From contig NZ_CP192292.1 of the NCBI RefSeq assembly GCF_050596425.1, positions 1,287,987 to 1,351,986 of the forward strand: a stretch of DNA of 64,000 nucleotides. Direction: 5' to 3'. Position numbers and translations under genes: made by a program. The stretch comes from Fusibacter sp. JL216-2 (lineage in GTDB: Bacteria; Bacillota; Clostridia; Peptostreptococcales; Acidaminobacteraceae). Below are positions 1-64,000 of the stretch, piece by piece. The notes beneath the pieces are model-generated. The model made no database searches. It was not told where the DNA came from and saw only the letters and a list, made by a program, of their open reading frames with translations. How positions within the stretch are numbered: the stretch's first letter is position 1; every line of letters begins with the position of its first letter.

Positions 1-1
1 T

Positions 2-1123
2 CCTGACAATGCATTTCGTGTTCATGAAATCGTTCCACTTGTTCCGCTATCAGAGTATTTTTCTGAAGATGAGCTTGCTGCTTATCGCTTGGAGTTTTTA
101 GAGGAAGGACAATTTATTACAGACAATAAGTTTTATATTATGCCCATTGCAAAATCATCTGAGAACTTATATGTCAATAAGACAGCTTGGGAGACATTTG
201 CCAAAGAACATAACTTCACCACCGATGACCTGAGCACGTGGGAGGGAATATACAATGTTGCACAGACCTATTATAATGAAAGTGGAAAGGGTTTTTATGG
301 TCTGGATGCACTGGCAAACTACATCATCGTTTCATCGAAACAACTAAACGAACCTCTTTACACCTATTCAGAAGATGGTACCGCACAGTTTCATATAAGT
401 GAAAAACTTGGTAAGAAAATATGGAATTATTATTATAGACCCCACATACAGGGCTACTATATCAAGTCAGGGCGGTTCAGTTCTGATGATGCCAAAACTG
501 GGGCAGTGCTCTCTTATACTGGTTCAACCGCAGGTGCCCCGTATTTCCCTAAAAATGTTGTTGTCGATGAAGATCAAACCATGCATATTGAACCTTTAGT
601 GCTTCCTTATCCGTATTTTGAAAATGGAGATAAGGTTTCCATACAGCAGGGGGCAGGCATGTCTATCACTAGAAGTGACAAGGCCCATGAATATGCATCA
701 GCTCTATTTTTAAAATGGTTCACTCAGACAGAGAACAACCTGAGATTTGCAGTTTCAACAGGGTATTATCCATCAAAAAATGAAGCACTTGATGGAGAAA
801 AAATATTAGAAGTGGCACAATTAAATGATGCCACTCAGGGTGCAATCATCGAGTCTATTAAGGCTTCGACCGTCATGTTTAATGAATATAAGTTATATAA
901 CAACAAACCCTTTAAGGGAAGTTATAAGATGCGCGTGTTGCTGGACACATTCTTACTTGAAAAAATTCAGTCAGATCTGATTTTACTGGAACAAAGGGTT
1001 GAGTCTGGTGAGAACAGAGAGGCTGTTATTGAAAGTATGACTTCAGAAAGCGCCTATAATAAGTGGATGGAAGAGTTGTCGGCTGAGGCGGATAAAATTC
1101 TGAGAAATGTGGGAAATGAGTAG
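2..1123 (+). CDS. extracellular solute-binding protein (ABC transporter, family 1-like), 5'-truncated at window edge
   Basis: Frame is open from nt 2 with no upstream stop. The sequence composition fits a sugar/solute-binding protein. It ends 2 nt before the next gene. Confidence 0.45.
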   Translation, partial: PDNAFRVHEIVPLVPLSEYFSEDELAAYRLEFLEEGQFITDNKFYIMPIAKSSENLYVNKTAWETFAKEHNFTTDDLSTWEGIYNVAQTYYNESGKGFYGLDALANYIIVSSKQLNEPLYTYSEDGTAQFHISEKLGKKIWNYYYRPHIQGYYIKSGRFSSDDAKTGAVLSYTGSTAGAPYFPKNVVVDEDQTMHIEPLVLPYPYFENGDKVSIQQGAGMSITRSDKAHEYASALFLKWFTQTENNLRFAVSTGYYPSKNEALDGEKILEVAQLNDATQGAIIESIKASTVMFNEYKLYNNKPFKGSYKMRVLLDTFLLEKIQSDLILLEQRVESGENREAVIESMTSESAYNKWMEELSAEADKILRNVGNE

Positions 1124-1125
1124 CT

Positions 1126-3219
1126 ATGTTCAAAATGAAATCATCTAAGTCATCAATTGTAAATCGACTGACGCGGTCTATAGTGCTTATAATTGTATTA
1201 CAGACCATTATTTTGGGTGCCATTCTAATTGGTGGCGGCGTCATTCGACAAGCAAATTTGAACGCATATCAGCTTTTTCATGATAAGGTGACAAATCGAA
1301 AGTATTATATTGAAACTGAAATGAAGAATAAATGGATCAATTTTGATCCTTACCTTAAAAACATAAAATACAGTCTAGAGGAAGAGTATTCTTTAAATGA
1401 ATCTATCACTCAAGAGCTTATTGATGTCATTAGAAACACCAGGGTTACAGGTGCCTACCTTATGTTGCTCCCGAGTAATGGAATCGAAGCACATTTGCCA
1501 TCCATATATTTAAGGGATTATGATCCCATAATGAATAGTTACGCTTATGATGATATATATATGGTCGCTGGTCCAGCTGAATTGGCAAAGCGTTTTAACA
1601 TGCCACTAGACCAACTTTGGCGTCCTTATTTTAATGTTGAAGATGGACATGCAGACTTTCTGAAAAAGCCATATGACAGTACTATGGTCACATCAAGGGT
1701 TGATCTGCTCGGCTACTGGAGCAAGCCCTTTAATTTGGAAGAAGGCGATATAGATGTCATAACCTATTCCATCCCATTTTTGAACACTGAGGGGGATGTT
1801 ATAGGCATCATGGGCATAGAAATATCCTTAAGTTACTTATATGATTTCTTGCCAACCAATGAATTGCAACCTCAAGATTCACTGGGATACTTAATCGCAT
1901 ACAGGTCAAATGAGACGGCACCCCTTAGACCAATTGTTATGAATGGGGCCCTACAAAAGCGAATGATTCAGGAAAATGAAGCTCTAAGTTTAGATAGTGT
2001 CAATCCTTCTATGAATTTGTTTCAACTAACCAATCATTTGGGAAGTGAAAATATATATATGGTCACTGAAAAAATAGGCCTATATAAGAATAACACCCCC
2101 TTTGAAAATGAAGAGTGGTTTTTGGTGGGTATAATGCGAGAAGACCACCTGCTAAGTTATAGCAATCGGATTAAGCAAATACTTTGGGGAGGCCTTTTGC
2201 TTGCGATCCTCATTGGGACCACAGGGGGCATTTTGGTTAGTTATCAGATGACAAGACCTATAGTAACCCTAGCTGAACAAGTGAAGAGATCTGGTGGGCG
2301 AAACCTCTTCGAATTCGATAGAACGGGTTTTGATGAACTTGATGAACTTTCTTCTGCGATTGAACGCGCCCATGAAATGTCGGTGGAATCTGCGTCAAGA
2401 CTTTCAAAGATTGTCAATATGACAGAGGTGCCTATTGCCGCTTATGAAATTGATAAAGAAAGTAGAACCTTCTCTGTGACAACCAATTTTGGAAAAATTA
2501 TAAGCCAGGACCACATAGAATCAGTCACCTATGAGGCGTTTATAAAGGCGCTGGAAAGTAAGCTGATTAAAGTTGATGGAGAGCCTGACATTTTTAAAGT
2601 TATATCAAAGAAGGACAAGTGGATAAGACATCGCCGGTCTGAAACAGACAATATGATCATTGGAGCGATCGTCGATGTGACGCAAGAATTTATGGAGAAA
2701 AAACGCATTGAACACGAACGAGATCATGACCATTTGACAAACATACTTAACCGCAAGGGCTTTGAATGGGAGTTTGAGGCATGGTATGCGAGGGCGGTAC
2801 AAAACACATGTGCCCTCATCATGTTTGATCTGGACAATTTAAAATCTGTCAACGATCAGTTTGGACACGAATGGGGAGACAAGTACATTGTAACCTTTGT
2901 AAAGTCTCTAATGACCATAGGACCATCTGATAAATCAATTGTGGGTAGAAGGTCTGGGGATGAGTTTGTATGCCTTCTTTATAACTATGATTCAAAGGAT
3001 GCGGTTCGGAAAATTTTAAGTGATTTTTATGAGAAATTAAGTAGTGAACCCTTGGTCTTTCCTAATGGGACGCAAAGACCCGTGGGTGTGTCGGGAGGGC
3101 TTATATGGATAGAAGATCACTCTCTTGAATACAAGACACTCCTCCACAAGGCTGATGAAGCTCTGTATCATGCCAAAGCATCAGATAAGGGCATGTATTA
3201 TGAAAGTCAAAACATATGA
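1126..3219 (+). CDS. membrane sensor protein with Cache-like periplasmic region, PAS and a degenerate GGDEF domain (RSGDEF)
   Basis: N-terminal TM, second TM around aa 345-370, C-terminal GGDEF fold whose motif reads SGDEF rather than GG(D/E)EF. Confidence 0.75.
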   Translation: MFKMKSSKSSIVNRLTRSIVLIIVLQTIILGAILIGGGVIRQANLNAYQLFHDKVTNRKYYIETEMKNKWINFDPYLKNIKYSLEEEYSLNESITQELIDVIRNTRVTGAYLMLLPSNGIEAHLPSIYLRDYDPIMNSYAYDDIYMVAGPAELAKRFNMPLDQLWRPYFNVEDGHADFLKKPYDSTMVTSRVDLLGYWSKPFNLEEGDIDVITYSIPFLNTEGDVIGIMGIEISLSYLYDFLPTNELQPQDSLGYLIAYRSNETAPLRPIVMNGALQKRMIQENEALSLDSVNPSMNLFQLTNHLGSENIYMVTEKIGLYKNNTPFENEEWFLVGIMREDHLLSYSNRIKQILWGGLLLAILIGTTGGILVSYQMTRPIVTLAEQVKRSGGRNLFEFDRTGFDELDELSSAIERAHEMSVESASRLSKIVNMTEVPIAAYEIDKESRTFSVTTNFGKIISQDHIESVTYEAFIKALESKLIKVDGEPDIFKVISKKDKWIRHRRSETDNMIIGAIVDVTQEFMEKKRIEHERDHDHLTNILNRKGFEWEFEAWYARAVQNTCALIMFDLDNLKSVNDQFGHEWGDKYIVTFVKSLMTIGPSDKSIVGRRSGDEFVCLLYNYDSKDAVRKILSDFYEKLSSEPLVFPNGTQRPVGVSGGLIWIEDHSLEYKTLLHKADEALYHAKASDKGMYYESQNI

Positions 3220-3232
3220 TGCAAATACGCTG

Positions 3233-3287
3233 AAAAGCCCCAGGTAATAATCAAATGACCTTGATATTTACCGGGGGTTTTCATTTT
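3233..3287 (+). terminator. possible intrinsic terminator after the GGDEF sensor gene (long-loop hairpin)
   Basis: AAAAGCCCCAGGTAA...TTACCGGGGGTTTTCATTTT. Confidence 0.35.
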
Positions 3288-3359
3288 ACAAGGCTTAAAA
3301 AGTTAACCCTTGACTCTGGATCAACTCCAGGGTTTATACTGTACTCAGAGGTGATATAA

Positions 3360-4127
3360 ATGAAGAAATCTCTTTCTGATAAGGGATATATTTCCATTGG
3401 TCATGCGTCAAAGCTGCTCAATATGTCCATCGACACAATTCGATACTATGAAAAAATTGATTTGATACCGCCAATAAAAAGAAGAGACAGTGGTTATCGA
3501 AAGCTTGATTTTACTGACCTGCTTCATTTGAAAGGCATTGCCTACCTGAGGCAGTGTGGTCTTTCTACTGATGAAATTAAAAGTCTCTTTTCAAAACCAG
3601 AATCAAAAGACCAGGTCATAACAAAAGCTCTTAAAGAACTCGATCATAAAATATCAGCACTGCAAGCGTCTAAGTCATTTCTACTCGAAGCCAGAGCAGA
3701 ACTCCAAAACTTCGAAAAAAGCAAAAAAATGTATGCATCCGAAAGCATAAATCAAAGGTTTGTGCCGCTTTCTACCAGAGCATTTTCTCTGAAAGATTAC
3801 TTGGAAAGTGATGACATAGCGTGGCTAATTCCAATTGATGACGAGAATTTAGAGCTTGTACAAGGTCAGTTCGTTAAAGACGATACAAAAGAAAGTGAGC
3901 AGGTTAAAGACACGCTCTATTTGACAAAAAGTTTTGAGTTTACAAATGATGATGACGTAGAAGATGAAATCTATGCCCTTGTAAAATATGCCCTTGAAAG
4001 GGGACATAAGATTGCAAGCCAGGTGTTTTTAACGATTTATAGCAGGTCGTCCTGCTTCACAGGCATTTCTCTTGCAGGCAAACTTTTCTTAGAAATTGAA
4101 AAGGAGGGACATGGAAGTGCAGATTAG
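3360..4127 (+). CDS. MerR-family transcriptional regulator with C-terminal effector domain
   Basis: N-terminal MerR HTH (ISIGHASKLLNMSIDTIRYYEKIDLI...RDSGYRKL). Confidence 0.8.
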   Translation: MKKSLSDKGYISIGHASKLLNMSIDTIRYYEKIDLIPPIKRRDSGYRKLDFTDLLHLKGIAYLRQCGLSTDEIKSLFSKPESKDQVITKALKELDHKISALQASKSFLLEARAELQNFEKSKKMYASESINQRFVPLSTRAFSLKDYLESDDIAWLIPIDDENLELVQGQFVKDDTKESEQVKDTLYLTKSFEFTNDDDVEDEIYALVKYALERGHKIASQVFLTIYSRSSCFTGISLAGKLFLEIEKEGHGSAD

Positions 4128-4677
4128 AAAAGGTTTTGATGAGAAGGATAGGTCACAAGCGACAGCTATATACCTTAATGCTTTTAAAAGAAAATTTGAA
4201 AATCTAATTGGCGAAGAAAAGCTGATTCAGGGTCTGTTTGAAAAAGCCCTTGACCCGACGTACTGTGTATGTGCCTATGAGGATGATAAAATAATTGGAA
4301 TTGCGGGATTTCATGAAGGCAGTCATGGATTTGTAGACATCAAATACGGAGATTTTATCAAGATGTTTGGTTGGTTTTATGGCACTTGGAAAGCGGTCAT
4401 AACCGATACGCTCTTCACAAGAAAGCCCTCATCCACCGATGTGTTTTTAATGGATGGCATTGCTGTAGATTCCAACTATCGGGGGCTGGGCGTTGGTAGC
4501 AAATTGTTTGACGCTCTTATAAGTTATGGACAGTCCACAGGATATAAATATATTCAGCTGGATGTGATTGATGAAAACCCAAGAGCCAAAGCCCTATATG
4601 AGAGACTTGGTTTTGAAAAAAATCCTATGAGAGAGTGTCTAGTTTGTTCTCAGATCGTATTGGAGTGTCTGGTGTGA
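4111..4677 (+). CDS. GNAT family N-acetyltransferase
   Basis: AAGGAGGG RBS then ATG at 4111. Acetyl-CoA motif RGLGVGSKLF. The longer ORF called from 4096 overlaps the MerR gene. Confidence 0.8.
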   Translation: MEVQIRKGFDEKDRSQATAIYLNAFKRKFENLIGEEKLIQGLFEKALDPTYCVCAYEDDKIIGIAGFHEGSHGFVDIKYGDFIKMFGWFYGTWKAVITDTLFTRKPSSTDVFLMDGIAVDSNYRGLGVGSKLFDALISYGQSTGYKYIQLDVIDENPRAKALYERLGFEKNPMRECLVCSQIVLECLV

Positions 4678-4707
4678 CCACTATGGTAAAAGAATTGTAG
4701 GGAGCCT

Positions 4708-5736
4708 ATGAAAAAAATAGCAATACTCGGTCTAGTAATAGGACTTTTAATGATGTTATTTGTATTTGATCGACTAGAAAATTTTCAAATTGCATATGGG
4801 TCGGCGGAAGAAATAAGCTTTACAAGTTCAGGACACAAGCTTTCAGGGACCCTGTATTTGCCGGATTCTCCGCCCCCATATAACGTGGTTTTTTTTATAC
4901 ATGGGGATGGCCCCAAAGACAGGACATCAAATGGAGATTACGTCTTCATTATGAACCACTTGCTTGATGAAGGCCTAGCCTGTTTTTCCTATGATAAAGC
5001 AGGGGTAGGGGGCTCGCAGGGAAATTGGCTAGAACAAACAATGAAGGACAGGGCCATAGAGGTCGAACGTGCCTTAGAGGTTCTAAAGGACAGACCTTCA
5101 GTTCATAAAGTAGGACTGCTGGCGTTTTCTCAAGGGGGCTGGGTCATTTCTGAAATAGCCCAGTCTAAGGCAGACTCTGACTACATGGTTCTTGTTGGTG
5201 GTGCTATTGACTGGCTTGATCAACACATGTATTATGAGTCAAAGTTTGCACAGACAATGACCTATACGGAGACTGAGAGAAAAGCCTATCTTGACTATGT
5301 TAAAACCTATGACAAGTTTATTGTAGAAAACGACTATAAGGCATACAAGGCTTATGTGTCTAAGTTTGACTATGATAGCCCCATGTCTAGGGAGCGCTTC
5401 AACTTTGCCCACATAAATTCTGGGGCCAATGCGACATCGGGGATTGACCATATTAATGTGCCCTTCTTAGGTTTGTTCGGTGAAGATGATCAAAATGTAG
5501 ATGTTCAAAACAGCTATAAAACTTACAAAGAAATTTTTGACCAGAGGGGCAAGGCTGATTATAAGCTTATTATTTTTCCAGAAGCCAGCCATAGTCTTTT
5601 AAGAAGCCAGTATGAAGGCAATGAAAATAGGCTTATAGCCCATAGCATTCTCTTTGGGGATAAAATTTTCGTCAGGGACTATCTTCAGACCCTTAGTGAA
5701 TGGATCATTCAGCAGGAGGGCTCCAGTAAAAAGTGA
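4708..5736 (+). CDS. secreted/membrane-anchored alpha/beta hydrolase (dienelactone hydrolase / peptidase S9-like)
   Basis: Signal/TM at the N-terminus, HGDGP oxyanion region, nucleophile elbow AFSQGGW. Confidence 0.7.
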   Translation: MKKIAILGLVIGLLMMLFVFDRLENFQIAYGSAEEISFTSSGHKLSGTLYLPDSPPPYNVVFFIHGDGPKDRTSNGDYVFIMNHLLDEGLACFSYDKAGVGGSQGNWLEQTMKDRAIEVERALEVLKDRPSVHKVGLLAFSQGGWVISEIAQSKADSDYMVLVGGAIDWLDQHMYYESKFAQTMTYTETERKAYLDYVKTYDKFIVENDYKAYKAYVSKFDYDSPMSRERFNFAHINSGANATSGIDHINVPFLGLFGEDDQNVDVQNSYKTYKEIFDQRGKADYKLIIFPEASHSLLRSQYEGNENRLIAHSILFGDKIFVRDYLQTLSEWIIQQEGSSKK

Positions 5737-5756
5737 ATCGACTCTGTCGACAGTAT

Positions 5757-5792
5757 AAAGCGATGCTGTTTATTAAAACAGCATCGCTTTAT
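5757..5792 (+). terminator. hairpin terminator after the hydrolase gene
   Basis: AAGCGATGCTGTTTTA / TAAAACAGCATCGCTT perfect stem; T-tail weak. Confidence 0.5.
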
Positions 5793-5853
5793 GTCCAGAA
5801 ATCTTGTACAATATAAGCATCATTTACAAGTGCATCATCTCTGGAGGACACTG

Positions 5854-6705
5854 ATGAAAAATAAAAATACGAGTCTTTTAGAAATACATCTGGCCGTTTT
5901 ACTTTTTGGCGTCTCAGGTTTATTTGGAAAACTTTTGGCCCTGCCATCCATGATCATTGTTCTTGGCCGAGTCTTTTTTTCAAGCACTTTTCTACTTATT
6001 CTGATTTGTGTCTTAAAGAAAGATATGAGGCTAAAGGAAAGAAAGCATTACTTGTACTTGATTATACTTGGGGGCGTTCTTGCCATACACTGGACCAGTT
6101 TTTTTGAAGCCATTAAGGTATCCACAGTGGCTATTGGGCTATTAACGTTTTCCACATTTCCTGTCTTTGTCACCTTTATGGAACCCTTGTTTTTTAAAGA
6201 AAAGATTAGACTGTCAGACGTGATTATAGCCATTGTTGCTTTTGGTGGAGTCATCCTTGTCATTCCAAAGTTTACAGTGGAGAGTGCTGCCGCACAAGGT
6301 GCGCTTTGGGGCATACTCTCTGGCTTCACCTATGCAATTTTGTCTATATTAAATAGAAAGTACGTTAAAGACTATTCCAGTACAGTGATTGCCTTTTACG
6401 AGCAGATTATTGCAACTGTTTTACTGATGCCTTTTATATTTGTAGAAAGTCCCGCTATTAGTATGAGAGACATTGCTCTACTTATACTACTGGGAACGGT
6501 ATTTACGGGGATTTCCCACACACTTTTTATAAATGGACTTAAGAATGTCAAGACCCAGGCAGCTGGCATAATTTCAACCCTAGAACCCGTTTATGGTATA
6601 GTGTTTGCCACTATCCTATTGGGAGAAATCCCTTCCATGAGGGAGTTGCTTGGTGGTGCGATTATTTTGAGCACTGTTTTTTATTCAACTGTAAAATCCA
6701 AGTGA
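5854..6705 (+). CDS. EamA/DMT family transporter
   Basis: Ten predicted TM helices and two EamA repeats. I chose the start at the second ATG (GGAGGA RBS), because the longer ORF from 5791 overlaps the upstream terminator hairpin. Confidence 0.8.
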   Translation: MKNKNTSLLEIHLAVLLFGVSGLFGKLLALPSMIIVLGRVFFSSTFLLILICVLKKDMRLKERKHYLYLIILGGVLAIHWTSFFEAIKVSTVAIGLLTFSTFPVFVTFMEPLFFKEKIRLSDVIIAIVAFGGVILVIPKFTVESAAAQGALWGILSGFTYAILSILNRKYVKDYSSTVIAFYEQIIATVLLMPFIFVESPAISMRDIALLILLGTVFTGISHTLFINGLKNVKTQAAGIISTLEPVYGIVFATILLGEIPSMRELLGGAIILSTVFYSTVKSK

Positions 6706-6750
6706 TAAAAGAGAATATTCAAATCAGAATAAACAAACTCAAATAAATGA

Positions 6751-6791
6751 GCCCCTTATTTTCTCACATGAAAATAGGGGCATTTTTATTT
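6751..6791 (+). terminator. intrinsic terminator after the EamA gene
   Basis: GCCCCTTATTTT...AAAATAGGGGC followed by ATTTTTATTT. Confidence 0.6.
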
Positions 6792-6930
6792 GGGATGGTA
6801 AATCCTACGGTCTTACTAAGATATAATTTAATTCGATATGTAAAAAAATGAAATAGAATACTTTTATTAGACTTTATCAGTCCAACTCACTTATAATGAC
6901 GATGATATTTGTAAAGAATTGATCTTAACT

Positions 6931-7048
6931 GAGCGACATGCAAAATATCATTCAAGGAGCCTCGGTCTACACTATATAGATATATAAGAATGAAAAATTC
7001 TATATAAGGCATGGCGAAGGCATAGATCTGTAGTTTTGCTAGTGCCTG
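6931..7048. repeat. nested-palindromic intergenic repeat, copy A (about 118 bp)
   Basis: Left arm GAGCGACATGCAAAATATCATTCAAGGAGCCTCGG, core TATATAGATATATAAGAATGAAAAATTCTATATA, degenerate right arm. Lies 45 bp upstream of the DUF523 gene. Confidence 0.7.
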
Positions 7049-7092
7049 ATTAAGAAATACGGAAATAAAGCAAATGGCAATGGGGTGAGTCT

Positions 7093-7647
7093 ATGAAGCG
7101 AAGCAAGGAAATAATATTGGTGTCGCACTGTATTTTGAATGCCAATTCTAAGGTTGAGGGTCTGAGCGAATATTCAGGCATGGTTAAAGAACTTGTAAGT
7201 TTAATCTTTGAAAGAGGGGCTGGCCTGGTTCAATTACCGTGTCCTGAAATGCATGTTTATGGAATCAGAAGGTGGGGACATGTCAAAGAACAGTTTGACA
7301 CACCGCATTTTAGACAGGAATCAAGAAAAATTCTGAGCCCCCTTGTAGATCAAGTTGAAGACTACATAAAAAACGGATACCGCGTTCTGGCCGTGATTGG
7401 TATAGACGGGAGTCCAAGTTGTGGGGTCTTTAAGACTTGTAGCGGCAACTGGAGGGGGGAGCTTTCAACAAGTGAAGGCCTTGAAGACATGCTCAGTCAT
7501 GTTTCATTGATTGAAGAACCTGGTGTGTTTATGGAAGAGCTTCAGAACCTCTTTATAAATAGAAAACTGGATATACCATTCATCGCTCTTGACGAAATGA
7601 ATATGTCTAGTGGCATGGAAAAAATACAAAGTATACTTAGATCCTAG
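7093..7647 (+). CDS. DUF523 (TudS-like, putative [4Fe-4S] thio-nucleobase desulfidase family) protein
   Basis: VSHCILNANSKVEG and LPCPE...GIDGSPSCG cysteine motifs typical of DUF523. Confidence 0.6.
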   Translation: MKRSKEIILVSHCILNANSKVEGLSEYSGMVKELVSLIFERGAGLVQLPCPEMHVYGIRRWGHVKEQFDTPHFRQESRKILSPLVDQVEDYIKNGYRVLAVIGIDGSPSCGVFKTCSGNWRGELSTSEGLEDMLSHVSLIEEPGVFMEELQNLFINRKLDIPFIALDEMNMSSGMEKIQSILRS

Positions 7648-7657
7648 GGGGAAGAAA

Positions 7658-8479
7658 ATGTTACAGCAATTAAAAAAAGTGGGTTTGTTTGCATTGATCA
7701 TGGCATGTGTTTTGACGCTTGCCGCTTGCACGGGTTCAAATAGTGAAGTGTCGGCGAGTGGGAACGAAAATCAAGTCGAGGACCTGTCCTGGTCAAAGAT
7801 TGAAGAAAAGAATGAATTGGTGGTAGGTCTATGTGCAGCATATCCACCATTTGAATCAAGAAATGAAGAAACAGGAGATCTTGAAGGCTTTGACATTGAT
7901 CTTGCAACAGCTCTTGGTCAGGCTTTAGAAACACCTGTGAAGGTTGAAGACGCTGAGTGGCAAGCCCTTCTTGGGGGACTAAATAAAGGTGATTTTGACG
8001 TTTTGATCACTTGCATGTCTAAAAAAGAAGCTGCTGTTGAAAATGTGAACATGAGTGATGTATATTACAATTTGAACGATGTCATTGTTGTTCGAGAAGG
8101 CTACGACGCCATTCAATCAAAAGACGATCTAAAGGAAAAAACAGTGGGCGTTCAGCTTGGATCGGGTAGTGAGCAGATCGTTGATAAAATGGAAGGTCTT
8201 AAAGAAATCAAACGATACAATTACAATCCAGAAGCCTTTATTGATTTAAAACATGAAAGACTTGATGCGGTTGTTGTTGGTTATGCGTATGCAGTGAACC
8301 ATATCAAAAAAGAAGGTGGCTTTGAAGTTGTCGACACACCTGTTGAATCAGCGGAAATCGTTATGGTTATGCGTCATGGAGAGGATGCTTTGACTGAGAA
8401 AGTGAATGAAGCCCTTCAAGCTGTTAAAGAAAACGGTGCCTATGACCAAGCCATCAGCAAATGGCTAGAAGTGAAATAA
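7658..8479 (+). CDS. polar amino-acid ABC transporter substrate-binding lipoprotein
   Basis: Lipobox LAACTG and SBP_bac_3-like sequence. I chose the start at the ATG after a GGGGGAAG RBS. Confidence 0.85.
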   Translation: MLQQLKKVGLFALIMACVLTLAACTGSNSEVSASGNENQVEDLSWSKIEEKNELVVGLCAAYPPFESRNEETGDLEGFDIDLATALGQALETPVKVEDAEWQALLGGLNKGDFDVLITCMSKKEAAVENVNMSDVYYNLNDVIVVREGYDAIQSKDDLKEKTVGVQLGSGSEQIVDKMEGLKEIKRYNYNPEAFIDLKHERLDAVVVGYAYAVNHIKKEGGFEVVDTPVESAEIVMVMRHGEDALTEKVNEALQAVKENGAYDQAISKWLEVK

Positions 8480-8532
8480 TGAATTGGAATAAGGGTGAAC
8501 CTTGGTTTGCCCTTTCTTTATTGTAAGGGAGC

Positions 8533-9201
8533 TTGCCATTGAAATTTCATATAATATTTGATAATCTCACATATTTATTAAGAGCAACAGGTGTTACGGT
8601 GAAAATTACATTGTATGCATTTATCGTGGCAGTATTCTTGGCCTTTTGCATAGGCACTTTGAGATCAAGAAAGAATTTAGCACCGATTATAAGCTGGATG
8701 CTTTCATTTTACATAGAAGTTTTCAGGGGCACGCCACTGCTTATACAGTTGTTTTTTATATACTATGGTTTGCCATCTATTGGACTCAACATGTCCAGTT
8801 TTACAGCCGCTGTTGTGGGCTTGTCCTTAAACAGTGCCGCATACATGGCTGAAATAATACGGGCCAGTCTGTTATCGGTGGATAAGGGGCAGGAAAAAGC
8901 GGCTTATGTCCTGGGGTATTCTAATTTACAAACTCTGTTTCACATTATATATCCTCAAGCCATTCGCATAGCCCTTCCATCACTTATGAATGCATTTTCA
9001 ACCTTGCTCAAGGAGAGTTCTTTAATTTCTGTCTTGGCCATTACTGAGTTAACCCGTAGTGGTCAACTGATCTACACAAGGACGTATAGGGCTTTTGAGA
9101 TTTATTTGACACTGGGACTGATATATTTTCTGCTGACATACTCAGTTTCACAAATATCCAAACAAATTGAAAAGCGAGTCAGTATAGCCTACGAAGATTA
9201 G
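8533..9201 (+). CDS. amino-acid ABC transporter permease (His/Glu/Gln/Arg/opine family)
   Basis: EAA-loop permease motifs. TTG start behind AAGGGA. Confidence 0.8.
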   Translation: MPLKFHIIFDNLTYLLRATGVTVKITLYAFIVAVFLAFCIGTLRSRKNLAPIISWMLSFYIEVFRGTPLLIQLFFIYYGLPSIGLNMSSFTAAVVGLSLNSAAYMAEIIRASLLSVDKGQEKAAYVLGYSNLQTLFHIIYPQAIRIALPSLMNAFSTLLKESSLISVLAITELTRSGQLIYTRTYRAFEIYLTLGLIYFLLTYSVSQISKQIEKRVSIAYED

Positions 9202-9210
9202 GAGGTTTTC

Positions 9211-9945
9211 ATGAGGCGTAACCCCGTTTTATCCATACAGGGCTTGAATAAAAGCTTTGATGACCTCCATGTCTTGAAGAATGTTGATATGGAAATTTAC
9301 AGTGGAGACACAGTGGCCATCATCGGTTCAAGTGGTTCTGGAAAAAGCACACTATTACGATGTATATCAAACCTAGAACAAGCCGACAAAGGGTCTATTG
9401 TTTTAGCGGGCACTAGTATTGATGCCCTAAGGTGCGATAGAACCCGGAGTCAAAAGGTGGGGATGGTCTTTCAGCACTTTAATTTGTTCCCGCATTATTC
9501 AGTGGTTGAAAACATTTATAAACCGCTTGTAGCTGTACAAAAAATGCCAAAAGATGAGGCCATTAAAATTGCAAATCAACTCCTTGAAAAAGTAAGATTG
9601 ATGGACAAGACAAGTGCATTCCCACAGCAGTTATCGGGTGGGCAACAGCAACGTGTTGCCATAGCCCGCGCCCTTGCTATGAAACCAGAAATAATGCTAT
9701 TTGATGAACCCACATCAGCCCTTGATCCAGAACTCAAAGGCGAAGTTTTGCAAGCAATACGAGACTTGACCCGTGAAGGCATTACAATGATTGTTGTGAC
9801 CCATGAAATGGAGTTTGCTAGGCAAGTGGCTGATCGAGTTGTATATATGGATGAAGGCAAAGTTATTGAAGAAGGCGAAACCGAGACGTTTTTTATGTCC
9901 CCTCAAAATGAGCGGACTGTTCAGTTTTTAAACAAGTCATCATAG
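9211..9945 (+). CDS. amino-acid ABC transporter ATP-binding protein (GlnQ-like)
   Basis: Walker A GSSGSGKST, signature [15 protein letters not shown], Walker [12 protein letters not shown]. Confidence 0.9.
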   Translation: MRRNPVLSIQGLNKSFDDLHVLKNVDMEIYSGDTVAIIGSSGSGKSTLLRCISNLEQADKGSIVLAGTSIDALRCDRTRSQKVGMVFQHFNLFPHYSVVENIYKPLVAVQKMPKDEAIKIANQLLEKVRLMDKTSAFPQQLSGGQQQRVAIARALAMKPEIMLFDEPTSALDPELKGEVLQAIRDLTREGITMIVVTHEMEFARQVADRVVYMDEGKVIEEGETETFFMSPQNERTVQFLNKSS

Positions 9946-10008
9946 GAAAAGAAGAAATAAGTATGAATAGGTAGAATTGTTACTGATTTAAGTTTGAGGA
10001 GGTATTAT

Positions 10009-10593
10009 ATGAATGGTTCGGCATTAGGCAACACACGTGCAATGGTCTTTGCCTCTATGGGCATTGTCATTAACATTGTTTTAGGCACAATTGTACAGAC
10101 GTTTCAAATACCACTGCTCTTTTTAGATACCATAGGCACAATACTTGTGAGTGTTGTTTTAGGACCTTTTGCAGGGGCCTTGACAGGTGGTTTAACCAAT
10201 GTGATTCAAAGCATGATCACAAACCCTAAAGACATTCCATTTGCTGTGGTGAGTATCGCCATAGGCCTTATTGTCGGTTTTGTGGCCAAAAAGAGAAAAT
10301 TTGATTTTAAAACAGCCTTTGGAACGGGTCTTATACTGGCTGTGGTTGCACCTCTAATTGGCACGCCGATTGCAGTCTTTGTTTATGGAGGCCTCACTGG
10401 TGGCGGGACAGATCTAATCTTTGCATGGATGCTAGCCAGCGGATCAAAAATATTCACAGCAGCCTTTATACCAAGGGTGGCAGGTAATATTATCGATAAG
10501 ATTGCCAGCTGTCTAATTGTGGTTTTACTCATTAAGCGTATTCCCAATCATCTACTGGATAATATGAATGTTCAGGACCAATCAGGTCGCTAA
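10009..10593 (+). CDS. small polytopic membrane protein, ECF-transporter S-component-like
   Basis: About 195 aa with 5-6 TM helices and Gly-rich helices. Start at ATG 6 nt after GAGGAGG. Confidence 0.45.
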   Translation: MNGSALGNTRAMVFASMGIVINIVLGTIVQTFQIPLLFLDTIGTILVSVVLGPFAGALTGGLTNVIQSMITNPKDIPFAVVSIAIGLIVGFVAKKRKFDFKTAFGTGLILAVVAPLIGTPIAVFVYGGLTGGGTDLIFAWMLASGSKIFTAAFIPRVAGNIIDKIASCLIVVLLIKRIPNHLLDNMNVQDQSGR

Positions 10594-10615
10594 AACACTG
10601 ATTGTTATTATAAAA

Positions 10616-10648
10616 AACCAGCGTGAAAGTTCACGCTGGTTTTTTGCT
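10616..10648. terminator. intrinsic terminator between convergent genes (membrane protein + / gpx -)
   Basis: AAAAAACCAGCGTGAAAGTTCACGCTGGTTTTTT. Confidence 0.8.
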
Positions 10649-10690
10649 TGGATCGCTTGTAAAACTATAAGTTAAGGGAAGGCAATCTTT

Positions 10691-11236
10691 CTAAATGAGA
10701 TTTTTTAAAGAAGGTTCAATATCTCTAGGGTCAACAGGCGATTCAAAGCGTTCAACCACATTGCCCTTTCTGTCTACTAGGAATTTTGTGAAGTTCCACT
10801 TGATGGCATTGCCCATCGCAAAAGTTGGAAACTTTTCATCAATCATGGCCTTGAGCATCTTATTGCTTGGGTTTGACATATCAAAGCCTTCAAATGGAGC
10901 GGCTTCCTTCAGGTATTCAAATAGGGGATCGGCCTCGGCACCATTTACATCAATCTTATCAAACGTTGGGAAATCAACCCCGAATTCTAGGGAGCAAAAA
11001 GACTGAATTTGATCGTTGTTGTCAAATTCCTGGTTCATGAACTGACCACATGGGAATCCAAGAACGAGGAAGCCTTCATCCTTATAGGATTCGTATAAAT
11101 TTTGAAGGTCCTTAAATTGCGGTGTGAATCCACACTTGCTTGCTGTGTTGACAATGAGAAGGGGTTGACCTTCATAGTCACGAAGGGAAATAGTCTTTCC
11201 ATCCATAGTTTGTACATTAAAATCGTAAATGTTCAT
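10691..11236 (-). CDS. glutathione peroxidase
   Basis: GPx signature NTASKCGFT...LGFPCGQF. Strong RBS (AGGAGAA) before the ATG. Confidence 0.9.
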   Translation of the reverse strand: MNIYDFNVQTMDGKTISLRDYEGQPLLIVNTASKCGFTPQFKDLQNLYESYKDEGFLVLGFPCGQFMNQEFDNNDQIQSFCSLEFGVDFPTFDKIDVNGAEADPLFEYLKEAAPFEGFDMSNPSNKMLKAMIDEKFPTFAMGNAIKWNFTKFLVDRKGNVVERFESPVDPRDIEPSLKNLI

Positions 11237-11252
11237 GTGTATTCTCCTAACT

Positions 11253-11340
11253 AAGCGTCTTGTAAAATATCATTCAATAATCCTCGTCATAAGATAGTTA
11301 GATATTTAAGAAATTAAAATTCCATATAAGCTATGACGGG
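11253..11340. repeat. nested-palindromic intergenic repeat, copy B (truncated, left arm plus core)
   Basis: AAGCGTCTTGTAAAATATCATTCAATAATCCTCGTCATAAG...TATTTAAGAAATTAAAATTCCATATAAGCTATGACGGG. Sits in the gpx / marR intergenic gap. Confidence 0.65.
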
Positions 11341-11341
11341 T

Positions 11342-11779
11342 CTAATCTTCATTCATGGAGCAAAGCACCTTATCAAGGTACTTCTTGAGCATAATAAGAT
11401 CCTCAATGTCGCCCTTATAATCCCCAAGCAGTTGGTCGGGCACATCTACAATTTGCTCTTTTAAAAGAAGCCCTTTTTGAGTCACTTCAACAATAACCTG
11501 CCTGTCGTCATGAGGACTTCTGTATTTATTTACATAGTCCATGGAAACCAGTTTTTTTAGAACCGGAGTCAATGTTCCCGAATCTAGGTGAAGTCTCTTT
11601 CCAAGTGATTTGAAATCAATCTTTTCTTCCTCCCAGAGCACAAGCATGGCAACGTACTGGGTATAGGTCAGATTATGCTTTGACAATAGGGGCTTATAGA
11701 GTTTTATAATTTCTCTGGACAAAGCATACAAGGGAAAGCACAGTTGATTGTCTAGTTTTAGTTTTTCAAAGTTATTCAT
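11342..11779 (-). CDS. MarR-family transcriptional regulator, OhrR-like (N-terminal redox Cys)
   Basis: Winged-helix MarR fold with a conserved N-terminal Cys (NQLCFPLYA). Start at the internal ATG behind AAGGTGG. Confidence 0.75.
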   Translation of the reverse strand: MNNFEKLKLDNQLCFPLYALSREIIKLYKPLLSKHNLTYTQYVAMLVLWEEEKIDFKSLGKRLHLDSGTLTPVLKKLVSMDYVNKYRSPHDDRQVIVEVTQKGLLLKEQIVDVPDQLLGDYKGDIEDLIMLKKYLDKVLCSMNED

Positions 11780-12059
11780 AAACCCACCTTTTGATTTTGT
11801 TAAATTTAATTGAGCTAAATCAAAATACATTTTTATTATATACCTTTCAATGAATTTGTCAAACTCATTTTACGAGATGTGTATGAATCTCTTCTGCCTA
11901 AACGTGGTCTTTATGTTTCTTAGGTGTGGAATCTGGTGTGCCTGCAATGAATAAGGCGTTCATCAAGTGGGTATTTGTAGTGGGTGTCCTTTAATAAAGG
12001 TTGACAAGTTTTAAAATAAAGCCTAATATAAAATTGACCCCCTAGGGGAGGGGTATCTT

Positions 12060-12173
12060 GAGCGGTACTAAAACTATCAAGCACCCTTGCTATACCATAT
12101 ATAGATATTTAAGAATCAAAAATTCTGTATATGGTATAGCAAGGGTACAGATCTGTAATTTTGCAAGTCGCTC
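12060..12173. repeat. nested-palindromic intergenic repeat, copy C (most complete right arm)
   Basis: CCCTTGCTATACCATATATAGATATTTAAGAATCAAAAATTCTGTATATGGTATAGCAAGGG ... ATTTTGCAAGTCGCTC (reverse complement of the copy A/D/E left terminus). Lies upstream of the CoADR gene. Confidence 0.75.
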
Positions 12174-12230
12174 AGATTAAGTGACTTAGATTAAATTTTA
12201 TAAAGATAAAAAATTATGCGAGGTGTTAAG

Positions 12231-14273
12231 ATGGAAAAAGTCCTAATTATCGGTGGTGTGGCGGCAGGCGCCACAGCAGCCGCAAAAGTAAGAAGACTTT
12301 CAGCAGATGCTGAAATTACTATTTTAGAAGCAGGGGCAGATATTTCCTTTGCCAACTGCGGCCTACCCTATTATATTGGTGGGGACATAGACAGCCGGTC
12401 AAAGCTTATACTTCAAAGTCCTGAAAGCTTTAACGACCAGTACCGCACAGCTGTTTACATCCACACGCAAGCAACTCAAATTGACAGGCAAGCTAAAGTG
12501 GTTCATACCCTTAACAAGCAAAGCGGTGAGAAGAAATCATTTGAATACACAAAACTTATTCTAGCCCAGGGGGGAAGACCCATTGCACCGCCACTTCCAG
12601 GTGCAGATCAGGATCATGTTTTTAGCCTGTGGACCCTTGATGACATGGACAAAATAGACAATTATATTTCTGATAATGCGCCAAAGACTGCCGTGGTTGT
12701 GGGTGGTGGATTCATTGGTCTTGAAATGTCGGAAGCTCTTGCCAAAAGGGGCATGAAGGTATCTGTTATTGAAATGATGCCCCACGTTATGGGGATTATG
12801 GAAGCGGAAATAGCAGGCTTTATACAAGAGGAACTTCAAGCTTATGGTGTTGATGTTTTCACGAACAGGGCTCTTAAATCAGTCGGTGCGAAAAGTGTAC
12901 AACTTAGTGATGGCACACAAGTGTCTGCTGACATGGTCCTCATGTCTGTTGGTGTTCGTCCAACCCTTAAACTGGCTCAGGAAGCAGGTCTTGAACTTGG
13001 ACCAGCTGGCGGACTGCTCGTTGACACGACGCTCAAAACGAGCGATGACAACATATATGCTGCTGGTGACATGATTGAACTTGAGCACCGTGTTTTAGGC
13101 AAGAAGGTAAGAATTCCTCTGGCTGGGCCAGCGAATCGACAAGGACGGATCGCAGCAGAAAATGCCATGGGACATAGGCATGAATACAAGGGCTCGATTG
13201 GAACATCAATTGTTAAAGTCTTTGAAGCGGTTGCGGGCATTACGGGTATTTCCTTAAAGGCGGCAAGAGCTGAGGGCATTAATGCCGATGCCATAGTTGT
13301 CCATAAGGAGAACCACACCACATACTATCCGGGCGCTCAATTGGTTTCGGTGCTTGTTGTTTATGATAAAGACACAGGCACTGTTCTAGGAGGACAGACT
13401 GCAGGGTATGCAGGTGCTGACAGGCGGCTTGATGTCCTTGCCACAGCGGTTGCCGCAAAACTTACAGTTTCTGATCTTGCAGATATGGACTTCGCATACT
13501 CTCCACCACTGGGAAATGCCAATGATGCAATAAACATGGCGGCATACACAGCAGAAAATAGGATGACAGGCTTTTCGCCAGCCTTGACTGTGAACGAACT
13601 TGATGACTTTTTAAAGACAAACAAGGCCTTTTGGATTGATGTACGAGATGTATTCTCTTATGAGAATGCCCATGTGGACAAGGCCCTCAACATCCCTCTT
13701 GAAATGCTTTCTGGCACACTGGATCAACTGCCTAAAGACCAACTTATAGTTCTTTATGACAAGACAGGGAAGAAGGGACACCAAGCGCTCAGGACCTTAA
13801 AAGGGGCAGGTTTTAATAAGGTGATTAATGTAAGTGGTGGATTTGTCAGCTTGTCAAATTACGTCCGCTCAGTAAGACCTGAAAGCTTTACACTGGATTT
13901 GCCAAAACCACAAAATAAGCAGATCGGCCAAGCCACTGAGAAAGAGGAAGGCGGGGCTCAAAAGGAAAGTGAAAACAGCCAAGGGAATGCACTGGCTAGT
14001 GAAGATGTAAATGCACCTCTGATTATAGATGTGCGTACGAAAGAAGAGTTTGACCATGGGGCTTATCCAGGCGCAATCAATATTCCCCTCGATGATTTAG
14101 AAGACAAATTATCAGAACTGGGAAGCCTTGACAGAGAGATTATTCTCTACTGTGCATCTGGGGCAAGAAGCGCTTATGCCCTTAGAATGCTGAAATTTAA
14201 CGGTTTTACCAATGCTGAAAATGGTGGTGGCATTGCAAGAATGATGGCGCGCTATAGAAATTCGGCTATGTAA
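12231..14273 (+). CDS. CoA-disulfide reductase / NAD(P)H persulfide reductase with two C-terminal rhodanese domains
   Basis: FAD GGVAAG, redox-active SFANCGLPYY, second NAD fold VVGGGFIGLE. First rhodanese domain lacks the Cys; the second has the active-site CASGARS. Confidence 0.85.
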   Translation: MEKVLIIGGVAAGATAAAKVRRLSADAEITILEAGADISFANCGLPYYIGGDIDSRSKLILQSPESFNDQYRTAVYIHTQATQIDRQAKVVHTLNKQSGEKKSFEYTKLILAQGGRPIAPPLPGADQDHVFSLWTLDDMDKIDNYISDNAPKTAVVVGGGFIGLEMSEALAKRGMKVSVIEMMPHVMGIMEAEIAGFIQEELQAYGVDVFTNRALKSVGAKSVQLSDGTQVSADMVLMSVGVRPTLKLAQEAGLELGPAGGLLVDTTLKTSDDNIYAAGDMIELEHRVLGKKVRIPLAGPANRQGRIAAENAMGHRHEYKGSIGTSIVKVFEAVAGITGISLKAARAEGINADAIVVHKENHTTYYPGAQLVSVLVVYDKDTGTVLGGQTAGYAGADRRLDVLATAVAAKLTVSDLADMDFAYSPPLGNANDAINMAAYTAENRMTGFSPALTVNELDDFLKTNKAFWIDVRDVFSYENAHVDKALNIPLEMLSGTLDQLPKDQLIVLYDKTGKKGHQALRTLKGAGFNKVINVSGGFVSLSNYVRSVRPESFTLDLPKPQNKQIGQATEKEEGGAQKESENSQGNALASEDVNAPLIIDVRTKEEFDHGAYPGAINIPLDDLEDKLSELGSLDREIILYCASGARSAYALRMLKFNGFTNAENGGGIARMMARYRNSAM

Positions 14274-14277
14274 ATAT

Positions 14278-14318
14278 AAAGTGGCTCAGACCTATCGGTC
14301 TGAGCCACTTTTTTAAAG
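14278..14318. terminator. bidirectional intrinsic terminator between CoADR (+) and GNAT (-)
   Basis: GTGGCTCAGACC-TATC-GGTCTGAGCCAC flanked by A-run and T-run. Confidence 0.8.
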
Positions 14319-14326
14319 ACAAATAT

Positions 14327-14761
14327 CTATTTTTTAACCATAATGCACTCAGAATGTCCCGAGTCCTCATTGATTTGAGTGTCGATTATGTCAAAACCGC
14401 GCCTAATATAGAATTCAAGAGCCTGGGTGTTTTCCTTATAGACAGCCAGTGTCAAGTTTCCATAAGTCTGGTAGGCATACTCAAGGAGTTTTCTACCAGT
14501 GCCCTTGCCTTGATGAGAAACGGCAACGAAAAGGGCACCAATATAGGATTTATCCAGAATGCTGATAAAGCCCAAGAGTTCTCCATTCTCAGTGTACACA
14601 AATGTATCACTTTTGGGGATGTATACATCTCTTATGAGAGCATAGTTTTTCTGCCAGTAGGCTTTTGAAATAAAGGGGTGGCCCTTGATTGTGGATTCCA
14701 GCCACAAGTTCATGACCCGGTCAATTTCCTGTGGGTTAGTCTTTAACTTTCTGATCATCAT
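14327..14761 (-). CDS. GNAT family N-acetyltransferase
   Basis: HQGKGTGRKLLEYA CoA-binding motif. Confidence 0.75.
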   Translation of the reverse strand: MMIRKLKTNPQEIDRVMNLWLESTIKGHPFISKAYWQKNYALIRDVYIPKSDTFVYTENGELLGFISILDKSYIGALFVAVSHQGKGTGRKLLEYAYQTYGNLTLAVYKENTQALEFYIRRGFDIIDTQINEDSGHSECIMVKK

Positions 14762-15235
14762 AATACTCCTTGTTGATATAGATTCATTAACTGTCTAAAT
14801 TCACAATAAGATTAGATGGGCTTCTGTGCATAAGTACCTCGCTTTAATTTTAATAGCTCTAGACTAGCACAAGTTAGGTGGACTGACAACGCATGTTGGA
14901 ATAAAAATATGTTGGATCGTCTTGATTTTGCCAAACCTGCAAAGTGATTTAATATTAGTGAAGATAGCATATAAGAAATTATTAATGCAGACGATTATTT
15001 TCCCCAAAATTTCAATCTTTAGATTCACGAAATTTAATAGGACAATAGCGTATATTAGATTTTCTCTGTGTGTTAAAATGGTTTTAGTAAACAATGTGAC
15101 TTATTTTAATAATATATAGAAACCATTGTCCAGTAAAAAGATAAATAGGGATGTTATCACTCTACTTATTATAATCTGGTAAGATAAGCCACGGATACTA
15201 CAAAAACCTGAAATGCGTTAAAGGATATGATAGAT

Positions 15236-17947
15236 ATGAAAAAACTCACAGTGGGCATATTGGCGCATGTTGATGCAGGGAAGACAACCCTGTCTGAAAG
15301 CATGCTTTATTTGAGCGGCAAAATTAGAAAAATTGGTCGTGTGGACAATAAAGATGCCTATTTAGACACATATGAACTTGAAAAACAACGGGGTATAACC
15401 ATCTTTTCAAAACAAGCCGTCATGCAGTTTGATGATACGGAAATCACCTTGCTCGACACACCGGGACATGTGGATTTTTCCGCTGAAATGGAAAGGACAC
15501 TGCAGGTTTTAGACTACGCCATATTGGTGATCAGTGGAGCTGACGGTGTTCAAAATCATACGAAAACAGTATGGGAACTCCTTGAGTACTATAAGGTACC
15601 AACCTTTATATTTGTCAATAAGATGGACCAAGCCGGAACAAGCCGGGACTTTGTGATGGCGTCCATTCATAAAAATTTAAGTGACAGGTGTATTGTCTTT
15701 GATGGAGAAAGTAATACGAATGAAGGGAAGCTTTTAGATAAAGAGAGCCAGTTTAAAGAAGAAAGGGATGAAACCCTGGCCCTATGTGATGAAAGGGTCA
15801 TGGAAAGTTATATTGAAACAGGACGCGTGTCGGATGAACAAATACAGAATCTTGTTGCAAAGCGAAAGGCCTTTCCTGTCTACTTTGGATCAGCCTTAAA
15901 ACAAGAGGGCACCAAGGCCTTTGTTCAAGGGCTTATTCAGTATTCAAAAAGAAAAGACTACCCCAGTGCATTTGGTGCCAAAGTTTTTAAAATATCCCGT
16001 GACGAAGATGGCAACAGACTGACCCACTTAAAAATCACAGGTGGACAAGTCAAAGTCAAAGACACCATTGAACTTATGGAGCAGTCTGAAAAAATAAATC
16101 AGATTCGTGTGTATTCAGGCGAAAAATATCATACAGAAAGCACCCTTAAAGCAGGCGCAGTATGTGCTGTAACGGGTCTTAGCTTGACAAGGCCAGGACA
16201 GGGGCTGGGCACAGAGAAAAAGTCAACAGCTCCTCAACTAGAGCCGGTTTTATCCTATCAAGTGGTCTTGCCTGATGATGTCAGTGAAAGACAAATTCTT
16301 CCCAAGCTAAGAGAACTGGAAGAAGAAGAACCAGAACTTAGGGTGCTGTGGAATGAAGTTCACCAATCCATTCATATACAGGTTATGGGAGTAGTACAAC
16401 TGGAAATTCTTCAGTCTTTGATTGAAGAGAGGTATGGAGTGCTTGTTAGCTATGGTCATGGAGAAATAGTCTATAAGGAAACTGTCGCCAGTCGGGTGGA
16501 AGGCGTTGGTCATTTCGAACCCCTACGTCATTATGCTGAAGTCCATCTGCTTATCGAGCCTGGTGAAAGGGGCAGTGGGATGACTTACGGCACCCGTTGC
16601 AGTGAAGATATTCTTGATAAGAATTGGCAGAACCTTGTCCTGACCCACTTGAATGAGAAGACCCACACAGGGGTTTTAATAGGGGCACAGTTGACCGATG
16701 TAAAGGTAACCCTTGTATCTGGTCGTGCCCATAACAAACATACCGCTGGGGGGGACTTCAGACAGGCGACTTTTAGGGCCCTACGCCAAGGGCTTATGGA
16801 AGGTGAATGTCTCTTACTTGAGCCCTATTACAAGTTTAAACTTGTTCTTCCAGAGCAAATGGTGGGACGGGCCATGACCGATGTTGATAAGATGTATGGA
16901 ACTTGTACTTTGGAACAGACCGATGGTGAAATGGCAATCATAAGTGGAGTGGCTCCCGTTTCTAGGATGCAGAATTACCAACAAGACCTTCATGCTTATA
17001 CAAAAGGAGAAGGCAGACTTTCTATTGCAGTAAAAGGCTATGACATTTGCCATAATGCGGATGAAATTATTGAGCAGGTGGGGTATGATCCCGAGCTGGA
17101 TGTTGGCAACCCGACCGGCTCAGTCTTTTGTTCTAAGGGGACGGGCTATTACGTCCCATGGGATGAAGTTAAAAGCCATATGCATGTGGAGGCCTATTTA
17201 AAAGCAAAAAAAGGACTTGAAGATGAAAAGAATCTTGAACCAGCAGACAGGGGTTCTGACGATTTTATCAGTCTAGAAGAAATTGATTCCATAATAAACA
17301 GCACCCATTTTGCCAACCAGGGGCGAAAGAATATTTGGAAAAGAAAAGGCAGTGCTAAAGAAAGTCACTACCTTTCACTTGCAAGTCCAAAACACTCTTA
17401 TCAGAGCCGAATCAATACGGAATCAGATGAAGAGTACCTTCTTGTTGATGGTTATAATATTATTCATGCATGGCCTGAACTCGAAGAAATTTCTCGCGAA
17501 AGCATGGAAGGGGCCAGATTAAAGCTCATTGATATTTTAAGCAATTACCAGCCCATCAGAAAATGCAAAATCATGCTTGTATTTGATGCCTACCGCGTTC
17601 AGGGACGTAAAGAGTCCGTTGAAGAAGTAAACAATATACAAGTTGTTTATACAGGTGAAGCCCAAACAGCAGATCATTTTATTGAGAAGTTTGCCCATGC
17701 CAATAAAAGAAACTATAAAATCACTGTGGCCACATCAGATGGTCTTCAGCAAATCATCATCAGGGGGGCAGGGGCCAATCTTCTTTCTGCCAGGGACTTA
17801 AAGCATGCTGTGGACATAGCTGAGGAAAGACTGCACTCAGAGCATTTGAGCGGAAAAATTAAAGTAAAAGACACCTTGTCAGATGCCTTGCCAGATGAAA
17901 TAAAAGAAAAACTCCAGGCTGATATGAAAGATGAAAACAGTCAGTAA
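15236..17947 (+). CDS. TetM/TetO/EF-G-family translational GTPase fused to a C-terminal NYN (YacP/Rae1-like) ribonuclease domain
   Basis: G1 AHVDAGKTT, G3 DTPGHVDF, G4 NKMD. Roughly 640 aa are co-linear with TetM. After a basic linker comes LLVDGYNIIHAWPEL...MLVFDAY...TADHFIEK...VATSDG, closely matching B. subtilis YacP/Rae1. Confidence 0.8.
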   Translation: MKKLTVGILAHVDAGKTTLSESMLYLSGKIRKIGRVDNKDAYLDTYELEKQRGITIFSKQAVMQFDDTEITLLDTPGHVDFSAEMERTLQVLDYAILVISGADGVQNHTKTVWELLEYYKVPTFIFVNKMDQAGTSRDFVMASIHKNLSDRCIVFDGESNTNEGKLLDKESQFKEERDETLALCDERVMESYIETGRVSDEQIQNLVAKRKAFPVYFGSALKQEGTKAFVQGLIQYSKRKDYPSAFGAKVFKISRDEDGNRLTHLKITGGQVKVKDTIELMEQSEKINQIRVYSGEKYHTESTLKAGAVCAVTGLSLTRPGQGLGTEKKSTAPQLEPVLSYQVVLPDDVSERQILPKLRELEEEEPELRVLWNEVHQSIHIQVMGVVQLEILQSLIEERYGVLVSYGHGEIVYKETVASRVEGVGHFEPLRHYAEVHLLIEPGERGSGMTYGTRCSEDILDKNWQNLVLTHLNEKTHTGVLIGAQLTDVKVTLVSGRAHNKHTAGGDFRQATFRALRQGLMEGECLLLEPYYKFKLVLPEQMVGRAMTDVDKMYGTCTLEQTDGEMAIISGVAPVSRMQNYQQDLHAYTKGEGRLSIAVKGYDICHNADEIIEQVGYDPELDVGNPTGSVFCSKGTGYYVPWDEVKSHMHVEAYLKAKKGLEDEKNLEPADRGSDDFISLEEIDSIINSTHFANQGRKNIWKRKGSAKESHYLSLASPKHSYQSRINTESDEEYLLVDGYNIIHAWPELEEISRESMEGARLKLIDILSNYQPIRKCKIMLVFDAYRVQGRKESVEEVNNIQVVYTGEAQTADHFIEKFAHANKRNYKITVATSDGLQQIIIRGAGANLLSARDLKHAVDIAEERLHSEHLSGKIKVKDTLSDALPDEIKEKLQADMKDENSQ

Positions 17948-18215
17948 AATATATTGGAGTAGGATCAAAAGAGCCCTAGGGCAAAGAAATTAGACGATAT
18001 TCACAAGTTTGCTAAAGAATTAAAAGTAGATATAAAGTACCGACCAGTCCATGGATCTTCGTTAAGAAGACACCATGGACTTTTTTAATGGTTTTTATAT
18101 GCCAAAAAAAGGGTAGATTGCAATTAAGGCAAATCCTATTTAATAGCATGTTTGATAATAGGAAAAACCATAAACACCATATATAAATTTCACAGTAACT
18201 TGAAGGGGGCAGACC

Positions 18216-19091
18216 ATGAAAGGCCAAAAAACACTCATAATAGATGACAACAATGAAAACCTAAAAGTGGCAGCACGCATCTTAAAAAATGACGATTTAC
18301 AGATTATTGTTTCCAATAATGCCAAAAAAGGCATACAAATAGCGAAAGAAATCAAACCAGATCTAATTTTGTTGGATATACAAATGCCTGAAATGGATGG
18401 ATATGAGGTGTGTCGCACCCTTAAAGAAGATGAAAGTGTTATGGATATTCCTGTGATTTTTATGACTGCCAGCACCGACGAGAGGTCTATAAAAGAAGCT
18501 TATAGGTCAGGTGGCGTTGACTATATTGTCAAGCCCGTTAGAAAGTATGAACTCATTTCTAGAGTGCAAACCCATCTAAAACTATCACAAGTTATTAAGG
18601 AGCTTGAGCTGGCAGCCGTGACGGATGGTCTAACTGGGCTTTTTAACCACAACAGGATATTTGAAATTTTAGATCATGAAATAAAAAGGTCCGTTCGCTA
18701 TAAAGAGCCATTTTGCATTCTTATGGCGGATATTGATAAGTTTAAAAGTGCCAATGATACATATGGTCATCATTTTGGAGATGATGTCCTAGTCAGTGTT
18801 TCTAAATGCCTAAGAGAAACAGTTCGTGAAACTGACTATGTGGGACGGTATGGGGGAGAAGAGTTTCTCATTATCATGCCAAACACAAGCCTAAATGCTG
18901 GAAAAGAAGCAGCGGAACGTATTAGAAAAAAAGTTAGTGAAATTGACTTTGACAACGACTTCAAATTGACCATTAGCGGTGGTGTCATTGAATTTGATGA
19001 AAGTCTTTCAGCCCTTGAAATGGTTGACAAGGCTGATGAATTTTTATACCTGGCAAAAGAGAATGGAAGAAATCAGATGGTGAGTGAATAA
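18216..19091 (+). CDS. response regulator receiver - GGDEF diguanylate cyclase
   Basis: Receiver domain (DLILLDIQMPEMDG) plus catalytic GGDEF (RYGGEEFLII). Confidence 0.85.
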   Translation: MKGQKTLIIDDNNENLKVAARILKNDDLQIIVSNNAKKGIQIAKEIKPDLILLDIQMPEMDGYEVCRTLKEDESVMDIPVIFMTASTDERSIKEAYRSGGVDYIVKPVRKYELISRVQTHLKLSQVIKELELAAVTDGLTGLFNHNRIFEILDHEIKRSVRYKEPFCILMADIDKFKSANDTYGHHFGDDVLVSVSKCLRETVRETDYVGRYGGEEFLIIMPNTSLNAGKEAAERIRKKVSEIDFDNDFKLTISGGVIEFDESLSALEMVDKADEFLYLAKENGRNQMVSE

Positions 19092-22000
19092 TGGATAAAA
19101 ACGAACTGGTTTTTTATGAAAACTTAATTGAAAACGCTTCTTTTGGTTTTGCAGACCATGAATTTATTTTCGACGAGAATGGCCTTCCTATAAATTATGT
19201 CTTTAAGAGAGTCAACAAGGCTTATGAAGACATTATTGGTATACAAAGAGAAGACATCATTGGCAAGAGGGTTACAGAATGCTTTCCAGATATGGATAAG
19301 GATAATTTTGACTGGATAAATTTTTTCGCTGAGGTGGTGAAAAGCGGTCAAAAGACAGAAATCGAACAATATGCCATGAATATGGATCGTTGGTTTCGTG
19401 TGGAAGTGGATCCTTACTCGAAGACCTGCTTTTCAATAATTTTTACAGATATCACCAATGAAATGATCAAACTCCATGAAGTGGAAAAACAAGAAAAGTA
19501 TTTTCAGCAAGTTCTGCTTTCTATTCCCGACATTCTCCTATCGGTTAATGCTAAGGGGGAAATATTAAATTGCAATATTGGGCAAGACTGTAAAAGAAAA
19601 GAGCCTACATCAAATAAATCCCCTAGGCGATTTGATCAGATGTTTGACGAGAACGTATCTAAAAGGCTGACTGCCTATGTTCAAAAATCAATAGAAAAAA
19701 ATGAAAAATACATCATCGAATATGAATCACAGACCGGTGGAACACTTGAATCCTATGAGGCTCAAATCGTACCTCAGTCTTCTGAAGAAGCCATTGTTCT
19801 CATTCACAATATTGATAGAAGAAAGAGTATGGAAGTTGAAATTGAAAAAAACAAGAGAAATTTAGATCAATTCTTTAAACAGTCGACTGTAGGCATTTTT
19901 TTTATGATGCTTGACGAGCCCGTTGCGTGGAATCATGACTCTGATAAGGAAAAACTTTTAGACTATATATTCAGCCATCAGCGCATTACCAAGGTTAATC
20001 AAGCCATGTTAAATCAGTATGTTGCAAAAGAAGAGGATTTTATAGGGCTCACCCCCAATGATTTCTTTGAACATGACATAGAAGCTGGTCGGGCTCTATG
20101 GAAAGATTTTTTTGACACTGGTCAACTCCATATAGAAACCGATGAGAAGCGATTTAATGGCGAAGACATGTCTGTGCTTGGAGACTATGTATGCTTTTAT
20201 GATGACAAAAAAAGAATCACAGGGCATTTTGGTGTTCAAATCGATGTGACAGATCAGAAAAAGGCTGAAGAAAAATTAAGAGAAAGTGAAGAGCAACTCA
20301 GACTGACCCTAGAGGCCACAGGCGAGGGCATATGGGACTGGGATATAGTAAATGATAGTATAAACCATAATACCAGATGGTATGAAATATTGGGGATTGA
20401 AGAAGAAACACACGATCATTCTGTTGAATTCTTTTTAGAATGTATATATGAAGGTGATAGGGCGTCAGTACTCGAGCGGGTTAACTCATGTTTAGAGGAC
20501 GATTCTGTTTATGAAAGTGAACACAGAATGGTCAAACCGAGTGGTCAAGTTATTTGGGTTTTAGATAGAGGGCTTGTTGTATCAAGGGCGCCGGATGGCC
20601 AACCCCTTAGAATGCTGGGAAGTATTTCTGAAATCACACGTAAAAAAGTCCTTGAAGAACAAATCAAACTCACAAGGGACCTGTTTTCAGCAGGACCAGT
20701 TTTTATAGTGGTATGGACCGTTGATGACCAGCTATCCCTGACCTACATTTCAGACAACGTCAAAGAGCTTCTGGGATATGATAAATCTGAGATTATGCAT
20801 CCAAATTTCAAGTTTAGAGACATTATCCATCCAGAGGACTACGAGAACTATATGAATAGGATCAATGACTATATTGAAAATAGCCATGAGGACAACCACT
20901 TTGAACAGTCCTATAGAATTAGGTTAAAAAGCGGGGAGTACCGCTGGTTTTATGACTTCTCCATGCTCTCTATGAGTGAAAATAACAAGGTAAGTGAAAT
21001 TAGGGGCTACCTATATGACCAAAGTTATCAGAAGGATATTGAAAAGGACCTTGAAGAAAAAAGTTTCAGGCTGGACAGCATCATAAACGGAACCAATGTG
21101 GGCACATGGGAGTGGAATGTACAAACTGGCGAGACGGTTTTCAATGAAAGATGGGCAGAGATGATAGGCTACAGCCTAGATGAGTTAAGCCCCACAACCA
21201 TTGACACCTGGATGCAGTATGCCCATGTAGAAGACTTAGAAGCCAGTGGTCAAGCACTGAATAACCATTTCACCGGCAAAATCCCTTACTATGATGTGGA
21301 AGCTAGAATGAAGCACAAAAATGGAGATTGGATTTGGGTCCATGACAGGGGGAAGGTTGCCACCTGGACGGAAGATGGCAAGCCCCTTATGATGTACGGC
21401 ACCCATCAAGATATTACTGCAACCAAAGAGAATGAACGAAAAGTGAAGCGCTTTAGTGAACTGCAACAGATTATTTTAAAAGTTTCCAAAGACTTTATAA
21501 ACGCCGATATTTCTAAGTTTGATGAACTCACCCATGCAGCCCTAAAAGAGCTGGGTCAATTTGTCAGTGCTGACCGGGCCTATATATTTACTTATGATTT
21601 TAATAACAAGACAACTTCCAACACCTTTGAATGGTGCGAAGAAGGCATTTCAGAGGAAATCCAAAATTTGCAAGATGTGCCTCTGGATTTTATTCCAGAC
21701 TGGGTGGAAACCCATAAACGCAAGGAGGCCTTATATGTCTATGATGTGAGTGGGCTTACAAGGCCAGAAGATCAGGGGATTCGGGACATATTAGAACCCC
21801 AAGGAGTACAAAGCATTTATACCCTTCCTCTGTTTAAGAAGAATGATCTCATTGGCTTTATAGGCTTTGATTCAGTAAGAGAAAAGCACAGGTATGCAGA
21901 AAAAGAAAAAGCCCTTCTGACCATATTTGGCGAAATGTACGTCAATTTTAGTGAGAGAGTCAAAATCTCAGAAGAACTAAAAATAGCAGCCGAGCAGGCC

Positions 22001-23461
22001 AAGTCAGCAAGTGTGGCCAAGTCAGAGTTTCTTGCCAACATGAGCCACGAAATCCGCACGCCAATGAATGCGGTTCTTGGTTTTTCTGAAATTCTTAAGG
22101 GCTCATTAGAAGATGAAAAACTGCTCAACTATGTAGAAGGCATTCATGTAGCAGGTAAGAATCTGCTAAATTTAATTAATGATATTTTAGACTTGTCAAA
22201 AATAGAAGCAGGCCATATGACCATTTCCACTGAAGAAATTCGAGTGAAAAATGTCCTGCAGGAAATGATGGATCTCTTTAATATGAAGGCCAGAGAAAAG
22301 GGCATTGATTTGATATGTGACCAGGATGAAAAACTTTCAGCCTTTATTACAATTGACGAGGTGCGCGTAAAACAAGTCCTACTCAACCTAATTGGTAATG
22401 CTATGAAATTCACATCGGAGGGCATGGTCAAGATCACTGCGGAGGTGCTTAGACAAGGGGACGAAGATATGGACATTGCTTTTCGTGTCAAAGATACGGG
22501 CATAGGCATTCCTGAAGATCAGCAGAAGAAAATTTTTGACGCCTTCACCCAGCAAGATGGTCAAAGCACGCGTAAGTACGGTGGCACGGGCCTTGGGCTG
22601 GCTATTTCACGCAAGTTGGCTTCGATGATGGGCGGGGAAATCACACTGGAAAGCCAAGTGGGTCAAGGCTCTCAGTTCAGTCTGGTCTTAAATAACATAG
22701 CTTATAGAAAGGCCGCTGTGTCTCCTGATGAAGATCTTGTCAAAGTCAAAAAGGAAGAACAATATGTTTTTGCGCCTGCAAGGGTTTTAATTGCAGAAGA
22801 CATATACTCAAATATTGAGGTTTTGCTTGGTCACTTAAGAGAGTATGAATTTGAATTTTTTATATCAGAAAATGGCAAAGATGCCCTAGAAAAAGCCAAA
22901 ATCTACAGGCCAGACATTATATTAATGGACATGCAAATGCCTATTATGAGTGGCTATGAAGTCACCAAAAAATTAAAAGAAAATCCAGACACCAAGGACA
23001 TGACGATTGTGGCAGTGACTGCTTCCGTTATGAAGGACGATGAAATGCGCATAAAAGATATATGTGATGGCTACTTAAGAAAACCATTTATCAAGAATGA
23101 TCTCTTGTTTGAATTGTCAAGACATCTAGAGCATGATCTTGTGACAAAGCAAGATGTAAGTTCTAAAAATAATAAAATAGGCAGTCAATATGACCTTCCT
23201 GAAGCGTTGAAAGAGGCTATTGAAGAAAAATTCATGGACCGGTGGGCTTCAATAAACACACTCAAAATCGGTACAGACATTCAAGCGTTTGCCTTGGATC
23301 TTCTTGAATTCTCTAAACAGAATAAGGCTGAAGATCTTGAGAAGTATGCTCAAAAACTATACGATTATGCAGATGAGTTTGACATTGAGAAGATGGAAGT
23401 GCTCTTTGAAGATTTTTATAACATGGTTGTGGGATCAGAAGGTGAAGAAAAAGTGAATTAA
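19091..23461 (+). CDS. multi-sensor hybrid histidine kinase (multiple PAS/PAC, GAF, HisKA, HATPase, receiver, C-terminal helical domain)
   Basis: H-box SHEIRTPMNAV, G-box GTGLGLAIS, receiver DIILMDMQMP. The start overlaps the stop of the upstream RR-GGDEF gene. Confidence 0.85.
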   Translation: MDKNELVFYENLIENASFGFADHEFIFDENGLPINYVFKRVNKAYEDIIGIQREDIIGKRVTECFPDMDKDNFDWINFFAEVVKSGQKTEIEQYAMNMDRWFRVEVDPYSKTCFSIIFTDITNEMIKLHEVEKQEKYFQQVLLSIPDILLSVNAKGEILNCNIGQDCKRKEPTSNKSPRRFDQMFDENVSKRLTAYVQKSIEKNEKYIIEYESQTGGTLESYEAQIVPQSSEEAIVLIHNIDRRKSMEVEIEKNKRNLDQFFKQSTVGIFFMMLDEPVAWNHDSDKEKLLDYIFSHQRITKVNQAMLNQYVAKEEDFIGLTPNDFFEHDIEAGRALWKDFFDTGQLHIETDEKRFNGEDMSVLGDYVCFYDDKKRITGHFGVQIDVTDQKKAEEKLRESEEQLRLTLEATGEGIWDWDIVNDSINHNTRWYEILGIEEETHDHSVEFFLECIYEGDRASVLERVNSCLEDDSVYESEHRMVKPSGQVIWVLDRGLVVSRAPDGQPLRMLGSISEITRKKVLEEQIKLTRDLFSAGPVFIVVWTVDDQLSLTYISDNVKELLGYDKSEIMHPNFKFRDIIHPEDYENYMNRINDYIENSHEDNHFEQSYRIRLKSGEYRWFYDFSMLSMSENNKVSEIRGYLYDQSYQKDIEKDLEEKSFRLDSIINGTNVGTWEWNVQTGETVFNERWAEMIGYSLDELSPTTIDTWMQYAHVEDLEASGQALNNHFTGKIPYYDVEARMKHKNGDWIWVHDRGKVATWTEDGKPLMMYGTHQDITATKENERKVKRFSELQQIILKVSKDFINADISKFDELTHAALKELGQFVSADRAYIFTYDFNNKTTSNTFEWCEEGISEEIQNLQDVPLDFIPDWVETHKRKEALYVYDVSGLTRPEDQGIRDILEPQGVQSIYTLPLFKKNDLIGFIGFDSVREKHRYAEKEKALLTIFGEMYVNFSERVKISEELKIAAEQAKSASVAKSEFLANMSHEIRTPMNAVLGFSEILKGSLEDEKLLNYVEGIHVAGKNLLNLINDILDLSKIEAGHMTISTEEIRVKNVLQEMMDLFNMKAREKGIDLICDQDEKLSAFITIDEVRVKQVLLNLIGNAMKFTSEGMVKITAEVLRQGDEDMDIAFRVKDTGIGIPEDQQKKIFDAFTQQDGQSTRKYGGTGLGLAISRKLASMMGGEITLESQVGQGSQFSLVLNNIAYRKAAVSPDEDLVKVKKEEQYVFAPARVLIAEDIYSNIEVLLGHLREYEFEFFISENGKDALEKAKIYRPDIILMDMQMPIMSGYEVTKKLKENPDTKDMTIVAVTASVMKDDEMRIKDICDGYLRKPFIKNDLLFELSRHLEHDLVTKQDVSSKNNKIGSQYDLPEALKEAIEEKFMDRWASINTLKIGTDIQAFALDLLEFSKQNKAEDLEKYAQKLYDYADEFDIEKMEVLFEDFYNMVVGSEGEEKVN

Positions 23462-23507
23462 TTAGATGGTTATATCTAAATTGAGGTTGGTAAAAGGGGG
23501 AGAGCTT

Positions 23508-23663
23508 ATGTCAGAAACAGTTCAGGGGCTGATACTGGTTATAATATTTAGCTTGGTCAATTGGGGGCTATACATTTATCGCGGTAAGATGACCTATAAT
23601 AAAAAAACATACTACACACTCGTGTCACCAGATGAGTTCACTGCAGATGAGAAGGAGGTCTAG
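23508..23663 (+). CDS. hypothetical small membrane protein (51 aa)
   Basis: AAAGGGGGAGAG RBS then ATG; one TM helix. Confidence 0.3.
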   Translation: MSETVQGLILVIIFSLVNWGLYIYRGKMTYNKKTYYTLVSPDEFTADEKEV

Positions 23664-23666
23664 TTC

Positions 23667-24476
23667 ATGTATAATCTAATGGTATACATCTTTATTGGAC
23701 TATTTCTTGTCATGCTGGTGCAAATTATTCTGATCAAGGTGAAGGGGAATTCAATTGACCATATGGAGAATCAAGACCGTATTGATGAACTCATGTCTTA
23801 TATTAAGGCTGGAAAAGGGTCCTATGTGGATGCATCAGGACGAAATGTTCTTATGATAGCCGCGGCAACCAACTATTATGGAAAACGTGGTGAAAAAAAC
23901 TATTTAGATGTTGTAAAGACAGCGGTACAGGCAGGTATAAGGGTAGATACCAAGTCGTTGGTGGAAGAAAAAACAGCCCTCTTCTATGCCCTTTCCAGTC
24001 CAAGTGGCCGTGAGGTGGCAGAGTATTTACTGGCCTGTGGTGCAAACTCTATGGCGACTGATAAGAAAGGTCGCATTCCATTGTTTGAGAGTATAAAGAG
24101 AAATGGGTCTGGTGCCTACGACCTGATGGTGGAAAAAACATCTGATATAAACCATCAGAGCCAAGAAGGGGTCACGGCCCTTATGGTGGCTGCTAGATAT
24201 ATGAATATACCTGCCATACACGATTTGTTGGATCGCGGCGCCAATGTCAAACTCGTGCAAAAAGATGGGCTCAACGCCTATGATATTGGTGAAAAACATA
24301 AAAAAGAGTTTTATCAACGTAGCGGGGACAGTGCCTCATCGAATAATGATGACAAGCATAATCATACAATTGATGAAGTTGTACGCAAGCTCTACTGCGC
24401 TGTACATGACAAACCTTACAAAGCAAGAAAGTTTGTTCCTAGACAAACAGAGAACATGGCGGATGATTTAGACTAG
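23667..24476 (+). CDS. membrane-anchored ankyrin-repeat protein
   Basis: N-terminal TM, then at least three ankyrin repeats (e.g. GVTALMVAARYMNIPAIHDLLDRGANV). Confidence 0.65.
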   Translation: MYNLMVYIFIGLFLVMLVQIILIKVKGNSIDHMENQDRIDELMSYIKAGKGSYVDASGRNVLMIAAATNYYGKRGEKNYLDVVKTAVQAGIRVDTKSLVEEKTALFYALSSPSGREVAEYLLACGANSMATDKKGRIPLFESIKRNGSGAYDLMVEKTSDINHQSQEGVTALMVAARYMNIPAIHDLLDRGANVKLVQKDGLNAYDIGEKHKKEFYQRSGDSASSNNDDKHNHTIDEVVRKLYCAVHDKPYKARKFVPRQTENMADDLD

Positions 24477-24527
24477 AAAAATATAGAGGTCAGTATCATA
24501 GCTTAAGGCATGAAAAACTCAAGTAAT

Positions 24528-24567
24528 AAATCCGTAGGAGGGACTGAAGACACCTCTTACGGATTTT
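24528..24567. terminator. terminator between ankyrin gene (+) and GGDEF sensor (-)
   Basis: AAATCCGTAGGAGGGACTGAAGACACCTCTTACGGATTTT. Confidence 0.7.
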
Positions 24568-24583
24568 AATTATGTCTTATAAC

Positions 24584-26575
24584 CTATTCATTTTGCATAT
24601 CACGATAGCCGACGACTTGATTTCGACCATGAGCCTTTCCAAAGTAGAGGGCGTCATCAGCGTGCTTTATAATTTCTTTTAAGGCCAGAGGCTCATCATA
24701 AACGGCAACTCCAATGGTCAGGGTGATATGGTCAAAATCTGATATGTCCATGCATGGCATTTTCATATCTTTGATTTGACTGCAAATTCGCTCTGCCAGT
24801 TGCATGGCATCATCGTAAGCCGTTTCAGGTAGAACGATTATAAACTCCTCACCGCCCCATCGCCCGACATCGTCGTAATTTCTGACCTGGTCTTTTAGAC
24901 TCTGACTAAGTCTTTTGAGAACCTCATCACCAACATTGTGGCCATAGGTGTCGTTGACATTTTTGAAGTAATCCACATCAAGAAGTAGGACAGAGAAACA
25001 AGTTCCCTTTCTTTCAAACTTGGAAATTTCCTTTTCCATACTTTCAATAATGGCTCGCCTGTTACCTAGGTTTGTAAGCGGATCACTTTTAAGAAGACGA
25101 TTCATGGAATCGTTGAGCTTGACCCGATCTGTAATATTTTTTCCATTGGCTACAAGATATTCAATTTGATTGTTCTGGTTATAAATTGGACTCATGGAAA
25201 ATTCAATGTGCTGTACATCACCATTGAGATCATAGTGAATCACATCTCGTTTGGGATGGCCTCCCAGTCGTGTCTCTTCAATGGAAAATTTAATAAAGGA
25301 TATGAGTTCCTGAGACCAGTTCCACCATGGTGTATCGTAGAAAAATTCACCAACGAGCTGGTCTGAAGCCACATCGATCATAGAAACAGCGGTCTGGTTG
25401 ACGAAGAGTATTCGTCCTTCAAGATCAAGCACAGCCATAAGCTGAACAGCTTGGTTAACGACCTGTTCAAACTTCAATTGGTTGTTATAGGCTTCAAGGT
25501 TGGCGTGAACTTTCTTACTATACTGGAATATTATTGTGATAAGAAGGAATATGACCACCCCAATCAATAGTTGGTCGCCAAGGGCGTTGAAATAAAGTTT
25601 GGACAAATCATTTATAACGATTAACTGCCAGTCGAATAGCTGAATGTTCATTTTTTTGACAAGATAGTCATTGAACTGGTGGTAGATATTGTCTTCAAGA
25701 CTGAAAAACTCTGATTCATCAATACCAAGTGTGTCTAGATAGAACGCAATAGGGACGACACCGTCTTTCGCATCGGTTTTGTTTGTTGCAATAATTTCCC
25801 CGTATTGGTTGATGAGAAAATATTCACTATCTGTACTGGTGCCCAGTTGAACAATCTCTTCTAATTCATCAAGGGTAATATCTATGGCTAGGGCACCACG
25901 GAAGGTATTATGGTGGTAAATAGGCTTTGAAAGTGTGACCATCATGCCTGCTCCAGCTTCGTCTTCATAAATCTTTGTAGCAACAATACTTCTTTCAGGA
26001 TTGCTTGTGGGGGTTATTTCAGTGAAAAAATCATGGGTAACTGTGTTGGGTGTAAACATGTATTCTGAAGGGGCAACTCTAGGATGAATATTGATGAAGT
26101 TGTTTTGAGACACATAGTAAATCCACTGGATACTTTGAAGATTTTCTTTTGCTGTTTCAAAGAAAGGTGTTAGGAAGGCTGCGCCATACACTTCGTCTAG
26201 TATGGCTTCATCCAGTGTGTCAAAGTTTCCAGTACCACTTAAGCTAGACCCCTTTTCTCCAAGTGTCACATCAGCATAGAATTGATTGCTATCACTGAAG
26301 TAGACTATGTTTTCAAGTTCCCTGTGGTCGGTGGCATCATAGTCGTGGTGGCTTTCTAGAACATTGCTGATCAGTTTGAGGTGAATCTCACTATTGTTGA
26401 GTGTGGTTCTTATATCACTTGACGTCTCTTTGAGGTCATGGGTGATGCCTTGTAAAATATGGTCATATTTTTCATTCACATCTCGAAAGCTAATATAGAT
26501 AAGAAGAACGACAAGGAGACTGATGAAGAAAATTAGAGCGTTCTTTATATATTTATGTGTTAACATTTCCTTCAC
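24584..26575 (-). CDS. sensor diguanylate cyclase (TM - Cache-like - TM - PAS - GGDEF)
   Basis: GRWGGEEFIIVLP catalytic motif. Periplasmic region lies between two TM helices. Confidence 0.8.
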   Translation of the reverse strand: MKEMLTHKYIKNALIFFISLLVVLLIYISFRDVNEKYDHILQGITHDLKETSSDIRTTLNNSEIHLKLISNVLESHHDYDATDHRELENIVYFSDSNQFYADVTLGEKGSSLSGTGNFDTLDEAILDEVYGAAFLTPFFETAKENLQSIQWIYYVSQNNFINIHPRVAPSEYMFTPNTVTHDFFTEITPTSNPERSIVATKIYEDEAGAGMMVTLSKPIYHHNTFRGALAIDITLDELEEIVQLGTSTDSEYFLINQYGEIIATNKTDAKDGVVPIAFYLDTLGIDESEFFSLEDNIYHQFNDYLVKKMNIQLFDWQLIVINDLSKLYFNALGDQLLIGVVIFLLITIIFQYSKKVHANLEAYNNQLKFEQVVNQAVQLMAVLDLEGRILFVNQTAVSMIDVASDQLVGEFFYDTPWWNWSQELISFIKFSIEETRLGGHPKRDVIHYDLNGDVQHIEFSMSPIYNQNNQIEYLVANGKNITDRVKLNDSMNRLLKSDPLTNLGNRRAIIESMEKEISKFERKGTCFSVLLLDVDYFKNVNDTYGHNVGDEVLKRLSQSLKDQVRNYDDVGRWGGEEFIIVLPETAYDDAMQLAERICSQIKDMKMPCMDISDFDHITLTIGVAVYDEPLALKEIIKHADDALYFGKAHGRNQVVGYRDMQNE

Positions 26576-26885
26576 CTCACTTCCAATTTAAAATACTATT
26601 CCCGATTAGACACATAAGAATAAAGTATTGGAAGTATACCCGATTTATATGTATGTGAAACCAGCAAGGCAGAGGATGAGAGTGCCATTTTCTTGTGGTC
26701 CTGTGTTAAACTATACATAACTTGGGGGCATTATAGGTTTCTATAAAATATCCTTGTACATATGGTTATTTTAGGTATTGTTGTGATCATAGCAAACTAT
26801 GGCAATATATTGCGTAATTTTATAAAAAACGGGAAAATACGGATTAAGAATAAAATTGGATTCTGTATGAATTGAAGGAGAGAAT

Positions 26886-28049
26886 ATGATTGATATAACC
26901 GCTTTACTAAGTCAATCTGGGGTTGGTCAGGACTCAATTCGCTATGCGTCTGGCTGTAAAAAGGCCAAACATGGTGTGACCTCAACCAGGGGACCTGTGG
27001 TCGCGTGGAATATAACAAAGCGATGCAACTTTACTTGCAAGCACTGCTATTCAAGTGCCGATTTGAACCCAGGACAAGAAGAACTAGGGCTTGATGAAAT
27101 AAAATCCGCTATAGATCAAATGAAAGCTCTCAAGGTTCCTGTGATCCTTCTTTCTGGAGGGGAACCCATGATGCATGAGCATATTTTTGAAATCATTGAG
27201 TATATCAAAGCCTCTGGCATCCGGGTGAGTCTATCAACAAATGGGAGCCTGATAACGAGAGACACAGCTTTAAGACTGAAATCCTTGGGGGTATCCTACG
27301 TGGGAATCAGTCTAGATGGTATAGGAGAAATCAACGATAGATTTAGAGGGGTCAAGGGCGCCTTTGAAAAAGCAGTGCAAGGCATAAGAAATTGTAATGA
27401 AGCTGGCCAAAAAGTTGGCCTGCGCATGACTGTTCACAAGCATAATGTGTACCACGTGCCGAGCATTTTAAGCTTTATGGAAGAAGAGTCTGTCAAGCGT
27501 ATTTGCTTTTACCACTTGGTGCCGTCTGGAAGAGGGGTTGATATTCAAGATCAAATGATGTCCCCTGAAGAAGCCAGAAAATTTTTAGAGTCACTTATTG
27601 ACTATACGAATCAACAGGACATGGTGAATGATCCGAAAGAGATTTTAACGGTAACCAACCATGTGGATGGCCCTTATACTTACATACTTACAAAAGATAA
27701 AGATCCGGGCTTGGCTCAAAACGTGCTGGAAAAACTTAAAAACAACAAGGGGAATCGTTCGGGGGTTGCCATTATGAATATGGACTGGAGTGGCAATGTG
27801 TATCCGGATCAGTTTTCGAAGTTTATGCCCCTCGGCAGTGTTCGAGAAAAGTCCTTAGAGGAGATTTGGGTAAAAGGCACAGAGGCCTTGAATCAGCTCA
27901 GAAATAAAAATGATCACTTAAACGATCGGTGCAGAAACTGCAAATGGCTGGATATTTGCGGTGGAAACCTAAGGGCGCGTGCCTATATGACAACCGGTGA
28001 TTTATGGGGACATGACCCTGGATGCTACTTAAAGGATGATGAAATATGA
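26886..28049 (+). CDS. radical SAM/SPASM enzyme of alternative heme biosynthesis (AhbC/AhbD = NirJ1/NirJ2 type)
   Basis: CNFTCKHC radical-SAM cluster, C-terminal Cys-rich SPASM region (CRNCKWLDICGGNLRARA), adjacent to AhbA/B-like genes. Confidence 0.75.
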   Translation: MIDITALLSQSGVGQDSIRYASGCKKAKHGVTSTRGPVVAWNITKRCNFTCKHCYSSADLNPGQEELGLDEIKSAIDQMKALKVPVILLSGGEPMMHEHIFEIIEYIKASGIRVSLSTNGSLITRDTALRLKSLGVSYVGISLDGIGEINDRFRGVKGAFEKAVQGIRNCNEAGQKVGLRMTVHKHNVYHVPSILSFMEEESVKRICFYHLVPSGRGVDIQDQMMSPEEARKFLESLIDYTNQQDMVNDPKEILTVTNHVDGPYTYILTKDKDPGLAQNVLEKLKNNKGNRSGVAIMNMDWSGNVYPDQFSKFMPLGSVREKSLEEIWVKGTEALNQLRNKNDHLNDRCRNCKWLDICGGNLRARAYMTTGDLWGHDPGCYLKDDEI

Positions 28050-29059
28050 TACTTTCATGGAATACGACAAAAAGATGTAATCTGTACTGCAAACATTGTT
28101 ATAGGGAGTCAGATGAAAATCCAGCCCTTAATGAATTAACCACGGAGGAAGGCTACAAGCTCATTGATGAGATTGCCAGGACAAAGGCCTTTAAAATACT
28201 AATTCTTAGTGGGGGAGAACCTCTAATTCGTCCTGATATTGAAGACCTTGCCCGTCACGCTAGGACAAGGGGTCTTATACCCGTACTGGGTACAAACGGG
28301 ACATTGATTACAAAAGAAAGGGCCAAAACCTTAAAAGAAGCAGGGGTTGCTGCAGTGGGTATTAGCCTTGACTCTGTATGTCCTGAAAAGCACAATGATT
28401 TTCGTCAAACCCCGGAAGCCTTTGAAAAAGCGCTTGCTGGTATAAAAAATGCCCATGACGAAGGCATTCGTATACAGATCAACCCCACTATCACAAAGGA
28501 CAATGTGGATGAGATTGACAGCCTAATAGAAATGGCAGAAAAACTAAAGGCTGGGGCTCTCCATCCATTTTTCCTGGTTGAGGCGGGACGGGGCAAGTGC
28601 ATGACGGAAAATGCACTCTCTGATGAAGAATATTTTGAAGCCTTAAAGAAAATTATGACCCTGCAGGGGACCAGTCAAGTGGAACTCAAGCCCACATGCG
28701 CCCCACAGTTTATGAGTCTTGCAAAATCCATGGGGGTCAAAACAAGGTTTACCAGAGGTTGCTTGGCAGGGACGAGCTACTGCTGTATTTTGCCAAGTGG
28801 TCAAGTTCATGTTTGTCCATATCTTCCCATAGAAGCAGGCCATGTCCGCGACAAGGCTTTTGATGAAATTTGGTCTGAAAGTGAAGTCTTTATTAAATTA
28901 CGGGGGCAAGTGAATTATGAGGGCCTATGCGGAACATGTGAGGACCATAACATTTGTGGCGGCTGTAGGGCACGAGCCTACTACAAAACAGGTGACTTTA
29001 TGACAGCAGACCCTATGTCTGCCCACTGCTATAAAAGACAGGAGGGACTTGATGAATAA
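28046..29059 (+). CDS. radical SAM/SPASM enzyme of alternative heme biosynthesis (AhbD/AhbC = NirJ2/NirJ1 type)
   Basis: CNLYCKHC plus SPASM (CGTCEDHNICGGCRARA). Paralog of the upstream gene. Confidence 0.75.
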   Translation: MILSWNTTKRCNLYCKHCYRESDENPALNELTTEEGYKLIDEIARTKAFKILILSGGEPLIRPDIEDLARHARTRGLIPVLGTNGTLITKERAKTLKEAGVAAVGISLDSVCPEKHNDFRQTPEAFEKALAGIKNAHDEGIRIQINPTITKDNVDEIDSLIEMAEKLKAGALHPFFLVEAGRGKCMTENALSDEEYFEALKKIMTLQGTSQVELKPTCAPQFMSLAKSMGVKTRFTRGCLAGTSYCCILPSGQVHVCPYLPIEAGHVRDKAFDEIWSESEVFIKLRGQVNYEGLCGTCEDHNICGGCRARAYYKTGDFMTADPMSAHCYKRQEGLDE

Positions 29060-29498
29060 TAAGGAACGTGCTGTACTCAATGTTATTCAGGAGGGGATGC
29101 CCATTAGCAAAAGACCCTTTCAGGATATTGGAAGACAGATTGATATGTCTGAAAGCCAAGTGATTGAAGTCATTGAGTCTTTAAATGAAAAGGGATTGAT
29201 TCGGCGATTTGGTGGTATTGTTAACATTGCTGAGCTCGGTGTTGTCAGCACACTTGTCGGCCTTCGAGTCCAACCAGAAGACGTTGAAAAGGTTGCACTA
29301 GAAATAAACACCTTAACGGGTGTCACACATAATTATGAAAGAGATGATGCCTTTAATTTATGGTTCACCCTTATGGAGTCCAGTGATGAAAAACTACATG
29401 AGAGACTGGAGGCTGTTGAGGCAATGGAGGCTGTAGAGTGCCTCATTGACCTGAAGGCAAAGCAAAAATTTAAAACAAAAGTGGTCTTAGACTTGTAA
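29052..29498 (+). CDS. siroheme decarboxylase subunit, AhbA/AhbB (NirD/NirL/NirG/NirH, Lrp/AsnC-like) family
   Basis: HTH-like N-terminus (RAVLNVIQEGMPISKRPF) and heme-d1/Ahb family sequence. ATG behind GGAGGGA. Confidence 0.75.
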   Translation: MNNKERAVLNVIQEGMPISKRPFQDIGRQIDMSESQVIEVIESLNEKGLIRRFGGIVNIAELGVVSTLVGLRVQPEDVEKVALEINTLTGVTHNYERDDAFNLWFTLMESSDEKLHERLEAVEAMEAVECLIDLKAKQKFKTKVVLDL

Positions 29499-29503
29499 AG
29501 GCG

Positions 29504-29998
29504 GTGAAGCGTTTGGATAGCAAGGACTTAAAAATATTAAAGGCCCTTTCTGGAAATATTCCTATATCAGAACAGCCATTTTTAGAATTGGCTCGTGGGC
29601 TTGGTATGAGTGAGGATGAAGTGATACAGCGTATCAGGGTCCTTCAAGAAAGTGGCGCTTTAAAGCGGATTGCCCCCATTCTCTACCACCACAAAACCAG
29701 GTACAAGTTCAACGCCCTCACAATCTGGTCAGTTGACCCATCTAGGGTAGAGATTTTAGCAGACTGCCTAATGTCTTTTAAGCACGTGAGCCACGTGTAT
29801 GAAAGAACCACTTGCGAGGCTTGGCCTTATAACCTGTATGGAATGGCCCATGGGACAAGTGAAAAAGATATTGAAGATATTGTTGAGGACGTTATACATA
29901 GAGTAGGAGATATGCCCCACAAAGTCGTATACACCGTCAAGGAGTGGAAAAAGACAAGCCCTGATTTGAAGTATTTGCTTGCACAAAGACCAGTGTAG
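29504..29998 (+). CDS. siroheme decarboxylase subunit, AhbA/AhbB family (second paralog)
   Basis: Paralog of the previous gene (LKILKALSGNIPISEQPF). GTG start. Confidence 0.7.
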   Translation: MKRLDSKDLKILKALSGNIPISEQPFLELARGLGMSEDEVIQRIRVLQESGALKRIAPILYHHKTRYKFNALTIWSVDPSRVEILADCLMSFKHVSHVYERTTCEAWPYNLYGMAHGTSEKDIEDIVEDVIHRVGDMPHKVVYTVKEWKKTSPDLKYLLAQRPV

Positions 29999-30065
29999 AC
30001 ACTTGATAAGAAGAAGGGCTTAATTAAAAGAAAAACAAGGCTAGAGATAAACGAAATAAAAAAGG

Positions 30066-30106
30066 AAAGACCCAGTGACCGAAGTGAAGGGCTGGGTCTT
30101 TTTTTG
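30066..30106 (+). terminator. intrinsic terminator after the ahb cluster
   Basis: AGACCCAG...CTGGGTCT followed by TTTTTTT. Confidence 0.8.
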
Positions 30107-30377
30107 TGTCTGCCTTTAAAACGATTAAGATATGTCTGGGACATATTACAAAAATAATACAAAACGAATAATACATGGTTACAATTTTGCTAATATTATA
30201 CATTAGACACATCTAAGTTGCTATAATAGAAAATGTTGGAACTAGAAAATGTTGGTTGTATTAAAACTTATAAGGATTAAGAAGCAGATAATCCTTTATA
30301 AGTGTCTAGAAACCATATTTGCTCACTTATAGAGGGAGGGGAGTGTTACGGAACTCATACGATTTGCGTTTAGCGGT

Positions 30378-30989
30378 GTGAATGTCATACCGACTTTGTT
30401 GCTGCTTCTAATACAGTGCTACTGGATAGTGGTGACCCTGGGCTTTTTTGATTTAGAATTTATGGATATTGATGTTGATTTGGAGAGTGCAGAAGGCATA
30501 GGTTTTTTAAACTCGCTGGCACTATTCGTCAACTATGGGAACGTACCTTTTGGACTTGTTTTAAGCTTAATCATTTTAAACTTTTGGATACTCATGATGC
30601 TGACATATTATTTGCCAATACAAGCGGGAGGCATAATAAGCTTTATTTTGCTCTTTCCAGCATTTTTGGCCAGTCTTTACATCACAAAGTTTGAAGTTCA
30701 GCCCTTAAAGGCTCGTTATTTTGAGCAAAAGGAAAACAACGATATTGAACATAGGGTGCTGAATAAAAGATGCCAGCTTCTATGTTCTTTGGAATATGGG
30801 CGTCTTGGTCAAGCAGAAATTAACCAAGACGGTGTGTCCATTGTAATAAATGTTAAAAGTCATTTTGAGGGCATTTCTTTTGAAAAAGGAGAATATGCAC
30901 TTGTCCTAAAAAAAGATGACAAAGATATTTATTACATTGGAAAGTTATTGTTGGGAAATGATTTCTATAAGGAGATGGAGGAAGTTTAA
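30378..30989 (+). CDS. NfeD/YqiJ-like membrane protein (flotillin-associated)
   Basis: N-terminal TM helices plus a soluble C-terminal domain. Stop overlaps the flotillin start. GTG start. Confidence 0.5.
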   Translation: MNVIPTLLLLLIQCYWIVVTLGFFDLEFMDIDVDLESAEGIGFLNSLALFVNYGNVPFGLVLSLIILNFWILMMLTYYLPIQAGGIISFILLFPAFLASLYITKFEVQPLKARYFEQKENNDIEHRVLNKRCQLLCSLEYGRLGQAEINQDGVSIVINVKSHFEGISFEKGEYALVLKKDDKDIYYIGKLLLGNDFYKEMEEV

Positions 30990-33013
30990 TGGGTTTTTTA
31001 ACACAAGTCGGATTTGTATCAGTAGGCACAGGCATACTGGTCATCCTAGGACTGCTATTCTTATTTTCAAGATTCTACAAGAAGGTGGAGCAGTCCAAGG
31101 TTATTATTAGAAATGGTGTAGGCGGTCAAAATGTATGTTTTGGTGGTATATTTGTCGTTCCGATCATTCACCACTATGAAATTATGGACATAGCTGTTAA
31201 GCGTGTAGAAATTGCCAGGGAAGGTAAAGAAGGTCTAATTTGTAAAGACAACCTACGTGCCGATATTCGAGTGGCGTTCTTTGTGCGTGTTAACCAAACG
31301 AAGGAAGATGTCCTTAAAGTGGCACAATCATTAGGCTGTAGACAAGGTTCAGATCCAGATACCCTAACGGCATTTTTTGATGCGAAATTCTCTGAAGCCC
31401 TTAAAACAGTTGGTAAGAAATTCGACTTTGTAGAACTATACACAAACAGAGAAAAATTCAAAGATGAAATATTACAAATCATTGGCACAGACCTAAATGG
31501 TTATGTGCTTGATGACGCTGCAATAGATTTTCTGGAGCAAACGGATATTAAACTTCTAAATGCAGATAATATTCTTGATTCAGAAGGTATTAAAAAGATC
31601 ACAGAACTGACTGCCAAACAAAGAATTCTGTCAAATGAAATTGAAAGAGAAAGAGAAAAGACAATCAAACAGCAAGATGTTGCGGCTCAAGAGGCTATTT
31701 TCGAGCTTGACAAACAACGTGCTGAGGCAGAAGCCAAGCAAAAAAGAGAAATATCCATTATCAAGTCAAGGGAAGAAGCAGAAGCAGAAAAAGTTGCACA
31801 GGAAGAACGCTTCAAGTCAGAACTTGCTCGTGTTAAAACGGAAGAGGAAATTGGTGTTGCTGAAGAAAACAAGCTAAGACAGATTATTATTGCGGCAAAA
31901 TCAAAAGAAAGCACAGAAGTTGTTGAAACAGAACGTGTTGATAGAAAAAGGCTGCTTGAATTGACGGAAAAAGAAAAGCTTGTTGAACTTGCGACAATTG
32001 AGAAAGAAAAGCAAGTTGAAGTGGAAAGAAAGAACGTTCAGACTGTTATTCGCGAAAGAGTGGCTGTGGAAAAAGACACAGTTGTGGAAGAAGAAAAAAT
32101 CAAAGACACTCGTGTCCTTGCTGAGGCTGATCGTGTTAAAAATGTTGCTCTTAAAAAAGCAGAAGAAGATGCAGAAACACAACAAATCAGAGAAGTTAAA
32201 GCTGCTGAAGCGGCTAAGATGGCAGCAGAAAAACAAGCTGAAAAAGCTATTATTGATGCAGATGCCAAGCTGAAATCGTCACAAAAAGAAGCGGAGGCCA
32301 TTAAGGTCATTGCAGATGCAAAAGTTCTGGATAACTCAGTGGACGGTGTTGCTGAATCTAAGGTTATCGAAGCTAAAGCTATGGCAGAAGCCAAAGGCGA
32401 AGCGGCTAAGGTTGAGGTTAAAGAAAAAGAAGGTATTGTTATCGCTGAAAACCTTAAGAGAAAGTACCTTTCTGAAGCAGAAGGCATCAAGGAAAAAGCG
32501 TCCAGCATGAAACTTCTTGATGAAGTTGGCCGTGAGCACGAAGAGTTCAAACTTGAACTTGATAAAGAAAAAGAAGTTCAACTTGCAAGAATCAATATTC
32601 AAAAAGACATTGCAGACGCTCAAGCCGCAGTTATTCAAGAAGCGCTTAAGTCAGCGAAAATTGACATTGTTGGCGGTGAAACAATGTTCTTTGATAAGAT
32701 CATTGGCTCTATTTCACAAGGTAAGTCTATCGACCGTCTAGTGGACAATAGCGATGTTCTATCGGATATTAAAGAAACACTTGTGACTGGTGATCCTGAG
32801 TACTTCCAAAAGCAACTCAAGAGCACGATGGGACGTTTTAACCTATCCTCTCAAGACCTGATGAACTTAACGATTTCAGGGGCCATCGGCAAAATGATGA
32901 AATCAGCCAATACAGCAGACAAGACAATGCTTGGAAAACTGCTCGATACAGTTCAAAAAGCAGGTGTGGCTGAACTTCCGGCAAATATCGTGAACACGAC
33001 TCTTGGAGAGTAA
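30989..33013 (+). CDS. flotillin (SPFH/band-7 family, FloT/YqiK-like) with extended E/A/K-rich coiled coil
   Basis: N-terminal TM, SPFH domain (KVIIRNGVGGQNVCFGGIFVVPIIHHYEIMD), long EA-repeat coiled coil. Confidence 0.85.
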   Translation: MGFLTQVGFVSVGTGILVILGLLFLFSRFYKKVEQSKVIIRNGVGGQNVCFGGIFVVPIIHHYEIMDIAVKRVEIAREGKEGLICKDNLRADIRVAFFVRVNQTKEDVLKVAQSLGCRQGSDPDTLTAFFDAKFSEALKTVGKKFDFVELYTNREKFKDEILQIIGTDLNGYVLDDAAIDFLEQTDIKLLNADNILDSEGIKKITELTAKQRILSNEIEREREKTIKQQDVAAQEAIFELDKQRAEAEAKQKREISIIKSREEAEAEKVAQEERFKSELARVKTEEEIGVAEENKLRQIIIAAKSKESTEVVETERVDRKRLLELTEKEKLVELATIEKEKQVEVERKNVQTVIRERVAVEKDTVVEEEKIKDTRVLAEADRVKNVALKKAEEDAETQQIREVKAAEAAKMAAEKQAEKAIIDADAKLKSSQKEAEAIKVIADAKVLDNSVDGVAESKVIEAKAMAEAKGEAAKVEVKEKEGIVIAENLKRKYLSEAEGIKEKASSMKLLDEVGREHEEFKLELDKEKEVQLARINIQKDIADAQAAVIQEALKSAKIDIVGGETMFFDKIIGSISQGKSIDRLVDNSDVLSDIKETLVTGDPEYFQKQLKSTMGRFNLSSQDLMNLTISGAIGKMMKSANTADKTMLGKLLDTVQKAGVAELPANIVNTTLGE

Positions 33014-34427
33014 TATGGATAACGGTACTTATGAAGTTATAAAAAGCCGTCTGACCAAGCAAGGGGACGACTTATTAGGGAAAGCAGAAAAATTAAATGC
33101 TGTTAGAAAGGATGTCTTTGGTTCTATTGAATCAAAGCTCCTTTCCAGCGAGAGAATTTTAACAGACAACAACTGTATTCCAAGGGATATGGCGCCTGTG
33201 GATGACTGTTTTCTCTTTGGATACAATGTTCATATTGGTCTGAAGCAAAAGGTAGAACTGGCAGATGTGTTTTCCATTTATAGATATGATCAAGAGGGAT
33301 TCACAGCGCAGTCGCTTGAAATGATCAATGACGACCAGTTCAAAAAGGATTTCGATGATCTTTACAAGTACTACAAGAACACATCTTTTGCAAAGTTCAC
33401 CATTATGCAGCCGTATTTTTATATGGTTTTTCAGGTGGGAACCAGCGCAACAGATATAAAAGCCTTCAAATGGCAGGTTGATGGCAAAAAAATGACCTAT
33501 GTGGATTCCAGAAGTGAGCATGAGGTCAAGTTTCATCTTGGAAACGAACTCAATTTCATTAAGGCAAGCAGGGAACACCAAAGAAATGGTATGCACCCCC
33601 ATGTGTCTATTCTTGACAAAGTCTTTGTGGAGACCATTGGCGGAGACTTGACCATAAAGGTTGAAGACAATACCGATGTGGGCAAGGGCATATACTCTGA
33701 GGATGTTGAGGATAAAGACCAAACCCTTGATGATGCGGAAATATATTATGCAGACCTTGACCAGCTCATTATCCTTAAAATTTTGCCTTATCAGGAAAAG
33801 GACTACAGGTATTTTGTTTTTAACAACAAGCTAAAAAGCGTTCAACGCATTGACTCCATAGAGCACACATGCAAGCTTCTTCCAGGAGGGCATGGTCTTA
33901 TATTCCCACAAGGCTACTATTTGCAAAATGGAGAGTTTAAACTGTTCGATGTGCCTGTCGAAAACCCTGTATTCGATGAACTGATCACATCTCCAAATGG
34001 AGAAGATTTTCAGTACATTTTCTACAATATGGACAGTGGCACATATCTCATTTACAACTACAATATTATTGAGCAGACCATAGATACGCCCATTGTATGC
34101 AGTGGTTACTCTCATTTCTGTAATGGGGAAATGCTGGTGTTCAGACATGAAAAGGATCCGAGAAAAAATCATGCTGTCCAGATATGGCAGACCCCTTATG
34201 TGGGCAAGGACTTTGAACTGGCTGGCAACCATGACTCCGAGCTCTATAAAATAGGCAATAAAGATGTTGTAAATTGTATAGCAGCTTGTCGGGGCATTGG
34301 AAAACTCATCAAAAAGGCGAGAGCTACCAAAGTGTCTACCTTGATATTGTTAAAGAAGCTCAGACGACTCTGGACCTTTATTTTTGGCTTGACAAGGAAG
34401 ATGCCTTTCATCTGGCTGATGACCTGA
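33003..34427 (+). CDS. N-terminal segment (to about nt 34316) of a roughly 1670-aa AAA+ protein; the tail of this ORF beyond 34316 is out-of-frame read-through
   Basis: Protein-like sequence up to ...NCIAACRGIGKLIKK; after that the frame reads nonsense, while the -1 frame continues as real protein. Confidence 0.55.
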   Translation: MESNMDNGTYEVIKSRLTKQGDDLLGKAEKLNAVRKDVFGSIESKLLSSERILTDNNCIPRDMAPVDDCFLFGYNVHIGLKQKVELADVFSIYRYDQEGFTAQSLEMINDDQFKKDFDDLYKYYKNTSFAKFTIMQPYFYMVFQVGTSATDIKAFKWQVDGKKMTYVDSRSEHEVKFHLGNELNFIKASREHQRNGMHPHVSILDKVFVETIGGDLTIKVEDNTDVGKGIYSEDVEDKDQTLDDAEIYYADLDQLIILKILPYQEKDYRYFVFNNKLKSVQRIDSIEHTCKLLPGGHGLIFPQGYYLQNGEFKLFDVPVENPVFDELITSPNGEDFQYIFYNMDSGTYLIYNYNIIEQTIDTPIVCSGYSHFCNGEMLVFRHEKDPRKNHAVQIWQTPYVGKDFELAGNHDSELYKIGNKDVVNCIAACRGIGKLIKKARATKVSTLILLKKLRRLWTFIFGLTRKMPFIWLMT

Positions 34428-37400
34428 AGAAGATAAAAGAGACAGCCACCTTTGCCATAGGCGAGTTTGAAAAAGTCATTCGAATGAAAAAATCCACTGA
34501 AAAACAAGTGGATCAAGTGACTGAGCAAACAGAAGAACTCTTGAAGAATCTTGAGTACGGCACCTTTGAAAGTGTTGACGAGTACGTCAATGTTTTGGGC
34601 CAAATACGAAATCTACGAGGGAAGATTGTCTCCCTTCGTGATTTAATGTATACGGACCTTGAGCATGTGGATAAACTCGATAAAAGCGTCAAAGAAAAAA
34701 ACGATGCATTTTCTGAGCAGTGTGTACACTTCCTGATTAGTCCAGATGGTCTACTGCCTTATGAAAGTGCCATTGAAGACTTGAAAAACGGCATTGAAGA
34801 GGTGACAAAGTCTCAAGAAGGACAAGAGCTTGCTGAAAAAATGGACAAGACATCAGAAGACTTGGAGCTTCTCATGGATATTGTCAGCAATTTTAAGATC
34901 GAGGATCCAACGGTTTCCACAGAGATCATTGAGAAAATTTCATCCCTCTTTTCTAAAATAAACAACGCCAAAGCCCAACTAAAAACAAAAATTGACGCTT
35001 TTTCAAAGAGTGAAATGACCATTCAGTTCAACGCTCAGATGAAATTATTGGGCCAGGCTGTGGCCAATTATTTGGAAGTGTCAGATACAGAAGAAAAGTG
35101 TGACAATGCTCTCAATAAGGTCATGGTTCAGCTTCAAGAACTTGAAGGAAAGTTTGCAGAGTTCGATGAGTACGTCATAAAACTTGATGAAAAGCGTGAA
35201 GAAATTTACAGTGCATTTGAGTCAAAAAAACAGGCCATTTTAGACAAACTCAACAAAAGACTTGTTGCCCTATCGGACTCTTCCGAAAGAATTATCAATG
35301 GCATTGAAAACAGAATAAAAGCTTTGGAGTCTGTGGAAAAAATCAATGGTTACCTGGCCACAGATATAATGGCTGAAAAAGTTCGGGATATTATCTCAGA
35401 GCTCCGAGAACTCGGAGACAGCGTTCGAGCAGATGAAATCAGTTCCAAGCTCAAGTCCCTTAAAGAGAACACCATCAGACAGCTCAAAGACAGGCAGGAT
35501 TTATATCTAAATGGAGAAGATGTCATAAAGCTTGGAGAGCATCACTTCTCGGTCAACCGTAAAAACATTGATCTGTCTATAGTTCAAAAAGATGGTCGTC
35601 TCTTCTACCACATCACAGGGACAGACTACTGGGATGAAGTCACCCATGAAGAGGTTTACAAGTACAAACATGTCTTTGAACAGAGTATGATCTCTGAGAA
35701 CATTGATGTCTATAGAGGGGAATATCTGGCATACATAATGTTTAGAAATGCCAGTGACCAGACCTATAAAAGTTTGGATGAACTTTATAACATGTCTTTA
35801 CCCCAGCTGACAGAAGCGGTAAGGACCTTCATGGAGAAAAGATACCAGGAAGGCTATACCAAGGGCGTTCACGATGAAGATGGTGCTAAAATACTCCACG
35901 GTCTTCTGGAACTCTATCATAATGTAGACCTGCTGATTTACCCTCATGATATTCGGTCGGCGGCTCGTCTGTATTGGAATAGCATGCTTGAGCCTTCAGA
36001 TAAGAAGATTATGAGAGAGCGACTTGGTCATCTTTCAAAAATAGCATCGTTCTTTGATTCAGAACCTAAACCGGATGACTATCTGCCTTTTGTCATTGAT
36101 AGACTTAAATCAGCCCAGTCTAATTTTTCTTTATTTAAGTCGACAGATGTTCATGAAATGGCCAGCTATCTATGTAAGGAACTTCTCAGTGGGTCTAACT
36201 TTGTTATTAGTCAAGATGCCAAACGTGTTTATGATGGCTTCGTATCATATCTAAGAGACAAAAAAGCCCTAGACACATTCACTCAGTCTCTTCAAAATTG
36301 TTCTGAAGACTTAGAAGGCCAATACTACTTGACCAAAGAATGGGTCAGTGCCTACTGGAAAGAACAAGAACAGGCTTCTGAAAAACATATAGAAGTTGAT
36401 CCAGAAGACTTAAGCGGTGTCCTTGGGGAAACTGTGGTTCTGCTCCTTGAAGATGAAGTCAATATGGATAGTGTTGTTCAGTCCTCTACAAAAGCGACCA
36501 TCGAGGGGCTGGTTGGAACCCACAATATACTAGAGAATGGGGGCTATAGCCTCCACTATACGGACTTCATGGACAAAATGAAGGACTTCAGTGAAAGGGT
36601 TGTTGTGGACTATATAAGGTATCAGGATATTAAAAAGACCTTGATTAAAACCTTTAAGGCTCAGCTTCGTCTGGATGACTTTAAGCCAAATGTTCTTACG
36701 TCTTTCGTGCGCAATAAGCTCATAGACGATGTTTATCTACCTCTTATAGGGGATAACCTCGCCAAACAAATTGGTGTTGTGGGTGACAATAAGCGAACAG
36801 ACTTAATGGGTCTTCTGCTCCTTGTATCTCCACCGGGCTATGGTAAAACAACCCTCATGGAGTACATTGCCAATCGACTCGGCCTTATTATGGTTAAGGT
36901 CAATGGACCTTCCCTGGGCAATGAAGTGACCTCGCTTGATCCTTCAAAAGCAAGTCATTCCAGCGCTAAGGAAGAACTAAGAAAACTTAATCTTGCCCTG
37001 AAAATGGGCAACAATATCATGCTCTATGTGGATGACATCCAGCACTGTAACCCAGAGTTCTTGCAAAAGTTCATCTCTTTATGTGATGGACAGCGTAAGA
37101 TTGAAGGGGTCCACAATGGTGTTGGTCAAACCTTTGACCTGCGTGGCAAGAAAATTGCAGTGGTTATGGCAGGCAATCCATATACAGAAAGTGGAGAGAA
37201 ATTTAAAATACCAGACATGTTGGCCAATCGTGCCGATGTTTATAACCTAGGGGACATGCTTCGTGAAAATGAAGAGGCCTTTAAACTCAGCTATATAGAA
37301 AACAGCCTGACATCCAACCCTGTCTTGTCCAAACTGACCAATAGAAATCAATCTGACTTATATGGTCTTATTGAGATGGCGGGTGGGGCAGATCGAGAAA

Positions 37401-38011
37401 GTGTGACCCTAGAAGGCAACTACACAGCTGATGAACTAAGTGAGTATGTGCAGGTGCTGGAAAAGCTAAATGTGGTTCGTGATATCGTTCTAAAGGTGAA
37501 TATGGAGTATATTTATTCTGCGGCCCAGGCTGACGAATACCGAAATGAACCAGCCTTTAAACTGCAAGGGTCCTACCGTAATATGAACAAGATTGCTGAG
37601 CGCGTGGTCTCTGTAATGAATGACGATGAGCTTTTTGCACAGATTGTTGGTAGTTATGAGAACGATTGTCAGACCCTGACGTCCGGTGCGGAGTCAAACA
37701 TGCTTAAATGGAAGGAAATCAATAATTGTCTCACTGATGAAGAAGGTATGCGATATGATCAAATCAAGCAGGTCTTCAATAAGAACAAACTTGTCAAAGG
37801 TGATGACAAAATGGGACAAGCCGTGGTTGTACTCAGCGACCTGACAGATGAAATCGCCTCCATAAAAGAAATGTTTAAAAACAAGCCAGCATCAGATGGA
37901 CAGCCATCAGGTGAGTACGTTAATGTTCTGAAAGATTTGACAGAGAACATACGGAGAATTAAAGAGGTTTATGAAAGGCTAGACCAAGACAAGGTCAAAG
38001 ATAAAAAATAG
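34274..38011 (+). CDS. C-terminal 1230-aa segment of the same giant protein: long coiled-coil region plus AAA+ (AAA_5/MoxR-like) ATPase module
   Basis: Walker A LLVSPPGYGKTT, Walker B IMLYVDDIQ, sensor-1 VVMAGNP, MoxR-like NPYTESGEKFKIPDMLANRADVY. Confidence 0.7.
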   Translation: MYSSLSGHWKTHQKGESYQSVYLDIVKEAQTTLDLYFWLDKEDAFHLADDLKKIKETATFAIGEFEKVIRMKKSTEKQVDQVTEQTEELLKNLEYGTFESVDEYVNVLGQIRNLRGKIVSLRDLMYTDLEHVDKLDKSVKEKNDAFSEQCVHFLISPDGLLPYESAIEDLKNGIEEVTKSQEGQELAEKMDKTSEDLELLMDIVSNFKIEDPTVSTEIIEKISSLFSKINNAKAQLKTKIDAFSKSEMTIQFNAQMKLLGQAVANYLEVSDTEEKCDNALNKVMVQLQELEGKFAEFDEYVIKLDEKREEIYSAFESKKQAILDKLNKRLVALSDSSERIINGIENRIKALESVEKINGYLATDIMAEKVRDIISELRELGDSVRADEISSKLKSLKENTIRQLKDRQDLYLNGEDVIKLGEHHFSVNRKNIDLSIVQKDGRLFYHITGTDYWDEVTHEEVYKYKHVFEQSMISENIDVYRGEYLAYIMFRNASDQTYKSLDELYNMSLPQLTEAVRTFMEKRYQEGYTKGVHDEDGAKILHGLLELYHNVDLLIYPHDIRSAARLYWNSMLEPSDKKIMRERLGHLSKIASFFDSEPKPDDYLPFVIDRLKSAQSNFSLFKSTDVHEMASYLCKELLSGSNFVISQDAKRVYDGFVSYLRDKKALDTFTQSLQNCSEDLEGQYYLTKEWVSAYWKEQEQASEKHIEVDPEDLSGVLGETVVLLLEDEVNMDSVVQSSTKATIEGLVGTHNILENGGYSLHYTDFMDKMKDFSERVVVDYIRYQDIKKTLIKTFKAQLRLDDFKPNVLTSFVRNKLIDDVYLPLIGDNLAKQIGVVGDNKRTDLMGLLLLVSPPGYGKTTLMEYIANRLGLIMVKVNGPSLGNEVTSLDPSKASHSSAKEELRKLNLALKMGNNIMLYVDDIQHCNPEFLQKFISLCDGQRKIEGVHNGVGQTFDLRGKKIAVVMAGNPYTESGEKFKIPDMLANRADVYNLGDMLRENEEAFKLSYIENSLTSNPVLSKLTNRNQSDLYGLIEMAGGADRESVTLEGNYTADELSEYVQVLEKLNVVRDIVLKVNMEYIYSAAQADEYRNEPAFKLQGSYRNMNKIAERVVSVMNDDELFAQIVGSYENDCQTLTSGAESNMLKWKEINNCLTDEEGMRYDQIKQVFNKNKLVKGDDKMGQAVVVLSDLTDEIASIKEMFKNKPASDGQPSGEYVNVLKDLTENIRRIKEVYERLDQDKVKDKK
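34310..34316 (+). other. C-AAA-AAG heptamer at the exact point where the giant ORF shifts to the -1 frame (candidate programmed -1 frameshift site or homopolymer indel)
   Basis: Upstream frame reads atc-aaa-aag (I-K-K); the -1 frame continues aaa-ggc-gag (K-G-E...) with protein-like sequence. Confidence 0.5.
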
Positions 38012-38052
38012 ACATTCTTGCATCCATTTAATGAATAAAGATATCAAAACAG

Positions 38053-38096
38053 AAAGTCTGCTTACCCTTAGCATGGGCAAGCAGACTTTTATTTTT
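38053..38096. terminator. bidirectional terminator after the giant AAA+ gene (+) and the AraC gene (-)
   Basis: AGTCTGCTTACCC...GGGCAAGCAGACT followed by TTTATTTTTT. Confidence 0.8.
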
Positions 38097-38116
38097 TGAA
38101 AGTTTTATGACAAATT

Positions 38117-39133
38117 TCATTCTTGTCTGGACCTGAACTTCCTATATTGTAGGGGCGTTCGCTTGTATTTTGCCTTAAAGGCCTTCCCAAAATTAGAAGG
38201 GTGGCTGTAACCAACACGCGAGGCGATAGCTTCTATGCTTAAATCTGTGGTTGACAGTAAATTCGCGGCGTGAGATAAGCGCATGTCCTTGATATAACTG
38301 CCAATGGTCATCTTGAACATTTGGCGAAAGCCCGAGGTCAGTTTTTGCTCATTCATGTAAAGCATCTTGCTGAGCTGGTTGATCGTGGGCGGGGTTTGCA
38401 AATTGTCATTGATAATGGACTTGGCCCTTTGAATGCCCTGAATGTCTTCTGATGTAAGCCCTGTTGCGTGTAGGCTGGTGATATCTAAGGCTGCTATTCT
38501 ATCTGGGTCATAAAAGGCTGTGGTTTCTGAGTTTTCGAGTTCAGAACTGATCAAAGCGAGACACTCAAAAACCTTTGCGTGAAGCGTCAGGGGGGTGAGA
38601 GTCTCATTTTTAATGGCATTATCAAGGGCGTGGAGGACGTCAATAACCCCAAGGGGCAAGTATAAGATGGCGTGGTTCACACTTAACTTTAGGATATGTT
38701 TTAGGTCAGGAAAGTCAGTCGTTAAGCTGGCCAGATGATCCATGTTCACAAAAATTTCAATCCCCTTATAGTGTTGACCTTTTTTCCAGTTTTGTAGGCC
38801 ACAGACATGGTCTTCGATGGCTAAGAAGGGGGCTGGCAAAAAGTTTGTGATGGGTCTATTATCCATTTGAAATTCTGAGACCCCGTCTAGTACGAGGCCA
38901 AAGCGAAGCTGTCTATCATTGGTGTGAAAGTTCAAACTGAAAGACTCTGGAATTTTATAGTCTGCTGAAATGAGGTCATAAGATCCTTCTTTGCTAAAAA
39001 AGGCAATATGTCCTGTCTCAAGCCCTTTGGCATCTTTATAAACAAGACCAAAATCCCTGCGCCTGCTAAAGGGGGTTGACTTGTAATCTATGTGGTTGAG
39101 GAATTTTTTCTGGAAGTCAGTAAGGGTTCCCAT
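38117..39133 (-). CDS. AraC-family transcriptional regulator
   Basis: C-terminal AraC double HTH (LSIEAIASRVGYSHPSNFGKAFKAKYKRTP). Divergent from the Fe-siderophore ABC operon. Confidence 0.85.
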   Translation of the reverse strand: MGTLTDFQKKFLNHIDYKSTPFSRRRDFGLVYKDAKGLETGHIAFFSKEGSYDLISADYKIPESFSLNFHTNDRQLRFGLVLDGVSEFQMDNRPITNFLPAPFLAIEDHVCGLQNWKKGQHYKGIEIFVNMDHLASLTTDFPDLKHILKLSVNHAILYLPLGVIDVLHALDNAIKNETLTPLTLHAKVFECLALISSELENSETTAFYDPDRIAALDITSLHATGLTSEDIQGIQRAKSIINDNLQTPPTINQLSKMLYMNEQKLTSGFRQMFKMTIGSYIKDMRLSHAANLLSTTDLSIEAIASRVGYSHPSNFGKAFKAKYKRTPLQYRKFRSRQE

Positions 39134-39349
39134 GAGCGTGGCACCTTTCTAAAATAGTGCAAAACATAAAAAAAATAGTGATTTGTTCGAAACGCTTGTA
39201 TTGATAATGAATATCAATTATAATCCTTTTGCAAGTGCGTTTGATAATCATTTGCAATAAGCGTGTAAGTCATTATATCCTATTTGTCTACTTTTGATAA
39301 GGTCATGGACAAACTTAGGAAAGGGACAGTATTTTAAATTGGGGTTAAT

Positions 39350-40129
39350 ATGAATGAAGTAAAAGCAGTAAAACTTAGTGTAGGCTATGGCGGGGCTGAT
39401 ATTGTGAAAGCCGTTGGCATCAATATACCTGTGAATCAAACCACAGCTATAATCGGACCGAATGGGTGTGGCAAGTCGACCCTATTAAAGGCCATATCCA
39501 ACATTATTCCCTATACAGGGGATGTGATTGTTGGTGGCAAGAATATTGAGACTTATTCACGAAAACGCCTTGCAAAGATTTTAGCCATGTTGCCACAAAA
39601 GCCTGAAGCGACAAATGGTCTGACTGTGGAAGAACTGGTTGCCTATGGGCGTCACCCATATGTATCAGGAATAGGGAACCTTCGTAAAGAAGATTATGAC
39701 ATGATCCAGTGGGCCTTGAAGGTGACGGGGGTTCTCGATTTTAGAAAGAAGAAAATTGAAACGCTATCTGGCGGTCAAAAACAACGTGTGTGGATTGCCC
39801 TTTGTCTGGCACAGGACACAGAAATCATATTTTTAGACGAGCCAACGACTTATTTGGATATATCACATCAGTTAGAAATACTGGAGATCCTGAACGACTT
39901 AAAAGAAAATCATGAGAAGACCATTGTAATGGTCCTGCATGATTTAAATCAAGCCTCTAAATATGCTGACTATTTGATTGCATTAAAGGATGGACAGATT
40001 GTGAAAGAAGGCTCAAGTCAGGAGGTTATCACCAAAGGTGTGCTTAAAGAACTTTTCAATATCAAGGCAGACATTGCCCCTGATAAGGAGACAGGCAAAC
40101 CTCTGTGTTTGTCATTCAATTTACTATAA
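39350..40129 (+). CDS. ferric-siderophore ABC transporter ATP-binding protein (FecE/FepC-like)
   Basis: Walker A GPNGCGKST, signature LSGGQKQRVWIA, Walker B IFLDEPT. Confidence 0.85.
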   Translation: MNEVKAVKLSVGYGGADIVKAVGINIPVNQTTAIIGPNGCGKSTLLKAISNIIPYTGDVIVGGKNIETYSRKRLAKILAMLPQKPEATNGLTVEELVAYGRHPYVSGIGNLRKEDYDMIQWALKVTGVLDFRKKKIETLSGGQKQRVWIALCLAQDTEIIFLDEPTTYLDISHQLEILEILNDLKENHEKTIVMVLHDLNQASKYADYLIALKDGQIVKEGSSQEVITKGVLKELFNIKADIAPDKETGKPLCLSFNLL

Positions 40130-40204
40130 TTTTAGGCATAAGCTGTTTTTATAAAGCTTGATATCAGTAATGCTGATACAAGGCTTTTAAACTGAGGAGG
40201 AATC

Positions 40205-41182
40205 ATGAAAAAGTATTTAGCAATTTTATTAGCAATGTTTATGTTAGCGGGCTGTGCCCAGGCACCGATCACAGACACGACGGAAATTAACTCACAAGAC
40301 AGTGAGAAAACGCAATCCAATCAGGGGCAAAATGAAGACCAAATACAAAATGAGGATCAAACACAAAGTGAAACATTCACATATCAGTCTGAACATGGTG
40401 ACATTGAACTACCAACTGACCCTGAGCGTATAGTGGTTCTTGACGCATCGGCGGCTGGCGCGGTCCTTCTCTTTGATGGCAGTGTTGTAGGGCATGAACA
40501 GTGGACGGGACATAACGCGTTATTTCAAGACCGTCTAAAGAATTCAACTGAGGTTGCTACTGACAATCTTGAGCAGATTCTTGCCCTCAATCCAGATCTT
40601 ATTGTCACTTCACCTTCTAATGAGAACTTTGAAGAGTTGTCACAAATTGCCCCGACTGTTTCTTTTACATACGGAAGATTGAACTACCTTGATACCATTA
40701 TCGAGTATGGCAAAATGCTCAACAAAGAAGAGAAAGCCAAACAGTGGGTCGAGCGCTATCAAGCTAAGGCAAAAATAGCAGGGGAAGCCATTAAATCAAA
40801 GTACGGCGAGGATGTTTCCATTTCAGTTATTGAAGCCTATGGAGATGAAATGTACCTTTATGGTGACAACTGGGGTCGTGGCACCCAAGTTGTGTATCAG
40901 GAAATGGGCTTAAGAATGACTGATCCTGTAAAAAAAGTGGCCCTAACAGATGGCTACTACAGTATTTCGGCAGAAGTGGTTCAAGACTATCAGGCAGACC
41001 TAATGATACTATCACAATTTGAAGGGTCAAATACAGCATTTATGGAAACAGAAACGTGGAATAACATTAAGGCTGTTAAAAATAATCAGGTGCTTATGGT
41101 GGAAGGGGAGTCGTTTTATATGACGGGCCCCATCACCCTAGAGTATCAGCTGGAAACCATAGAAAGCTTTTTTACCAAGTAA
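40205..41182 (+). CDS. iron-siderophore ABC transporter substrate-binding lipoprotein (class III SBP)
   Basis: Lipobox MLAGCAQ and FecB/FhuD-like sequence. Confidence 0.8.
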   Translation: MKKYLAILLAMFMLAGCAQAPITDTTEINSQDSEKTQSNQGQNEDQIQNEDQTQSETFTYQSEHGDIELPTDPERIVVLDASAAGAVLLFDGSVVGHEQWTGHNALFQDRLKNSTEVATDNLEQILALNPDLIVTSPSNENFEELSQIAPTVSFTYGRLNYLDTIIEYGKMLNKEEKAKQWVERYQAKAKIAGEAIKSKYGEDVSISVIEAYGDEMYLYGDNWGRGTQVVYQEMGLRMTDPVKKVALTDGYYSISAEVVQDYQADLMILSQFEGSNTAFMETETWNNIKAVKNNQVLMVEGESFYMTGPITLEYQLETIESFFTK

Positions 41183-42178
41183 ATGAATAAGAGAAAAACG
41201 GTAGGGTTGGTGCTAATGCTGTGTTTTGTGTTGGCATCAGCTTTTCTTGTGGCTTTGGCTTTCGGAGCTGCTGACATACCCTTTCAGGACGTGAAAGCAT
41301 TTATATTTAGCAGGTACCAAAACGAAAACACATTAATTCTTAAAGAACTGAGATTGCCTAGAGTACTGGCTTCAGCCCTTGCAGGTATGGCCCTTGCTGT
41401 TTCGGGTGCCTATATGCAGGGCATGACTCGGAACGCCCTTGCCAGCCCAAGTTTATTTGGTATCACAGCAGGGGCAAGTGCTGTTTTAGCGCTCTCATTA
41501 GCACTTTTTCAAGGGATGGATCAATATGGTGTTTTACTGGCTTGTCTGACTGGGAGCACAGCATCAGGGCTTCTTGTTTTCTTTATAAGTTTACGGGGCA
41601 GACATAGCTTAAGCAACAATAAAACTGTCCTTGCCGGTGCGGCGGTATCAACACTTCTTTATGCAGTGGCAGATGCCATATCTTTGAGGTTTACAAGCTC
41701 TAAACAAATGGCTATGTGGGCAAGCAGTGGTCTTATCGGGGTCACGATGGAAGAAATATTCATTGTTCTTCCCATTATAATCATTGGATCATTTACGGCT
41801 CTCGTCTACTCAAAGAAATTGACCCTTGTCAGCCTAGATGAGGAACTGGCTGTTTCTCTTGGCGAAAATGTAAAACAACTGCGAATTATATTTTTCTTCA
41901 TGGTCACATGTCTAACTGGGGCGGCAATAGCTCTTTCAGGCAGCCTGGTCTTTATTGGTCTGGTCATACCGCATTTTGTAAGACGGCTTGTTGGTGGTGA
42001 CTATAGAAACATTGTGCCGTTTTCCATGTTCACAGGGGCTGTTTTTATGATTCTAGCCGACCTCCTGTCAAGAACTATAAACGCACCTTATGAAACCCCA
42101 GTGACGGCAATAATGGCTGTTGCAAGTTATCCAATATTTTTATATGTTGTGCGAAATGGAGGGATAGCAAGTGATTAA
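41183..42178 (+). CDS. FecCD-family iron-siderophore ABC permease
   Basis: FecCD permease fold with multiple TM helices. Confidence 0.85.
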   Translation: MNKRKTVGLVLMLCFVLASAFLVALAFGAADIPFQDVKAFIFSRYQNENTLILKELRLPRVLASALAGMALAVSGAYMQGMTRNALASPSLFGITAGASAVLALSLALFQGMDQYGVLLACLTGSTASGLLVFFISLRGRHSLSNNKTVLAGAAVSTLLYAVADAISLRFTSSKQMAMWASSGLIGVTMEEIFIVLPIIIIGSFTALVYSKKLTLVSLDEELAVSLGENVKQLRIIFFFMVTCLTGAAIALSGSLVFIGLVIPHFVRRLVGGDYRNIVPFSMFTGAVFMILADLLSRTINAPYETPVTAIMAVASYPIFLYVVRNGGIASD

Positions 42179-43178
42179 AAACCGTCGTGCAAGATATATA
42201 AGCTATGTTCTTTTATCTTTGGCAGTGGGGATTGTATTTCTTTATGGCCTAGCTCATGGATTCATAAAAATGGACATGGTGGATGTCCTTAAAACACTTG
42301 TGGGAAAGGGCACCAAGGCATCAACGTTTACAATATGGACTCTAAGAATGCCGAGGCTTATAATCACTCTAATTATGGGAATGGCCCTGGCTTTAAGTGG
42401 CAGTGTCCTTCAAACGCTGACACGGAATGACTTGGCAGATCCGGGTATACTGGGTATTAATGCTGGTGCTGGCCTTGGTGTAACTGTGGCTTATTTAAGT
42501 CTAGATTTTTCTGGTGCGAGTATTGTCTACACCTTGCCTATTATAGGCTTTGTGGGAGCTATGGGCACTTTCCTTATAACCCTTATGGTGGCCAGAGAAA
42601 AAGGTGGTCAACTCAATGTGGACAAATTGGTTCTAACCGGTATTGGCAGTGCTATAGCCATATCCGGCATGATGATCTTATTTATTTCATCAGCAGAACG
42701 TGAAGATGTCCAGTTTATCTATAAATGGTTAAGTGGCAACATATGGGGAGACAAATGGGCATTTGTCCATGTAAGCCTAGTGGTCGTGCTTCTTTTAATG
42801 TTTTTAGTTTTCGCAAAGGCACGCACCATGAATATATTGGGCCTTGATAACATATCAGCCCAGAGTCTGGGGGTTGATCTAAAGCGGGAAAGACACGCCC
42901 TTATCCTATATGCTGTGGCCCTTGCTGCAGTGGTTGTATCGGTTGCTGGGTCTATTTCCTTTGTCGGGTTGATTGTGCCCCATATTGCAAAAAAAATATA
43001 TGGTCCCAAGCACCAGTATTTTTTAGTAGGGAGTGTCTTGTTAGGAGGGCTCTTTTTAATGGGGGCTGACTTGATTGGACGGAATATATTTCCACCTCAA
43101 GGGCTATTGCCAGGGATTGTCGTGGCTATAATTGGAGCACCTTACTTTTTATATTTGGTTGTGAAGAGCAACCATTGA
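42171..43178 (+). CDS. FecCD-family iron-siderophore ABC permease (second subunit)
   Basis: Paralog of the previous gene; overlaps it by 8 nt. Confidence 0.85.
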   Translation: MIKNRRARYISYVLLSLAVGIVFLYGLAHGFIKMDMVDVLKTLVGKGTKASTFTIWTLRMPRLIITLIMGMALALSGSVLQTLTRNDLADPGILGINAGAGLGVTVAYLSLDFSGASIVYTLPIIGFVGAMGTFLITLMVAREKGGQLNVDKLVLTGIGSAIAISGMMILFISSAEREDVQFIYKWLSGNIWGDKWAFVHVSLVVVLLLMFLVFAKARTMNILGLDNISAQSLGVDLKRERHALILYAVALAAVVVSVAGSISFVGLIVPHIAKKIYGPKHQYFLVGSVLLGGLFLMGADLIGRNIFPPQGLLPGIVVAIIGAPYFLYLVVKSNH

Positions 43179-43427
43179 TGAGGGGCTAAATTCTATGAAA
43201 ACGAGTAAACTGATGCAGATATACGCCAGGTCTAATTTAATCCTAGATAGTATTTACGAGCTGGCGATCACGCCTGGATCAAAAGTGGATGGGGCAAGAA
43301 CTGTAGAGGGGGTATGCGGCTTTCCAAAAAAGTCATTTAAGAAAGAAGACCCTTAAAAATTTCCGCGCAAGACGTGCCTGTGCTTTCTCTACATGTTAAA
43401 ATGAGGAGTAGAAGCTCAAAATAATGA

Positions 43428-44228
43428 GTGAAAGCTCAAAACGAGGGATGGAACTTCAAAAATGAAAATAGGCCCTTAAAGTCAGGCATTGAAACTTTAA
43501 TTGAAACTTTAATTGAAACTTTAATTGAAACTTTAAATGAGGCCAAAAAGGAGAAACCAGTGAAAGTCAAAGCCAAGATATCCATTAAACAAGTTTCCAT
43601 GAAACAGCTCATGAAATGCCACGATCTAGAAACCGTGTCAGGCTATTGTCAAAGCTGTAGTAATTTTGGAAAAAATCATTCTTGTCCTGAGTTCAAGTTC
43701 TCCATAGATGACTACTTAAACCAATACAATTACGCCACGGTGATTATGACCCATATTAATACGGATATAATAAAAAAAGAGAGTGAAAGGCTTAAAGAAA
43801 AGACCTTTACATCAAGGGTCTTTAGCAATTACACAAAAAACAATCCAAACGTTCAAACAGACTGGAAGTCCCAGTTATCCATGTACGTTTTCAATCTTGT
43901 AAAGGATCATATGGCTCAGGAACTGCTTGAACTGGAAAAAGGTCATGAAAGTGTGGTGGGGCTTCCACCAGGATCATGCACATCTTGCCAAGTTTGCACC
44001 AAAACAAAGGGGCAGGCCTGTGTTCACAAAGATAAATTGCGTTACTCTCTTGAAGCCCTGGGTTTCTTAGTTTCAGATATCTATGAACGGTTTTTTGATA
44101 TGCAACTGGGCTGGACAGAAAATGAACTGCCGGAGTCTTTTAACACGTGTAGCGCCATTTTGTCTGGTGAGCAAATAGACATCCAAACCATAGAAAATGC
44201 CCTAGGCCCTATCGAGGTGGAACTATAG
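43428..44228 (+). CDS. hypothetical Cys-rich (putative Fe-S/metal-binding) protein; N-terminus contains (ETLI)x4 encoded by a 12-bp tandem repeat; true start uncertain
   Basis: CQSCSNFGKNHSCP and CTSCQVCTKTKGQAC motifs. GTG start; an alternative ATG lies near 43596. Confidence 0.45.
   Translation: MKAQNEGWNFKNENRPLKSGIETLIETLIETLIETLNEAKKEKPVKVKAKISIKQVSMKQLMKCHDLETVSGYCQSCSNFGKNHSCPEFKFSIDDYLNQYNYATVIMTHINTDIIKKESERLKEKTFTSRVFSNYTKNNPNVQTDWKSQLSMYVFNLVKDHMAQELLELEKGHESVVGLPPGSCTSCQVCTKTKGQACVHKDKLRYSLEALGFLVSDIYERFFDMQLGWTENELPESFNTCSAILSGEQIDIQTIENALGPIEVEL
43488..43535 (+). repeat. perfect 12-bp tandem repeat (ATTGAAACTTTA)x4
   Basis: Read directly from the sequence; encodes (ETLI)x4 in the frame of the 43428 ORF. 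Confidence 0.95.
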
Positions 44229-44593
44229 TGACTTATAAAAAGCTGACTTTCGAAATGTATATGTCGGAACCGGCCGGTAAGCGTTTTAGAAATCTAGAAG
44301 ACAATCAGACGCTTCAAACTGTGTTTGAAGGCTTGACCAGGCCTTCATCTGTTGATGGCATGATTGCTTTTACAAAAGAGAAGCGTCCAGCTATGGAAGC
44401 CGTTATTGAAGAGATTGAAGAGACGTATGTGGAAAAGGGCTTGCTTGACTTAGAACACATCTATAGATACCGACAAATACTGGGCTCCATGATAAGATAT
44501 ATTATGGGCCATTATGGATACTGGCCTGGTAAGGCCAAACCCCTGAAACGGGGGCGATTTGTAAAAACTGCAATTGTCTATTATAAGGCTTGA
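44228..44593 (+). CDS. hypothetical protein (121 aa)
   Basis: Coding-like ORF abutting the previous stop; no family recognised. Confidence 0.4.
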   Translation: MTYKKLTFEMYMSEPAGKRFRNLEDNQTLQTVFEGLTRPSSVDGMIAFTKEKRPAMEAVIEEIEETYVEKGLLDLEHIYRYRQILGSMIRYIMGHYGYWPGKAKPLKRGRFVKTAIVYYKA

Positions 44594-44636
44594 GACATTG
44601 GATGGGATAGGCCTATTTCAATGAGAATGGTTATCG

Positions 44637-44665
44637 TTGACTTTGATCAAGCATTATACTATAAT
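44637..44665 (+). promoter_or_regulatory. sigma-A-type promoter (TTGACT - 17 nt - TATAAT) for the NMT1-type ABC transporter operon
   Basis: Consensus -35 and -10 hexamers with a 17-nt spacer, about 110 nt upstream of the 44775 ATG. Confidence 0.55.
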
Positions 44666-44774
44666 TCTAGCGAAAGACCTGAATTTTACAGGTTTTCACA
44701 GAAGAACCACTGCAAAAGAGAACCACAACAGAGTAGAAACACAACAGAATAGAAACACTACATAGGAGGACATT

Positions 44775-45878
44775 ATGAAGAAAAGACTAGCCATATTGAC
44801 CCTGGCATTTGCCTTAGTATTTGCTCTAACAGCATGTGCAGGGAAGACGGAAACAGAAACGACACCGGCAGATAAAGAGCAGGTAGAAGTTACTGACAGT
44901 CAAGAAGATAAGACTGTTACAGAAGAAAATACGGAAAACACAAATACAGAAGAAGCAAGTGATGAAGAAGCTGAAGCCCCATCTGAAAAACCTGTTTTAA
45001 ATATTGGAACCCTAAAAGGTCCAACGGGAATGGGTATGGCACAGCTCATGGAAAATGATGAAGCTGGCCAAAGCGCCATTGACTACAACTTCGAAATCGC
45101 CGGTGCACCGGATCAAATCATTGGAAAAATCGTCAAAGGCAGTGTTGATGTTGCCGCTGTGCCTTCAAACCTAGCAGCGGTCTTAGATGTAAAAACAAAG
45201 GGCCAAGTTCAACTTTTAGGGGTTAACACTCTGGGCGTTTTATTTATTGTTGAAAATGGGCAAGAGATACAGTCTATTGAAGACTTGAGCGGTAAGACAA
45301 TCCTTGCATCTGGCAAGGGGGCTTCTCCTGAATACGTATTAAACTACATATTAAAAGAAAACGGACTGGATGAAAGCGTGGCTGTTGAATATGCAGTTGA
45401 GCACTCTGAAGCAGCCGCAAAGACCATTTCAGGGGATTCACAAGTGTCGCTTTTACCACAACCTTTTGTAACGTCAGCCCTATTAAGTGGCGAGTCAACT
45501 AGGATTGCCCTTGACTTAACAAGCGAATGGGAAAAGGTAACAGACGGATCCCTACTGCCTATGGGTGCAATTATAGTCAACAAGGCCTTTGCAAAAGAAA
45601 ATCCTGAGGTCATTGAGGCATTTATGGAAGAGTACAAGGCATCTGTTGACTTCGTGAATGAAAATCCAAAAGACGCGGGTCTTTTAATTGAGAAGTTTGG
45701 TATACTGCCTAAGGCCGCACTGGCAACAAAGGCTATTCCTAACTGCAACATCACATTGATTGATGCTCAAACTGCCAAGCCTTCTGTACAAAAGTTCCTA
45801 GAAATCCTTCATGGATTCAACCCAAAGGCTGTTGGCGGACAGTTACCGGAGGACGCATTCTACTATGAAGCCCATTAA
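44775..45878 (+). CDS. ABC transporter substrate-binding lipoprotein, NMT1/THI5-like (nitrate/sulfonate/bicarbonate family)
   Basis: Lipobox LTACAG, acidic low-complexity linker, NMT1-like domain. Confidence 0.75.
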   Translation: MKKRLAILTLAFALVFALTACAGKTETETTPADKEQVEVTDSQEDKTVTEENTENTNTEEASDEEAEAPSEKPVLNIGTLKGPTGMGMAQLMENDEAGQSAIDYNFEIAGAPDQIIGKIVKGSVDVAAVPSNLAAVLDVKTKGQVQLLGVNTLGVLFIVENGQEIQSIEDLSGKTILASGKGASPEYVLNYILKENGLDESVAVEYAVEHSEAAAKTISGDSQVSLLPQPFVTSALLSGESTRIALDLTSEWEKVTDGSLLPMGAIIVNKAFAKENPEVIEAFMEEYKASVDFVNENPKDAGLLIEKFGILPKAALATKAIPNCNITLIDAQTAKPSVQKFLEILHGFNPKAVGGQLPEDAFYYEAH

Positions 45879-46623
45879 AATCAGAGAAGGATTATTAATC
45901 CTTCTCTTTTGGATTGCACTGTGGGGGCTTATTTCAGCCCTCGCTGACAACTTCATAGTGCCTTCTCCACTACGGACTGGCCAGGTGCTGATAGGCTTAC
46001 TTATGAGCGGGCAGACCTATGGGATTATCTTGTCGAGTCTTGGTCGCGTTTTACTGAGCCTGCTCATTGGCATCGTCTTTGGCGTTGTATTTGGAATTCT
46101 TGCGGGTCTAAACGAGTTTGTTTACAAGCTCTTTGTGCCTATGGTCAACTTCATTACGGCCACACCTGTGGTTTCCTTTATAATTATACTCTTTATGTAT
46201 ATTAAGAACGATTCCCTGGTGCCTGTTATCTGTGGCATATTGCTTTGCTTTCCAATCATATATAACAATGTTTTACACGGTTATAAAATGGTGCGTTCTG
46301 AGCTGGTTAATATGTCCCAAGTATACCGAGTGCCCATGCATAGAAAAGTCCTTAAACTATATGTTCCAAGTACCCTGCCCTATGTGTTTGCAGGCATATT
46401 AACAAGTGTGGGCATATGTTGGAAGGCCACGATTGCGGCTGAACTCATTGGTATTATAGAAAACTCAATTGGTCTGCAGCTGTATAATGGAAAGGTGTTT
46501 TTAGAATATGACCACGTTTTTGCATGGACCATTTTGATTGTCCTGTCCAGTGTCATGATTCAAAAATGTGCCCACTACTTTATTCAAAAGATCAATATAT
46601 ATGAAAGGTTCAAGGTGATTTAA
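45865..46623 (+). CDS. ABC transporter permease (NitT/TauT family)
   Basis: Start at the ATG after GGAGGA, overlapping the SBP stop. Six TM helices. Confidence 0.8.
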   Translation: MKPIKIREGLLILLFWIALWGLISALADNFIVPSPLRTGQVLIGLLMSGQTYGIILSSLGRVLLSLLIGIVFGVVFGILAGLNEFVYKLFVPMVNFITATPVVSFIIILFMYIKNDSLVPVICGILLCFPIIYNNVLHGYKMVRSELVNMSQVYRVPMHRKVLKLYVPSTLPYVFAGILTSVGICWKATIAAELIGIIENSIGLQLYNGKVFLEYDHVFAWTILIVLSSVMIQKCAHYFIQKINIYERFKVI

Positions 46624-47285
46624 TGGAGCTTGTAAGCATTTCAAAATCATTTGGGCCTTTAGATGTGCTAAAAGACTTTTCCCTACATATTTCAAGTGGA
46701 GAGGTTGTCTGTCTTCTTGGTCCGTCGGGATGTGGCAAGTCAACCCTGCTTAAGATTATCTCTGGACTGGATCGGGATTTTACAGGGCATCTTAGAGGCT
46801 TTGACAGCAAACGTATATCCTATGTTTTTCAGGAAAGTCGACTCATTCCTTGGTTGACGGTTCGGGAAAACCTCCTTTATGTTTTAGAGGGTCAAGTTGC
46901 CTCTGAAAAACTTGAAGACCATATTGAGACCTTTTTAGAAAGGGTTGATCTTTTAGACTTCAAAGACAGTTACCCCAACACCCTCAGCGGTGGCATGAAA
47001 CAGCGGGTGTCTCTTGCCAGAGCCTTTTCCATGCCCCATGACATCCTTCTTTTAGATGAACCCTTTCAAGGGCTTAACATTGAGCTGAAGGACCAACTCA
47101 TGGGCCTGCTTGAAAGCCTTATTGAACAGGACAAGAAGACGGTTATTATGGTCACTCATGATCTCGAAGAGGCTTATAGGCTGGGCGATACGGTGCTAAA
47201 ACTGACGGGAAATCCTATTTGCGGATTTGAAATATTAGATGTGGCGAAAAAAATAACTAGGCATAAAAATATAAAGAAGAGATGA
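46623..47285 (+). CDS. ABC transporter ATP-binding protein (NitT/TauT family)
   Basis: Walker A GPSGCGKST, signature LSGGMKQRVSLARA. Confidence 0.85.
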   Translation: MELVSISKSFGPLDVLKDFSLHISSGEVVCLLGPSGCGKSTLLKIISGLDRDFTGHLRGFDSKRISYVFQESRLIPWLTVRENLLYVLEGQVASEKLEDHIETFLERVDLLDFKDSYPNTLSGGMKQRVSLARAFSMPHDILLLDEPFQGLNIELKDQLMGLLESLIEQDKKTVIMVTHDLEEAYRLGDTVLKLTGNPICGFEILDVAKKITRHKNIKKR

Positions 47286-47428
47286 ACAAGGAGAGTTAGA
47301 AGGATCTGCGTAGGGTCTTTTAGGCTCTCTTTTAATTTATGTCATAAGACTATGACTGACAGGGTATAAAGTAAGTAACTTGAAGAAAAACATAGTATGA
47401 ATAGATCAAAAGACCAGGAGGTGTTCTT

Positions 47429-48394
47429 ATGTTGGACGTCATGCATGTGGCTTCGTATTTTTTAGGTAGGGCATCTATGACACCTCAAAAGTTAGAAAAA
47501 ATGTGTTACTATGCCCAGTGTTGGGCGCTTAAGACTTTAGGGCGTAAACTCTTCAAAGAAGACATAGAAGCTTGGATAAATGGTCCGGCCATAGCCCAAC
47601 TGCATAATCATTTTAAGGCATATGGGAGGAATAAAATCCCCATGATGCCTCTTTATGATGGGTTCAAGAAAACGGAGTCGGAAGTTTTAGAGACGGTTTT
47701 CGAAAACTATGGTCATTTCAGCGGGGAAGAGCTAAAGTGGCTTTCTATGCATGAAAAACCTTGGAAACATGGGCGTGAAAATCTCAAAGACTGGCAGGCG
47801 TCAAGACGTATACTTTCAGATGAAAGCCTTCAAAGCGTAGGTCTTGAGTATGTGGACGCTATAATGACAGACTATGATGAGAAGCCCATGAGCTTTGGAT
47901 TTAAACTTTGGAATTTTGACTTGGCACAAAATGAAGATGCCCTCAATCGAGGGGGATGGTTTCAAGAAATCATGATGGCCATGGCAGATGTCACTGGTAT
48001 GAAGAAGTCAGAGCTTAAACAGAAAAATTTACTTAGGCAGCTGGGCGACAAGGCTAGACTTCTTGAAGCTTATGGTCTGACTTTTACACCAGAACATAGG
48101 GAACAATACCATATTGAAGAAATTGTTCTCGTAAAAAGAAGGTGTTCCATGTTTGGTGTCTTTATTGGTGATGTCTTTCATATTGTCTGGTTTGTATCTG
48201 AGAAATATAAGGGACCAAGTCTAAAGGTAGATGAGCGGATCAACATGGCCATGAAAGTTGAAAGACAAAGAAAAATGACCAACAAACTTTTTGAACTTGA
48301 AAAGGAAAACCAGGATCTAGAGCAGCGTAACAGGGAGTTGTGGGATCTCTTAGATGAGATGACAGATCCTAAAATTAAGAAATATAAGCAGTGA
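47429..48394 (+). CDS. Panacea (DUF4065, SocA-antitoxin-like) domain protein with about 170-aa C-terminal coiled-coil extension
   Basis: N-terminus KLEKMCYYAQCWALKTLGRKLFKEDIEAWINGPAIAQLHNHF matches the DUF4065 core. Confidence 0.6.
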   Translation: MLDVMHVASYFLGRASMTPQKLEKMCYYAQCWALKTLGRKLFKEDIEAWINGPAIAQLHNHFKAYGRNKIPMMPLYDGFKKTESEVLETVFENYGHFSGEELKWLSMHEKPWKHGRENLKDWQASRRILSDESLQSVGLEYVDAIMTDYDEKPMSFGFKLWNFDLAQNEDALNRGGWFQEIMMAMADVTGMKKSELKQKNLLRQLGDKARLLEAYGLTFTPEHREQYHIEEIVLVKRRCSMFGVFIGDVFHIVWFVSEKYKGPSLKVDERINMAMKVERQRKMTNKLFELEKENQDLEQRNRELWDLLDEMTDPKIKKYKQ

Positions 48395-48483
48395 TCTTGA
48401 GAATAATATTTTCATTTATAGGCTTTATGCATTAGAATAGTAGGAAGAGTTGTAAATGAAATGAGCGTTCTGGAGGTCAGAAA

Positions 48484-49350
48484 ATGAACAAAATTGACAA
48501 AATGTATATAGATAATATTATCGAAATCATGGAAAATGGCAGCGATGATTTTGATGGAAACGTTCGGCCTGTATATAAGGATGGCACCCCGTCCCATACC
48601 AAATTTATCACCCAGAATTTTGAGAAATACGACATATCAAAGGGGGAGTTTCCCATTGTCAATCTTCGCCGTATAGGGTGGAAGTCCGGCATTAAGGAAA
48701 TATTTTGGATTTATCAAGACCAGTCCAATGAACTGGAAATGCTTAAGGAAAAATATAACATTCACTGGTGGGACGAATGGGCTGTTGGAGATGGGAAGAC
48801 CATTGGCATGCGCTATGGAGCGACTGTAAAGAAATACAACTTAATGAGTGGCCTTCTTGAGGGCATTAAAAATCAACCCTATGGAAGACGCCACGTGATC
48901 AGCCTCTGGCAGGAAAATGACTTCTGTGAGTCAGAGGGCCTTAACCCATGTGCTTTCATGACCATGTGGAGCGTACGCAAGAAAACACAAGCTGATGGTC
49001 AGGTCAAACGCTTTTTAGATATGACCCTTGTCCAGCGGTCGAATGACTACCTCGTGGCGGGACATATCAATAAAATTCAATATGTTGGTCTCATGATGAT
49101 GGTTGCAAAACATTGTGATCTTGAGCCCGGTGTTTTTGCTCACTATACACACAATCTCCATATTTATGACAGGCACTTTGACCAGGCCAAAGAACTTATT
49201 AAACGATTTGAAGAAAATCCTGACCTGCCGCAACCCAAACTGATTTTAGATACGGATAAAACCAACTTTTTTGATTTCACGATTGATGACTTTAAGATGG
49301 TAGACTATGCACCTTTAAAACCCCAATTGAAGTTCGACTTAGGCATATAA
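48484..49350 (+). CDS. thyA: thymidylate synthase
   Basis: ThyA fold, active-site region RRHVISLWQ...LNPCAFMTMWSV. Confidence 0.85.
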   Translation: MNKIDKMYIDNIIEIMENGSDDFDGNVRPVYKDGTPSHTKFITQNFEKYDISKGEFPIVNLRRIGWKSGIKEIFWIYQDQSNELEMLKEKYNIHWWDEWAVGDGKTIGMRYGATVKKYNLMSGLLEGIKNQPYGRRHVISLWQENDFCESEGLNPCAFMTMWSVRKKTQADGQVKRFLDMTLVQRSNDYLVAGHINKIQYVGLMMMVAKHCDLEPGVFAHYTHNLHIYDRHFDQAKELIKRFEENPDLPQPKLILDTDKTNFFDFTIDDFKMVDYAPLKPQLKFDLGI

Positions 49351-49462
49351 GCATAGCCCTTGCAGTTTTATAAGTTCATGTTGACCTTATTTCTTAGAGG
49401 ACATGGATATGCGAACATGAAATTTTGCATAGCGGTCAATGCATAAGCACAAAGGAGGCCTT

Positions 49463-49975
49463 ATGGCAAATATCAATATTATTGTTGCAATTGGACTACA
49501 TAATGAAATAGGTCTATCCAATGCCCTGCTTTGTCATATCAAACCCGACCTTGAGTATTTCAAGAAAACGACAAAGGGTCATATTATGATTATGGGCAGA
49601 AAGACCTTCTTATCCCTGCCAAATGGTCCCCTAAGCGGGCGTGATAACATTATAATCACGCGGCAAAATGATTTTGAGCATGAAGGGGCCCATGTTGCTA
49701 GAAGCATTGAGGAAAGCCTTGAAATCGCAAAAAAACTTAATCCTGATGAGGATAAAGAAATTTTCATTATTGGCGGTGGAAGCATTTATGAGCAGTTTAT
49801 GCCCCTGGCCGACAAGCTTTATATAACACATATCTTTCAGGATTTTGAAGCCAGCGTCTACTTTCCTAAAATATCTCAGACGTGGGAAGTGGAACAGGTT
49901 ATTGCCAAGCGGGAAAATATCGAGCACATGCATCCACATGTGTTTACAATTTATAAAAAAAAAGAAGGCAAGTAA
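49463..49975 (+). CDS. folA: dihydrofolate reductase
   Basis: AGGAGG RBS. MANINIIVAIG...GRKTFLSLP...IIGGGSIY DHFR motifs. Follows thyA. Confidence 0.85.
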   Translation: MANINIIVAIGLHNEIGLSNALLCHIKPDLEYFKKTTKGHIMIMGRKTFLSLPNGPLSGRDNIIITRQNDFEHEGAHVARSIEESLEIAKKLNPDEDKEIFIIGGGSIYEQFMPLADKLYITHIFQDFEASVYFPKISQTWEVEQVIAKRENIEHMHPHVFTIYKKKEGK

Positions 49976-49993
49976 AAGCAAATATATGCAAAT

Positions 49994-50053
49994 AATAGGC
50001 GCTGGATTCAAATATAGTTTATCTGTATTTGAGTCCAGCGCCTATTTGTTTTG
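49994..50053. terminator. bidirectional terminator between folA (+) and the EF-G paralog (-)
   Basis: TAGGCGCTGGATTCAAATA...TATTTGAGTCCAGCGCCTA followed by TTTGTTTT. Confidence 0.8.
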
Positions 50054-50081
50054 CAAGAACGTGACATGTTTTCTAAGAAAA

Positions 50082-52118
50082 TTAGCCCTCAACCTGCTTA
50101 AAATGATCGAACATCATGGAATAATGGGCCCGCCCCTGGGACTTAGACCGGAGGTCCGTTGCATACCCAAAGAGCCTTGAAAGGGGCACTTGAGCTTTTA
50201 TAAGCTGTCCTCCAGCAACCAGTTCCATACCTTCTAAGACACCGCCTCTTGCATTAATGTCGCTCACCACATCACCTACATAATCCTCTGGAGCGTTAAC
50301 TTCCACTTTGAAGATAGGTTCAAGAAGTATGGATGCCCCCTTTTCCAGGGCTTCTTTTATGGCCATAGAGGCCGCGGTGAGAAAAGCCACTTCCGTGGAA
50401 TCCTCATCGTCAAATGCGCCGTCATAAAGATCGACATTGACATCCACAACTTCATATCCGCCAATGATACCACTGTCAAGAGCTTGTTTAAAACCTGCCA
50501 TGGCAGCGTCAATAAAATGTTTTGGAAGGGTATTCTTTTTTATGGAAGTTGTGAAAGTATGACCAGCGCCTCGTTCATTTGGGCTGACCCTGACCTTAAC
50601 ACGGGCGAACATATCCAGCCCCATGTTTTCTTTGGAAACTCTGCTTTCTATATCAACGGTTTTAGAAATGGTCTCCTTATAAGACACTTGTGGCTTGCCA
50701 ACGTTGGCTTCCACGTGGTGTTCCTTAATCATCCTATCCAGTATGACTTCAAGATGGAGTTCCCCCATGCCTGAAATAATGGTTTGTCCCGTATCGGGAT
50801 GAATGTAGGTCTTGAAAGTTGGATCTTCCTCAGCCAGTTTGCTTAGAGCATCAGTGAGCTTGACCTCATCACCGGGGCTTTTAGGTTCGACGGCAACGGA
50901 TATAACCGGGATGGGAAATTCCATTGATTCCAAAATGATCTGTGCATTTTGATCACTCAGGGTATCCCCTGTGGTGGTTTGCTTTAATCCAATAACAGCC
51001 GCGATGTCGCCTGCATGGATGGCTTCAATCTCCTTGCGTTTATCGGCATGCATTTGAAGGATTCGGCTGACACGTTCCTTTTTTCCCTTGGTGGCATTAT
51101 ATACACTTCCACCTGTTTTGAGTGAGCCTGAATATACCCGCAAATATGTTAACCGCCCTACATAGGGGTCAGACATAATCTTAAAAACAAGGGCAGAAAA
51201 TGGTTCGTCATCATCAGCATGTCTCTTGTCATCTTGACCGGAAGGCTGGTGTCCTTGTATGGGTGGCACGTCAAGAGGCGAAGGTAAAAAGTCTACAACG
51301 CTATCAAGTAAAGCCTGAACCCCCTTATTCCTATATGCCGCACCACACAGAACAGGCACAATAGCACCTGAAATCGTGGCTTTTCTAAGAACGGTAATAA
51401 GAGTGTCTTTTTTTATGTTTTCGCCTTCAAGATACTGCATCATAAGGGCATCGTCATATTCGGAAAGTGTTTCAACAAGGTGAATACGCCATTTTCTGGC
51501 TTGGTCTTCAAGGGACTGTGGAATGGCTGTCAGTTTAACTTTCTCACCAGCCTTGCCCTCATTGAAGATGGCTTTCATATCAAGAAGGGAAATCACCCCT
51601 TCAAAATCGTTTTCGGCACCTATAGGAATTTGAATGGGCACAGGGTTGGCGCCCAGTTTGTCTTCGATCATGTCAACAGACCTGTGAAAATCTGCCCCGA
51701 TAATGTCCATTTTATTGACAAAAACAATACGGGGGACATGGTAATGGTCGGCCTGGCGCCAAACAGCCTCCGTTTGGGGTTCAACCCCGCCCTTGGCATC
51801 AAGAAGAACCACAGCACCATCAAGAATACGAAGGGACCGCTCAACTTCCACTGTGAAATCCACATGTCCTGGTGTATCAATAATGTTGATTCGATTGTCC
51901 TTCCAGTGGCAGGTGGTTGCTGCAGAGGTAATGGTGATCCCTCTGGCTTGTTCCTGTTCCATCCAGTCCATCACAGTGGATCCTTCGTGGACATTCCCAA
52001 TTTTATGGGTGAGGCCAGTATAGAATAAAATGCGCTCAGTTGTCGTGGTTTTTCCTGCATCGATATGAGCCATGATGCCAATGTTTCTGGTTTTATCAAG
52101 TGGGTGTGTTCTGCTCAT
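50082..52118 (-). CDS. elongation factor G paralog (stand-alone, not in an rpsL-rpsG-fusA-tuf context)
   Basis: Canonical EF-G G domain ([21 protein letters not shown]) and domains II-V. Start at ATG behind AAGGAGA. Confidence 0.85.
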
Positions 52119-52378
52119 ATTTTGTCTCCTTCTAGTCATATTTTTAATATTTTGGTTTTCGGACTTTCACCGTATCATTGTCTCTTTTACCCAGTTTTGG
52201 ATACACTTATCGTAGGTGCGAAGATTTTGACCAATTTGTAAGAGCTCTAGGGCCTGAGTGGGGTCTCAAAAAGGTCATCAGATGGTATGATAGAGGAGGC
52301 GATAAGAAATGTAAGCCAATAAGTTTTCAGAGCATTATAAAGGCACATGGTCTGGTTTTAAGAAGTGGGTGAGGGTTT

Positions 52379-53629
52379 ATGGAAGATGCACTAAATCATA
52401 CACAAGACAATAGAATGGACAATATAAGCCTGGAAGAGGGGCTTTTTAGAATCATACAAGCGACTGAACCCATAAAAGACATGGAAGAAGTGGATTTGCT
52501 GGATGGACTGGGACGTATATGTTTTGAAGATGTTTATACCACAATGAATCAGCCCCCCTTTGACAGGTCTCCTCTTGATGGCTACGCCCTAAAAGCAATA
52601 GATTCTATGGGCGCCAGTGAAGACAACCCCATAGAACTAGAGGTTATAGATAGCGTGTTTGCAGGGGATTATAAAAAGATCTCGGTTGACAAAGGTCAAG
52701 CGGTGCGTATTATGACCGGTGCCCCTATCCCCAGTGACTGTGACGCGGTGATTCGTCAAGAGGACACAGACTATGGCGAAAAAAAGGTAAAACTATATAA
52801 ATCTCTTAATGCCCATCAGAATTATTGTTTTTCAGGAGAAGACTATAGGGCAGGAGAAAAAATTGTAGAAAAAAGCTCAATACTTACAGCGGATCGTATT
52901 GGTATAATAGCAAGTGCGGGGGTAAGTCGGCTTCGCGTGAAAAGACAACTAAGGGTTGGGCTTCTCACAACAGGCGCAGAACTTGTCATGCCTGGCGATA
53001 ATAGACCAAGTGGAAAAATATACAACAGTGGCTTTTTCACACTGGCTTGCCGACTCAAGGAAATGGGTTGCCAGGTCATTCCCTTTCAATCAAAAGGGGA
53101 CGACCTTGCAAAAACCTGTCGGTCTATTGAGACAGACATTTCTAGGGTTGATGTTTTAGTAACAACGGGTGGTGTATCTGTTGGACAAAAGGATATTATC
53201 CATCCTCTTATACAAAAACTAGGGGCAAAAAAATTGTTTTGGAAACTCAAACTAAAACCTGGCTCCCCGGTTTTGGTAAGTCTATACAAAGGCAAGCCTA
53301 TTATAAGCTTGTCGGGCAATCCTATGGCTGCAGGCGTTACCTTCGAACTCGTTTTCAACCCCTATTATGCCCATGTTATGGGGTGTCAGGCTCTTATGCA
53401 TGAAAAAAAAGAGGCTGTGCTTGTTGGGACATATGATAAAAAGAGTCCTGTGCGAAGGTTTATTAAAGCCTACAGTGCAGTCGACAAAGTCTACTTAAGC
53501 CGTAGACAAATTGCTTCAGGAAATATATTGTCATCAAAAGATGCCAATTGTCTTATAGATGTCCCTAGTGGCTGTAATGGCCTCAAGGACGGGGACAAAG
53601 TGTCAATTATTCAGTATAGGAGGCCATAA
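52379..53629 (+). CDS. moeA: molybdopterin molybdotransferase
   Basis: MoeA N- and C-domains and the GGVSVGQKD motif. Confidence 0.85.
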   Translation: MEDALNHTQDNRMDNISLEEGLFRIIQATEPIKDMEEVDLLDGLGRICFEDVYTTMNQPPFDRSPLDGYALKAIDSMGASEDNPIELEVIDSVFAGDYKKISVDKGQAVRIMTGAPIPSDCDAVIRQEDTDYGEKKVKLYKSLNAHQNYCFSGEDYRAGEKIVEKSSILTADRIGIIASAGVSRLRVKRQLRVGLLTTGAELVMPGDNRPSGKIYNSGFFTLACRLKEMGCQVIPFQSKGDDLAKTCRSIETDISRVDVLVTTGGVSVGQKDIIHPLIQKLGAKKLFWKLKLKPGSPVLVSLYKGKPIISLSGNPMAAGVTFELVFNPYYAHVMGCQALMHEKKEAVLVGTYDKKSPVRRFIKAYSAVDKVYLSRRQIASGNILSSKDANCLIDVPSGCNGLKDGDKVSIIQYRRP

Positions 53630-54105
53630 TGTCAGGAGAATTTACACACTTTGATGAAAAGGGAAATGCTGTGATGGTAGATGTTTCAAGCAAAGATGAC
53701 AGTATACGTACAGCTTTAGCAAAGGCATCGGTGCTTATGTCAGAGACCTGTTTTACAGCACTGAAAAATGGTCAGGTGACCAAAGGCGATGTTCTGGGCG
53801 TGGCCCGGGTGGCTGGCATAATGGCTGCAAAAAAAACATCGGACATTATCCCCATGTGCCATCCTCTGATGCTGACAAAGTGTACTGTCGACTTTCAACT
53901 GAAAGACAACAAGGTTTATATAGAAGCCTTTGTTAAGACCACAGGGAAAACGGGTGTTGAGATGGAAGCTTTGACAGCCGCATCTTCAGCAGCTCTGACT
54001 ATATATGATATGTGTAAGGCTATAGATAAAAAAATGATTATTGAAAATATATACTTGGCAGAGAAAACGGGTGGTAAGAGTGGGAAATTCGTTCATAAAC
54101 CTTAA
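53629..54105 (+). CDS. moaC: cyclic pyranopterin monophosphate synthase accessory protein
   Basis: MoaC family sequence (IIPMCHPLMLT...). Confidence 0.9.
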   Translation: MSGEFTHFDEKGNAVMVDVSSKDDSIRTALAKASVLMSETCFTALKNGQVTKGDVLGVARVAGIMAAKKTSDIIPMCHPLMLTKCTVDFQLKDNKVYIEAFVKTTGKTGVEMEALTAASSAALTIYDMCKAIDKKMIIENIYLAEKTGGKSGKFVHKP

Positions 54106-54883
54106 ACGTGTTACAACAATTTTTTATGCCCTATGTACAGTGTTTATAGCCCTGCCTCTTGTGAGTTTAGTGGTTTCAAGAACACAAGCTTCTGTGCTTA
54201 TGGGAAACCATGTCCTGGCGGATGCCATAGGGGTGAGCCTTAAAACATCTTCAGCAATGCTGTTCATAACGCTGGTCATTGGCACGCCAGCGGCATATGC
54301 CTATGCGAGAAATCAGTTCAAAGGTAAAAAAGTTTTAAATGTGGTGTTAGATCTGCCTTTAATTCTGCCTCCTGCTGTGGCTGGTTTACTCCTACTCATG
54401 ACCTTTGGTCGCAGGGGATGGATTGGCGGTTTACTCAGTTATATGGACATTCAGCTTCCCTTTACCATGGCTGCAGTTGTTATGGCACAATTGTTTGTGG
54501 GTCTGCCAATATATATCAAAACAGCAGCGCAGGGGTTTATGGGAGTCGATGAAAGGTTGGAGCTCACAGCCATGACCCTGGGAGATTCAAGGCTAAAGGC
54601 CTTTTTGAGAATCACCCTCCCCCTTGCCTCGAGCAGTATTTTAACAGGGGCTATTATGGCATGGGCAAGGGGCTTGGCAGAGTTTGGAGCCACAATTATG
54701 TTTGCAGGGAATCTGCAAGGTCTTACCCAGACCTTGCCCCTGGCCATATACTCCGCTATGGAGACAGACACGGGGGTAGCCTTGGGGATTGCCCAGGTCA
54801 TGGTAGTCGTATCCATGATCCTTCTAGTGACAGTCCATATTATTGACAAAGGCAGGCGAGATCATGTTAAAATGTCAGATTGA
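54071..54883 (+). CDS. modB: molybdate ABC transporter permease
   Basis: ModB/CysTW-type permease with EAA loop. Start uncertain: GTG at 54071 or 54080, or TTG at 54041; all overlap the moaC 3' end. Confidence 0.7.
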   Translation: MVRVGNSFINLKRVTTIFYALCTVFIALPLVSLVVSRTQASVLMGNHVLADAIGVSLKTSSAMLFITLVIGTPAAYAYARNQFKGKKVLNVVLDLPLILPPAVAGLLLLMTFGRRGWIGGLLSYMDIQLPFTMAAVVMAQLFVGLPIYIKTAAQGFMGVDERLELTAMTLGDSRLKAFLRITLPLASSSILTGAIMAWARGLAEFGATIMFAGNLQGLTQTLPLAIYSAMETDTGVALGIAQVMVVVSMILLVTVHIIDKGRRDHVKMSD

Positions 54884-54901
54884 AAAAAAATAGGTCCCGT
54901 C

Positions 54902-56104
54902 ATGATTGACTGTAACCTTGAAGTGCAAAAAAATAGATTGCTTTGTGTTTTGGGTCCATCTGGGTGTGGAAAGACCAGTTTGCTTAATTTGCTTGCGGGA
55001 TTTAAAGAGCCTGAACAAGGGGAAATATCTCTTGATGGTGTGGTCTTGTATGACGGAGAAAATGCAATCAACCAATCTATTAACAAGCGGGGGATTGGAT
55101 ACATCCAGCAAGAGGCCTACCTTTTCCCTCATTTGAGTGTAAAAGAAAACATGCTGTATAGCATTCCTAAAAAAGACAGGACCAAGTATGAGCAAAGATA
55201 CCGCCAGTTTATAGACATGTTCAATTTGAAGGGGCATGAAAATGAAAGACCGGGTGTCTTGTCTGGGGGACAAAAACAGAGAGTGGCCATTGGTCGAGCC
55301 CTTATGATGTCTCCAAAACTCCTGCTTTGGGATGAACCCTTCAGCGCCCTGGATCATAAGATCAGAAAAGAGATGCAGGATCTGGTTCTTGCGGTTAAAA
55401 AAAACCTAGGCATTCCCATGATCTTTGTCACCCATGATCTTGAAGAAGCCTTTGTACTCGCAGATGATTTAGCTGTCATGGAGGACGGAAAAATCCTTCA
55501 GTATGGTGAAAAAGACCATGTTTTGAAGGCGCCTGTTTCAGGCAAGGTCAAGGGTCTTATTGGAAAAAATACAAAAAAATCACCCTTTATTTTAGGTGTA
55601 TCAGGATACTCCAACTCTGGCAAGACAAGACTGATGGAACACTTGATCAGTGGCCTTAAAAAAGCGGGATATAAGGTGGGAACGATCAAGCACCATGCTG
55701 GAGACTTTGAAATTGACACACCTGGCAAGGACTCCTACAAGCACAGAAAGGCTGGATCAGACCGAGTTATACTGGCATCAAATGATAAGTGCGTGAGTAT
55801 TCGTGAGCGCTCTATAAGAGACTCAAATGATACCATCCAGTTGAGCGATCTTATTGAGGAACATTCTGACATGGATGTGATTCTTTTTGAAGGCTATAAA
55901 AGATCTCCTTACAGAAAAATTGAGGTGGTAGGTCAAGAACAAGGTCAAGAGCTTGCCTGTGATCCCAAAACGCTCGTTGGTATAGTCTGTGATCAAGGTC
56001 TGAATGTAAAACCTAACAGCCTCCCACAGTTTAAAACAGATGCTTATGACAAGATTCTTGACTTTGTGATACGCCAGGTAAAGGAGCATGAATGTGAAAG
56101 ATAG
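54902..56104 (+). CDS. modC: molybdate ABC transporter ATP-binding protein fused to MobB (molybdopterin-guanine dinucleotide biosynthesis adapter) domain
   Basis: N-terminal ABC ATPase (GPSGCGKTS, LSGGQKQRVAIGRAL). C-terminal MobB P-loop GVSGYSNSGKT...GTIKHH replaces the usual TOBE/MOP domain. Confidence 0.8.
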   Translation: MIDCNLEVQKNRLLCVLGPSGCGKTSLLNLLAGFKEPEQGEISLDGVVLYDGENAINQSINKRGIGYIQQEAYLFPHLSVKENMLYSIPKKDRTKYEQRYRQFIDMFNLKGHENERPGVLSGGQKQRVAIGRALMMSPKLLLWDEPFSALDHKIRKEMQDLVLAVKKNLGIPMIFVTHDLEEAFVLADDLAVMEDGKILQYGEKDHVLKAPVSGKVKGLIGKNTKKSPFILGVSGYSNSGKTRLMEHLISGLKKAGYKVGTIKHHAGDFEIDTPGKDSYKHRKAGSDRVILASNDKCVSIRERSIRDSNDTIQLSDLIEEHSDMDVILFEGYKRSPYRKIEVVGQEQGQELACDPKTLVGIVCDQGLNVKPNSLPQFKTDAYDKILDFVIRQVKEHECER

Positions 56105-57065
56105 CAAGGGACGCAGTATAGATTATCTCAGAATTTCAGTCACCGATAGGTGTAATCTAAGGTGTATATACTGTATGCCAGAAGAAGGGGAAACATATAG
56201 CCTTAAAGAGGACCTTCTCACTTATGAAGAGATAATGGAAGTTGTAAATGTTGCCGCTGAACTCGGTGTGAAAAAAATAAGGCTAACAGGTGGGGAACCT
56301 CTTGTAAGAGAGGGACTTTGTCGACTTATCAAGCAAATAAGGCAAGTTGAGGGCATTGAAGAAGTTTCTATGACGACCAATGGCCTGCTTCTTTATGAGA
56401 TGATAGATGATTTGCAAAAGGCAGGCTTGAACCGGGTCAATTTGAGCCTTGATAGTCTGAAAGATAATGTATTTGAAACCATTGTTAAAAAAGCCAACCT
56501 CCATCATGTTATGAAGGGGCTCAAACGGACACTGGAACTTGGTTTAAAAGTAAGGATCAATGTGGTTCTTCTTCAAGGCATTAATGATAGCGAAAGCCTT
56601 GATTTTGTTGAACTTGTAAAGACATATCCTGTTGATGTGCGGTTTATTGAACTCATGCCCATCGGGAGGGGCAGACTGTATAAAGGGGTTAGCAACACTC
56701 TTCTTATAAAGAAAATTAAGACAGCAGGCTATAACTTAAGTGAAATAGCCCATGATTCGGGCAGTGGGCCCGCCCGCTACTTTGAGTTAGAAGGGGGTCT
56801 GGGCAATCTTGGTTTTATCAGCCCAATGAGTCATCAGTTTTGTGATTCTTGCAACAGGATCAGGCTGACTTCAGAGGGATTTTTAAAACTATGCCTTCAT
56901 TCCGGACATGGTGTGGATCTTAAAAAGCCCCTTCGGGATAAAGTGGCACGGTCTGATTTGAAGGCCTTGATAGGGGCGTCCATAGCATCTAAACCAAAAC
57001 ACCACCAGTTTGGAAAAGCATCAGCTGACGAAGACGATAGACATATGAATCAAATAGGAGGCTAA
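56088..57065 (+). CDS. moaA: GTP 3',8-cyclase (radical SAM)
   Basis: CNLRCIYC cluster motif; MoaA C-terminal domain. Confidence 0.9.
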   Translation: MNVKDSKGRSIDYLRISVTDRCNLRCIYCMPEEGETYSLKEDLLTYEEIMEVVNVAAELGVKKIRLTGGEPLVREGLCRLIKQIRQVEGIEEVSMTTNGLLLYEMIDDLQKAGLNRVNLSLDSLKDNVFETIVKKANLHHVMKGLKRTLELGLKVRINVVLLQGINDSESLDFVELVKTYPVDVRFIELMPIGRGRLYKGVSNTLLIKKIKTAGYNLSEIAHDSGSGPARYFELEGGLGNLGFISPMSHQFCDSCNRIRLTSEGFLKLCLHSGHGVDLKKPLRDKVARSDLKALIGASIASKPKHHQFGKASADEDDRHMNQIGG

Positions 57066-57066
57066 A

Positions 57067-57501
57067 ATGGCTAAGATTATTGCGGTTTGTACCAGTGAAA
57101 ATAAGGGCACTCAGAAAACACCCCAGGCGTTTATTGATCTTATTGTTGATCATGGCATTAAGGGCGATGCCCACGCGGGCAATTGGCATAGACAGGTAAG
57201 TTTATTGTCCTTTGAAAAAATTGAAGCCTTTAAAGCCAAGGGGATTGATCTGGAAAATGGGGCATTTGGTGAAAATATCATTGTAGCAGGCATTGACCTG
57301 TCTGACCTTCCGGTGGGAACCATTCTAAAAGCGGGGACGGTTACCATGGAGGTCACACAAATAGGAAAGGCCTGCCACCAGCACTGTGCCATATACCATA
57401 AAGTTGGGGACTGCATTATGCCCCGTGAGGGCATCTTTGCCAAGGTTATAGCTGCGGGACGTCTAAAAGCGGGAGATGAAATCTATGTTGAGGCCAAATA
57501 G
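57067..57501 (+). CDS. MOSC domain-containing protein
   Basis: MOSC beta-barrel sequence with a conserved Cys (IGKACHQHC). Confidence 0.7.
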   Translation: MAKIIAVCTSENKGTQKTPQAFIDLIVDHGIKGDAHAGNWHRQVSLLSFEKIEAFKAKGIDLENGAFGENIIVAGIDLSDLPVGTILKAGTVTMEVTQIGKACHQHCAIYHKVGDCIMPREGIFAKVIAAGRLKAGDEIYVEAK

Positions 57502-58288
57502 GAAAAAGAGAGTCTGGGGATTTGTCTTGGTTCTAAGCGCACTCATGTTGTCAGCTTGTTATAATGATGGTTCTTCTGAGGGGGACAAGGACATTATTAG
57601 GGTGTTTGCTGCATCATCCATGACAAACGCCATGCAAGACATGAAGGCCGGGTTTGAAACGGAATATCCGAATAAAGACATTCAACTAAATTTCGCCGGG
57701 TCAAAAACCCTGCGCAGCCAAATAGAAAATGGTGCCCAGGCAGATATCTTTATTTCTGCAAATGGTAGCCATTATGAGGCCCTTAATCAACTTAATATGA
57801 TACATGAGGGTCGGGCCCTGCTTGAAAACAAGTTGGTCCTTATTGTTTATAGTGGGTCAGAAGTCAACATTGAAAGTTTGGATGATTTGACCCAAAGTTG
57901 TCAGATTGTATTGGCTCAAGAAGGCGTGCCTGCTGGAAACTACGCCCGGGAAATCTTGAAGAAATATGGCGAGGCAAATTCGGCAGATTATCAAGAAAGA
58001 GTGCTTTTAAACCTCGTTTCTGAGGAATCCAATGTCCGTCAGGTTCTGATGAAGGTGGCCATGGGAGAAGCAGACGCAGCTCTTGTGTATAAAACAGACG
58101 TTACGGAGAATGTCAAAGATAGCCTTCGTGTGATTGATATTCCTGAAATGTACAATGTTACAGGAACCTACTATATGGGCATCTTAAAGGGCGCTGACGA
58201 CGGAGCACGTGTCCTGTATGACTATGTTTTGTCTGAGCGTGGGGATGAAATTCTAGAAAGTTATGGATTTGCTCCAATAAAGGAGTGA
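57476..58288 (+). CDS. modA: molybdate ABC transporter substrate-binding lipoprotein
   Basis: Lipobox LSACYN and ModA-like motifs (VFAASS...ADIFISAN). Confidence 0.75.
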   Translation: MKSMLRPNRKKRVWGFVLVLSALMLSACYNDGSSEGDKDIIRVFAASSMTNAMQDMKAGFETEYPNKDIQLNFAGSKTLRSQIENGAQADIFISANGSHYEALNQLNMIHEGRALLENKLVLIVYSGSEVNIESLDDLTQSCQIVLAQEGVPAGNYAREILKKYGEANSADYQERVLLNLVSEESNVRQVLMKVAMGEADAALVYKTDVTENVKDSLRVIDIPEMYNVTGTYYMGILKGADDGARVLYDYVLSERGDEILESYGFAPIKE

Positions 58289-58293
58289 GTTTC

Positions 58294-58971
58294 GTGAAGC
58301 TTAATGACAGGTGGTTGGGCAGTGAAGGATGTGATGGTTTGATAAAAGCGACGGGAATTATTCTGACTGGAGGACGGGGGCGACGTCTTAATGATAGGGA
58401 CAAGGCCCTTATAAACTATAAGAATATGCCCTTTCTTTTTCATGTTCTTGAAGCCCTGAGGGGGTTTGAAGAAATTATCATTGTCACATCAGAAAGAAAC
58501 TATGAAAGCCACCTAAACAGTATAGAAGCTTGGAAAAGAGGTCACTCTTCTTATATAAAGGGAAGGCAAAACATTGAGGTTGTAAAAGACATAATACCTG
58601 AAAGTGGACCAGTCGGTGGAATATACACAGGCCTCTTCACTGCCATGTATGACAGAGTTTGTATTCTTTCTGTTGATACCCCCATGGTGACACAAAGCTT
58701 GGTTCGTTATCTTATTGATGTGGACAGCGGTAATGGCAAATCTGTTACACTGCCCTGCGCAGATGGAAAGGTTCATCCGCTGATTGGAGTTTATTCCAAA
58801 TCACTGCATGGCGATTTTAAGAAAGCTCTAGACTCCAGACAGCTTAAACTCATGAGGGTGATAGAAAATTTCCATCTAGACCTTATAAGACAAGAAGATC
58901 TGATGGAAAAAGGATTTTCAACTAAAATATTTGCCAATATCAACACCCAAAATGACCTCGATCGCATCTAG
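58294..58971 (+). CDS. mobA: molybdenum cofactor guanylyltransferase
   Basis: GIILTGGRGRRL nucleotide-binding motif. GTG start 8 nt after AGGAG. Confidence 0.75.
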   Translation: MKLNDRWLGSEGCDGLIKATGIILTGGRGRRLNDRDKALINYKNMPFLFHVLEALRGFEEIIIVTSERNYESHLNSIEAWKRGHSSYIKGRQNIEVVKDIIPESGPVGGIYTGLFTAMYDRVCILSVDTPMVTQSLVRYLIDVDSGNGKSVTLPCADGKVHPLIGVYSKSLHGDFKKALDSRQLKLMRVIENFHLDLIRQEDLMEKGFSTKIFANINTQNDLDRI

Positions 58972-58982
58972 GTCATTTTTTT
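58948..58982 (+). terminator. intrinsic terminator overlapping the mobA stop codon
   Basis: AATGACCT...AGGTCATT followed by TTTTTTT. Confidence 0.6.
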
Positions 58983-58986
58983 ATAT

Positions 58987-59073
58987 GAGCGACTTGCAAT
59001 ATCATTCAAGAATCCTCATTGCACCCTCTATAGATATTTGCGAAACAACAATTGTGTATCGGGTACGACGAGG
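58987..59073. repeat. nested-palindromic intergenic repeat, copy D (left arm plus diverged core)
   Basis: GAGCGACTTGCAATATCATTCAAGAATCCTCATTGC...TACGACGAGG, immediately after the mobA terminator. Confidence 0.6.
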
Positions 59074-59434
59074 AAAGACAAGAACTTTTAAAGAGTCTGT
59101 TTGAGCGAAATCTCAGCGGGCTCTTTTTCTGTGCGGTTTGATCAGTGGTATGACACAAGGGCTTAAGAGTTCGTCTTGTGTTGATTGGAGGATATGCAAG
59201 GTTTGCATAAAAATACAACTTTCGCATAAAGCTATACAAAATATGTAAATTGCAAAACAAATGTGGCTAGGAAAGCGTTTTCGTCTAATTTGAAGGAAAG
59301 AAATAGCTTTTTAGCAAAAATAAATTCAAAAAAAATTAAAAAAACTATTGAAATAAAAAAAGACATATAGTATAGTTAATAAAAATTATGAATAAAAATT
59401 CACAAAAACTTATAAAAAAACGGAGGGGTATGAA

Positions 59435-60265
59435 ATGAAAAAATGGTTTGTACTTTTAATGACAACAATTCTTATGGTAACAGCTTTTACAGGGTGTGCT
59501 TCACAAACGCAAACAGAATCGGAAGGGCAAGAAACAGAAACCAAGCAAGTGATTAAGGTCGGGCTTGATGACGCTTATCCGCCTTTTGAATACCATGACG
59601 AAGCAACGAATGACTTGATTGGTTTTGATATTGATTTTGCCAAGGCTCTTGGAGAAGAAATGGATGCAGAAATTGAGTTTGTTCCAACCGCGTGGGATGG
59701 TATTTTCAATGGTCTGAATACTGGGCAGTACGATATGATCATTTCCTGTGTGAGCATTACTCCAGACCGTATAGAAGCTTTTGAAATGACCAAGCCATAT
59801 TTGGCAAATGGCATTGTCATTGTTTCAGCAACAGGGGGGCAAGAAGCAGCAACCATTGAAGATTTAGCTGGTAAAAAAGTAGGTGTTCAGCTAGAAACCA
59901 CAGCAGATATTGCTGCTAAAAAGTTTATTGAAGAAGGCTATGATCTCTCTTTATCGCAGTTTGACTCTGTTATGGAGGCGTTTGCTGCCCTAAAGGGTGG
60001 TTCAATAGAATATATTCTGGTTGATAGTTCAGTGGGAGGCTTTTATATTTCAAATGATCCAGAATCCTTTGAAATCACATCAGGACTATTGTCAAACGAA
60101 CCCATTGGCGTGAGTATTGCCAAAGGCAATGAATCTTTGGCAACAAGCGTGAATGAAGCCATTGCCTCATTACAGGAAAGTGGAAAAATGACTGAGATTT
60201 CTCAAAAATGGTTCTCAGCAGACTTTGCAACAAAAATTGATGAAGAGATTAAGGTGATTGAGTAG
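59435..60265 (+). CDS. polar amino-acid ABC transporter substrate-binding lipoprotein
   Basis: Lipobox FTGCASQ. Paralog of the 7658 SBP. Confidence 0.85.
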   Translation: MKKWFVLLMTTILMVTAFTGCASQTQTESEGQETETKQVIKVGLDDAYPPFEYHDEATNDLIGFDIDFAKALGEEMDAEIEFVPTAWDGIFNGLNTGQYDMIISCVSITPDRIEAFEMTKPYLANGIVIVSATGGQEAATIEDLAGKKVGVQLETTADIAAKKFIEEGYDLSLSQFDSVMEAFAALKGGSIEYILVDSSVGGFYISNDPESFEITSGLLSNEPIGVSIAKGNESLATSVNEAIASLQESGKMTEISQKWFSADFATKIDEEIKVIE

Positions 60266-60287
60266 GCAATTTAAAAGACACTTCAAA

Positions 60288-60316
60288 GTGACCTGCCCCG
60301 TGGTGGGTCACTTTTC
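60288..60316 (+). terminator. intrinsic terminator after the amino-acid SBP gene
   Basis: GTGACC-TGCCCCGTGGTG-GGTCAC followed by TTTTCT. Confidence 0.65.
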
Positions 60317-60321
60317 TAATC

Positions 60322-60437
60322 AAGCGACTTGTAAAATGGCATTCAAGAATCCTCATCATAAAATATATGGATATTTAAGAATCAAACGTTCTATATATGT
60401 TATGACGAGAATGTGGATATGGAATTTCGCAAGCGCC
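60322..60437. repeat. nested-palindromic intergenic repeat, copy E (full length)
   Basis: AGCGACTTGTAAAATGGCATTCAAGAATCCTCATCATA...ATATTTAAGAATCAAACGTTCTATATATGTTATGACGAG...AATTTCGCAAGCGC. Lies between the SBP terminator and the permease gene. Confidence 0.75.
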
Positions 60438-60509
60438 TGAATCAAGAAGTTCATATATCATATTCAAATCAGATCATAATTATAGGATTATCAAACGGGA
60501 GGACAATCC

Positions 60510-61169
60510 ATGCTAAATCCAGTACAGATTGAAGCCATACTAAAAGGAACAGGATACACCATCGTCATAGCCGTTGTCGCAGTACTTGTGGGTATTGTAT
60601 TCGGCATGGTTGTAGCGATTGGAAGAATATCAAAAAACAAACTTGTAAATAAAGTGGCCTGGATCTATGTATGGTTTTTTAGAGGCACACCGCTCTTATT
60701 ACAGCTTTTTATGATTTTTTATGCCATGCCCCTCATCATGAAAGATGTTTTTGGAAGACCCTTTCCAATGGAGCCCCTGGTGGCTTGTTTTATAGCATTT
60801 TCATTGAATTCGACAGCCTATCTTGCAGAGTTTTTCAGGGCAGGCATTGAGTCGATTGACAGTGGACAGATGGAAGCAGCCAAGGCTCTTGGAATGAGTT
60901 ATAACCAAGCTATGTTTCAAATAATTATACCGCAATCATTCAAAAGGTTACTGCCATCGGTTGGCAATGAGTTTATCATGCTGATTAAAGACACGTCGCT
61001 GGCATCAACGGTTGCTATATCTGACCTGCTCAGAACCACAAAGACAATGAGTAGTTCTTCGGGAAAGTGGATCTACTATGTTTATGCGGCAGCTGTTTAT
61101 CTGGTCTTGACATCGATTATACAATTTGGGTTTGAAAAGTTAGAGAAGAAGGTGGGCGTGTATGAGTAA
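60510..61169 (+). CDS. amino-acid ABC transporter permease
   Basis: His/Glu/Gln/Arg/opine permease family; EAA loop. Confidence 0.85.
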
Positions 61170-61935
61170 GGGAACTAAAGAAATGATAAAGGTTACAAAT
61201 GTCCATAAATATTTTGGAGATCTTGAAGTCTTAAAAGGTATAGATTTTTCTGTGGCAGAGAGTGAAGTTGTTTGTGTCCTCGGGGCAAGTGGTTCTGGAA
61301 AGTCCACCCTGCTTAGATGTTTGAACCATCTTGAAAGAATCACATCGGGAGAAATATATATTGATGGAGAACTGGCAGACAAACGTCAGGCAGATAAAGA
61401 CCTTATTGACATCCGACCAGAGCATGCCCAGGTTCTTTGTATGAAGCTCGGAATGGTCTTTCAAAGGTTTAACTTGTTTCCCCATTTAACAGCTGTTGAA
61501 AATGTCATGAAGGCGCCTATGCTTGTAAAAAAAGTTAAGGAGTCACAGGCGCGTGCCCATGCTATGGAACTTCTTAAAACAGTTGGCCTTGAAGACAAAG
61601 CCCACGAGTATCCTTCCAGACTCTCGGGAGGCCAGCAGCAAAGGGTTGCCATTGCAAGAGCCCTTGCGATGAAACCTAAAATTATGCTCTTTGACGAACC
61701 CACTTCAGCCCTTGATCCCGAACTTGTTGGCGAGGTGCTTGAGGTTATGAAAAAATTGGCTCAAGATGGAATGACCATGATTGTTGTCACCCATGAGGTG
61801 GGCTTTGCAAGAGAAGTGGGAGATAGGGTTGTATTTATGGATGGTGGCGTGATTTGTGAGGAAGGAAGCCCATCGGAAGTTATTGACAATCCAAAGGAAG
61901 AGAGAACGAAAAGCTTTTTTAGCAAAATACTATAA
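61162..61935 (+). CDS. amino-acid ABC transporter ATP-binding protein
   Basis: Walker [10 protein letters not shown], signature [15 protein letters not shown]. Confidence 0.9.
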
Positions 61936-62202
61936 GTGTCAAATTGTAGTGATTTCAAGGCTTGTATCAATACAGTTCTAATTATGTTGACTGAAATTAA
62001 ATAATTTCTTGTAATTTCGACAATTTTCGCGTATAATAATATTAGAAATTGTTGAGATTGGGTACGAAATAGGAAATATGTACTCATAGAAATCGATCAA
62101 ACATTTAAATTATATATGTCATTGCAAAATTACTTTACACATCACACCACATATTGCAATCATCGCAGCAACCCGATTTCAGCGATTGAATGAAACGAAA
62201 CC

Positions 62203-62232
62203 AAAACCTCCATCTTAAGATGGAGGTTTTTT
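62203..62232 (+). terminator. strong intrinsic terminator in the 575-bp intergenic region
   Basis: AAAACCTCCATCTT-AAGATGGAGG followed by TTTTTTT. Confidence 0.8.
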
Positions 62233-62510
62233 TATGATAAAGGCTCTTCTCTTCAATGATATTTCACAAGTCGCTCATGTATTAACTTTTTATCTCCTTT
62301 ATAAAAAGTTTATTATTTCATCCCTTATGGAAAGACGCCCCTGTAAATTGGGTATAAACCTAATAATGTAAGAAAAGCAGGTCAGAATCTATCAATTTAG
62401 TTGAAATTTCAAGTGTTATAAACTTATAATGTTGTATAGGGACACTAAATAAAATTGAGCATCAGACAAAACTGTAAATCGGGGAATATGTTTCGGGAGT
62501 GGAGATCATA

Positions 62511-64000
62511 ATGAAGTTAAGGGATGTATCATTAAGAACAGCGGTTATATTACCGACAGTGATAATTATGTTAGCCATTTTGGCTCTTTTTGTCGTGCTT
62601 AACACAAGGGACTATGAGTTTCTAGCAGAAGAACAGGGGTCAAGAATACTGGATGCCTTATATAGGAATACGGAGCAGCGATTAAGCGCTCTTCTTGTTG
62701 AGCCGATGCGGGCCAATGCATTTTATAAGGATTATATTACCAGAGAAATATTGTATGACTATCAGGATCTTGAAGAGGTCGAAAAATATACACTGGATTT
62801 CATGACACAGCTCAGAGAGACCCTCCCTCAAGTCAGTGTGATCAGCTATGGAGATGAGCTTGGAAATTACTTGGGCTACAGATTAAACGAAGACGATATG
62901 TATGGTCTCATGTTGAAAGATGCGCGTACAAATTTTGACTTGAACATATATGCAGGCCAAACCATTGATACAGAACTGCTTGCAGGTTTTAAAGATTATG
63001 ATCCAAGAACCCGACCTTGGTATTTGCCTGCAAAACTTGATCCGACAGATCGGTGGTCAGATGTCTATGTAAATTATGATGAAAAAATGGAACTTGCTAT
63101 CACAACATTTGTTCCCTTTTATAATGATAAAGAAGCGTTTACAGGTGTCGTTGGCATTGATGTGAAGTTAAACATGATCAATGATTTTCTCATCGCAGAG
63201 GATATGAAAGGCAATGGCGTCATTTATATAGTTGATGAAGACTGGAACATTTTGTCTCATTCTCTTAATACAGATTTTGTAAAAGTTATCGAAGGCGACC
63301 CGCCAAGCGCAGTCATGCTTTCCGCTTTGGAGGCAGAAAATCCTCTGATCCGCCAAAGTGCGGAGTTTATACGAGATCAAGAGACCAAGTCAGGAGAGGT
63401 GCAACAAATTTATGTTGACGGGCAGAGGTATTTTACTATGGTTTCTCCTTTGAAAGACCCTGAGGGGCTTGACTGGAATATTGTTGTGACCATACCTGAA
63501 AAAGATATTCTTGGAGCTGTCAAAGAGAGACAAAACACAACCCTAAGAGTGATTTCACTGTTTCTTGTTGTCGCTATGGTTGGTGCCATGTACCTATTGT
63601 CAAAAATAACAAAGCCCATTCTACAAAGTTCGGAAGCGGCACTGCAATTGTCAGAAGGGGACTTTGAAACAAAACTGGATATAGATGGTTTGCAGTTGTA
63701 TGAGACAAAAGAGCTGGTTATTGCTTTTAACAACATGTCTGACAAATTGAAAAATTATTTTAGCAGAATAAAGAAAAGTGAAACCAAATATAGGTCGTTA
63801 ATAGAAAATGTTGATGACATGATATACAGCATTTCAAAAGATGGCATATTCTTATCAATGAATAACAGTTTTGAAGAGGCCCTTGATATTAAAGCGGATA
63901 GCCTTATTGGAAAGCCCTTTACTGAAATTTTTACAAGTGATGATGCGATGAACTACTGGCTTAAAATGTATCATGAAGTCTTACAGAGTAAGGAAACGAT
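62511..64000 (+). CDS. membrane sensor protein (TM - dCache-like - TM - HAMP - PAS ...), 3'-truncated at window end
   Basis: GGAG RBS then ATG. The frame stays open to the window end. Second TM around aa 350, HAMP-like region, PAS (NVDDMIYSISKDGIF...). Confidence 0.6.
   Translation, partial: MKLRDVSLRTAVILPTVIIMLAILALFVVLNTRDYEFLAEEQGSRILDALYRNTEQRLSALLVEPMRANAFYKDYITREILYDYQDLEEVEKYTLDFMTQLRETLPQVSVISYGDELGNYLGYRLNEDDMYGLMLKDARTNFDLNIYAGQTIDTELLAGFKDYDPRTRPWYLPAKLDPTDRWSDVYVNYDEKMELAITTFVPFYNDKEAFTGVVGIDVKLNMINDFLIAEDMKGNGVIYIVDEDWNILSHSLNTDFVKVIEGDPPSAVMLSALEAENPLIRQSAEFIRDQETKSGEVQQIYVDGQRYFTMVSPLKDPEGLDWNIVVTIPEKDILGAVKERQNTTLRVISLFLVVAMVGAMYLLSKITKPILQSSEAALQLSEGDFETKLDIDGLQLYETKELVIAFNNMSDKLKNYFSRIKKSETKYRSLIENVDDMIYSISKDGIFLSMNNSFEEALDIKADSLIGKPFTEIFTSDDAMNYWLKMYHEVLQSKET

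Follow-up and report, generated by a model that had tools for sequence, protein, structure and literature searches.

Five intergenic repeats in a Fusibacter genome are probably copies of a lineage-specific 118-bp MITE

The DNA analysed here, a 64-kb stretch of the Fusibacter sp. JL216-2 genome (hereafter, the window), contains five intergenic loci that share a nested palindromic architecture. A sequence-only reading of the window had offered two explanations for them, either a MITE/REP/BOX-like mobile element or a shared cis-regulatory/RNA hairpin module. Which of these are the repeats? Our analysis makes it very probable that all five are copies of a 118-bp non-coding MITE, which appears to be lineage-specific and hosted by marine Fusibacter. 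Such a MITE is an ordinary sort of genomic parasite and belongs to a known class. A literature search found no earlier account of a Fusibacter MITE family or of any repeats in Fusibacter, and no sequence kinship to any described family was found.

The five loci are real and homologous, as had been proposed. A profile built from them retrieves each locus from the 64-kb window with nhmmer E-values between 4.6e-26 and 1.3e-38, all on the + strand, and gives a weak sixth match on the - strand at 62241-62276. Repeat finding carried out without a prior profile recovers the same family independently (repeat families D1 and D3). A degenerate pattern with 20 specified bases matched four copies in the window, versus 0.00 expected in shuffled sequences, and the mean column identity in an alignment of the five loci is 72%. 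The count of five is correct for the main loci, to which a sixth fragment, restricted to the left end, has to be added. The copies and the adjoining DNA discussed below are as follows.

6931-7048, + strand: copy A, full-length, 118 bp, GAGCGACATG...CTAGTGCCTG (profile search, alignment)
11253-11340, + strand: copy B, 88 bp, right ~30 nt absent (profile search, alignment)
12060-12076, + strand: GAGCGGTACTAAAACTA, flanking DNA outside the element (conspecific comparison)
12077-12173, + strand: copy C, retained part (comparison with contigs L001 and L003)
58987-59077, + strand: copy D, left end and interior intact, right terminal repeat gone
60322-60439, + strand: copy E, full-length, 118 bp (profile search, target-site duplication)
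62241-62276, - strand: fragment F, left-end-only remnant, GAGCGACTTGTGAAATATCATTGAAG... (profile search, inspection)

The search for further copies, which had been suggested as a check, was positive in metagenome contigs. The family pattern occurs there in 39 stretches, mostly from the LQAG, LQAI and LQAJ assemblies, which nhmmer and flank clustering resolve into 19 distinct loci: the five window copies, 13 others of the same species, and one on JDSF01000131.1, an unrelated contig. A twentieth copy is found in a related species, on contig L052. In the window and the metagenome contigs taken together, the family thus numbers at least 19 distinct loci plus one fragment. The LQA* contigs come from metagenome assemblies of an enrichment of Wadden Sea sediment (PMC5763382). 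They are 98.6-99.6% identical to the window and are therefore regarded as conspecific with the window strain; contigs LQAJ01 and LQAG01 encode a protein identical to the product of the ORF at 11342-11830. Scanning GTDB species representatives with the family pattern yielded four chance matches only, one in a coding region of S. mitis and three in unrelated marine genomes. No other species' GTDB representative carries copies that match the pattern.

Seven copies or fragments map to one 214-kb contig, LQAJ01000012.1 (loci L013, L021, L029 and L037). Copies tend to pair at distances of 2-8 kb, on this contig as well as at L019 and L036, and the density in the window is six copies or fragments per 64 kb, which suggests local clustering.

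An alignment of 20 sequences with 60-nt flanks revealed that the element has sharp ends, as homology begins and ends abruptly and the flanks are unrelated. The canonical element, GAGCGACTTGCAAAAT...ATTTTGCAAGCGCCTG, is 118 bp long (observed range 113-128), and its consensus runs from GAGCGACTTG to CAAGCGCCTG. It is organized in nested segments, given here as consensus positions.

1-6 and 113-118: variable termini
7-16 and 103-112: outer stem, CTTGCAAAAT / ATTTTGCAAG
17-28 and 91-102: 12x12-nt internal loop
29-50 and 69-90: 22-bp inner stem
51-68: 18-nt A/T-rich loop

The terminal inverted repeats (TIRs), GAGCGACTTGCAAAAT and ATTTTGCAAGCGCCTG, are 16 nt long and imperfect. When GAGCGACTTGCAAAAT is compared with the reverse complement of the right end CAGGCGCTTGCAAAAT, 12 of the 16 positions match, and the inner 10 match perfectly. 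Conservation is highest in these inner 10 bp, CTTGCAAAAT: pairwise identity ranges from 0.86 to 0.90 in the outer-stem/TIR columns, versus 0.67-0.81 elsewhere. Loops are not more conserved than stems (0.78 versus 0.72, p 0.29). The outer inverted repeat described previously is therefore present, but its right terminus is ATTTTGCAAGCGCCTG in the consensus, not ATTTTGCAAGTCGCTC. Copy C and L029 alone have a right terminus that perfectly complements the left one (CAAGTCGCTC); in both, the outermost 7 nt of the two ends are exchanged relative to the other copies. Such an arrangement would result if the interior were inverted between the outer-stem repeats. The swapped-end copies L029:11777-11892 and L001:2488-2604 both feature clean target-site duplications; to judge from these, both the normal and the swapped configurations seem to have transposed.

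The GC content of the consensus is 35%, versus 40.8% for the window. All copies are intergenic. The ORFs that overlap them are short and non-conserved, and the element is non-coding and carries no transposase, in line with what had been noticed from the letters alone.

Copies had been sorted into near full-length (A, C and E) and truncated (B and D) ones, an assignment that applies to all but copy C, the true left end of which is missing. Copy A is located in the predicted 5' UTR of a TudS-like desulfidase/amino-acid ABC operon, with a promoter-like site at 6868-6897 and the start codon at 7093; its flanks (AACT versus ATTA) do not form a recognisable target-site duplication. Copy B is inserted between the stop codon of an OhrR-like marR gene (11342) and the ribosome-binding site and start of gpx (11236). 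Both genes are on the - strand, and copy B is consequently antisense to the marR-gpx transcript. Its orthologue in the related species (L052:1184-1301) is full length and is flanked by AACT/AACT. An alignment extending copy B to full length into the 3' end of marR was discarded, as this stretch is conserved marR coding sequence in element-free relatives.

Copy C is found in the 5' UTR of the CoADR-rhodanese gene (promoter-like site 12001-12029, start 12216). Relative to the conspecific contigs L001 and L003, it has lost the true left 17-20 nt along with ~150 bp of upstream flank, through a single 170-bp deletion at 12076/12077 in the window strain. The sequence GAGCGGTAC (12060-12076), which had been taken for the left TIR of this copy, is not part of the element; it is flank that the deletion has joined to it. 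The true left end in the conspecific contigs is TAAGCGCTTGCAAAATATCATTCAAG, and the intact copy in L001 is flanked by AGATT/AGATT. The termini are of the swapped type, the right end being CAAGTCGCTC. The ~170 bp of the CoADR 5' UTR that the LQA versions have and the window lacks (L001:2605-2752, - strand; L003:35-184) hold an internal direct repeat, GAAAAGCCAGCTAGGAAAAA / GAAAAGCCAGCTATGAAAAG. A GC-rich palindrome, CCCCCTAGGGGAGGGG, follows the CoADR -10 box closely on its downstream side, at 12037-12056. The palindrome is also conserved in L048, a relative devoid of the MITE, and could be an operator or the 5' stem of the CoADR transcript.

The window strain has lost the right 34 bp of copy D through a deletion between AGGAAAG direct repeats, while the orthologues in LQAJ and LQAG are intact and measure 116 bp. 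The left end of copy D lies 8 nt past the mobA terminator hairpin (58950-58978). Similarly, the left end of copy E lies 8 nt past a terminator-like hairpin (60287-60314). Copy E is flanked by a perfect 4-bp duplication, AATC, at 60318-60321 and 60440-60443, and separates a cystine-type substrate-binding gene from a permease gene (start 60510). Fragment F adjoins the terminator of the ABC operon (62203-62230). The window contains two paralogous polar amino-acid (cystine-type) ABC transporter operons, at 7610-9945 and 59435-61935; their ATPase genes share 74% identity over 242 nt (repeat family D2), and both operons carry MITE copies.

Have these elements moved? Both of the checks that had been suggested, for target-site duplications and for empty orthologous sites, gave an affirmative answer. 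Perfect direct repeats of 4-6 bp abut both ends in eight of the 15 copies with both ends intact (ATTT twice, AATC, AATA, AGGTT, AGTTA, AGATT and GGAATC). Among mismatched left/right flank pairs, which served as control, 4 bp are reached in 4.8% of the cases (binomial p 1.3e-7). The flanks of three more copies match at 3/4 positions. Direct repeats are lacking in 6/15 intact-ended copies, and where they occur their length varies from 4 to 6 bp. By their position and frequency, we read the flanking repeats as target-site duplications (TSDs).

The relatives represented by contigs L048-L051, in which MarR is 85% identical, keep both the CoADR-marR-gpx gene order and the CoADR promoter, and copies B and C are both absent from the orthologous sites, the flanks of which are too diverged for exact junctions to be read. 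In L052 (86% identical), copy B is present at the same position beside the gpx ribosome-binding site, and copy C is absent. Since L052 has B but not C, B was in place before the window lineage and L052 diverged, and C is the younger of the two.

Copies are 64-92% identical to each other (mean 77%), and all five window copies are common to the conspecific population. Because of this divergence and sharing, the family is considered old, with no recent activity; no recent transposition is visible among the copies, the closest pair being 92% identical. The family is apparently dormant and eroding by small deletions.

Prokaryotic MITEs have been defined as elements under 500 bp that are AT-rich, form a stem-loop, and have TIRs and direct repeats, the latter decaying with age (PMC10969869). 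Against this definition, the canonical element is 118 bp long and without transposase, and its TIRs, at 16 nt, fall within the range of about 4-30 bp and make up the most conserved columns. Direct repeats flank 8/15 copies, besides the AACT/AACT pair in L052. Copies are dispersed in AT-rich intergenic DNA at 19 or more loci plus a fragment, next to unrelated genes, and filled and empty orthologous sites exist side by side, B and C being absent from L048-L051 and B alone being present in L052. From the composite label given to the repeats earlier, MITE is the part to be retained, on account of TIRs, TSDs, dispersal, empty sites, AT-richness and lack of coding capacity; REP and BOX have to be dropped.

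The features above are consistent with the following scenario. A transposase supplied in trans by an insertion sequence would bind the terminal repeats, and the element would be inserted by staggered cuts into AT-rich intergenic DNA, giving rise to the 4-6 bp TSDs. The T-tail just after an intrinsic terminator would often be the target. Copies residing within transcripts, either in 5' UTRs (A and C) or between cistrons (B and E), would add a stable hairpin, and could incidentally affect mRNA stability or translation. We infer mobilisation in trans, and effects of individual copies on the expression of adjacent mRNAs are possible. No dedicated host function is indicated for the element.

The stability of the hairpin varies among copies. 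Folding each copy, as had been recommended, gave a mixed outcome: C and E fold better than shuffled sequence (for copy C, MFE -44.6 kcal/mol, z -8.9), but A, B and D do not (z -0.9 to -1.4). RNAalifold run on a MAFFT alignment recovers the outer stem only, owing to indels, and stem pairs were counted explicitly after projecting the copies onto the consensus. Two-sided changes were found at pairs 29/90, 33/86, 35/84, 36/83, 40/79 and 42/77. Watson-Crick pairing in the inner stem amounts to 82% within copies, versus 72% when arms are combined across copies, and the within-copy level was reached in 0/5000 permutations. Covariation of the arms may reflect the existence of subfamily master copies, selection on the hairpin during transposition, or arm-to-arm correction. 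It may also mean that the hairpin has a role of its own, either in transposition or for the host. Covarying arms are not required by a pure 'TIR only' MITE model.

Position relative to terminators is also uneven. The left end of the element, and never the right one, follows a terminator-like T-tail in 8-9 of 18 copies, namely D, E, L013, L026, L019a, L019b, the L021 fragment, L042 and possibly L035; terminators with long loops were identified by eye from the alignment. The T-tail is 5-10 nt away from the element (18 nt in L035). Two of these copies have a terminator on the other side as well.

The + orientation reported earlier is indeed shared by all five window copies, but not by fragment F, which is on the - strand, nor by the family at large. 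The + strand of the window is probably the leading strand, in view of a GC skew of +0.118 and of the location of nearly all genes on this strand. Across the 19 loci, orientation relative to GC skew is 12:7, which is not significant, and no replication-strand bias is apparent; the uniform orientation in the window is hence a local feature.

The main competitor of a MITE in the initial reading was a shared cis-regulatory element, either an RNA leader/hairpin or a long operator, that would coordinate sulfur, cysteine and redox genes, in this case those for the TudS-like desulfidase and its ABC transporter, gpx, CoADR-rhodanese and the cystine-type ABC transporter. Its appeal comes from the window, in which every copy adjoins a sulfur, cystine or redox gene, A and C are found in predicted 5' UTRs downstream of sigma-70-like promoters, and the stems covary. 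The gene context had been described correctly, apart from the gene between B and C (11342-11830), which encodes an OhrR-like MarR regulator; the window neighbours are accordingly the TudS-like desulfidase and ABC operon, gpx, the OhrR-like MarR, CoADR-rhodanese and the cystine-type ABC operon. The 13 other loci tell a different story, as they flank functionally unrelated genes, among which are those for radical SAM, F420-ligase-like, GNAT, ROK, GGDEF-HD, Na:alanine symporter, MatE, YtxH, Cache receptor, Ppx/GppA, histidine kinase, response regulator, ABC, methyltransferase, NUDIX and DUF952 proteins. The sulfur/redox context in the window is therefore regarded as coincidental. Several copies are located between two convergent genes or immediately behind a terminator. 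Copy B is in antisense orientation to the transcript that contains it, the genes and the CoADR promoter are conserved in relatives that have no element, and copies C and D carry within-species deletions. A structured RNA family would be expected to show fixed orientation, strand-specific pairing, association with a functional gene class and cross-species conservation; we found both orientations, equal folding of the two strands, unrelated neighbours and empty sites. The MFE is similar on both strands, with 41 versus 56 G-U pairs, and the consensus stems have 27 G-T and 19 A-C mismatches. Given equal folding energies and the absence of a G-U versus A-C asymmetry in these counts, neither strand is favoured as RNA. 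Rfam searches are concordant, as no family reaches the gathering score in the whole 64 kb, which contains no tRNA, rRNA or riboswitch match. Unrelated neighbours elsewhere, strand symmetry and empty sites in relatives led us to reject a cis-regulatory role, which we regard as having hardly any probability, and with it a sulfur/redox regulon or riboswitch-like leader.

Two other alternatives start from the hairpin. The element may once have been mobile and then have been kept because its hairpin, behind terminators or within operons, serves as an mRNA 3'-end protector, back-up terminator or insulator, in the manner of REP or SPRITE. The location of about half of the copies directly downstream of intrinsic terminators in one orientation, stable hairpins such as that of copy C, and the maintenance of pairing by compensatory changes would all fit such domestication. 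Within the species, however, copies have been deleted or shortened, and nothing in this points to constraint. For A, B and D, folding is no better than that of shuffled sequence, the orthologous sites of relatives work in the absence of the element, and no T-tract follows either stem, so that the element itself is not a canonical terminator. Moreover, the post-terminator position is explicable by a preference for AT-rich targets combined with tolerance of insertion, and the same argument has been made for pneumococcal repeats (PMC3049150). We hold domestication to be improbable. Even less credit is given to a REP/BIME-like or IS200/IS605-derived palindromic element (PATE) moved as single-stranded DNA by a Y1 enzyme (RAYT/TnpA). 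Hairpin recognition by such an enzyme would explain both the covarying arms and the fixed orientation beside terminator hairpins, and the palindromy over the whole length with compensatory changes between arms, the left-end proximity to T-tails and the presence of all five window copies on the leading (G-rich) strand point the same way. Yet Y1 transposition does not produce flanking 4-6 bp direct repeats, and these, together with true TIRs, weigh against the mechanism. PATEs lack TIRs and TSDs, insert 3' of a fixed tetra- or pentanucleotide and are strand-specific relative to replication; the Fusibacter element has TIRs and TSDs, variable left flanks with no conserved 5' target tetranucleotide, and a 12:7 orientation ratio. 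Likewise, REP/BIME elements are GC-rich palindromes of 20-40 nt, present in high copy number and in alternating arrays without TSDs, whereas the copies described here are 118 bp, AT-rich, single units with TSDs.

Returning to the MITE, a further reading concerns which part of it is functional. The whole hairpin, not the TIRs alone, could be the functional unit, a proposal based on the co-evolution of the arms, the two transposed copies with inverted interiors and the left-end proximity to terminators in roughly half of the copies. It would imply either that transposition recognises terminator hairpins or T-tracts in an orientation-specific manner, or that the host has co-opted the hairpin as an RNA or DNA structure behind terminators. 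We consider it doubtful, if somewhat less so than domestication.

Among known systems, the closest are the prokaryotic MITEs, such as Correia/NEMIS of Neisseria, QMITE of Coxiella and MITEAba12, which share with the Fusibacter family size, TIRs, TSDs, AT-richness, intergenic location, multiple copies, a stable stem-loop and the lack of a transposase (PMC10969869). The Fusibacter family differs in the variable length of its TSDs (4-6 bp), in its host, an environmental clostridial genus, and in that no parent insertion sequence was found for it. The search for a parent looked for terminal repeats, alone or as a pair enclosing a larger element, and for long repeats among loci; no additional ones and no parent with matching terminal repeats were found in the window and about 145 kb of conspecific sequence, and plasmid and viral-contig collections gave no parent-element matches.

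RUP (107 bp, close in size), BOX and SPRITE of Streptococcus pneumoniae and S. suis are likewise AT-rich, hairpin-forming intergenic repeats with TIRs and TSDs, and are enriched downstream of genes or between convergent genes, clustered, old and of low mobility (PMC3049150). They are almost confined to S. pneumoniae and S. mitis, BOX occurring also in S. suis (PMC3049150). The Fusibacter element is set apart from them by its host, which belongs to a different phylum-level lineage, and by their published range, and no sequence similarity is evident; the element lacks the modular structure of BOX and the terminator-like T-tract of SPRITE. The clostridial host also led us to discard the streptococcal BOX, RUP, SPRITE and RepSU1 repeats as candidate identities. 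Integron attC sites appear to be excluded as well, as neither RYYYAAC/GTTRRRY cores nor a cassette array is present.

ERIC/IRU of enterobacteria resembles the Fusibacter element in being an imperfect palindrome over its whole length of ~120 bp, found in neighbouring mRNAs and in both orientations. Clear TSDs and evidence of transposition are not known for ERIC; in contrast, TSDs and empty sites are demonstrable for the Fusibacter element. REP/BIME sequences mobilised by RAYT are also extragenic palindromes often located after genes (PMC2817692). REPs are 20-40 nt long, occur in hundreds of copies and in alternating BIME arrays, and have no TSDs (PMC2817692); neither their size nor the arrays nor the absence of TSDs applies to the Fusibacter element.

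The family is one more MITE family, from an under-studied clostridial lineage. Its value is mainly for annotation, as it accounts for several long intergenic regions and 5' UTR hairpins in the Fusibacter genome, and the local association with sulfur/redox genes should not be taken as a regulon. The deletions in copies C and D provide a strain marker that separates the window strain from the Wadden Sea population. The bias of one end towards terminators and the covarying arms are modestly interesting with regard to target choice and structure upkeep in MITEs, and neither goes beyond what is on record for small bacterial repeats.

Two observations concern other parts of the window. A 1.47-kb stretch at 61936-63409 contains no ORF of at least 80 aa, only fragmentary short ORFs, and Rfam gave no match there even at E 0.1. 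A gene in decay or a non-coding region missed by annotation may account for it. In the OhrR-like MarR gene (11342-11830, - strand), the longest ORF encodes 162 aa, versus 145 aa in the NCBI annotation and 144-147 aa in relatives. Judging by these lengths, the real start codon is probably located ~17 codons downstream of the first ATG.

Follow-up and report, generated by a model that had tools for sequence, protein, structure and literature searches.

A Rae1-type NYN nuclease domain fused to an EF-G/Tet-like translational GTPase in Fusibacter and other Clostridia

The window analysed here, a 64,000-nucleotide stretch of the Fusibacter sp. JL216-2 genome, carries an open reading frame that joins an EF-G-like GTPase body to an NYN endoribonuclease domain of the Rae1/YacP type. 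It is surrounded by a GNAT gene, a CoA-disulfide-reductase-like gene and RR-GGDEF/HK genes. The features of the gene are as follows, in window positions.

15220..15225, + strand: Shine-Dalgarno-like AAAGGA, read off the sequence, 10 nt 5′ of the ATG at 15236
15236..17947, + strand: complete coding sequence of the 903-aa GTPase-NYN fusion (stop codon counted), one open reading frame; a 99%-identical protein is encoded in an independent assembly
15236..15955, + strand: G domain, aa 1-240, with G1 AHVDAGKT, G2 T55, G3 DTPGH78, G4 NKMD, G5 SAL and a Tet-sized G′ insert (Pfam GTP_EFTU, 1.9e-51)
15968..16459, + strand: domains II and III, aa 245-408 (Pfam EF-G_D2 and EFG_III; AF2 pLDDT >90; Foldseek to EF-G, E 9e-54)
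16463..16807, + strand: domain IV, aa 410-524 (Pfam EFG_IV, 3.2e-18)
16502..16546, + strand: domain IV loop I motif G423-V-G-H-F-E-P-L-R-H-Y-A-E-V-H437 (family alignment)
16721..16762, + strand: domain IV loop III motif G496-R-A-H-N-K-H-T-A-G-G-D-F-R509 (family alignment)
16814..17047, + strand: domain V, aa 527-604 (Pfam EFG_C, 4.8e-18)
17048..17215, + strand: family-specific folded C-terminal extension, aa 605-660 (AF2 and conservation)
17216..17428, + strand: disordered variable tether, aa 661-731, E/K/A/R/S-rich (pLDDT <50 outside a helix)
17429..17851, + strand: Rae1/YacP-type NYN endoribonuclease domain, aa 732-872 (PF05991, 2.9e-51; aligns to 5MQ8/5MQ9)
17852..17944, + strand: helical, poorly conserved C-terminal tail, aa 873-903 (conservation and AF2)
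18047..18086, + strand: intrinsic-terminator-like hairpin (GTCCATGG...CCATGGAC) followed by TTTTTT, read off the sequence

The reading frame opens at 15227 or 15236, ends at 17947 and has no internal stop. The ATG at 15236 is the likelier start, because AAAGGA lies 10 nt upstream of it and because homologs as well as TetM and TetO start at the same point, whereas the spacing of 1 nt at the alternative ATG 15227 is too close. The first-pass annotation had taken the fusion for a single gene, and an independent assembly (Logan SRR28093312) likewise encodes an uninterrupted 99%-identical protein of 903 aa. In a genome scan, an intact fusion frame of at least 820 aa was found at 74 of the 80 best species-level loci, and of the remaining six, at least two are truncated by a contig end. 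An assembly or sequencing artefact that merged two neighbouring genes has a negligible probability: nothing in its support was found in the window, the independent assembly or the genome loci, and at least 86 full-length cluster representatives exist. The intact frame in the independent assembly and at the 74 loci therefore excludes a frameshift or assembly artefact.

The gene appears to be monocistronic, as the fusion genes across the family usually are. The hairpin downstream was unlisted by a simple scanner because its loop exceeds 8 nt. Neighbour clustering of the 80 loci found no conserved partner gene; the sole recurrent cluster (26/80) was rejected as a specific partner, because it pools histidine kinases with response regulators and EAL proteins through shared domains. 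Over the entire window, neither Rfam at its gathering threshold nor a tRNA scan gave a match. The 5′ leader folds with z = -1.7 and no terminator-like element was found in it, and thus nothing points to an attenuator. The neighbourhood, the Rfam scan and the leader fold thus agree with the earlier statement that the locus has neither a Tn916-like or other mobile context nor a recognisable attenuator.

The protein has the two-part architecture first proposed for it, with five EF-G-like domains and then PF05991 NYN_YacP in one polypeptide. The Pfam spans are aa 4-236 for GTP_EFTU, 248-322 for EF-G_D2, 336-406 for EFG_III, 410-522 for EFG_IV and 527-607 for EFG_C. All G motifs are intact, as claimed, and G1-G5 together with the catalytic His after DxxG place the protein in the translational GTPase superfamily. 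Among 87 diverse family members standing for 50%-identity clusters, at least 95% have the same residue as the window protein at the G1-G5 core positions, His78 among them. In a separate alignment of 94 sequences, D13, G15, K16, T55, D74-G77, N128, K129 and D131 are invariant.

In an AF2 model built on the diverse alignment of 94 sequences (pLDDT 90.1, pTM 0.74), the EF-G-like body is complete and is followed first by the folded extension, then by the disordered tether and finally by the NYN domain. Another run, whose alignment was shallow (31 sequences, all ≥60% identical), gave a pLDDT of 63, with domain IV below 50, and was set aside.

Domain IV is the best-conserved region of the family, with a mean conservation of 0.60 over the 87 members, and its invariant tip residues are rich in His, Glu, Tyr and Lys. 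In loop I, G425, H426, E428, P429, L430, H432 and Y433 are all invariant (87/87). In loop III, H502 and D507 are kept in 87/87, K501 in 83/87 and H499 in 78/87. Judged by sequence comparison, these loop motifs are unique to the fusion family.

What had been described as a basic linker of ~80 aa is really a conserved folded extension followed by a mixed-charge disordered tether. The extension is predicted by AF2 to form a helix at 608-615, a β-hairpin at 629-640 and a helix at 645-648, with pLDDT of ~93-97 up to aa 650 and ~77 over 651-660. Its conserved residues are C605, Y617, D622, S629, F631, C632, G635, W642 and H650, and it has no relative in Pfam or in the PDB (E ≤ 10). A Cys/His metal site of C605, H606, C632 and H650 was considered and is not claimed, because the four are conserved in only 76, 55, 79 and 82 of the 87 members. 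The tether has one semi-conserved helix at ~680-691, and the span of aa 655-735 varies from 61 to 189 aa across the family.

The C-terminal domain belongs to the YacP/Rae1 family, as first suggested. Its PF05991 NYN_YacP match covers aa 735-894 and 162 of the 166 profile positions with E 2.9e-51 and 174.2 bits (cutoff 24.6), and the crystal structure of B. subtilis YacP/Rae1 (5MQ8/5MQ9) aligns to it with E 5.5e-23. The acidic residues said to be retained are indeed all there: D738, D784, D813 and D835 correspond to D7, D53, D81 and D104 of Rae1, and N741 to its N10. These four Asp constitute the active site of NYN_YacP (PMC5499597) and the D7N/D81N mutant of Rae1 is catalytically dead (PMC10351889). 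All five residues are invariant in 87/87 fusion members. We propose, from the conservation of these residues, that the nuclease is catalytically competent. As the alignments indicate, purifying selection acts on both catalytic modules throughout the 87 members.

The likeness to B. subtilis Rae1 comprises the NYN_YacP fold, the four Asp and ~42% identity over 135 aa, with 38 of the 135 positions being invariant and in common. Translation-coupled RNA cleavage is, by this likeness, probably common to both. Rae1, however, is a single domain of ~170 aa that binds ribosomes transiently by itself, whereas the fusion NYN is the C-terminal part of a 903-aa GTPase. The Rae1 gene lies in the gltX-cysS-mrnC-rlmB-yacP-sigH cluster (PMC5499597), which is present in C. 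difficile, while the fusion gene lies at an unrelated and non-conserved locus. The window protein thus differs in both size and location from the stand-alone Rae1 family. With the stand-alone Rae1 of C. difficile as the query, the best 120 matches all came from Peptostreptococcaceae.

Fusions of this kind have been reported in Clostridia, as TetM-like/YacP by Atkinson 2015 in BMC Genomics (PMC4342817) and as TetM-like/NYN_YacP by Matelska et al. 2017 in NAR (PMC5499597). The earlier statement that no characterised example was known stands as to function, since a literature search found no functional characterisation or experimental data for any member, but the fusion itself was already published. 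The window protein is one more member, having the identical architecture of GTP_EFTU, EF-G domains II-V and then PF05991, that is, a Tet-like translational GTPase at the N terminus and PF05991 at the C terminus in Clostridia.

The fusion is widespread: clustering at 50% identity yields at least 86 clusters of full-length proteins, and all of the best 80 genome-scan loci carry it (Roseburia, Blautia, Hungatella, Desulfosporosinus and A. thermocellus, for example). Database members 59-99% identical to the window protein come from A. thermocellus, R. cellulolyticum, Desulfosporosinus and Fusibacter, among others. The family is large and limited to Clostridia-type Firmicutes, and its distribution is chromosomal and vertical-looking. 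The hosts seen are mostly spore-forming lineages, and members abound in gut Lachnospiraceae and industrial cellulolytic Clostridia. Compared with the two previous papers (PMC4342817, PMC5499597), what is new here is that the family extends far beyond 'ten species' and that it has invariant family-specific domain IV tip motifs and a conserved folded extension and lacks the Tet loop III.

The GTPase half is co-linear with the Tet proteins over residues 1-605. It aligns in one stretch (residues 1-603/605) to TetO 1-611 with E 7e-81 and to TetM 1-613 with E 2.5e-76. The likeness extends to five EF-G-like domains, a short G′ insert and ~35% identity, estimated by eye on the HMMER alignment, over ~605 residues. 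A genuine tetracycline ribosomal protection protein with an added nuclease domain, which would displace tetracycline as TetM and TetO do, is nevertheless very unlikely. In its favour, TetO and TetM are the top PDB sequence matches, tet_protect (NF012153) is the best NCBIfam profile, many database records carry the TetM/TetW/TetO/TetS family name and resistance was mooted as a possibility by Atkinson 2015 (PMC4342817). Yet NF012153 gives 455 bits, where the curated cutoff is 775, and the true EF-G of the same window, taken as a control, already scores 402. The protein falls below every other NCBIfam Tet cutoff as well, with 324 against 1100 for NF033148 and 266 against 1420 for NF012155.

The elements that make a Tet protein are also missing. 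Loop III is functionally the most important element of TetM, putting Pro509 in the drug site and reaching C1054. In the fusion, L505-Y-Y-S-P509-V-S of TetM aligns to R497-A-H-N-K501-H-T, so that S508-P509-V510-S511 is replaced by N500-K501-H502-T503 with K501 at the Pro509 position. TetM needs a short C-terminal extension helix for its function; the fusion has no counterpart of it, as the alignment stops at residue 603/605, and carries instead its own 55-aa module, tether and nuclease. Loop I of TetM/TetO reads HIEVPPNPFWAS and differs from that of the fusion. Unlike the Tet genes, the fusion gene is absent from mobile elements, and among 'plasmid' records just two, both very large, carry it. 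The description as Tet-like is weak, as by HMM score the GTPase is barely more Tet-like than a genuine EF-G, and the caution against calling it a classical tet determinant was right. From these sequence features, the window gene is probably not a tetracycline-resistance gene. Many database entries are named TetM/TetW/TetO/TetS though they fail the curated cutoffs and have no drug-displacing loop, so resistome surveys that use names or loose homology may over-count tet genes.

Neither is the protein an EF-G. The overall fold is similar (Foldseek E 9e-54 to ribosome-bound EF-G) and H499 aligns to the conserved loop III His of EF-G. However, TIGR00484 gives 290 bits against a cutoff of 659.4, and the EF-G loop I GGRGQYGH is missing, the loop reading GVGHFEPLRHYAEV instead. 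Moreover, the G′ insert is shorter and the C-terminal nuclease is additional.

Stand-alone Rae1 is a translation-dependent mRNA endonuclease that acts at stalled or collided ribosomes and feeds tmRNA. The cleavage of mRNA in the A site, on which the first-pass annotation relied, is outdated: the model was revised in 2025-26 and its premise retracted by its own authors. The cut is now placed ~12 nt upstream of stalled or collided ribosomes, on the mRNA-exit or tail side. There is no ribosome-bound structure of Rae1, because its binding is transient.

Our preferred reading, to which we give about an even chance, is that the protein is a quality-control factor whose GTPase, under GTP control, brings a Rae1-type mRNA endonuclease to stalled ribosomes. 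What we infer of its ribosome binding, recognised state, mRNA substrate, cut position and tmRNA link is the following. The gene product would be a chromosomal housekeeping or stress factor of Clostridia, whose EF-G/Tet-like GTP-hydrolysing body docks at the ribosomal factor site. Domain IV of EF-G and Tet proteins extends to the A site, and the family-specific tip would likewise enter the decoding (A-site) region, with the nuclease attached through a flexible tether 60-190 aa long. The GTPase would single out ribosomes in one state, most plausibly stalled ones whose factor site and A site are accessible, and GTP hydrolysis would cap its residence time. On such a ribosome or next to it, the nuclease at the end of the tether would cut the mRNA, and the truncated mRNA would feed trans-translation and mRNA decay. 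This pathway would be a GTP-gated version of the Rae1 'CART' pathway. The Rae1 cut site is far from the factor site of the same ribosome; therefore, for the geometry to work, the long tether would have to span the gap or the GTPase would have to sit on a neighbouring collided ribosome. That the gene is chromosomal and usually monocistronic and has neither a conserved partner nor a PADLOC match agrees with a core factor of translation or quality control that is self-contained.

It is just as conceivable that rRNA or tRNA is the substrate. A nuclease that docks at the factor site and cuts ribosome-bound tRNA or rRNA (for instance in the vicinity of the decoding centre or of the sarcin-ricin loop), shutting down or recycling ribosomes in stress, sporulation or starvation, is an unlikely candidate. 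From an anchor at the factor site, rRNA elements would be nearer than the mRNA exit site, the hosts are mostly spore formers and NYN_YacP was first tied by gene neighbourhood to the rRNA/tRNA processing genes mrnC and rlmB (PMC5499597). Against it, Rae1 is the sole characterised NYN_YacP enzyme and cleaves mRNA, not rRNA, and the fusion NYN shares 38 of 135 invariant positions with that enzyme. An rRNA nuclease encoded constitutively with no inhibitor or immunity neighbour would also put the cell at risk. An anti-phage or toxin-like abortive-infection effector, whose triggered RNA cleavage stops translation, is highly improbable. It would accord with a nuclease joined to a sensor-like NTPase, but PADLOC found nothing, a variable defence-island context and an adjacent immunity gene are both absent and each fetched locus has one NYN match. 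Phage carriage was rejected as well: the two 'Bacteriophage sp.' records with the fusion appear to be bacterial chromosome fragments, one of them plainly so.

Within the preferred reading, a more specific form is tentative. The family may represent a bacterial enzyme of 'no-go decay' that is gated by GTP and self-contained, in which GHFEPLRHYAE and the KH tip read a vacant or aberrant A site and the on-ribosome activation of the GTPase licenses the mRNA cut. Dom34-Hbs1 is a GTPase-gated factor that probes the empty A site, and the likeness to it is by analogy only. SmrB in E. coli and Cue2 in yeast are, again analogously, nucleases brought to stalled or collided ribosomes to start rescue, but their SMR fold is unrelated to NYN. 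None of the three systems joins a GTPase and a nuclease in a single polypeptide.

In Gram-positives, Rae1 has recently been given the central place in collision-induced ribosome rescue. As a natural covalent link between a GTPase and a Rae1-type domain, the fusion, if trapped on ribosomes, would reveal the site of action of the nuclease. The GTPase is trappable with GDPNP or a His78 mutant and hence, if the proposed function is true, would for the first time give structural access to the way in which a nuclease of the Rae1 type engages ribosomes. Clostridia, major gut Lachnospiraceae among them, would then have a rescue route distinct from stand-alone Rae1, SmrB and MutS2.

The fusion of an EF-G/TetM-like GTPase with a C-terminal Rae1-type nuclease, a 903-aa protein, and its surroundings comprise the following features.

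15220-15225, + strand: AAAGGA, 10 nt upstream of the ATG at 15236
15227/15236..17947, + strand: fusion ORF, single, without interruption
aa 4-236: GTP_EFTU (Pfam, 1.9e-51)
after GTP_EFTU, in this order: EF-G_D2, EFG_III, EFG_IV and EFG_C, the last reaching aa 607 (Pfam)
17048-17215 (aa 605-660): conserved extension (conservation and AF2)
aa 735-894: NYN_YacP (Pfam, 2.9e-51, 174 bits against a cutoff of 24.6)
18047-18086, + strand: GC-rich hairpin then TTTTTT, 3′ of the fusion stop codon
18216-23461, + strand: RR-GGDEF gene and 1456-aa multi-PAS hybrid histidine kinase, directly downstream of the fusion

The ATG at 15236 is the likelier start, given the AAAGGA spacing and the alignment, in which the equivalent Met comes first in the homologs and in TetM and TetO. 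With the hairpin and T run behind it, the next gene beginning only at 18216 and a divergent gene upstream, the fusion gene looks monocistronic.

The first-pass annotation had proposed the fusion, its domain assignments and retained active sites, and these hold by the Pfam matches, the structural alignment and the invariant Asp residues. TetO and TetM align to residues 1-605 in one stretch, and the C-terminal domain aligns to the B. subtilis YacP/Rae1 crystal structures 5MQ8/5MQ9 (E 5.5e-23). Conservation was taken from an alignment of 87 sequences, the window protein plus 86 full-length cluster representatives (50% identity); a second alignment was also made. The GTPase motifs AHVDAGKT, T55, DTPGH78, NKxD and SAL are conserved in it, so the GTPase should be active. 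The nuclease-site residues D738, N741, D784, D813 and D835, which correspond to Rae1 D7, N10, D53, D81 and D104 in the alignment to the B. subtilis structures, are invariant (87/87), and catalytic-dead Rae1 has been published as D7N/D81N (PMC10351889). Hence the nuclease should be active too.

Domain IV is unexpectedly the most conserved of all regions (mean 0.60 in the 87-member alignment). Its loop I has the consensus G-x-G-H-F/Y-E-P-L-R/K-H-Y-A-E, with seven positions at 87/87, and its loop III R/K-A-H-x-K-H-T-E-G-G-D-F-R, with H502 and D507 both at 87/87. At these places TetM/TetO have instead HIEVPPNPFWAS and GLYYSPVST, and EF-G has GGRGQYGH and GSYHEVDSS. By alignment, both motifs are specific to the fusion family. 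Loop III is functionally the most important element of TetM, whose Pro509 occupies the tetracycline site against C1054. This proline is aligned to K501 of the fusion (83/87 in the family), and H499 aligns with the conserved loop His of EF-G.

What had been taken for a plain linker after domain V is not one, as a conserved folded segment, aa 605-660, precedes the tether. C605, Y617, D622, S629, F631, C632, G635, W642 and H650 are conserved in it, and the AF2 model, run on a diverse 94-sequence alignment (mean pLDDT 90.1, pTM 0.74), predicts a helix, a beta-hairpin and a short helix there with pLDDT >90 up to aa 650. No relative of this extension was found in the PDB or Pfam. Tether behaviour is confined to aa 661-731, which are disordered in the model except for a helix at ~680-691, and the aa 655-735 span ranges over 61-189 aa across the family and is rich in E, K, A, R and S. 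A Foldseek comparison matches the body of the model to ribosome-bound EF-G (E 9e-54). The extension also holds a Cys/His set (C605 76/87, H606 55/87, C632 79/87, H650 82/87) that is not shared by all members and could form a metal site or a structural cluster.

The fusion is not new, as its architecture is already published (Atkinson 2015, PMC4342817; Matelska et al. 2017, PMC5499597) and very widespread. The identical Pfam architecture recurs, among 5.8 billion proteins, in 120 or more full-length homologs (877-906 aa, 58-99% identity), whose sources are Acetivibrio thermocellus, Ruminiclostridium cellulolyticum, Desulfosporosinus, Desulfotomaculum, Fusibacter, Anaerovorax, Sinanaerobacter, Lachnoclostridium and Cellulosilyticum. 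An exhaustive phmmer search of 1.84 billion cluster representatives with the fusion-specific aa 606-903 gave 335 matches at E<=1e-30; the best 150 are nearly all proteins of 850-1160 aa or their fragments, 86 being full-length. When one genome per GTDB species was scanned, the best 80 of at least 600 rows all carry the fusion (80/80), 74 as an intact ORF of >=820 aa. These 80 include Roseburia, Blautia, Dorea, Mediterraneibacter, Enterocloster, Hungatella, Eubacterium, Desulfitobacterium, Clostridium punense, Oscillospiraceae and Epulonipiscium, and the closest genome among the matches listed is a Peptostreptococcaceae MAG with a 75% identical NYN domain. Our literature search found no functional study, in line with the earlier remark that no characterised example was known. 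Thus the fusion is documented but uncharacterised, and spread far wider than the two reports described.

A stand-alone Rae1 gene occurs in Clostridia, in the canonical gltX-cysS-mrnC-rlmB-yacP-sigH cluster. The fusion NYN domain is about equidistant from B. subtilis Rae1 (42% identity) and C. difficile Rae1 (39%), which suggests that the fusion is old, not recent.

In the window the gene has as neighbours an ABC/ECF transporter, glutathione peroxidase, MarR, a CoA-disulfide-reductase/rhodanese protein, GNAT, RR-GGDEF, the hybrid histidine kinase and an ankyrin protein. Across the 80 best loci the fusion has no conserved neighbour. Kinase or response-regulator genes occur in 26/80 genomes at varying positions, so their recurrence looks like background abundance, not linkage. 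At the locus of a 73%-identical homolog (L005), a PAS hybrid kinase lies immediately 3′ of the fusion gene (10919-13645). On an R. cellulolyticum-like contig (L004), a tRNA-dihydrouridine synthase (Dus) gene (10669-11604) starts 26 nt past the fusion stop, and the two could be co-transcribed in that lineage; Dus adjoins the fusion in none of the other loci examined.

Phage carriage was suggested by MT835514.1 ('UNVERIFIED: Bacteriophage sp.'), but this record is a bacterial chromosome fragment with AddAB, CspB protease, FeoB, RsmH, GltX and glycerol kinase. There the fusion gene (15204-17813, 869 aa) lies between an rsmH-like 16S methyltransferase gene and gltX. MT835563.1 has a fusion match too. 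Only two 'plasmid' records carry the fusion, both very large. NZ_CP149721.1 and ~11 similar C. difficile 'plasmid' records (96-117 kb, several from single-cell data) hold the core gltX-cysS-mrnC-thyX-rlmB-yacP-sigH-tuf-rpmG-secE-nusG-rplK-rplA cluster and are probably mislabelled chromosomal fragments.

That the fusion is a true Tet protein carrying an accessory domain is highly improbable. The best-scoring profile is indeed tet_protect, at 455 bits against a curated cutoff of 775, and the specific Tet models are all missed by a wide margin. As a control, the window's EF-G paralog (50082-52139, − strand) reaches 402 bits on the same profile, so the Tet likeness mainly reflects co-linearity and a short G′ insert. 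The fusion lacks both the functional loop III and the C-terminal helix of TetM, and the window has no mobile-element context. As the first-pass annotation judged from the missing Tn916-like context, this is no classical tet determinant, and on these sequence features we do not file it as a tetracycline-resistance protein.

The EF-G paralog itself (685 aa) scores 988 bits, above the EF-G equivalog cutoff. Its loop I has a different 11-residue motif in place of GGRGQYGH, its loop III lacks the His (GAFDDEDS vs GSYHEVDS), and it stops directly after domain V without a C-terminal helix. Possibly this is a specialised second EF-G, not the main translocase. Negative GC skew occurs in the window only at this stretch.

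Among the other readings, a ribosome-inactivating nuclease directed at rRNA or tRNA is unlikely. A defence or toxin effector is hardly credible, and PADLOC gave no match. The chance of an artefact is practically nil: an independent assembly encodes a 903-aa protein 99% identical to the window protein, and the fusion is confirmed.

We give about an even chance to a GTPase-delivered, tethered Rae1-type nuclease that cuts mRNA at the ribosome, of which we infer all functional steps. The GTPase body would bind the factor site, and the invariant domain IV tip would probe the decoding region and select one ribosome state, perhaps a stalled ribosome whose A site is free. GTP hydrolysis would limit the residence time, and the tethered nuclease would cut mRNA on the bound ribosome or a neighbouring one. 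The A-site cleavage assumed initially has since been revised by Rae1's own authors (2025-26), to a cut about 12 nt upstream of stalled or collided ribosomes; the current proposal has Rae1 acting on collided ribosomes and making trans-translation substrates, in a pathway named CART, and no ribosome-bound Rae1 structure exists. As the tether is long, its length would not fix the cut site. One possible position is the side where mRNA enters the bound ribosome; in a disome this corresponds to the tail of the leading ribosome and would match the Rae1 -12 position.

Many fusion homologs are named TetM/TetW/TetO/TetS family tetracycline resistance ribosomal protection protein, or 'ribosomal protection tetracycline resistance protein' (for example P0030, P0034, P0059, P0060, P0066, P0111 and P0119, with JGI names). 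Such names are likely over-annotations, since the curated Tet cutoffs lie far above the score of the window protein and the loop that displaces the drug is absent from the family. The finding thus corrects these resistance annotations, and it gives a timely starting point for testing how Rae1-type nucleases engage the ribosome.

Follow-up and report, generated by a model that had tools for sequence, protein, structure and literature searches.

A flotillin-linked giant ATPase module in Fusibacter sp. JL216-2 and its possible role in membrane maintenance

Three co-directional, tightly packed ORFs lie within the window, the 64-kb stretch of Fusibacter sp. JL216-2 DNA analyzed here: a YqiJ/YuaF-type NfeD-like gene (30378-30989), a YqiK-family flotillin gene (30989-33013), and a giant gene (33015-38011), which bears out the arrangement given in a first-pass annotation. 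We favor, with a probability of roughly 0.55, the view that these genes represent a conserved, self-contained membrane module in which the giant protein, tethered by flotillin, would use ATP to remodel membrane-bound assemblies as part of PspA-type membrane maintenance. The module is already known from computation and is experimentally unstudied. A flotillin/giant ATPase operon was described by Ravi et al. 2024 (PMC11237479) computationally, in one paragraph and without experiment, and PspA-less "abbreviated operons" were reported there as widely distributed; our search of the literature on the module found no report of a physical interaction, localization, ATPase activity, or phenotype. The features of the region are as follows.

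30068..30105, + strand: hairpin followed by a T-run (agacccag...ctgggtct, then tttttt), read from the sequence
30378..30989, + strand: gene 1, YqiJ/YuaF-type (NfeD2-like) membrane protein, 203 aa as annotated; assigned from homologue names, YqiJ_N matches, and synteny
30989..33013, + strand: gene 2, YqiK-family (SPFH2) flotillin, 674 aa; assigned from BLASTP against E. coli YqiK and identity to P0121
33015..34313, + strand: 5' part of the giant gene, frame 0; N-terminal helix (residues 3-35) and DUF3686 beta-rich propeller-like domain
34311..34315, + strand: A5 homopolymer, site of a one-base frameshift
34316..38011, + strand: 3' part of the giant gene, -1 frame; long helical bundles including DUF7902 (34748-34993), small beta unit, helical domain, AAA+ module, and C-terminal helices
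36827..36853, + strand: Walker A/P-loop, SPPGYGKTT
37022..37045, + strand: Walker B, LYVDDIQH
37160..37237, + strand: sensor-1 strand VVMAGNPYTE (37160-37189) and PDMLANRAD (37211-37237)
38053..38089, strand not assigned (listed on the minus strand by the terminator scan): 15-bp hairpin

Module limits and linkage across phyla

As annotated at first pass, the stop of gene 1 and the start of gene 2 overlap, by one base (TAATG at 30987-30991). The proposed 10-nt overlap between flotillin and giant genes did not survive, since it rests on a TTG at 33003 and relatives begin at ATG 33015, a start shared by the gene call of the sister strain and by another Fusibacter; this ATG lies one base past the flotillin stop, with GGAG at 33006-33009 ahead of it. 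The other Fusibacter retains the module with the 1-nt spacing and has different flanking genes. Judged from its sequence, the hairpin at 30068..30105 is likely the terminator of the preceding AsnC-like gene, which would set the 5' limit of the module's transcription unit; it went unlisted by the hairpin scan because its loop exceeds 8 nt. The hairpin at 38053..38089, between the giant stop and a convergent AraC-type gene, is probably the terminator at the 3' end of the unit, although the total count of terminator-like sites in the region was not above chance expectation.

The gene 2 product is, from its sequence, an SPFH2/YqiK-type bacterial flotillin: a hydrophobic N-terminal anchor and an SPFH domain precede a long coiled-coil region rich in Glu, Ala, and Lys, and the C-terminal tail is conserved. 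A "flotillin family protein" of Fusibacter sp. JL216-2 (P0121) matches it at 100% identity, and E. coli YqiK (b3051) at 30% identity over 438 aa (BLASTP, E = 1e-45). Flotillins linked to a giant gene resemble one another much more closely than the window flotillin resembles YqiK, those of other phyla showing a median identity of 52.7% to the window protein, which, at 674 aa versus 553 aa for YqiK, belongs to this much more conserved subgroup. PF01145 (Band_7) has precomputed matches in about half of the flotillin homologues 72-85% identical to the window protein, including ones 83-85% identical, whereas the window flotillin itself is unmatched; a profile of 12 flotillin homologues had no match in the PDB.

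Gene 1 encodes three hydrophobic segments followed by a C-terminal soluble domain, as read from the sequence, and its product is 100% identical to a hypothetical protein of Fusibacter sp. JL216-2 (P0241). In-frame and conserved sequence, REGSVTELIRFAFSG, lies upstream of its GTG, and the true start may be near 30333, upstream of the annotated one. Its homologues carry the names DUF1449 or YqiJ N-terminal domain protein, and PF21001 (YqiJ_N) matches 11 of 17 of them (best E = 6.6e-5) but not the window protein. Direct comparison of gene 1 with E. coli YqiJ revealed no significant similarity, and hhalign of the family with YqiJ gave a probability of 11% (E = 0.0028) over the TM region; the family shares a C-terminal block, GRLGQAE..G..VINV...KD..YYI. 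The label of a "classic nfeD-floT" pair is loosely worded: with Pfam, NCBIfam, and PDB sequences searched up to E = 10, neither the gene 1 protein nor the flotillin had a match, and they were identified through the BLASTP match to YqiK and through YqiJ_N in the homologues. Both genes are of the type of the NfeD2-SPFH2 operons yqiJ-yqiK of E. coli and yuaF-floT of B. subtilis (Hinderhofer et al. 2009, PMC2636767), with the NfeD2-type (YqiJ/YuaF) partner upstream and overlapping stop and start codons. E. coli K-12, unlike the window, has no giant ATPase gene after yqiK.

The neighborhood comparison upheld the annotated linkage between flotillin and the giant gene. Among the 66 loci having 3 kb or more of upstream DNA, 63 carry a flotillin gene immediately ahead of the giant gene and in the same orientation, the loci coming from Bacillota, Bacteroidota, Planctomycetota, Verrucomicrobiota, Desulfobacterota, Kiritimatiellota, Lentisphaerota, Omnitrophota, and one Chitinispirillaceae bacterium (eight or more phyla), and L024, L025, and L064 being the loci that have no adjacent flotillin. 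A YqiJ-like gene directly precedes flotillin in 55 of the 63, and the giant AAA+ gene was confirmed at no fewer than about 595 places in species-representative genomes. The module order is constant while the flanks vary, even inside Fusibacter; no conserved gene was found downstream of the giant gene among the loci compared, and its conserved neighbor clusters comprise only flotillin, YqiJ-like, PspA, CesT-like, and HTH genes. In 17 to 19 Bacteroidota loci, PspA_IM30 (E = 8.7e-41) and CesT_Tir_1 (E = 5.3e-56) genes lie upstream, giving a fuller form, CesT-PspA-YqiJ-flotillin-giant, in which the module shares its gene cluster with PspA (ESCRT-III superfamily) and a CesT/YjfI-like chaperone. A longer version occurs on the Pseudomonas plasmid pQBR103, where genes for YjfI and PspA, five more genes, and genes for a hypothetical protein of 217 aa, an SPFH protein, and a "DNA repair ATPase" of 1748 aa all share one strand. 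A PspA profile built of Bacteroidota sequences only detected no such gene in the 64-kb window.

The window locus shares with the operon of Ravi et al. 2024 (PMC11237479) the same three domain architectures in a single operon and corresponds to its PspA-less "abbreviated" form, an equation of their ATPase with the DUF3686 family that was made by architecture and neighborhood rather than by sequence comparison with their accession. The window copy departs from the fuller operon described there in lacking neighboring PspA and CesT genes and in the frameshift of its ATPase gene.

The module travels as a unit between unrelated contexts, also on large plasmids, and in some loci the spacer between flotillin and giant genes gathers small mobile or toxin-antitoxin-like inserts. 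Such behavior would suit an anti-phage or abortive-infection system that pairs a large ATPase as sensor with an effector at the membrane, and defense systems often contain large P-loop or AAA+ proteins equipped with repeat sensors. We consider this very unlikely, however, as PADLOC-DB 2.0 gave the giant only insignificant P-loop matches (IetA, TRIP13, and mad8; E = 0.004-0.02) and gave the flotillin and the YqiJ-like protein none at all, no homologue was present among 50,697 phage records, and no restriction, nuclease, or other defense gene is a conserved neighbor. In addition, the very high cross-phylum conservation of flotillin differs from that of fast-evolving defense genes, and the linkage is to PspA-type envelope-stress genes.

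A frameshift in the giant gene

The first-pass annotation listed the giant as a single protein of 1670 aa, having read across a frameshift without noting it. No single ORF of this kind is present in the window sequence: 33003-38011 spans 5009 nt, a length not divisible by 3, and the gene is split between two reading frames, with ORFs at 33003-34427 (474 aa) and 34274-38011 (1245 aa). The break falls at the A5 run, atcAAAAAGgcg, after which frame 0 continues to a TGA at 34425-34427. The sister strain (L001, 98.7% identical) has A6 at this site and an uninterrupted 1665-aa giant ORF, and when one A was added to the window sequence, the result was a 1665-aa protein that differs from that of the sister strain (P0001) at 8 positions (99.5% identity). 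This is the only coding-region indel across 20.5 kb aligned with the sister strain. Within the giant gene, 14 synonymous and 8 nonsynonymous differences separate the two strains, which fits purifying selection until very recently.

The one-base deletion in the A-run reflects either very recent inactivation or an assembly error, and the giant gene may be dead in the window genome; the frameshifted copy as such contributes no new information on the family. It is extremely improbable that the split is a programmed -1 ribosomal frameshift yielding both the full-length protein and a 474-aa product with the propeller alone. In bacteria, AAA-AAG is known to be prone to shifting, and if the A-site tRNA-Lys slipped by -1 on A-AAG, the outcome would be exactly the LIKKGES of the intact homologue. 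Yet the 98.7%-identical strain encodes a plain continuous ORF, the heptamer is C-AAA-AAG rather than A-AAA-AAG, and the scan showed no nearby downstream hairpin, the closest hairpin-like sites being on the other strand, 130 nt or more away. Moreover, among the 120 matches listed, every giant homologue is a single protein (1571-1691 aa).

Family, domains, and AAA+ core of the giant protein

The first-pass annotation could place the giant in no characterized family, a view corrected by its Pfam matches, by an existing NCBI name, and by the operon description cited above. PF12458 (DUF3686) matches with 565.7 bits (cutoff, 25; E = 7.5e-170) and PF25472 (DUF7902) with 87.1 bits (cutoff, 26), and on this sequence evidence the protein is a member of the DUF3686/DUF7902 giant ATPase family. 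The DUF3686 family comprises 660 clusters at 50% identity, and most of its full-length members are 1600-1930 aa.

NCBI names the giant "DNA repair ATPase," and PF12458 is titled "ATPase involved in DNA repair." This database name is without support: no DNA-binding or DNA-processing domain was found in the giant with Pfam or NCBIfam, and no repair gene is among its conserved neighbors. Besides the two names, weak P-loop matches of the giant to RuvB, as well as the raised spontaneous mutation upon knock-out of a YqiK-family gene in Shewanella (PMC1468410), would agree with a repair ATPase whose adjacency to flotillin came from co-regulation or chance. That work, however, puts no giant ATPase gene beside the Shewanella flotillin, and we judge a DNA repair function to be highly improbable.

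Corrected for the frameshift, the giant of 1665 aa begins with an N-terminal helix and DUF3686, continues with long helices that cover about 360 residues and take in DUF7902, and then has a helical domain and a single AAA+ module. The AlphaFold models agree with the beta-rich N-terminal part (pLDDT 91) and the helical middle part (pLDDT 84.5) of the first-pass annotation, and the DUF3686 domain is modeled as an irregular beta-propeller-like fold. The annotated AAA+ motifs, namely, SPPGYGKTT, a VDD Walker B with no catalytic Glu, and the VVMAGNP sensor, are all present and, together with PDMLANRAD, are invariant or nearly so in 28 diverse homologues that are 28-47% identical. S-P-P-G-Y-G-K-T of Walker A is invariant, as are D1340, D1341, Q1343, and H1344 of Walker B, where Asp replaces the usual catalytic Glu and renders ATP hydrolysis by the giant uncertain. 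PDMLANRAD holds a candidate arginine finger, R1406, and a beta-hairpin preceding the sensor-1 strand in the predicted structure (model residues 890-903) is read as the pre-sensor-1 hairpin. The module has the features that mark the AAA+ superfamily: both Walker motifs, a polar residue at sensor 1, a candidate arginine finger, and an alpha-beta-alpha core with a helical lid.

Structure comparison identified CbbQ2, NorQ, midasin, and dynein as fold neighbors, and by its model the AAA+ core is closest to MoxR members. The core has about 250 residues both in the giant and in MoxR-type ATPases (CbbQ, NorQ, RavA), but in the former it is embedded in a protein with propeller and coiled-coil parts. 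The giant further differs from the MoxR type by a Walker B DD in place of DE and by a helix-2 insert hairpin that is not seen in its model, and Pfam AAA (PF00004) outscores AAA_5. MoxR family members are stand-alone ATPases of about 300-500 residues with a VWA/MIDAS partner gene, whereas no VWA/MIDAS protein is found in the module or its conserved neighbors, and no VWA gene in the Pfam-annotated sister-strain and Fusibacter loci. Because of its length, its large N-terminal domains, and the absence of a VWA gene, we describe the giant as MoxR-like in its AAA+ fold only and do not file it as a MoxR member.

Proposed role in membrane maintenance

In the remodeller function that we favor, flotillin and its NfeD partner would form the usual cage-like membrane scaffold, and the giant would oligomerize via its AAA+ module and dock on this scaffold or on PspA polymers, with the propeller and the helical arms making the contact. 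Turning over ATP slowly or under regulation, it would then assemble, remodel, or dismantle membrane-bound assemblies under envelope stress. The pore-loop-1 position, GNEVTSLDP, has no aromatic residue, which would place the giant nearer to MoxR-type remodellers than to a threading unfoldase. The "flotillin-scaffolded machine" of the first-pass annotation is suggested by gene order. HflK/HflC-FtsH provides a precedent of an SPFH-family scaffold combined with an AAA+ ATPase at the bacterial membrane. This pairing is cited in PMC13086221. FtsH is, in contrast, a membrane-anchored protease of the classical AAA clade, while the giant has neither a protease domain nor a predicted membrane segment and belongs to another AAA+ clade; the HflK/C cage sits on the periplasmic side. 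The giant is a predicted cytoplasmic ATPase.

Alternatively, the giant could act on membrane-protein clients, in cofactor insertion or in maturation of respiratory or transport complexes as for NorQ, CbbQ, and RavA, with the flotillin cage as a work-bench only. The MoxR-type maturases CbbQ2 and NorQ being its closest structural neighbors, the pore loop devoid of an aromatic, and the stabilization of unfolded proteins by flotillin/NfeD complexes (reported as cited in PMC13086221) are all consistent with this. Neither a VWA/MIDAS adaptor nor a candidate client gene is conserved beside the module, however, and we deem a client function unlikely, albeit inseparable from flotillin-tethered remodelling by sequence data alone.

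A 2025 review (PMC7619361) states that a Vps4-like ATPase driving PspA/ESCRT-III dynamics appears to be absent in bacteria. We tentatively raise the possibility that the giant is the missing bacterial ATP-driven remodeller acting on flotillin cages, PspA (ESCRT-III-type) polymers, or both, and functionally the counterpart of Vps4 with a MoxR/dynein-type motor, in which helical arms and propeller would grip the scaffold and the Walker B DD would provide a slow, regulated switch. The likeness to Vps4 with ESCRT-III is functional only, in that an AAA+ ATPase is genetically linked to an ESCRT-III-superfamily PspA polymer at the membrane.

Our analysis replaces the name "DNA repair ATPase," quantifies the linkage to flotillin, and defines domains and catalytic residues for mutation. 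The function of bacterial flotillins is still debated, and the giant, encoded immediately after a highly conserved flotillin in 63/66 loci, is thus an obvious testable candidate for the energy-consuming partner of these scaffolds.

Reading frames of the module and the split giant gene

Four ORFs on the + strand make up the module, and one site disrupts it:

30378-30989, + strand: gene 1, YqiJ-like (203 aa)
30989-33013, + strand: gene 2, YqiK-family flotillin (674 aa)
33003-34427, + strand: first ORF of the giant ATPase gene (474 aa)
34274-38011, + strand: second ORF of the giant ATPase gene (1245 aa)
34311-34315, + strand: A5 run within atcAAAAAGgcg, the frameshift site that splits the giant gene

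The last two ORFs lie in different frames and together span 5009 nt (33003-38011). Adding one A at the A5 run yielded an uninterrupted giant protein of 1665 aa from the ATG at 33015, with only 8 residue differences from P0001, the intact giant protein of a sister strain. The contig of that strain, L001, was 98.7% identical to the window across 20.5 kb and carries A6 at this site together with an intact giant gene. Thus, the three genes described in the first-pass annotation were recovered, but not its intact giant ORF, the frameshift at the A5 run having been overlooked.

Besides the frameshift and one divergent intergenic stretch, two indels distinguished the window from L001, both of them intergenic, which argues that the assembly is not riddled with homopolymer errors. 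Within the giant gene, 14 synonymous and 8 non-synonymous differences were counted, a pattern that fits purifying selection to the present. Together, the A6 of L001, the scarcity of other indels and this substitution pattern indicated that the frameshift is either a very recent event or an isolated sequencing error, and the window's copy of the giant gene is probably damaged. Programmed −1 frameshifting would offer another account of the split, as a −1 slip on AAA-AAG would give back the exact homologous peptide; it is unlikely, because the sister strain and all 120 homologues listed have plain single ORFs. Elsewhere, at 24445-24596, ~150 nt are scrambled relative to L001 between flanks of ~99% identity, and 29 of the 32 alignment gaps fall there.

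Upstream of the annotated GTG of gene 1 (30378), the DNA encodes in frame REGSVTELIRFAFSG, matching the conserved N-termini of homologues, and there is no ATG, GTG or TTG from the TAG at 30330 to 30378. A strong Shine-Dalgarno-like GAGGGAGGGG occupies 30331-30340, and a 12-codon ORF, beginning out of frame at the GTG at 30343, runs to a TGA (30379-30381) that overlaps the annotated start. The 30330-30381 segment is the same in the sister strain, with no sequence change. Translation may begin at a site other than the annotated GTG, or may rely on a non-canonical mode of initiation or coupling. A promoter/terminator consensus scan gave nothing above shuffled expectation, and no credible Rfam match was found in the 380-nt spacer upstream (CrcZ, 13 bits versus a threshold of 95). 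The DNA directly 5′ of the module (26886-29998, + strand) carries two radical-SAM/SPASM genes together with two NirD/L-like HTH/AsnC_trans_reg2 genes, labels taken from Pfam domains annotated on L001, the syntenic contig; the four genes resemble a cluster for alternative haem biosynthesis (Ahb-type).

Domain composition of the three proteins

Searches of Pfam, NCBIfam and PDB sequences returned no match for either the flotillin or the NfeD-like gene 1 protein, whether the threshold was relaxed to E=10 or a 12-sequence profile was used, so the two were identified through BLASTP with E. coli YqiK as the reference and through the matches of their homologues. Each of the two has a 100% identical counterpart in Fusibacter sp. 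JL216-2 (Clostridia). The flotillin aligned with E. coli YqiK over 438 residues at 30% identity (E 1e-45), an alignment spanning its SPFH domain and coiled-coil region, and its close homologues bear PF01145 and are named 'flotillin family protein' and 'YqiK'. Homologues 83-85% identical to the window flotillin have a recorded PF01145 match, whereas the window protein gave none in hmmscan at E=10; a likely cause is that the long Glu/Ala/Lys-rich region triggers the HMMER bias/composition filter. That hmmscan missed this flotillin is a warning for automated annotation. The gene 1 protein has three hydrophobic segments, and its C-terminal part includes a conserved block; its similarity to E. coli YqiJ was insignificant or weak when the two were compared directly (BLASTP, hhalign), and 11 of 17 homologues matched PF21001 (YqiJ_N). 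The gene 1 stop and gene 2 start overlap as TAATG. The NfeD2-SPFH2 type (YqiJ/YuaF with YqiK/FloT) was defined by Hinderhofer et al. 2009 (PMC2636767), and the YqiK alignment, the PF01145-bearing homologues and the YqiJ_N matches indicate, by protein comparison, that genes 1 and 2 are a pair of this type.

The giant protein consists of DUF3686 (residues 1-433; Pfam E 7.5e-170), followed by DUF7902 and one AAA+ module. It is thus a further member of an already known, uncharacterised family, although it had at first been thought to fit none. Beyond the NCBI name of that family, 'DNA repair ATPase', we found no support for a DNA-repair ATPase. In the confident AlphaFold model of the N-terminal part, built from a 41-sequence alignment, a single long helix leads into an all-beta domain (pLDDT 91, pTM 0.88). 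In the model of the other 1193 residues (pLDDT 84.5), long helices take up the first ~360 residues; a small beta unit and a helical domain come next, then the AAA+ core, which has a beta-hairpin ahead of its sensor-1 strand, and finally a lid and the terminal helices. By sequence, only the P-loop stretch of the AAA+ module aligned, with classical AAA proteins and RuvB as its best matches. The earlier call of a MoxR-like AAA+ protein was upheld. SPPGYGKT, D1340-D1341, Q1343-H1344, MAGNPYT, P-DML-NR (R1406) and QGSYR were invariant in 28 homologues (28-47% identical). As judged from these motifs, the AAA+ site is intact with an unusual Walker B, D1340-D1341 without a Glu, and the protein reads GNEVTSLDP where threading AAA+ motors have an aromatic pore loop.

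Conservation of the three-gene unit and its linkage to PspA

The DUF3686 domain comprises 660 clusters at 50% identity, full-length members being mostly 1600-1930 aa, and at least 595 matches to the giant gene were confirmed when a single genome was scanned for each species. The 80 loci retained came from Bacillota, Bacteroidota, Planctomycetota, Verrucomicrobiota, Desulfobacterota, Kiritimatiellota, Lentisphaerota, Omnitrophota and one Chitinispirillaceae bacterium, and a plasmid search extended the giant to Pseudomonadota, Actinomycetota and Deinococcota. Sixty-six loci had 3 kb or more of sequence upstream; profile searches of all their ORFs placed a flotillin gene immediately 5′ of the giant gene on the same strand at 63 of them, and a YqiJ-like gene immediately preceded the flotillin at 55 of these 63. 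The three genes thus form a conserved unit, and the flotillin linkage first proposed from a single genome holds across neighborhoods. No flotillin was present in the available upstream DNA of loci L024, L025 and L064, and a few Verrucomicrobiota and Lentisphaeria loci have a longer flotillin without a detectable YqiJ-like gene. In another Fusibacter, the same module sits within entirely different flanks, and a single base separates the flotillin stop from the giant start. Giant-linked flotillins were a median 52.7% identical to the window flotillin across phyla, compared with 30% for E. coli YqiK; E. coli K-12 has yqiK without a giant gene after it.

Many Bacteroidota and Verrucomicrobiota loci have a flotillin-giant gap of 0.5-2.4 kb, and this spacer appears to tolerate insertions. 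A conserved fourth gene at this position was considered and rejected, as the inserts are unrelated among loci. At the long-spacer loci (L009, L014, L020, L026, L030, L033, L039, L041, L054, L060, L065, L069 and L076) the small ORFs are mostly unrelated, some resembling, by eye, small lipoproteins, transposase-like proteins or toxin-antitoxin pairs. All-against-all clustering of the loci revealed no conserved downstream gene. At L085 (Vibrio campbellii NZ_CP050465.1), two co-directional ORFs (234 and 352 aa; 13834-15609) follow the giant gene, the N-terminus of the longer one resembling, by eye, TelA-type toxic-anion-resistance proteins.

In some lineages the module is linked to PspA. At 17-19 Bacteroidota loci, a CesT_Tir_1 gene (E 5.3e-56) and a PspA_IM30 gene (E 8.7e-41) lie ahead of it, with a divergent HTH gene beside them. 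On pQBR103, one strand encodes YjfI, PspA, a rhomboid protease, DUF2491, DUF350, DUF1190, a glutathionylspermidine-synthase-like protein, a 217-aa hypothetical protein, SPFH and a 1748-aa 'DNA repair ATPase'. The cluster reaches its greatest length at this locus on an environmental Pseudomonas megaplasmid (L083, NC_009444.1, 986-14190), where a yjfI-yjfJ(pspA)-like polyamine/PspA operon is joined to the flotillin and giant genes and adjoins an MvaT/MvaU-type silencer gene. A Bacteroidota-derived HMM, of limited reach, found no PspA gene in the 64-kb window.

Earlier descriptions and a possible role

The same operon was described by Ravi et al. (mSystems 2024, PMC11237479), who reported abbreviated PspA-less operons to be widely distributed; their ATPase was matched to the DUF3686 family by architecture and neighborhood, not by sequence. 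Literature searches (DUF3686, PF12458, DUF7902, IPR020958, and 'DNA repair ATPase' with flotillin) returned no paper on the family and no experiment on the operon or the ATPase. A study of P. aeruginosa SPFH proteins (PMC13086221) does not mention the ATPase, and according to a 2025 review (PMC7619361), bacterial PspA systems seem to have no Vps4-like ATPase.

An anti-phage defence system would be one reading of the module, but PADLOC gave no defence-system match and the phage collection held no homologue. The giant may also be a maturase for clients. We infer that it would act as a cytoplasmic MoxR-like remodeller whose propeller and helical arms would dock on either the flotillin/NfeD scaffold or PspA polymers, and that it would spend ATP to build or take apart these assemblies in envelope stress.

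Follow-up and report, generated by a model that had tools for sequence, protein, structure and literature searches.

A -1 frameshift on adjacent lysine codons is known from E. coli dnaX, where it occurs on A AAA AAG, between an upstream Shine-Dalgarno (SD)-like element and a downstream stem-loop, and leads to a short product. The smallest -1 shift motif of E. coli and Bacillus is the tetramer A_AAG, and incidental or compensatory -1 shifting on such sites has been described, for example on A_CGA_AAG of Bacillus subtilis cdd, as has "corrective" frameshifting of indels (PMC5009743). For Thermus it has been argued that a tRNA-Lys with a CUU anticodon makes slippage on AAG poor (PMC5009743). In the contingency loci of Haemophilus, Neisseria and Campylobacter, the length of a mononucleotide run decides whether the frame is on or off. 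These loci possess a long hypermutable tract, usually of 8 nt or more, that selection keeps in strains and relatives alike. Apparent pseudogenes are also created by homopolymer errors of long reads and by slipped-strand indels; in these, a run is changed by one unit in a single record, and restoring the base gives a full-length conserved ORF in a gene that is otherwise undamaged. We compared these systems with a frame break in a giant ATPase gene of Fusibacter sp. JL216-2, located in a stretch of 64,000 nucleotides (the window).

Two overlapping ORFs on the plus strand, 33003-34427 (frame 0) and 34274-38011 (-1 frame), have 154 nt in common, a little more than the 150 nt reported initially. 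Positions 34308-34319 read atc aaa aag gcg and include a run of five A (A5; 34311-34315). Frame 0 encodes ...GIGKLIKK up to this point and then enters a tail of 36 codons (ARATKVSTL...IWLMT) plus a stop at 34317-34427, for which no homology was found, and the -1 frame entered at 34316 continues as GESYQSVYLDIVKEAQ.... The tail is -1-frame coding DNA misread in frame 0; in its proper frame it specifies a conserved GESYQSVYLDIVKE motif. The original prediction that the frame changes by -1 right at the A-run is confirmed by this sequence. Insertion of one A produces a 4998-nt ORF whose sole stop is terminal. The probable start is the ATG at 33015, which has GGAGAG 7 nt upstream and is also the start of the conspecific protein P0001; in sequence, too, the frame-0 part before the break is identical to the N-terminus of P0001. 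From this ATG the repaired product is 1665 aa long, in good agreement with the anticipated AAA+ protein of about 1670 aa. The 5' part of the gene thus begins at the ATG and ends with AAG, the second of the two final Lys codons of ...KLIKK (33015-34316, plus strand), and the 3' part, in the -1 frame of the same strand (34316-38011, stop at 38009-38011), encodes the end of DUF3686, DUF7902, a coiled-coil region and the AAA domain.

In the fused product, PF12458 (DUF3686; E = 3.5e-173) is matched at residues 23-461 by profile positions 1-448 of 448, and the match therefore runs across the junction at residue 438. The two ORFs are thus a single gene carrying a -1 break, as had been proposed. Farther along the fused product are matches to PF25472 (DUF7902; residues 583-664, E = 1.3e-24) and to PF00004 (P-loop AAA; residues 1272-1353, E = 7.6e-07), and the sequence contains a Walker A motif, GPPGYGKTT. 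This layout of N-terminal PF12458, central PF25472 and C-terminal P-loop AAA in about 1620-1690 aa is that of the DUF3686-AAA "DNA repair ATPase" family, to which the gene belongs as judged from its domain matches. The family is widespread and, its label notwithstanding, functionally uncharacterised; literature searches on DUF3686 and on strain JL216-2 found no papers, and PADLOC gave no match to the ATPase or to its two upstream neighbours. Translated in frame 0 from ATG 33015, the gene as recorded gives a 470-aa product that is identical to WP_430885591.1 / XUJ21335.1 ("DNA repair ATPase", Fusibacter sp. JL216-2). This product has one exact match in the protein collection, where it clusters with the 1665-aa representative P0001. 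The collection contains no independent assembly of strain JL216-2, the 470-aa product being found in NCBI only, and an exact search for the downstream product starting at ATG 34484 gave no match.

The ATPase gene closes a compact cassette of three genes (30432-38011 of the window; 3418-10998 and 7418-14998 in the conspecific assemblies L001 and L002, respectively). It is preceded by genes for a 185-aa protein with no family match and for a 674-aa protein with an N-terminal SPFH/Band_7 domain (30989-33013, plus strand). The stop of the first gene overlaps the start of the second by 1 nt, and the ATPase start comes 1 nt after the SPFH stop. Band_7 was matched (E = 2e-8) only in a scan restricted to the first 378 aa, and a scan of the whole protein gave no match even at E <= 1. 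Upstream of the cassette, positions 26886-29998 carry two radical-SAM/SPASM genes followed by two genes for NirD/L-like AsnC-type HTH proteins. From these identities, which are precomputed Pfam labels on conspecific contigs, the region appears to resemble an alternative haem or sirohaem-decarboxylase (ahb/nir-like) cluster. Neither the Rfam scan nor the tRNA scan matched anything in the window.

Next, we examined the site in six independent conspecific sequences that are 98.8-99.3% identical to the window at the nucleotide level. Three are Logan assemblies from different runs (L001, SRR28093312; L002, SRR15988961; L003, SRR3166490), and three are WGS contigs (LQAI01001714, LQAJ01000005 and LQAG01000006) recovered from metagenome contigs with a search pattern neutral to the allele. 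All six read ATC AAA AAA GGC (A6) in frame, and A5 is confined to the window (1/7). The conspecific proteins P0001, P0125 and P0127 are 1665 aa each and contain ...GIGKLIKKGESYQSVYLDIVKEAQ...; the junction peptide of the intact conspecific protein, ...GIGKLIKKGESYQ..., is exactly what a -1 shift would give. P0001 aligns with the fused query over 100% of its length and is reported as 100% identical, a rounded figure that includes 8 amino acid differences. Between L001, the contig that carries P0001, and window positions 27015-43517 the identity is 99.34%, with 107 mismatches and two gaps. The first gap is the break site itself (A6 versus A5 in the window), and the second, at 40146, is T4 versus T5 in an intergenic spacer. 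An exact-pattern scan of the genome contig collection for either allele returned no match, so that the species with this sequence is absent from that collection.

The break is a non-programmed single-base homopolymer contraction, private to the window's record, and the gene is intact elsewhere. The native state of the species is an uninterrupted ORF of 1665 codons reading ATC AAA AAA GGC at the site. In the window's record one A is missing (A6 to A5), which sends frame-0 reading into the 36-codon nonsense tail and puts the other 1231 codons into the -1 frame. What looks like a slippery heptamer is the appearance of an A6 run followed by G after one A has gone. The locus shares with the homopolymer-indel cases both the one-unit run change private to one record and the return of a full-length conserved ORF, in a gene otherwise undamaged, once the base is restored: ATC-AAAAA-GGC in the window stands against ATC-AAAAAA-GGC in L001-L006, and the repaired ORF is colinear with P0001. 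We found no feature that distinguishes it from such cases.

Several of the conspecific records contain breaks of their own. The three LQA* assemblies, and the SPFH gene adjacent to the ATPase in L003, are noisy and broken at other homopolymers, but never at the A-run site. In L003 (5824-7849) the SPFH gene is in pieces of 378, 249 and 50 aa, and in P0123, P0126 and P0128, from the LQAJ and LQAG contigs, the ATPase and SPFH genes are full of homopolymer frameshifts. The ATPase in these noisy public assemblies is cut at sites other than the A-run and shows compensating double shifts. Fragment proteins from the L003, LQAJ and LQAG records should not be taken for natural variants. L003 also has a patch of 20 substitutions within about 110 nt of the AAA-domain region (11744-11852; gene nt 3894-4002, window about 36907-37015), of which 19 are synonymous and 1 is nonsynonymous. 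The patch resembles a short segment acquired by recombination from a more distant relative.

The orthologues were then compared at both protein and DNA levels. Among the best 120 protein homologues (56-100% identity, 1571-1691 aa), nearly all possess the same three Pfam domains, and the junction is gap-free and in frame in every one. At the position of the first Lys, 76 of the 120 carry Gln and only 6 carry Lys, and the K-G-E-S-Y-x-S-x-Y-x-D that follows this position is nearly invariant. A DNA scan with a 201-codon query, using one genome per species, yielded 80 loci from Clostridia, Planctomycetota, Bacteroidota and others; in 80/80 the whole query lies in a single 603-nt frame with zero stops. 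The commonest codons at the site are ATT CAA AAA GGT (Gln-Lys-Gly at CAA AAA GGT). The A6 run of the Fusibacter species exists because Lys (AAA) stands where most homologues have Gln (CAA). Neither the A-run nor the slippery heptamer nor the two-frame layout is conserved in orthologues. Uninterrupted orthologues with A6 at this position had been named in the original prediction, alongside heterogeneity of the reads, as an outcome that would speak against recoding; the 80 loci and the 120 homologues are uninterrupted here, and the six conspecifics are in frame with A6.

In contrast to dnaX, whose site it resembles in the AAA-AAG Lys codon pair and in the -1 direction, the Fusibacter site has C in first position, and neither of the two dnaX stimulators was found there. 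Positions 34310-34316 read C AAA AAG. Re-pairing from AAG to AAA in the A site would be perfect, and re-pairing from AAA to CAA in the P site would be mismatched at codon position 1. The site therefore falls short of the full X XXY YYZ heptamer that had been claimed for it: position 1 is C where A would be expected, which leaves just the minimal A_AAG tetramer. The hairpin that the original prediction proposed to look for 5-9 nt downstream was not detected by pseudoknot-free folding: the minimum free energies of 44 nt (-6 kcal/mol, z = -0.35) and 84 nt (-14 kcal/mol, z = +0.60) were no better than those of dinucleotide shuffles. In the search at positions -22 to -4 for an SD-like stimulator, which in dnaX-type sites lies about 10 nt upstream, the best anti-SD duplex was GGGG, 15 nt away, at -5.0 kcal/mol, and a duplex of -5.0 kcal/mol or better occurs at 24% of random window positions. 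The hexamer AAAAAG is present in 140 copies in the window, compared with 109 +/- 10 in dinucleotide-preserving shuffles (0/100 shuffles reach 140), and two more in-frame AAA-AAG pairs lie within the ATPase gene itself, at 33342 and 36632. As the hexamer is so common, the motif alone carries no weight. The organism does not treat AAA-AAG as hazardous, over-representation being the opposite of the avoidance expected if the pair were strongly shift-prone.

These data bear on the possibility that dnaX-like or IS-like programmed -1 frameshifting at C AAA AAG delivers 470-aa and 1665-aa products in a set ratio. The exact coincidence of the frame change with A_AAG is in line with such a mechanism. 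Several observations oppose it: 1) the two-frame layout is seen in one of the seven conspecific sequences and in 0/80 orthologue loci; 2) the Lys-Lys pair is not conserved, Gln-Lys being the usual pair (76/120 homologues); 3) the heptamer lacks its first A, so that in the P site the tRNA on AAA would need to pair with CAA; and 4) the break falls within the conserved DUF3686 domain rather than at a domain boundary. In dnaX, moreover, the shift gives rise to a short product, whereas the Fusibacter ATPase would need a shift to be made at full length, and both site and layout are missing from conspecifics and orthologues. Four of five dnaX-type features (heptamer, 5' stimulator, 3' stimulator and conservation) are lacking. 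Dnax-like programmed frameshifting, the central claim of the original prediction, is not supported: conspecifics carry A6, orthologues are in frame and no stimulator was detected. We regard a programmed event here as exceedingly unlikely. Transcriptional slippage requires A/T runs much longer than 5-6 nt and was set aside for a run of only this length.

If A5 is real, A_AAG sits exactly where a -1 slip restores the frame, as in compensatory shifting. A Lys-tRNA slipping by -1 on A_AAG could then supply a low level of full-length ATPase, making the allele a leaky hypomorph, although we consider this improbable. Such shifting would be of the non-programmed "compensatory" kind, with a product equal in sequence to the wild type (...KK-GESYQ...). 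Unlike described A_AAG cases, the site has no stimulator, and any slippage would represent leakiness of a mutant allele rather than an evolved mechanism. The peptide LIKKGESYQSVYLDIVK would be the mark of a full-length product from a real A5 allele.

The two long ORFs might also represent a functional split, with one polypeptide for the DUF3686 part and another for the AAA part. Such a split would remove the last ~23 DUF3686 profile positions, including an invariant Y-x3-Y-x-D motif. None of the in-frame ATG, GTG or TTG codons between 34274 and 34781 has a Shine-Dalgarno sequence, and none of the 120 best homologues is split at the site. Because the break removes the conserved end of DUF3686 and is not inter-domain, a functional split is unlikely, to the point that we assign it a negligible probability.

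A one-unit difference in a mononucleotide run between close strains is also what would be seen at a phase-variable contingency locus, where the A-run would frequently turn the ATPase on or off among the cells of a population. As in the loci of Haemophilus, Neisseria and Campylobacter, the frame here depends on run length. However, a run of six is short by the standards of contingency loci, six of the seven sequences are "on", most orthologues have no equivalent in-frame run (CAA AAA GG), and a second in-frame run is not evident. The A6/A5 tract thus differs from contingency loci in both length and conservation, and it is not known to vary within a population. Phase variation is accordingly judged very unlikely.

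With conspecifics at A6 and orthologues uninterrupted, the evidence favours the alternative raised from the start, that A5 should be A6, through either sequencing error or pseudogenisation. The assembly is a single contig of 4,910,366 bp. Contigs of this kind usually come from long reads, and the errors that typically persist in long-read assemblies are one-base deletions in homopolymers. We infer a sequencing cause at about even confidence, an error in consensus or basecalling being slightly more probable as the source than an event in the cell.

Homopolymer runs are also mutational hot spots, and a genuine, very recent slipped-strand mutation from A6 to A5, in JL216-2 or in its laboratory lineage, is a plausible explanation to which we give somewhat less than an even chance. 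The ATPase gene would then be a fresh pseudogene or null allele giving a 470-aa truncated product. Consistent with such a mutation, NCBI lists the 470-aa WP_430885591.1 as an ordinary protein, no other gene in the window is broken (none of about 60 is split), and the other indels look filtered by selection, being intergenic or a multiple of three relative to conspecifics (12 nt at 43488-43499). This clean remainder of the window suggests a low indel error rate and hence leaves room for a real mutation. By contrast, 6/6 conspecifics are intact, the gene is strongly conserved across Clostridia and Planctomycetota, and downstream of the break there is neither a second lesion nor a nonsynonymous excess. 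The evidence against a recent mutation is still compatible with a very young one.

The substitution counts were obtained as nonsynonymous to synonymous (N:S) changes on the window branch, and gave 7:8 downstream of the break versus 24:38 in a control made up of eleven flanking genes and the ATPase part upstream of the break (p = 0.57). A first count, from a four-way comparison of the ATPase gene downstream of the break, had given 6 N : 3 S versus 4 N : 40 S on other branches, as though the gene were an old pseudogene under relaxed selection. This reading was rejected, as the excess vanished with the flanking-gene control and the 4:40 ratio is dominated by the synonymous patch of L003. No second lesion was found in the repaired ATPase gene. 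With neither relaxed selection nor a second lesion, the break is extremely recent or was not in the cell at all.

Other length differences and overlaps in the window were inspected as well. A T5 run at 40142-40146 is private to the window, compared with T4 in L001 and L002, and is a second one-base homopolymer difference; it sits between an ABC ATPase gene (ending at 40129) and a gene for a substrate-binding protein (starting at 40205). Positions 43488-43499 are a 12-nt in-frame tandem duplication, ATTGAAACTTTA, in ORF 43428-44228, present in the window and absent from L002, and a 3-nt indel relative to conspecifics at 26616 is intergenic. Further frameshifts were considered at the overlapping pairs 3360/4096, 7093/7610, 53629/54041 and 44775/45811 and dismissed, each ORF having its own complete or near-complete Pfam domain. 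The pair 49439/49845 was likewise rejected as a split gene; its first ORF is a complete DHFR and its second has no Pfam match.

The event at the Fusibacter site is of an already known kind, an ordinary homopolymer indel, and the main use of the finding is annotation correction. Any A-run followed by G mimics the dnaX heptamer once it has lost one base, so that a slippery-looking motif at a frame break is no evidence for a programmed shift unless the break is conserved. WP_430885591.1 consists of the front of a 1665-aa protein plus 36 out-of-frame residues. It calls for annotation as a frameshifted gene or assembly error, and should be regarded neither as a candidate for recoding nor as a short paralogue.
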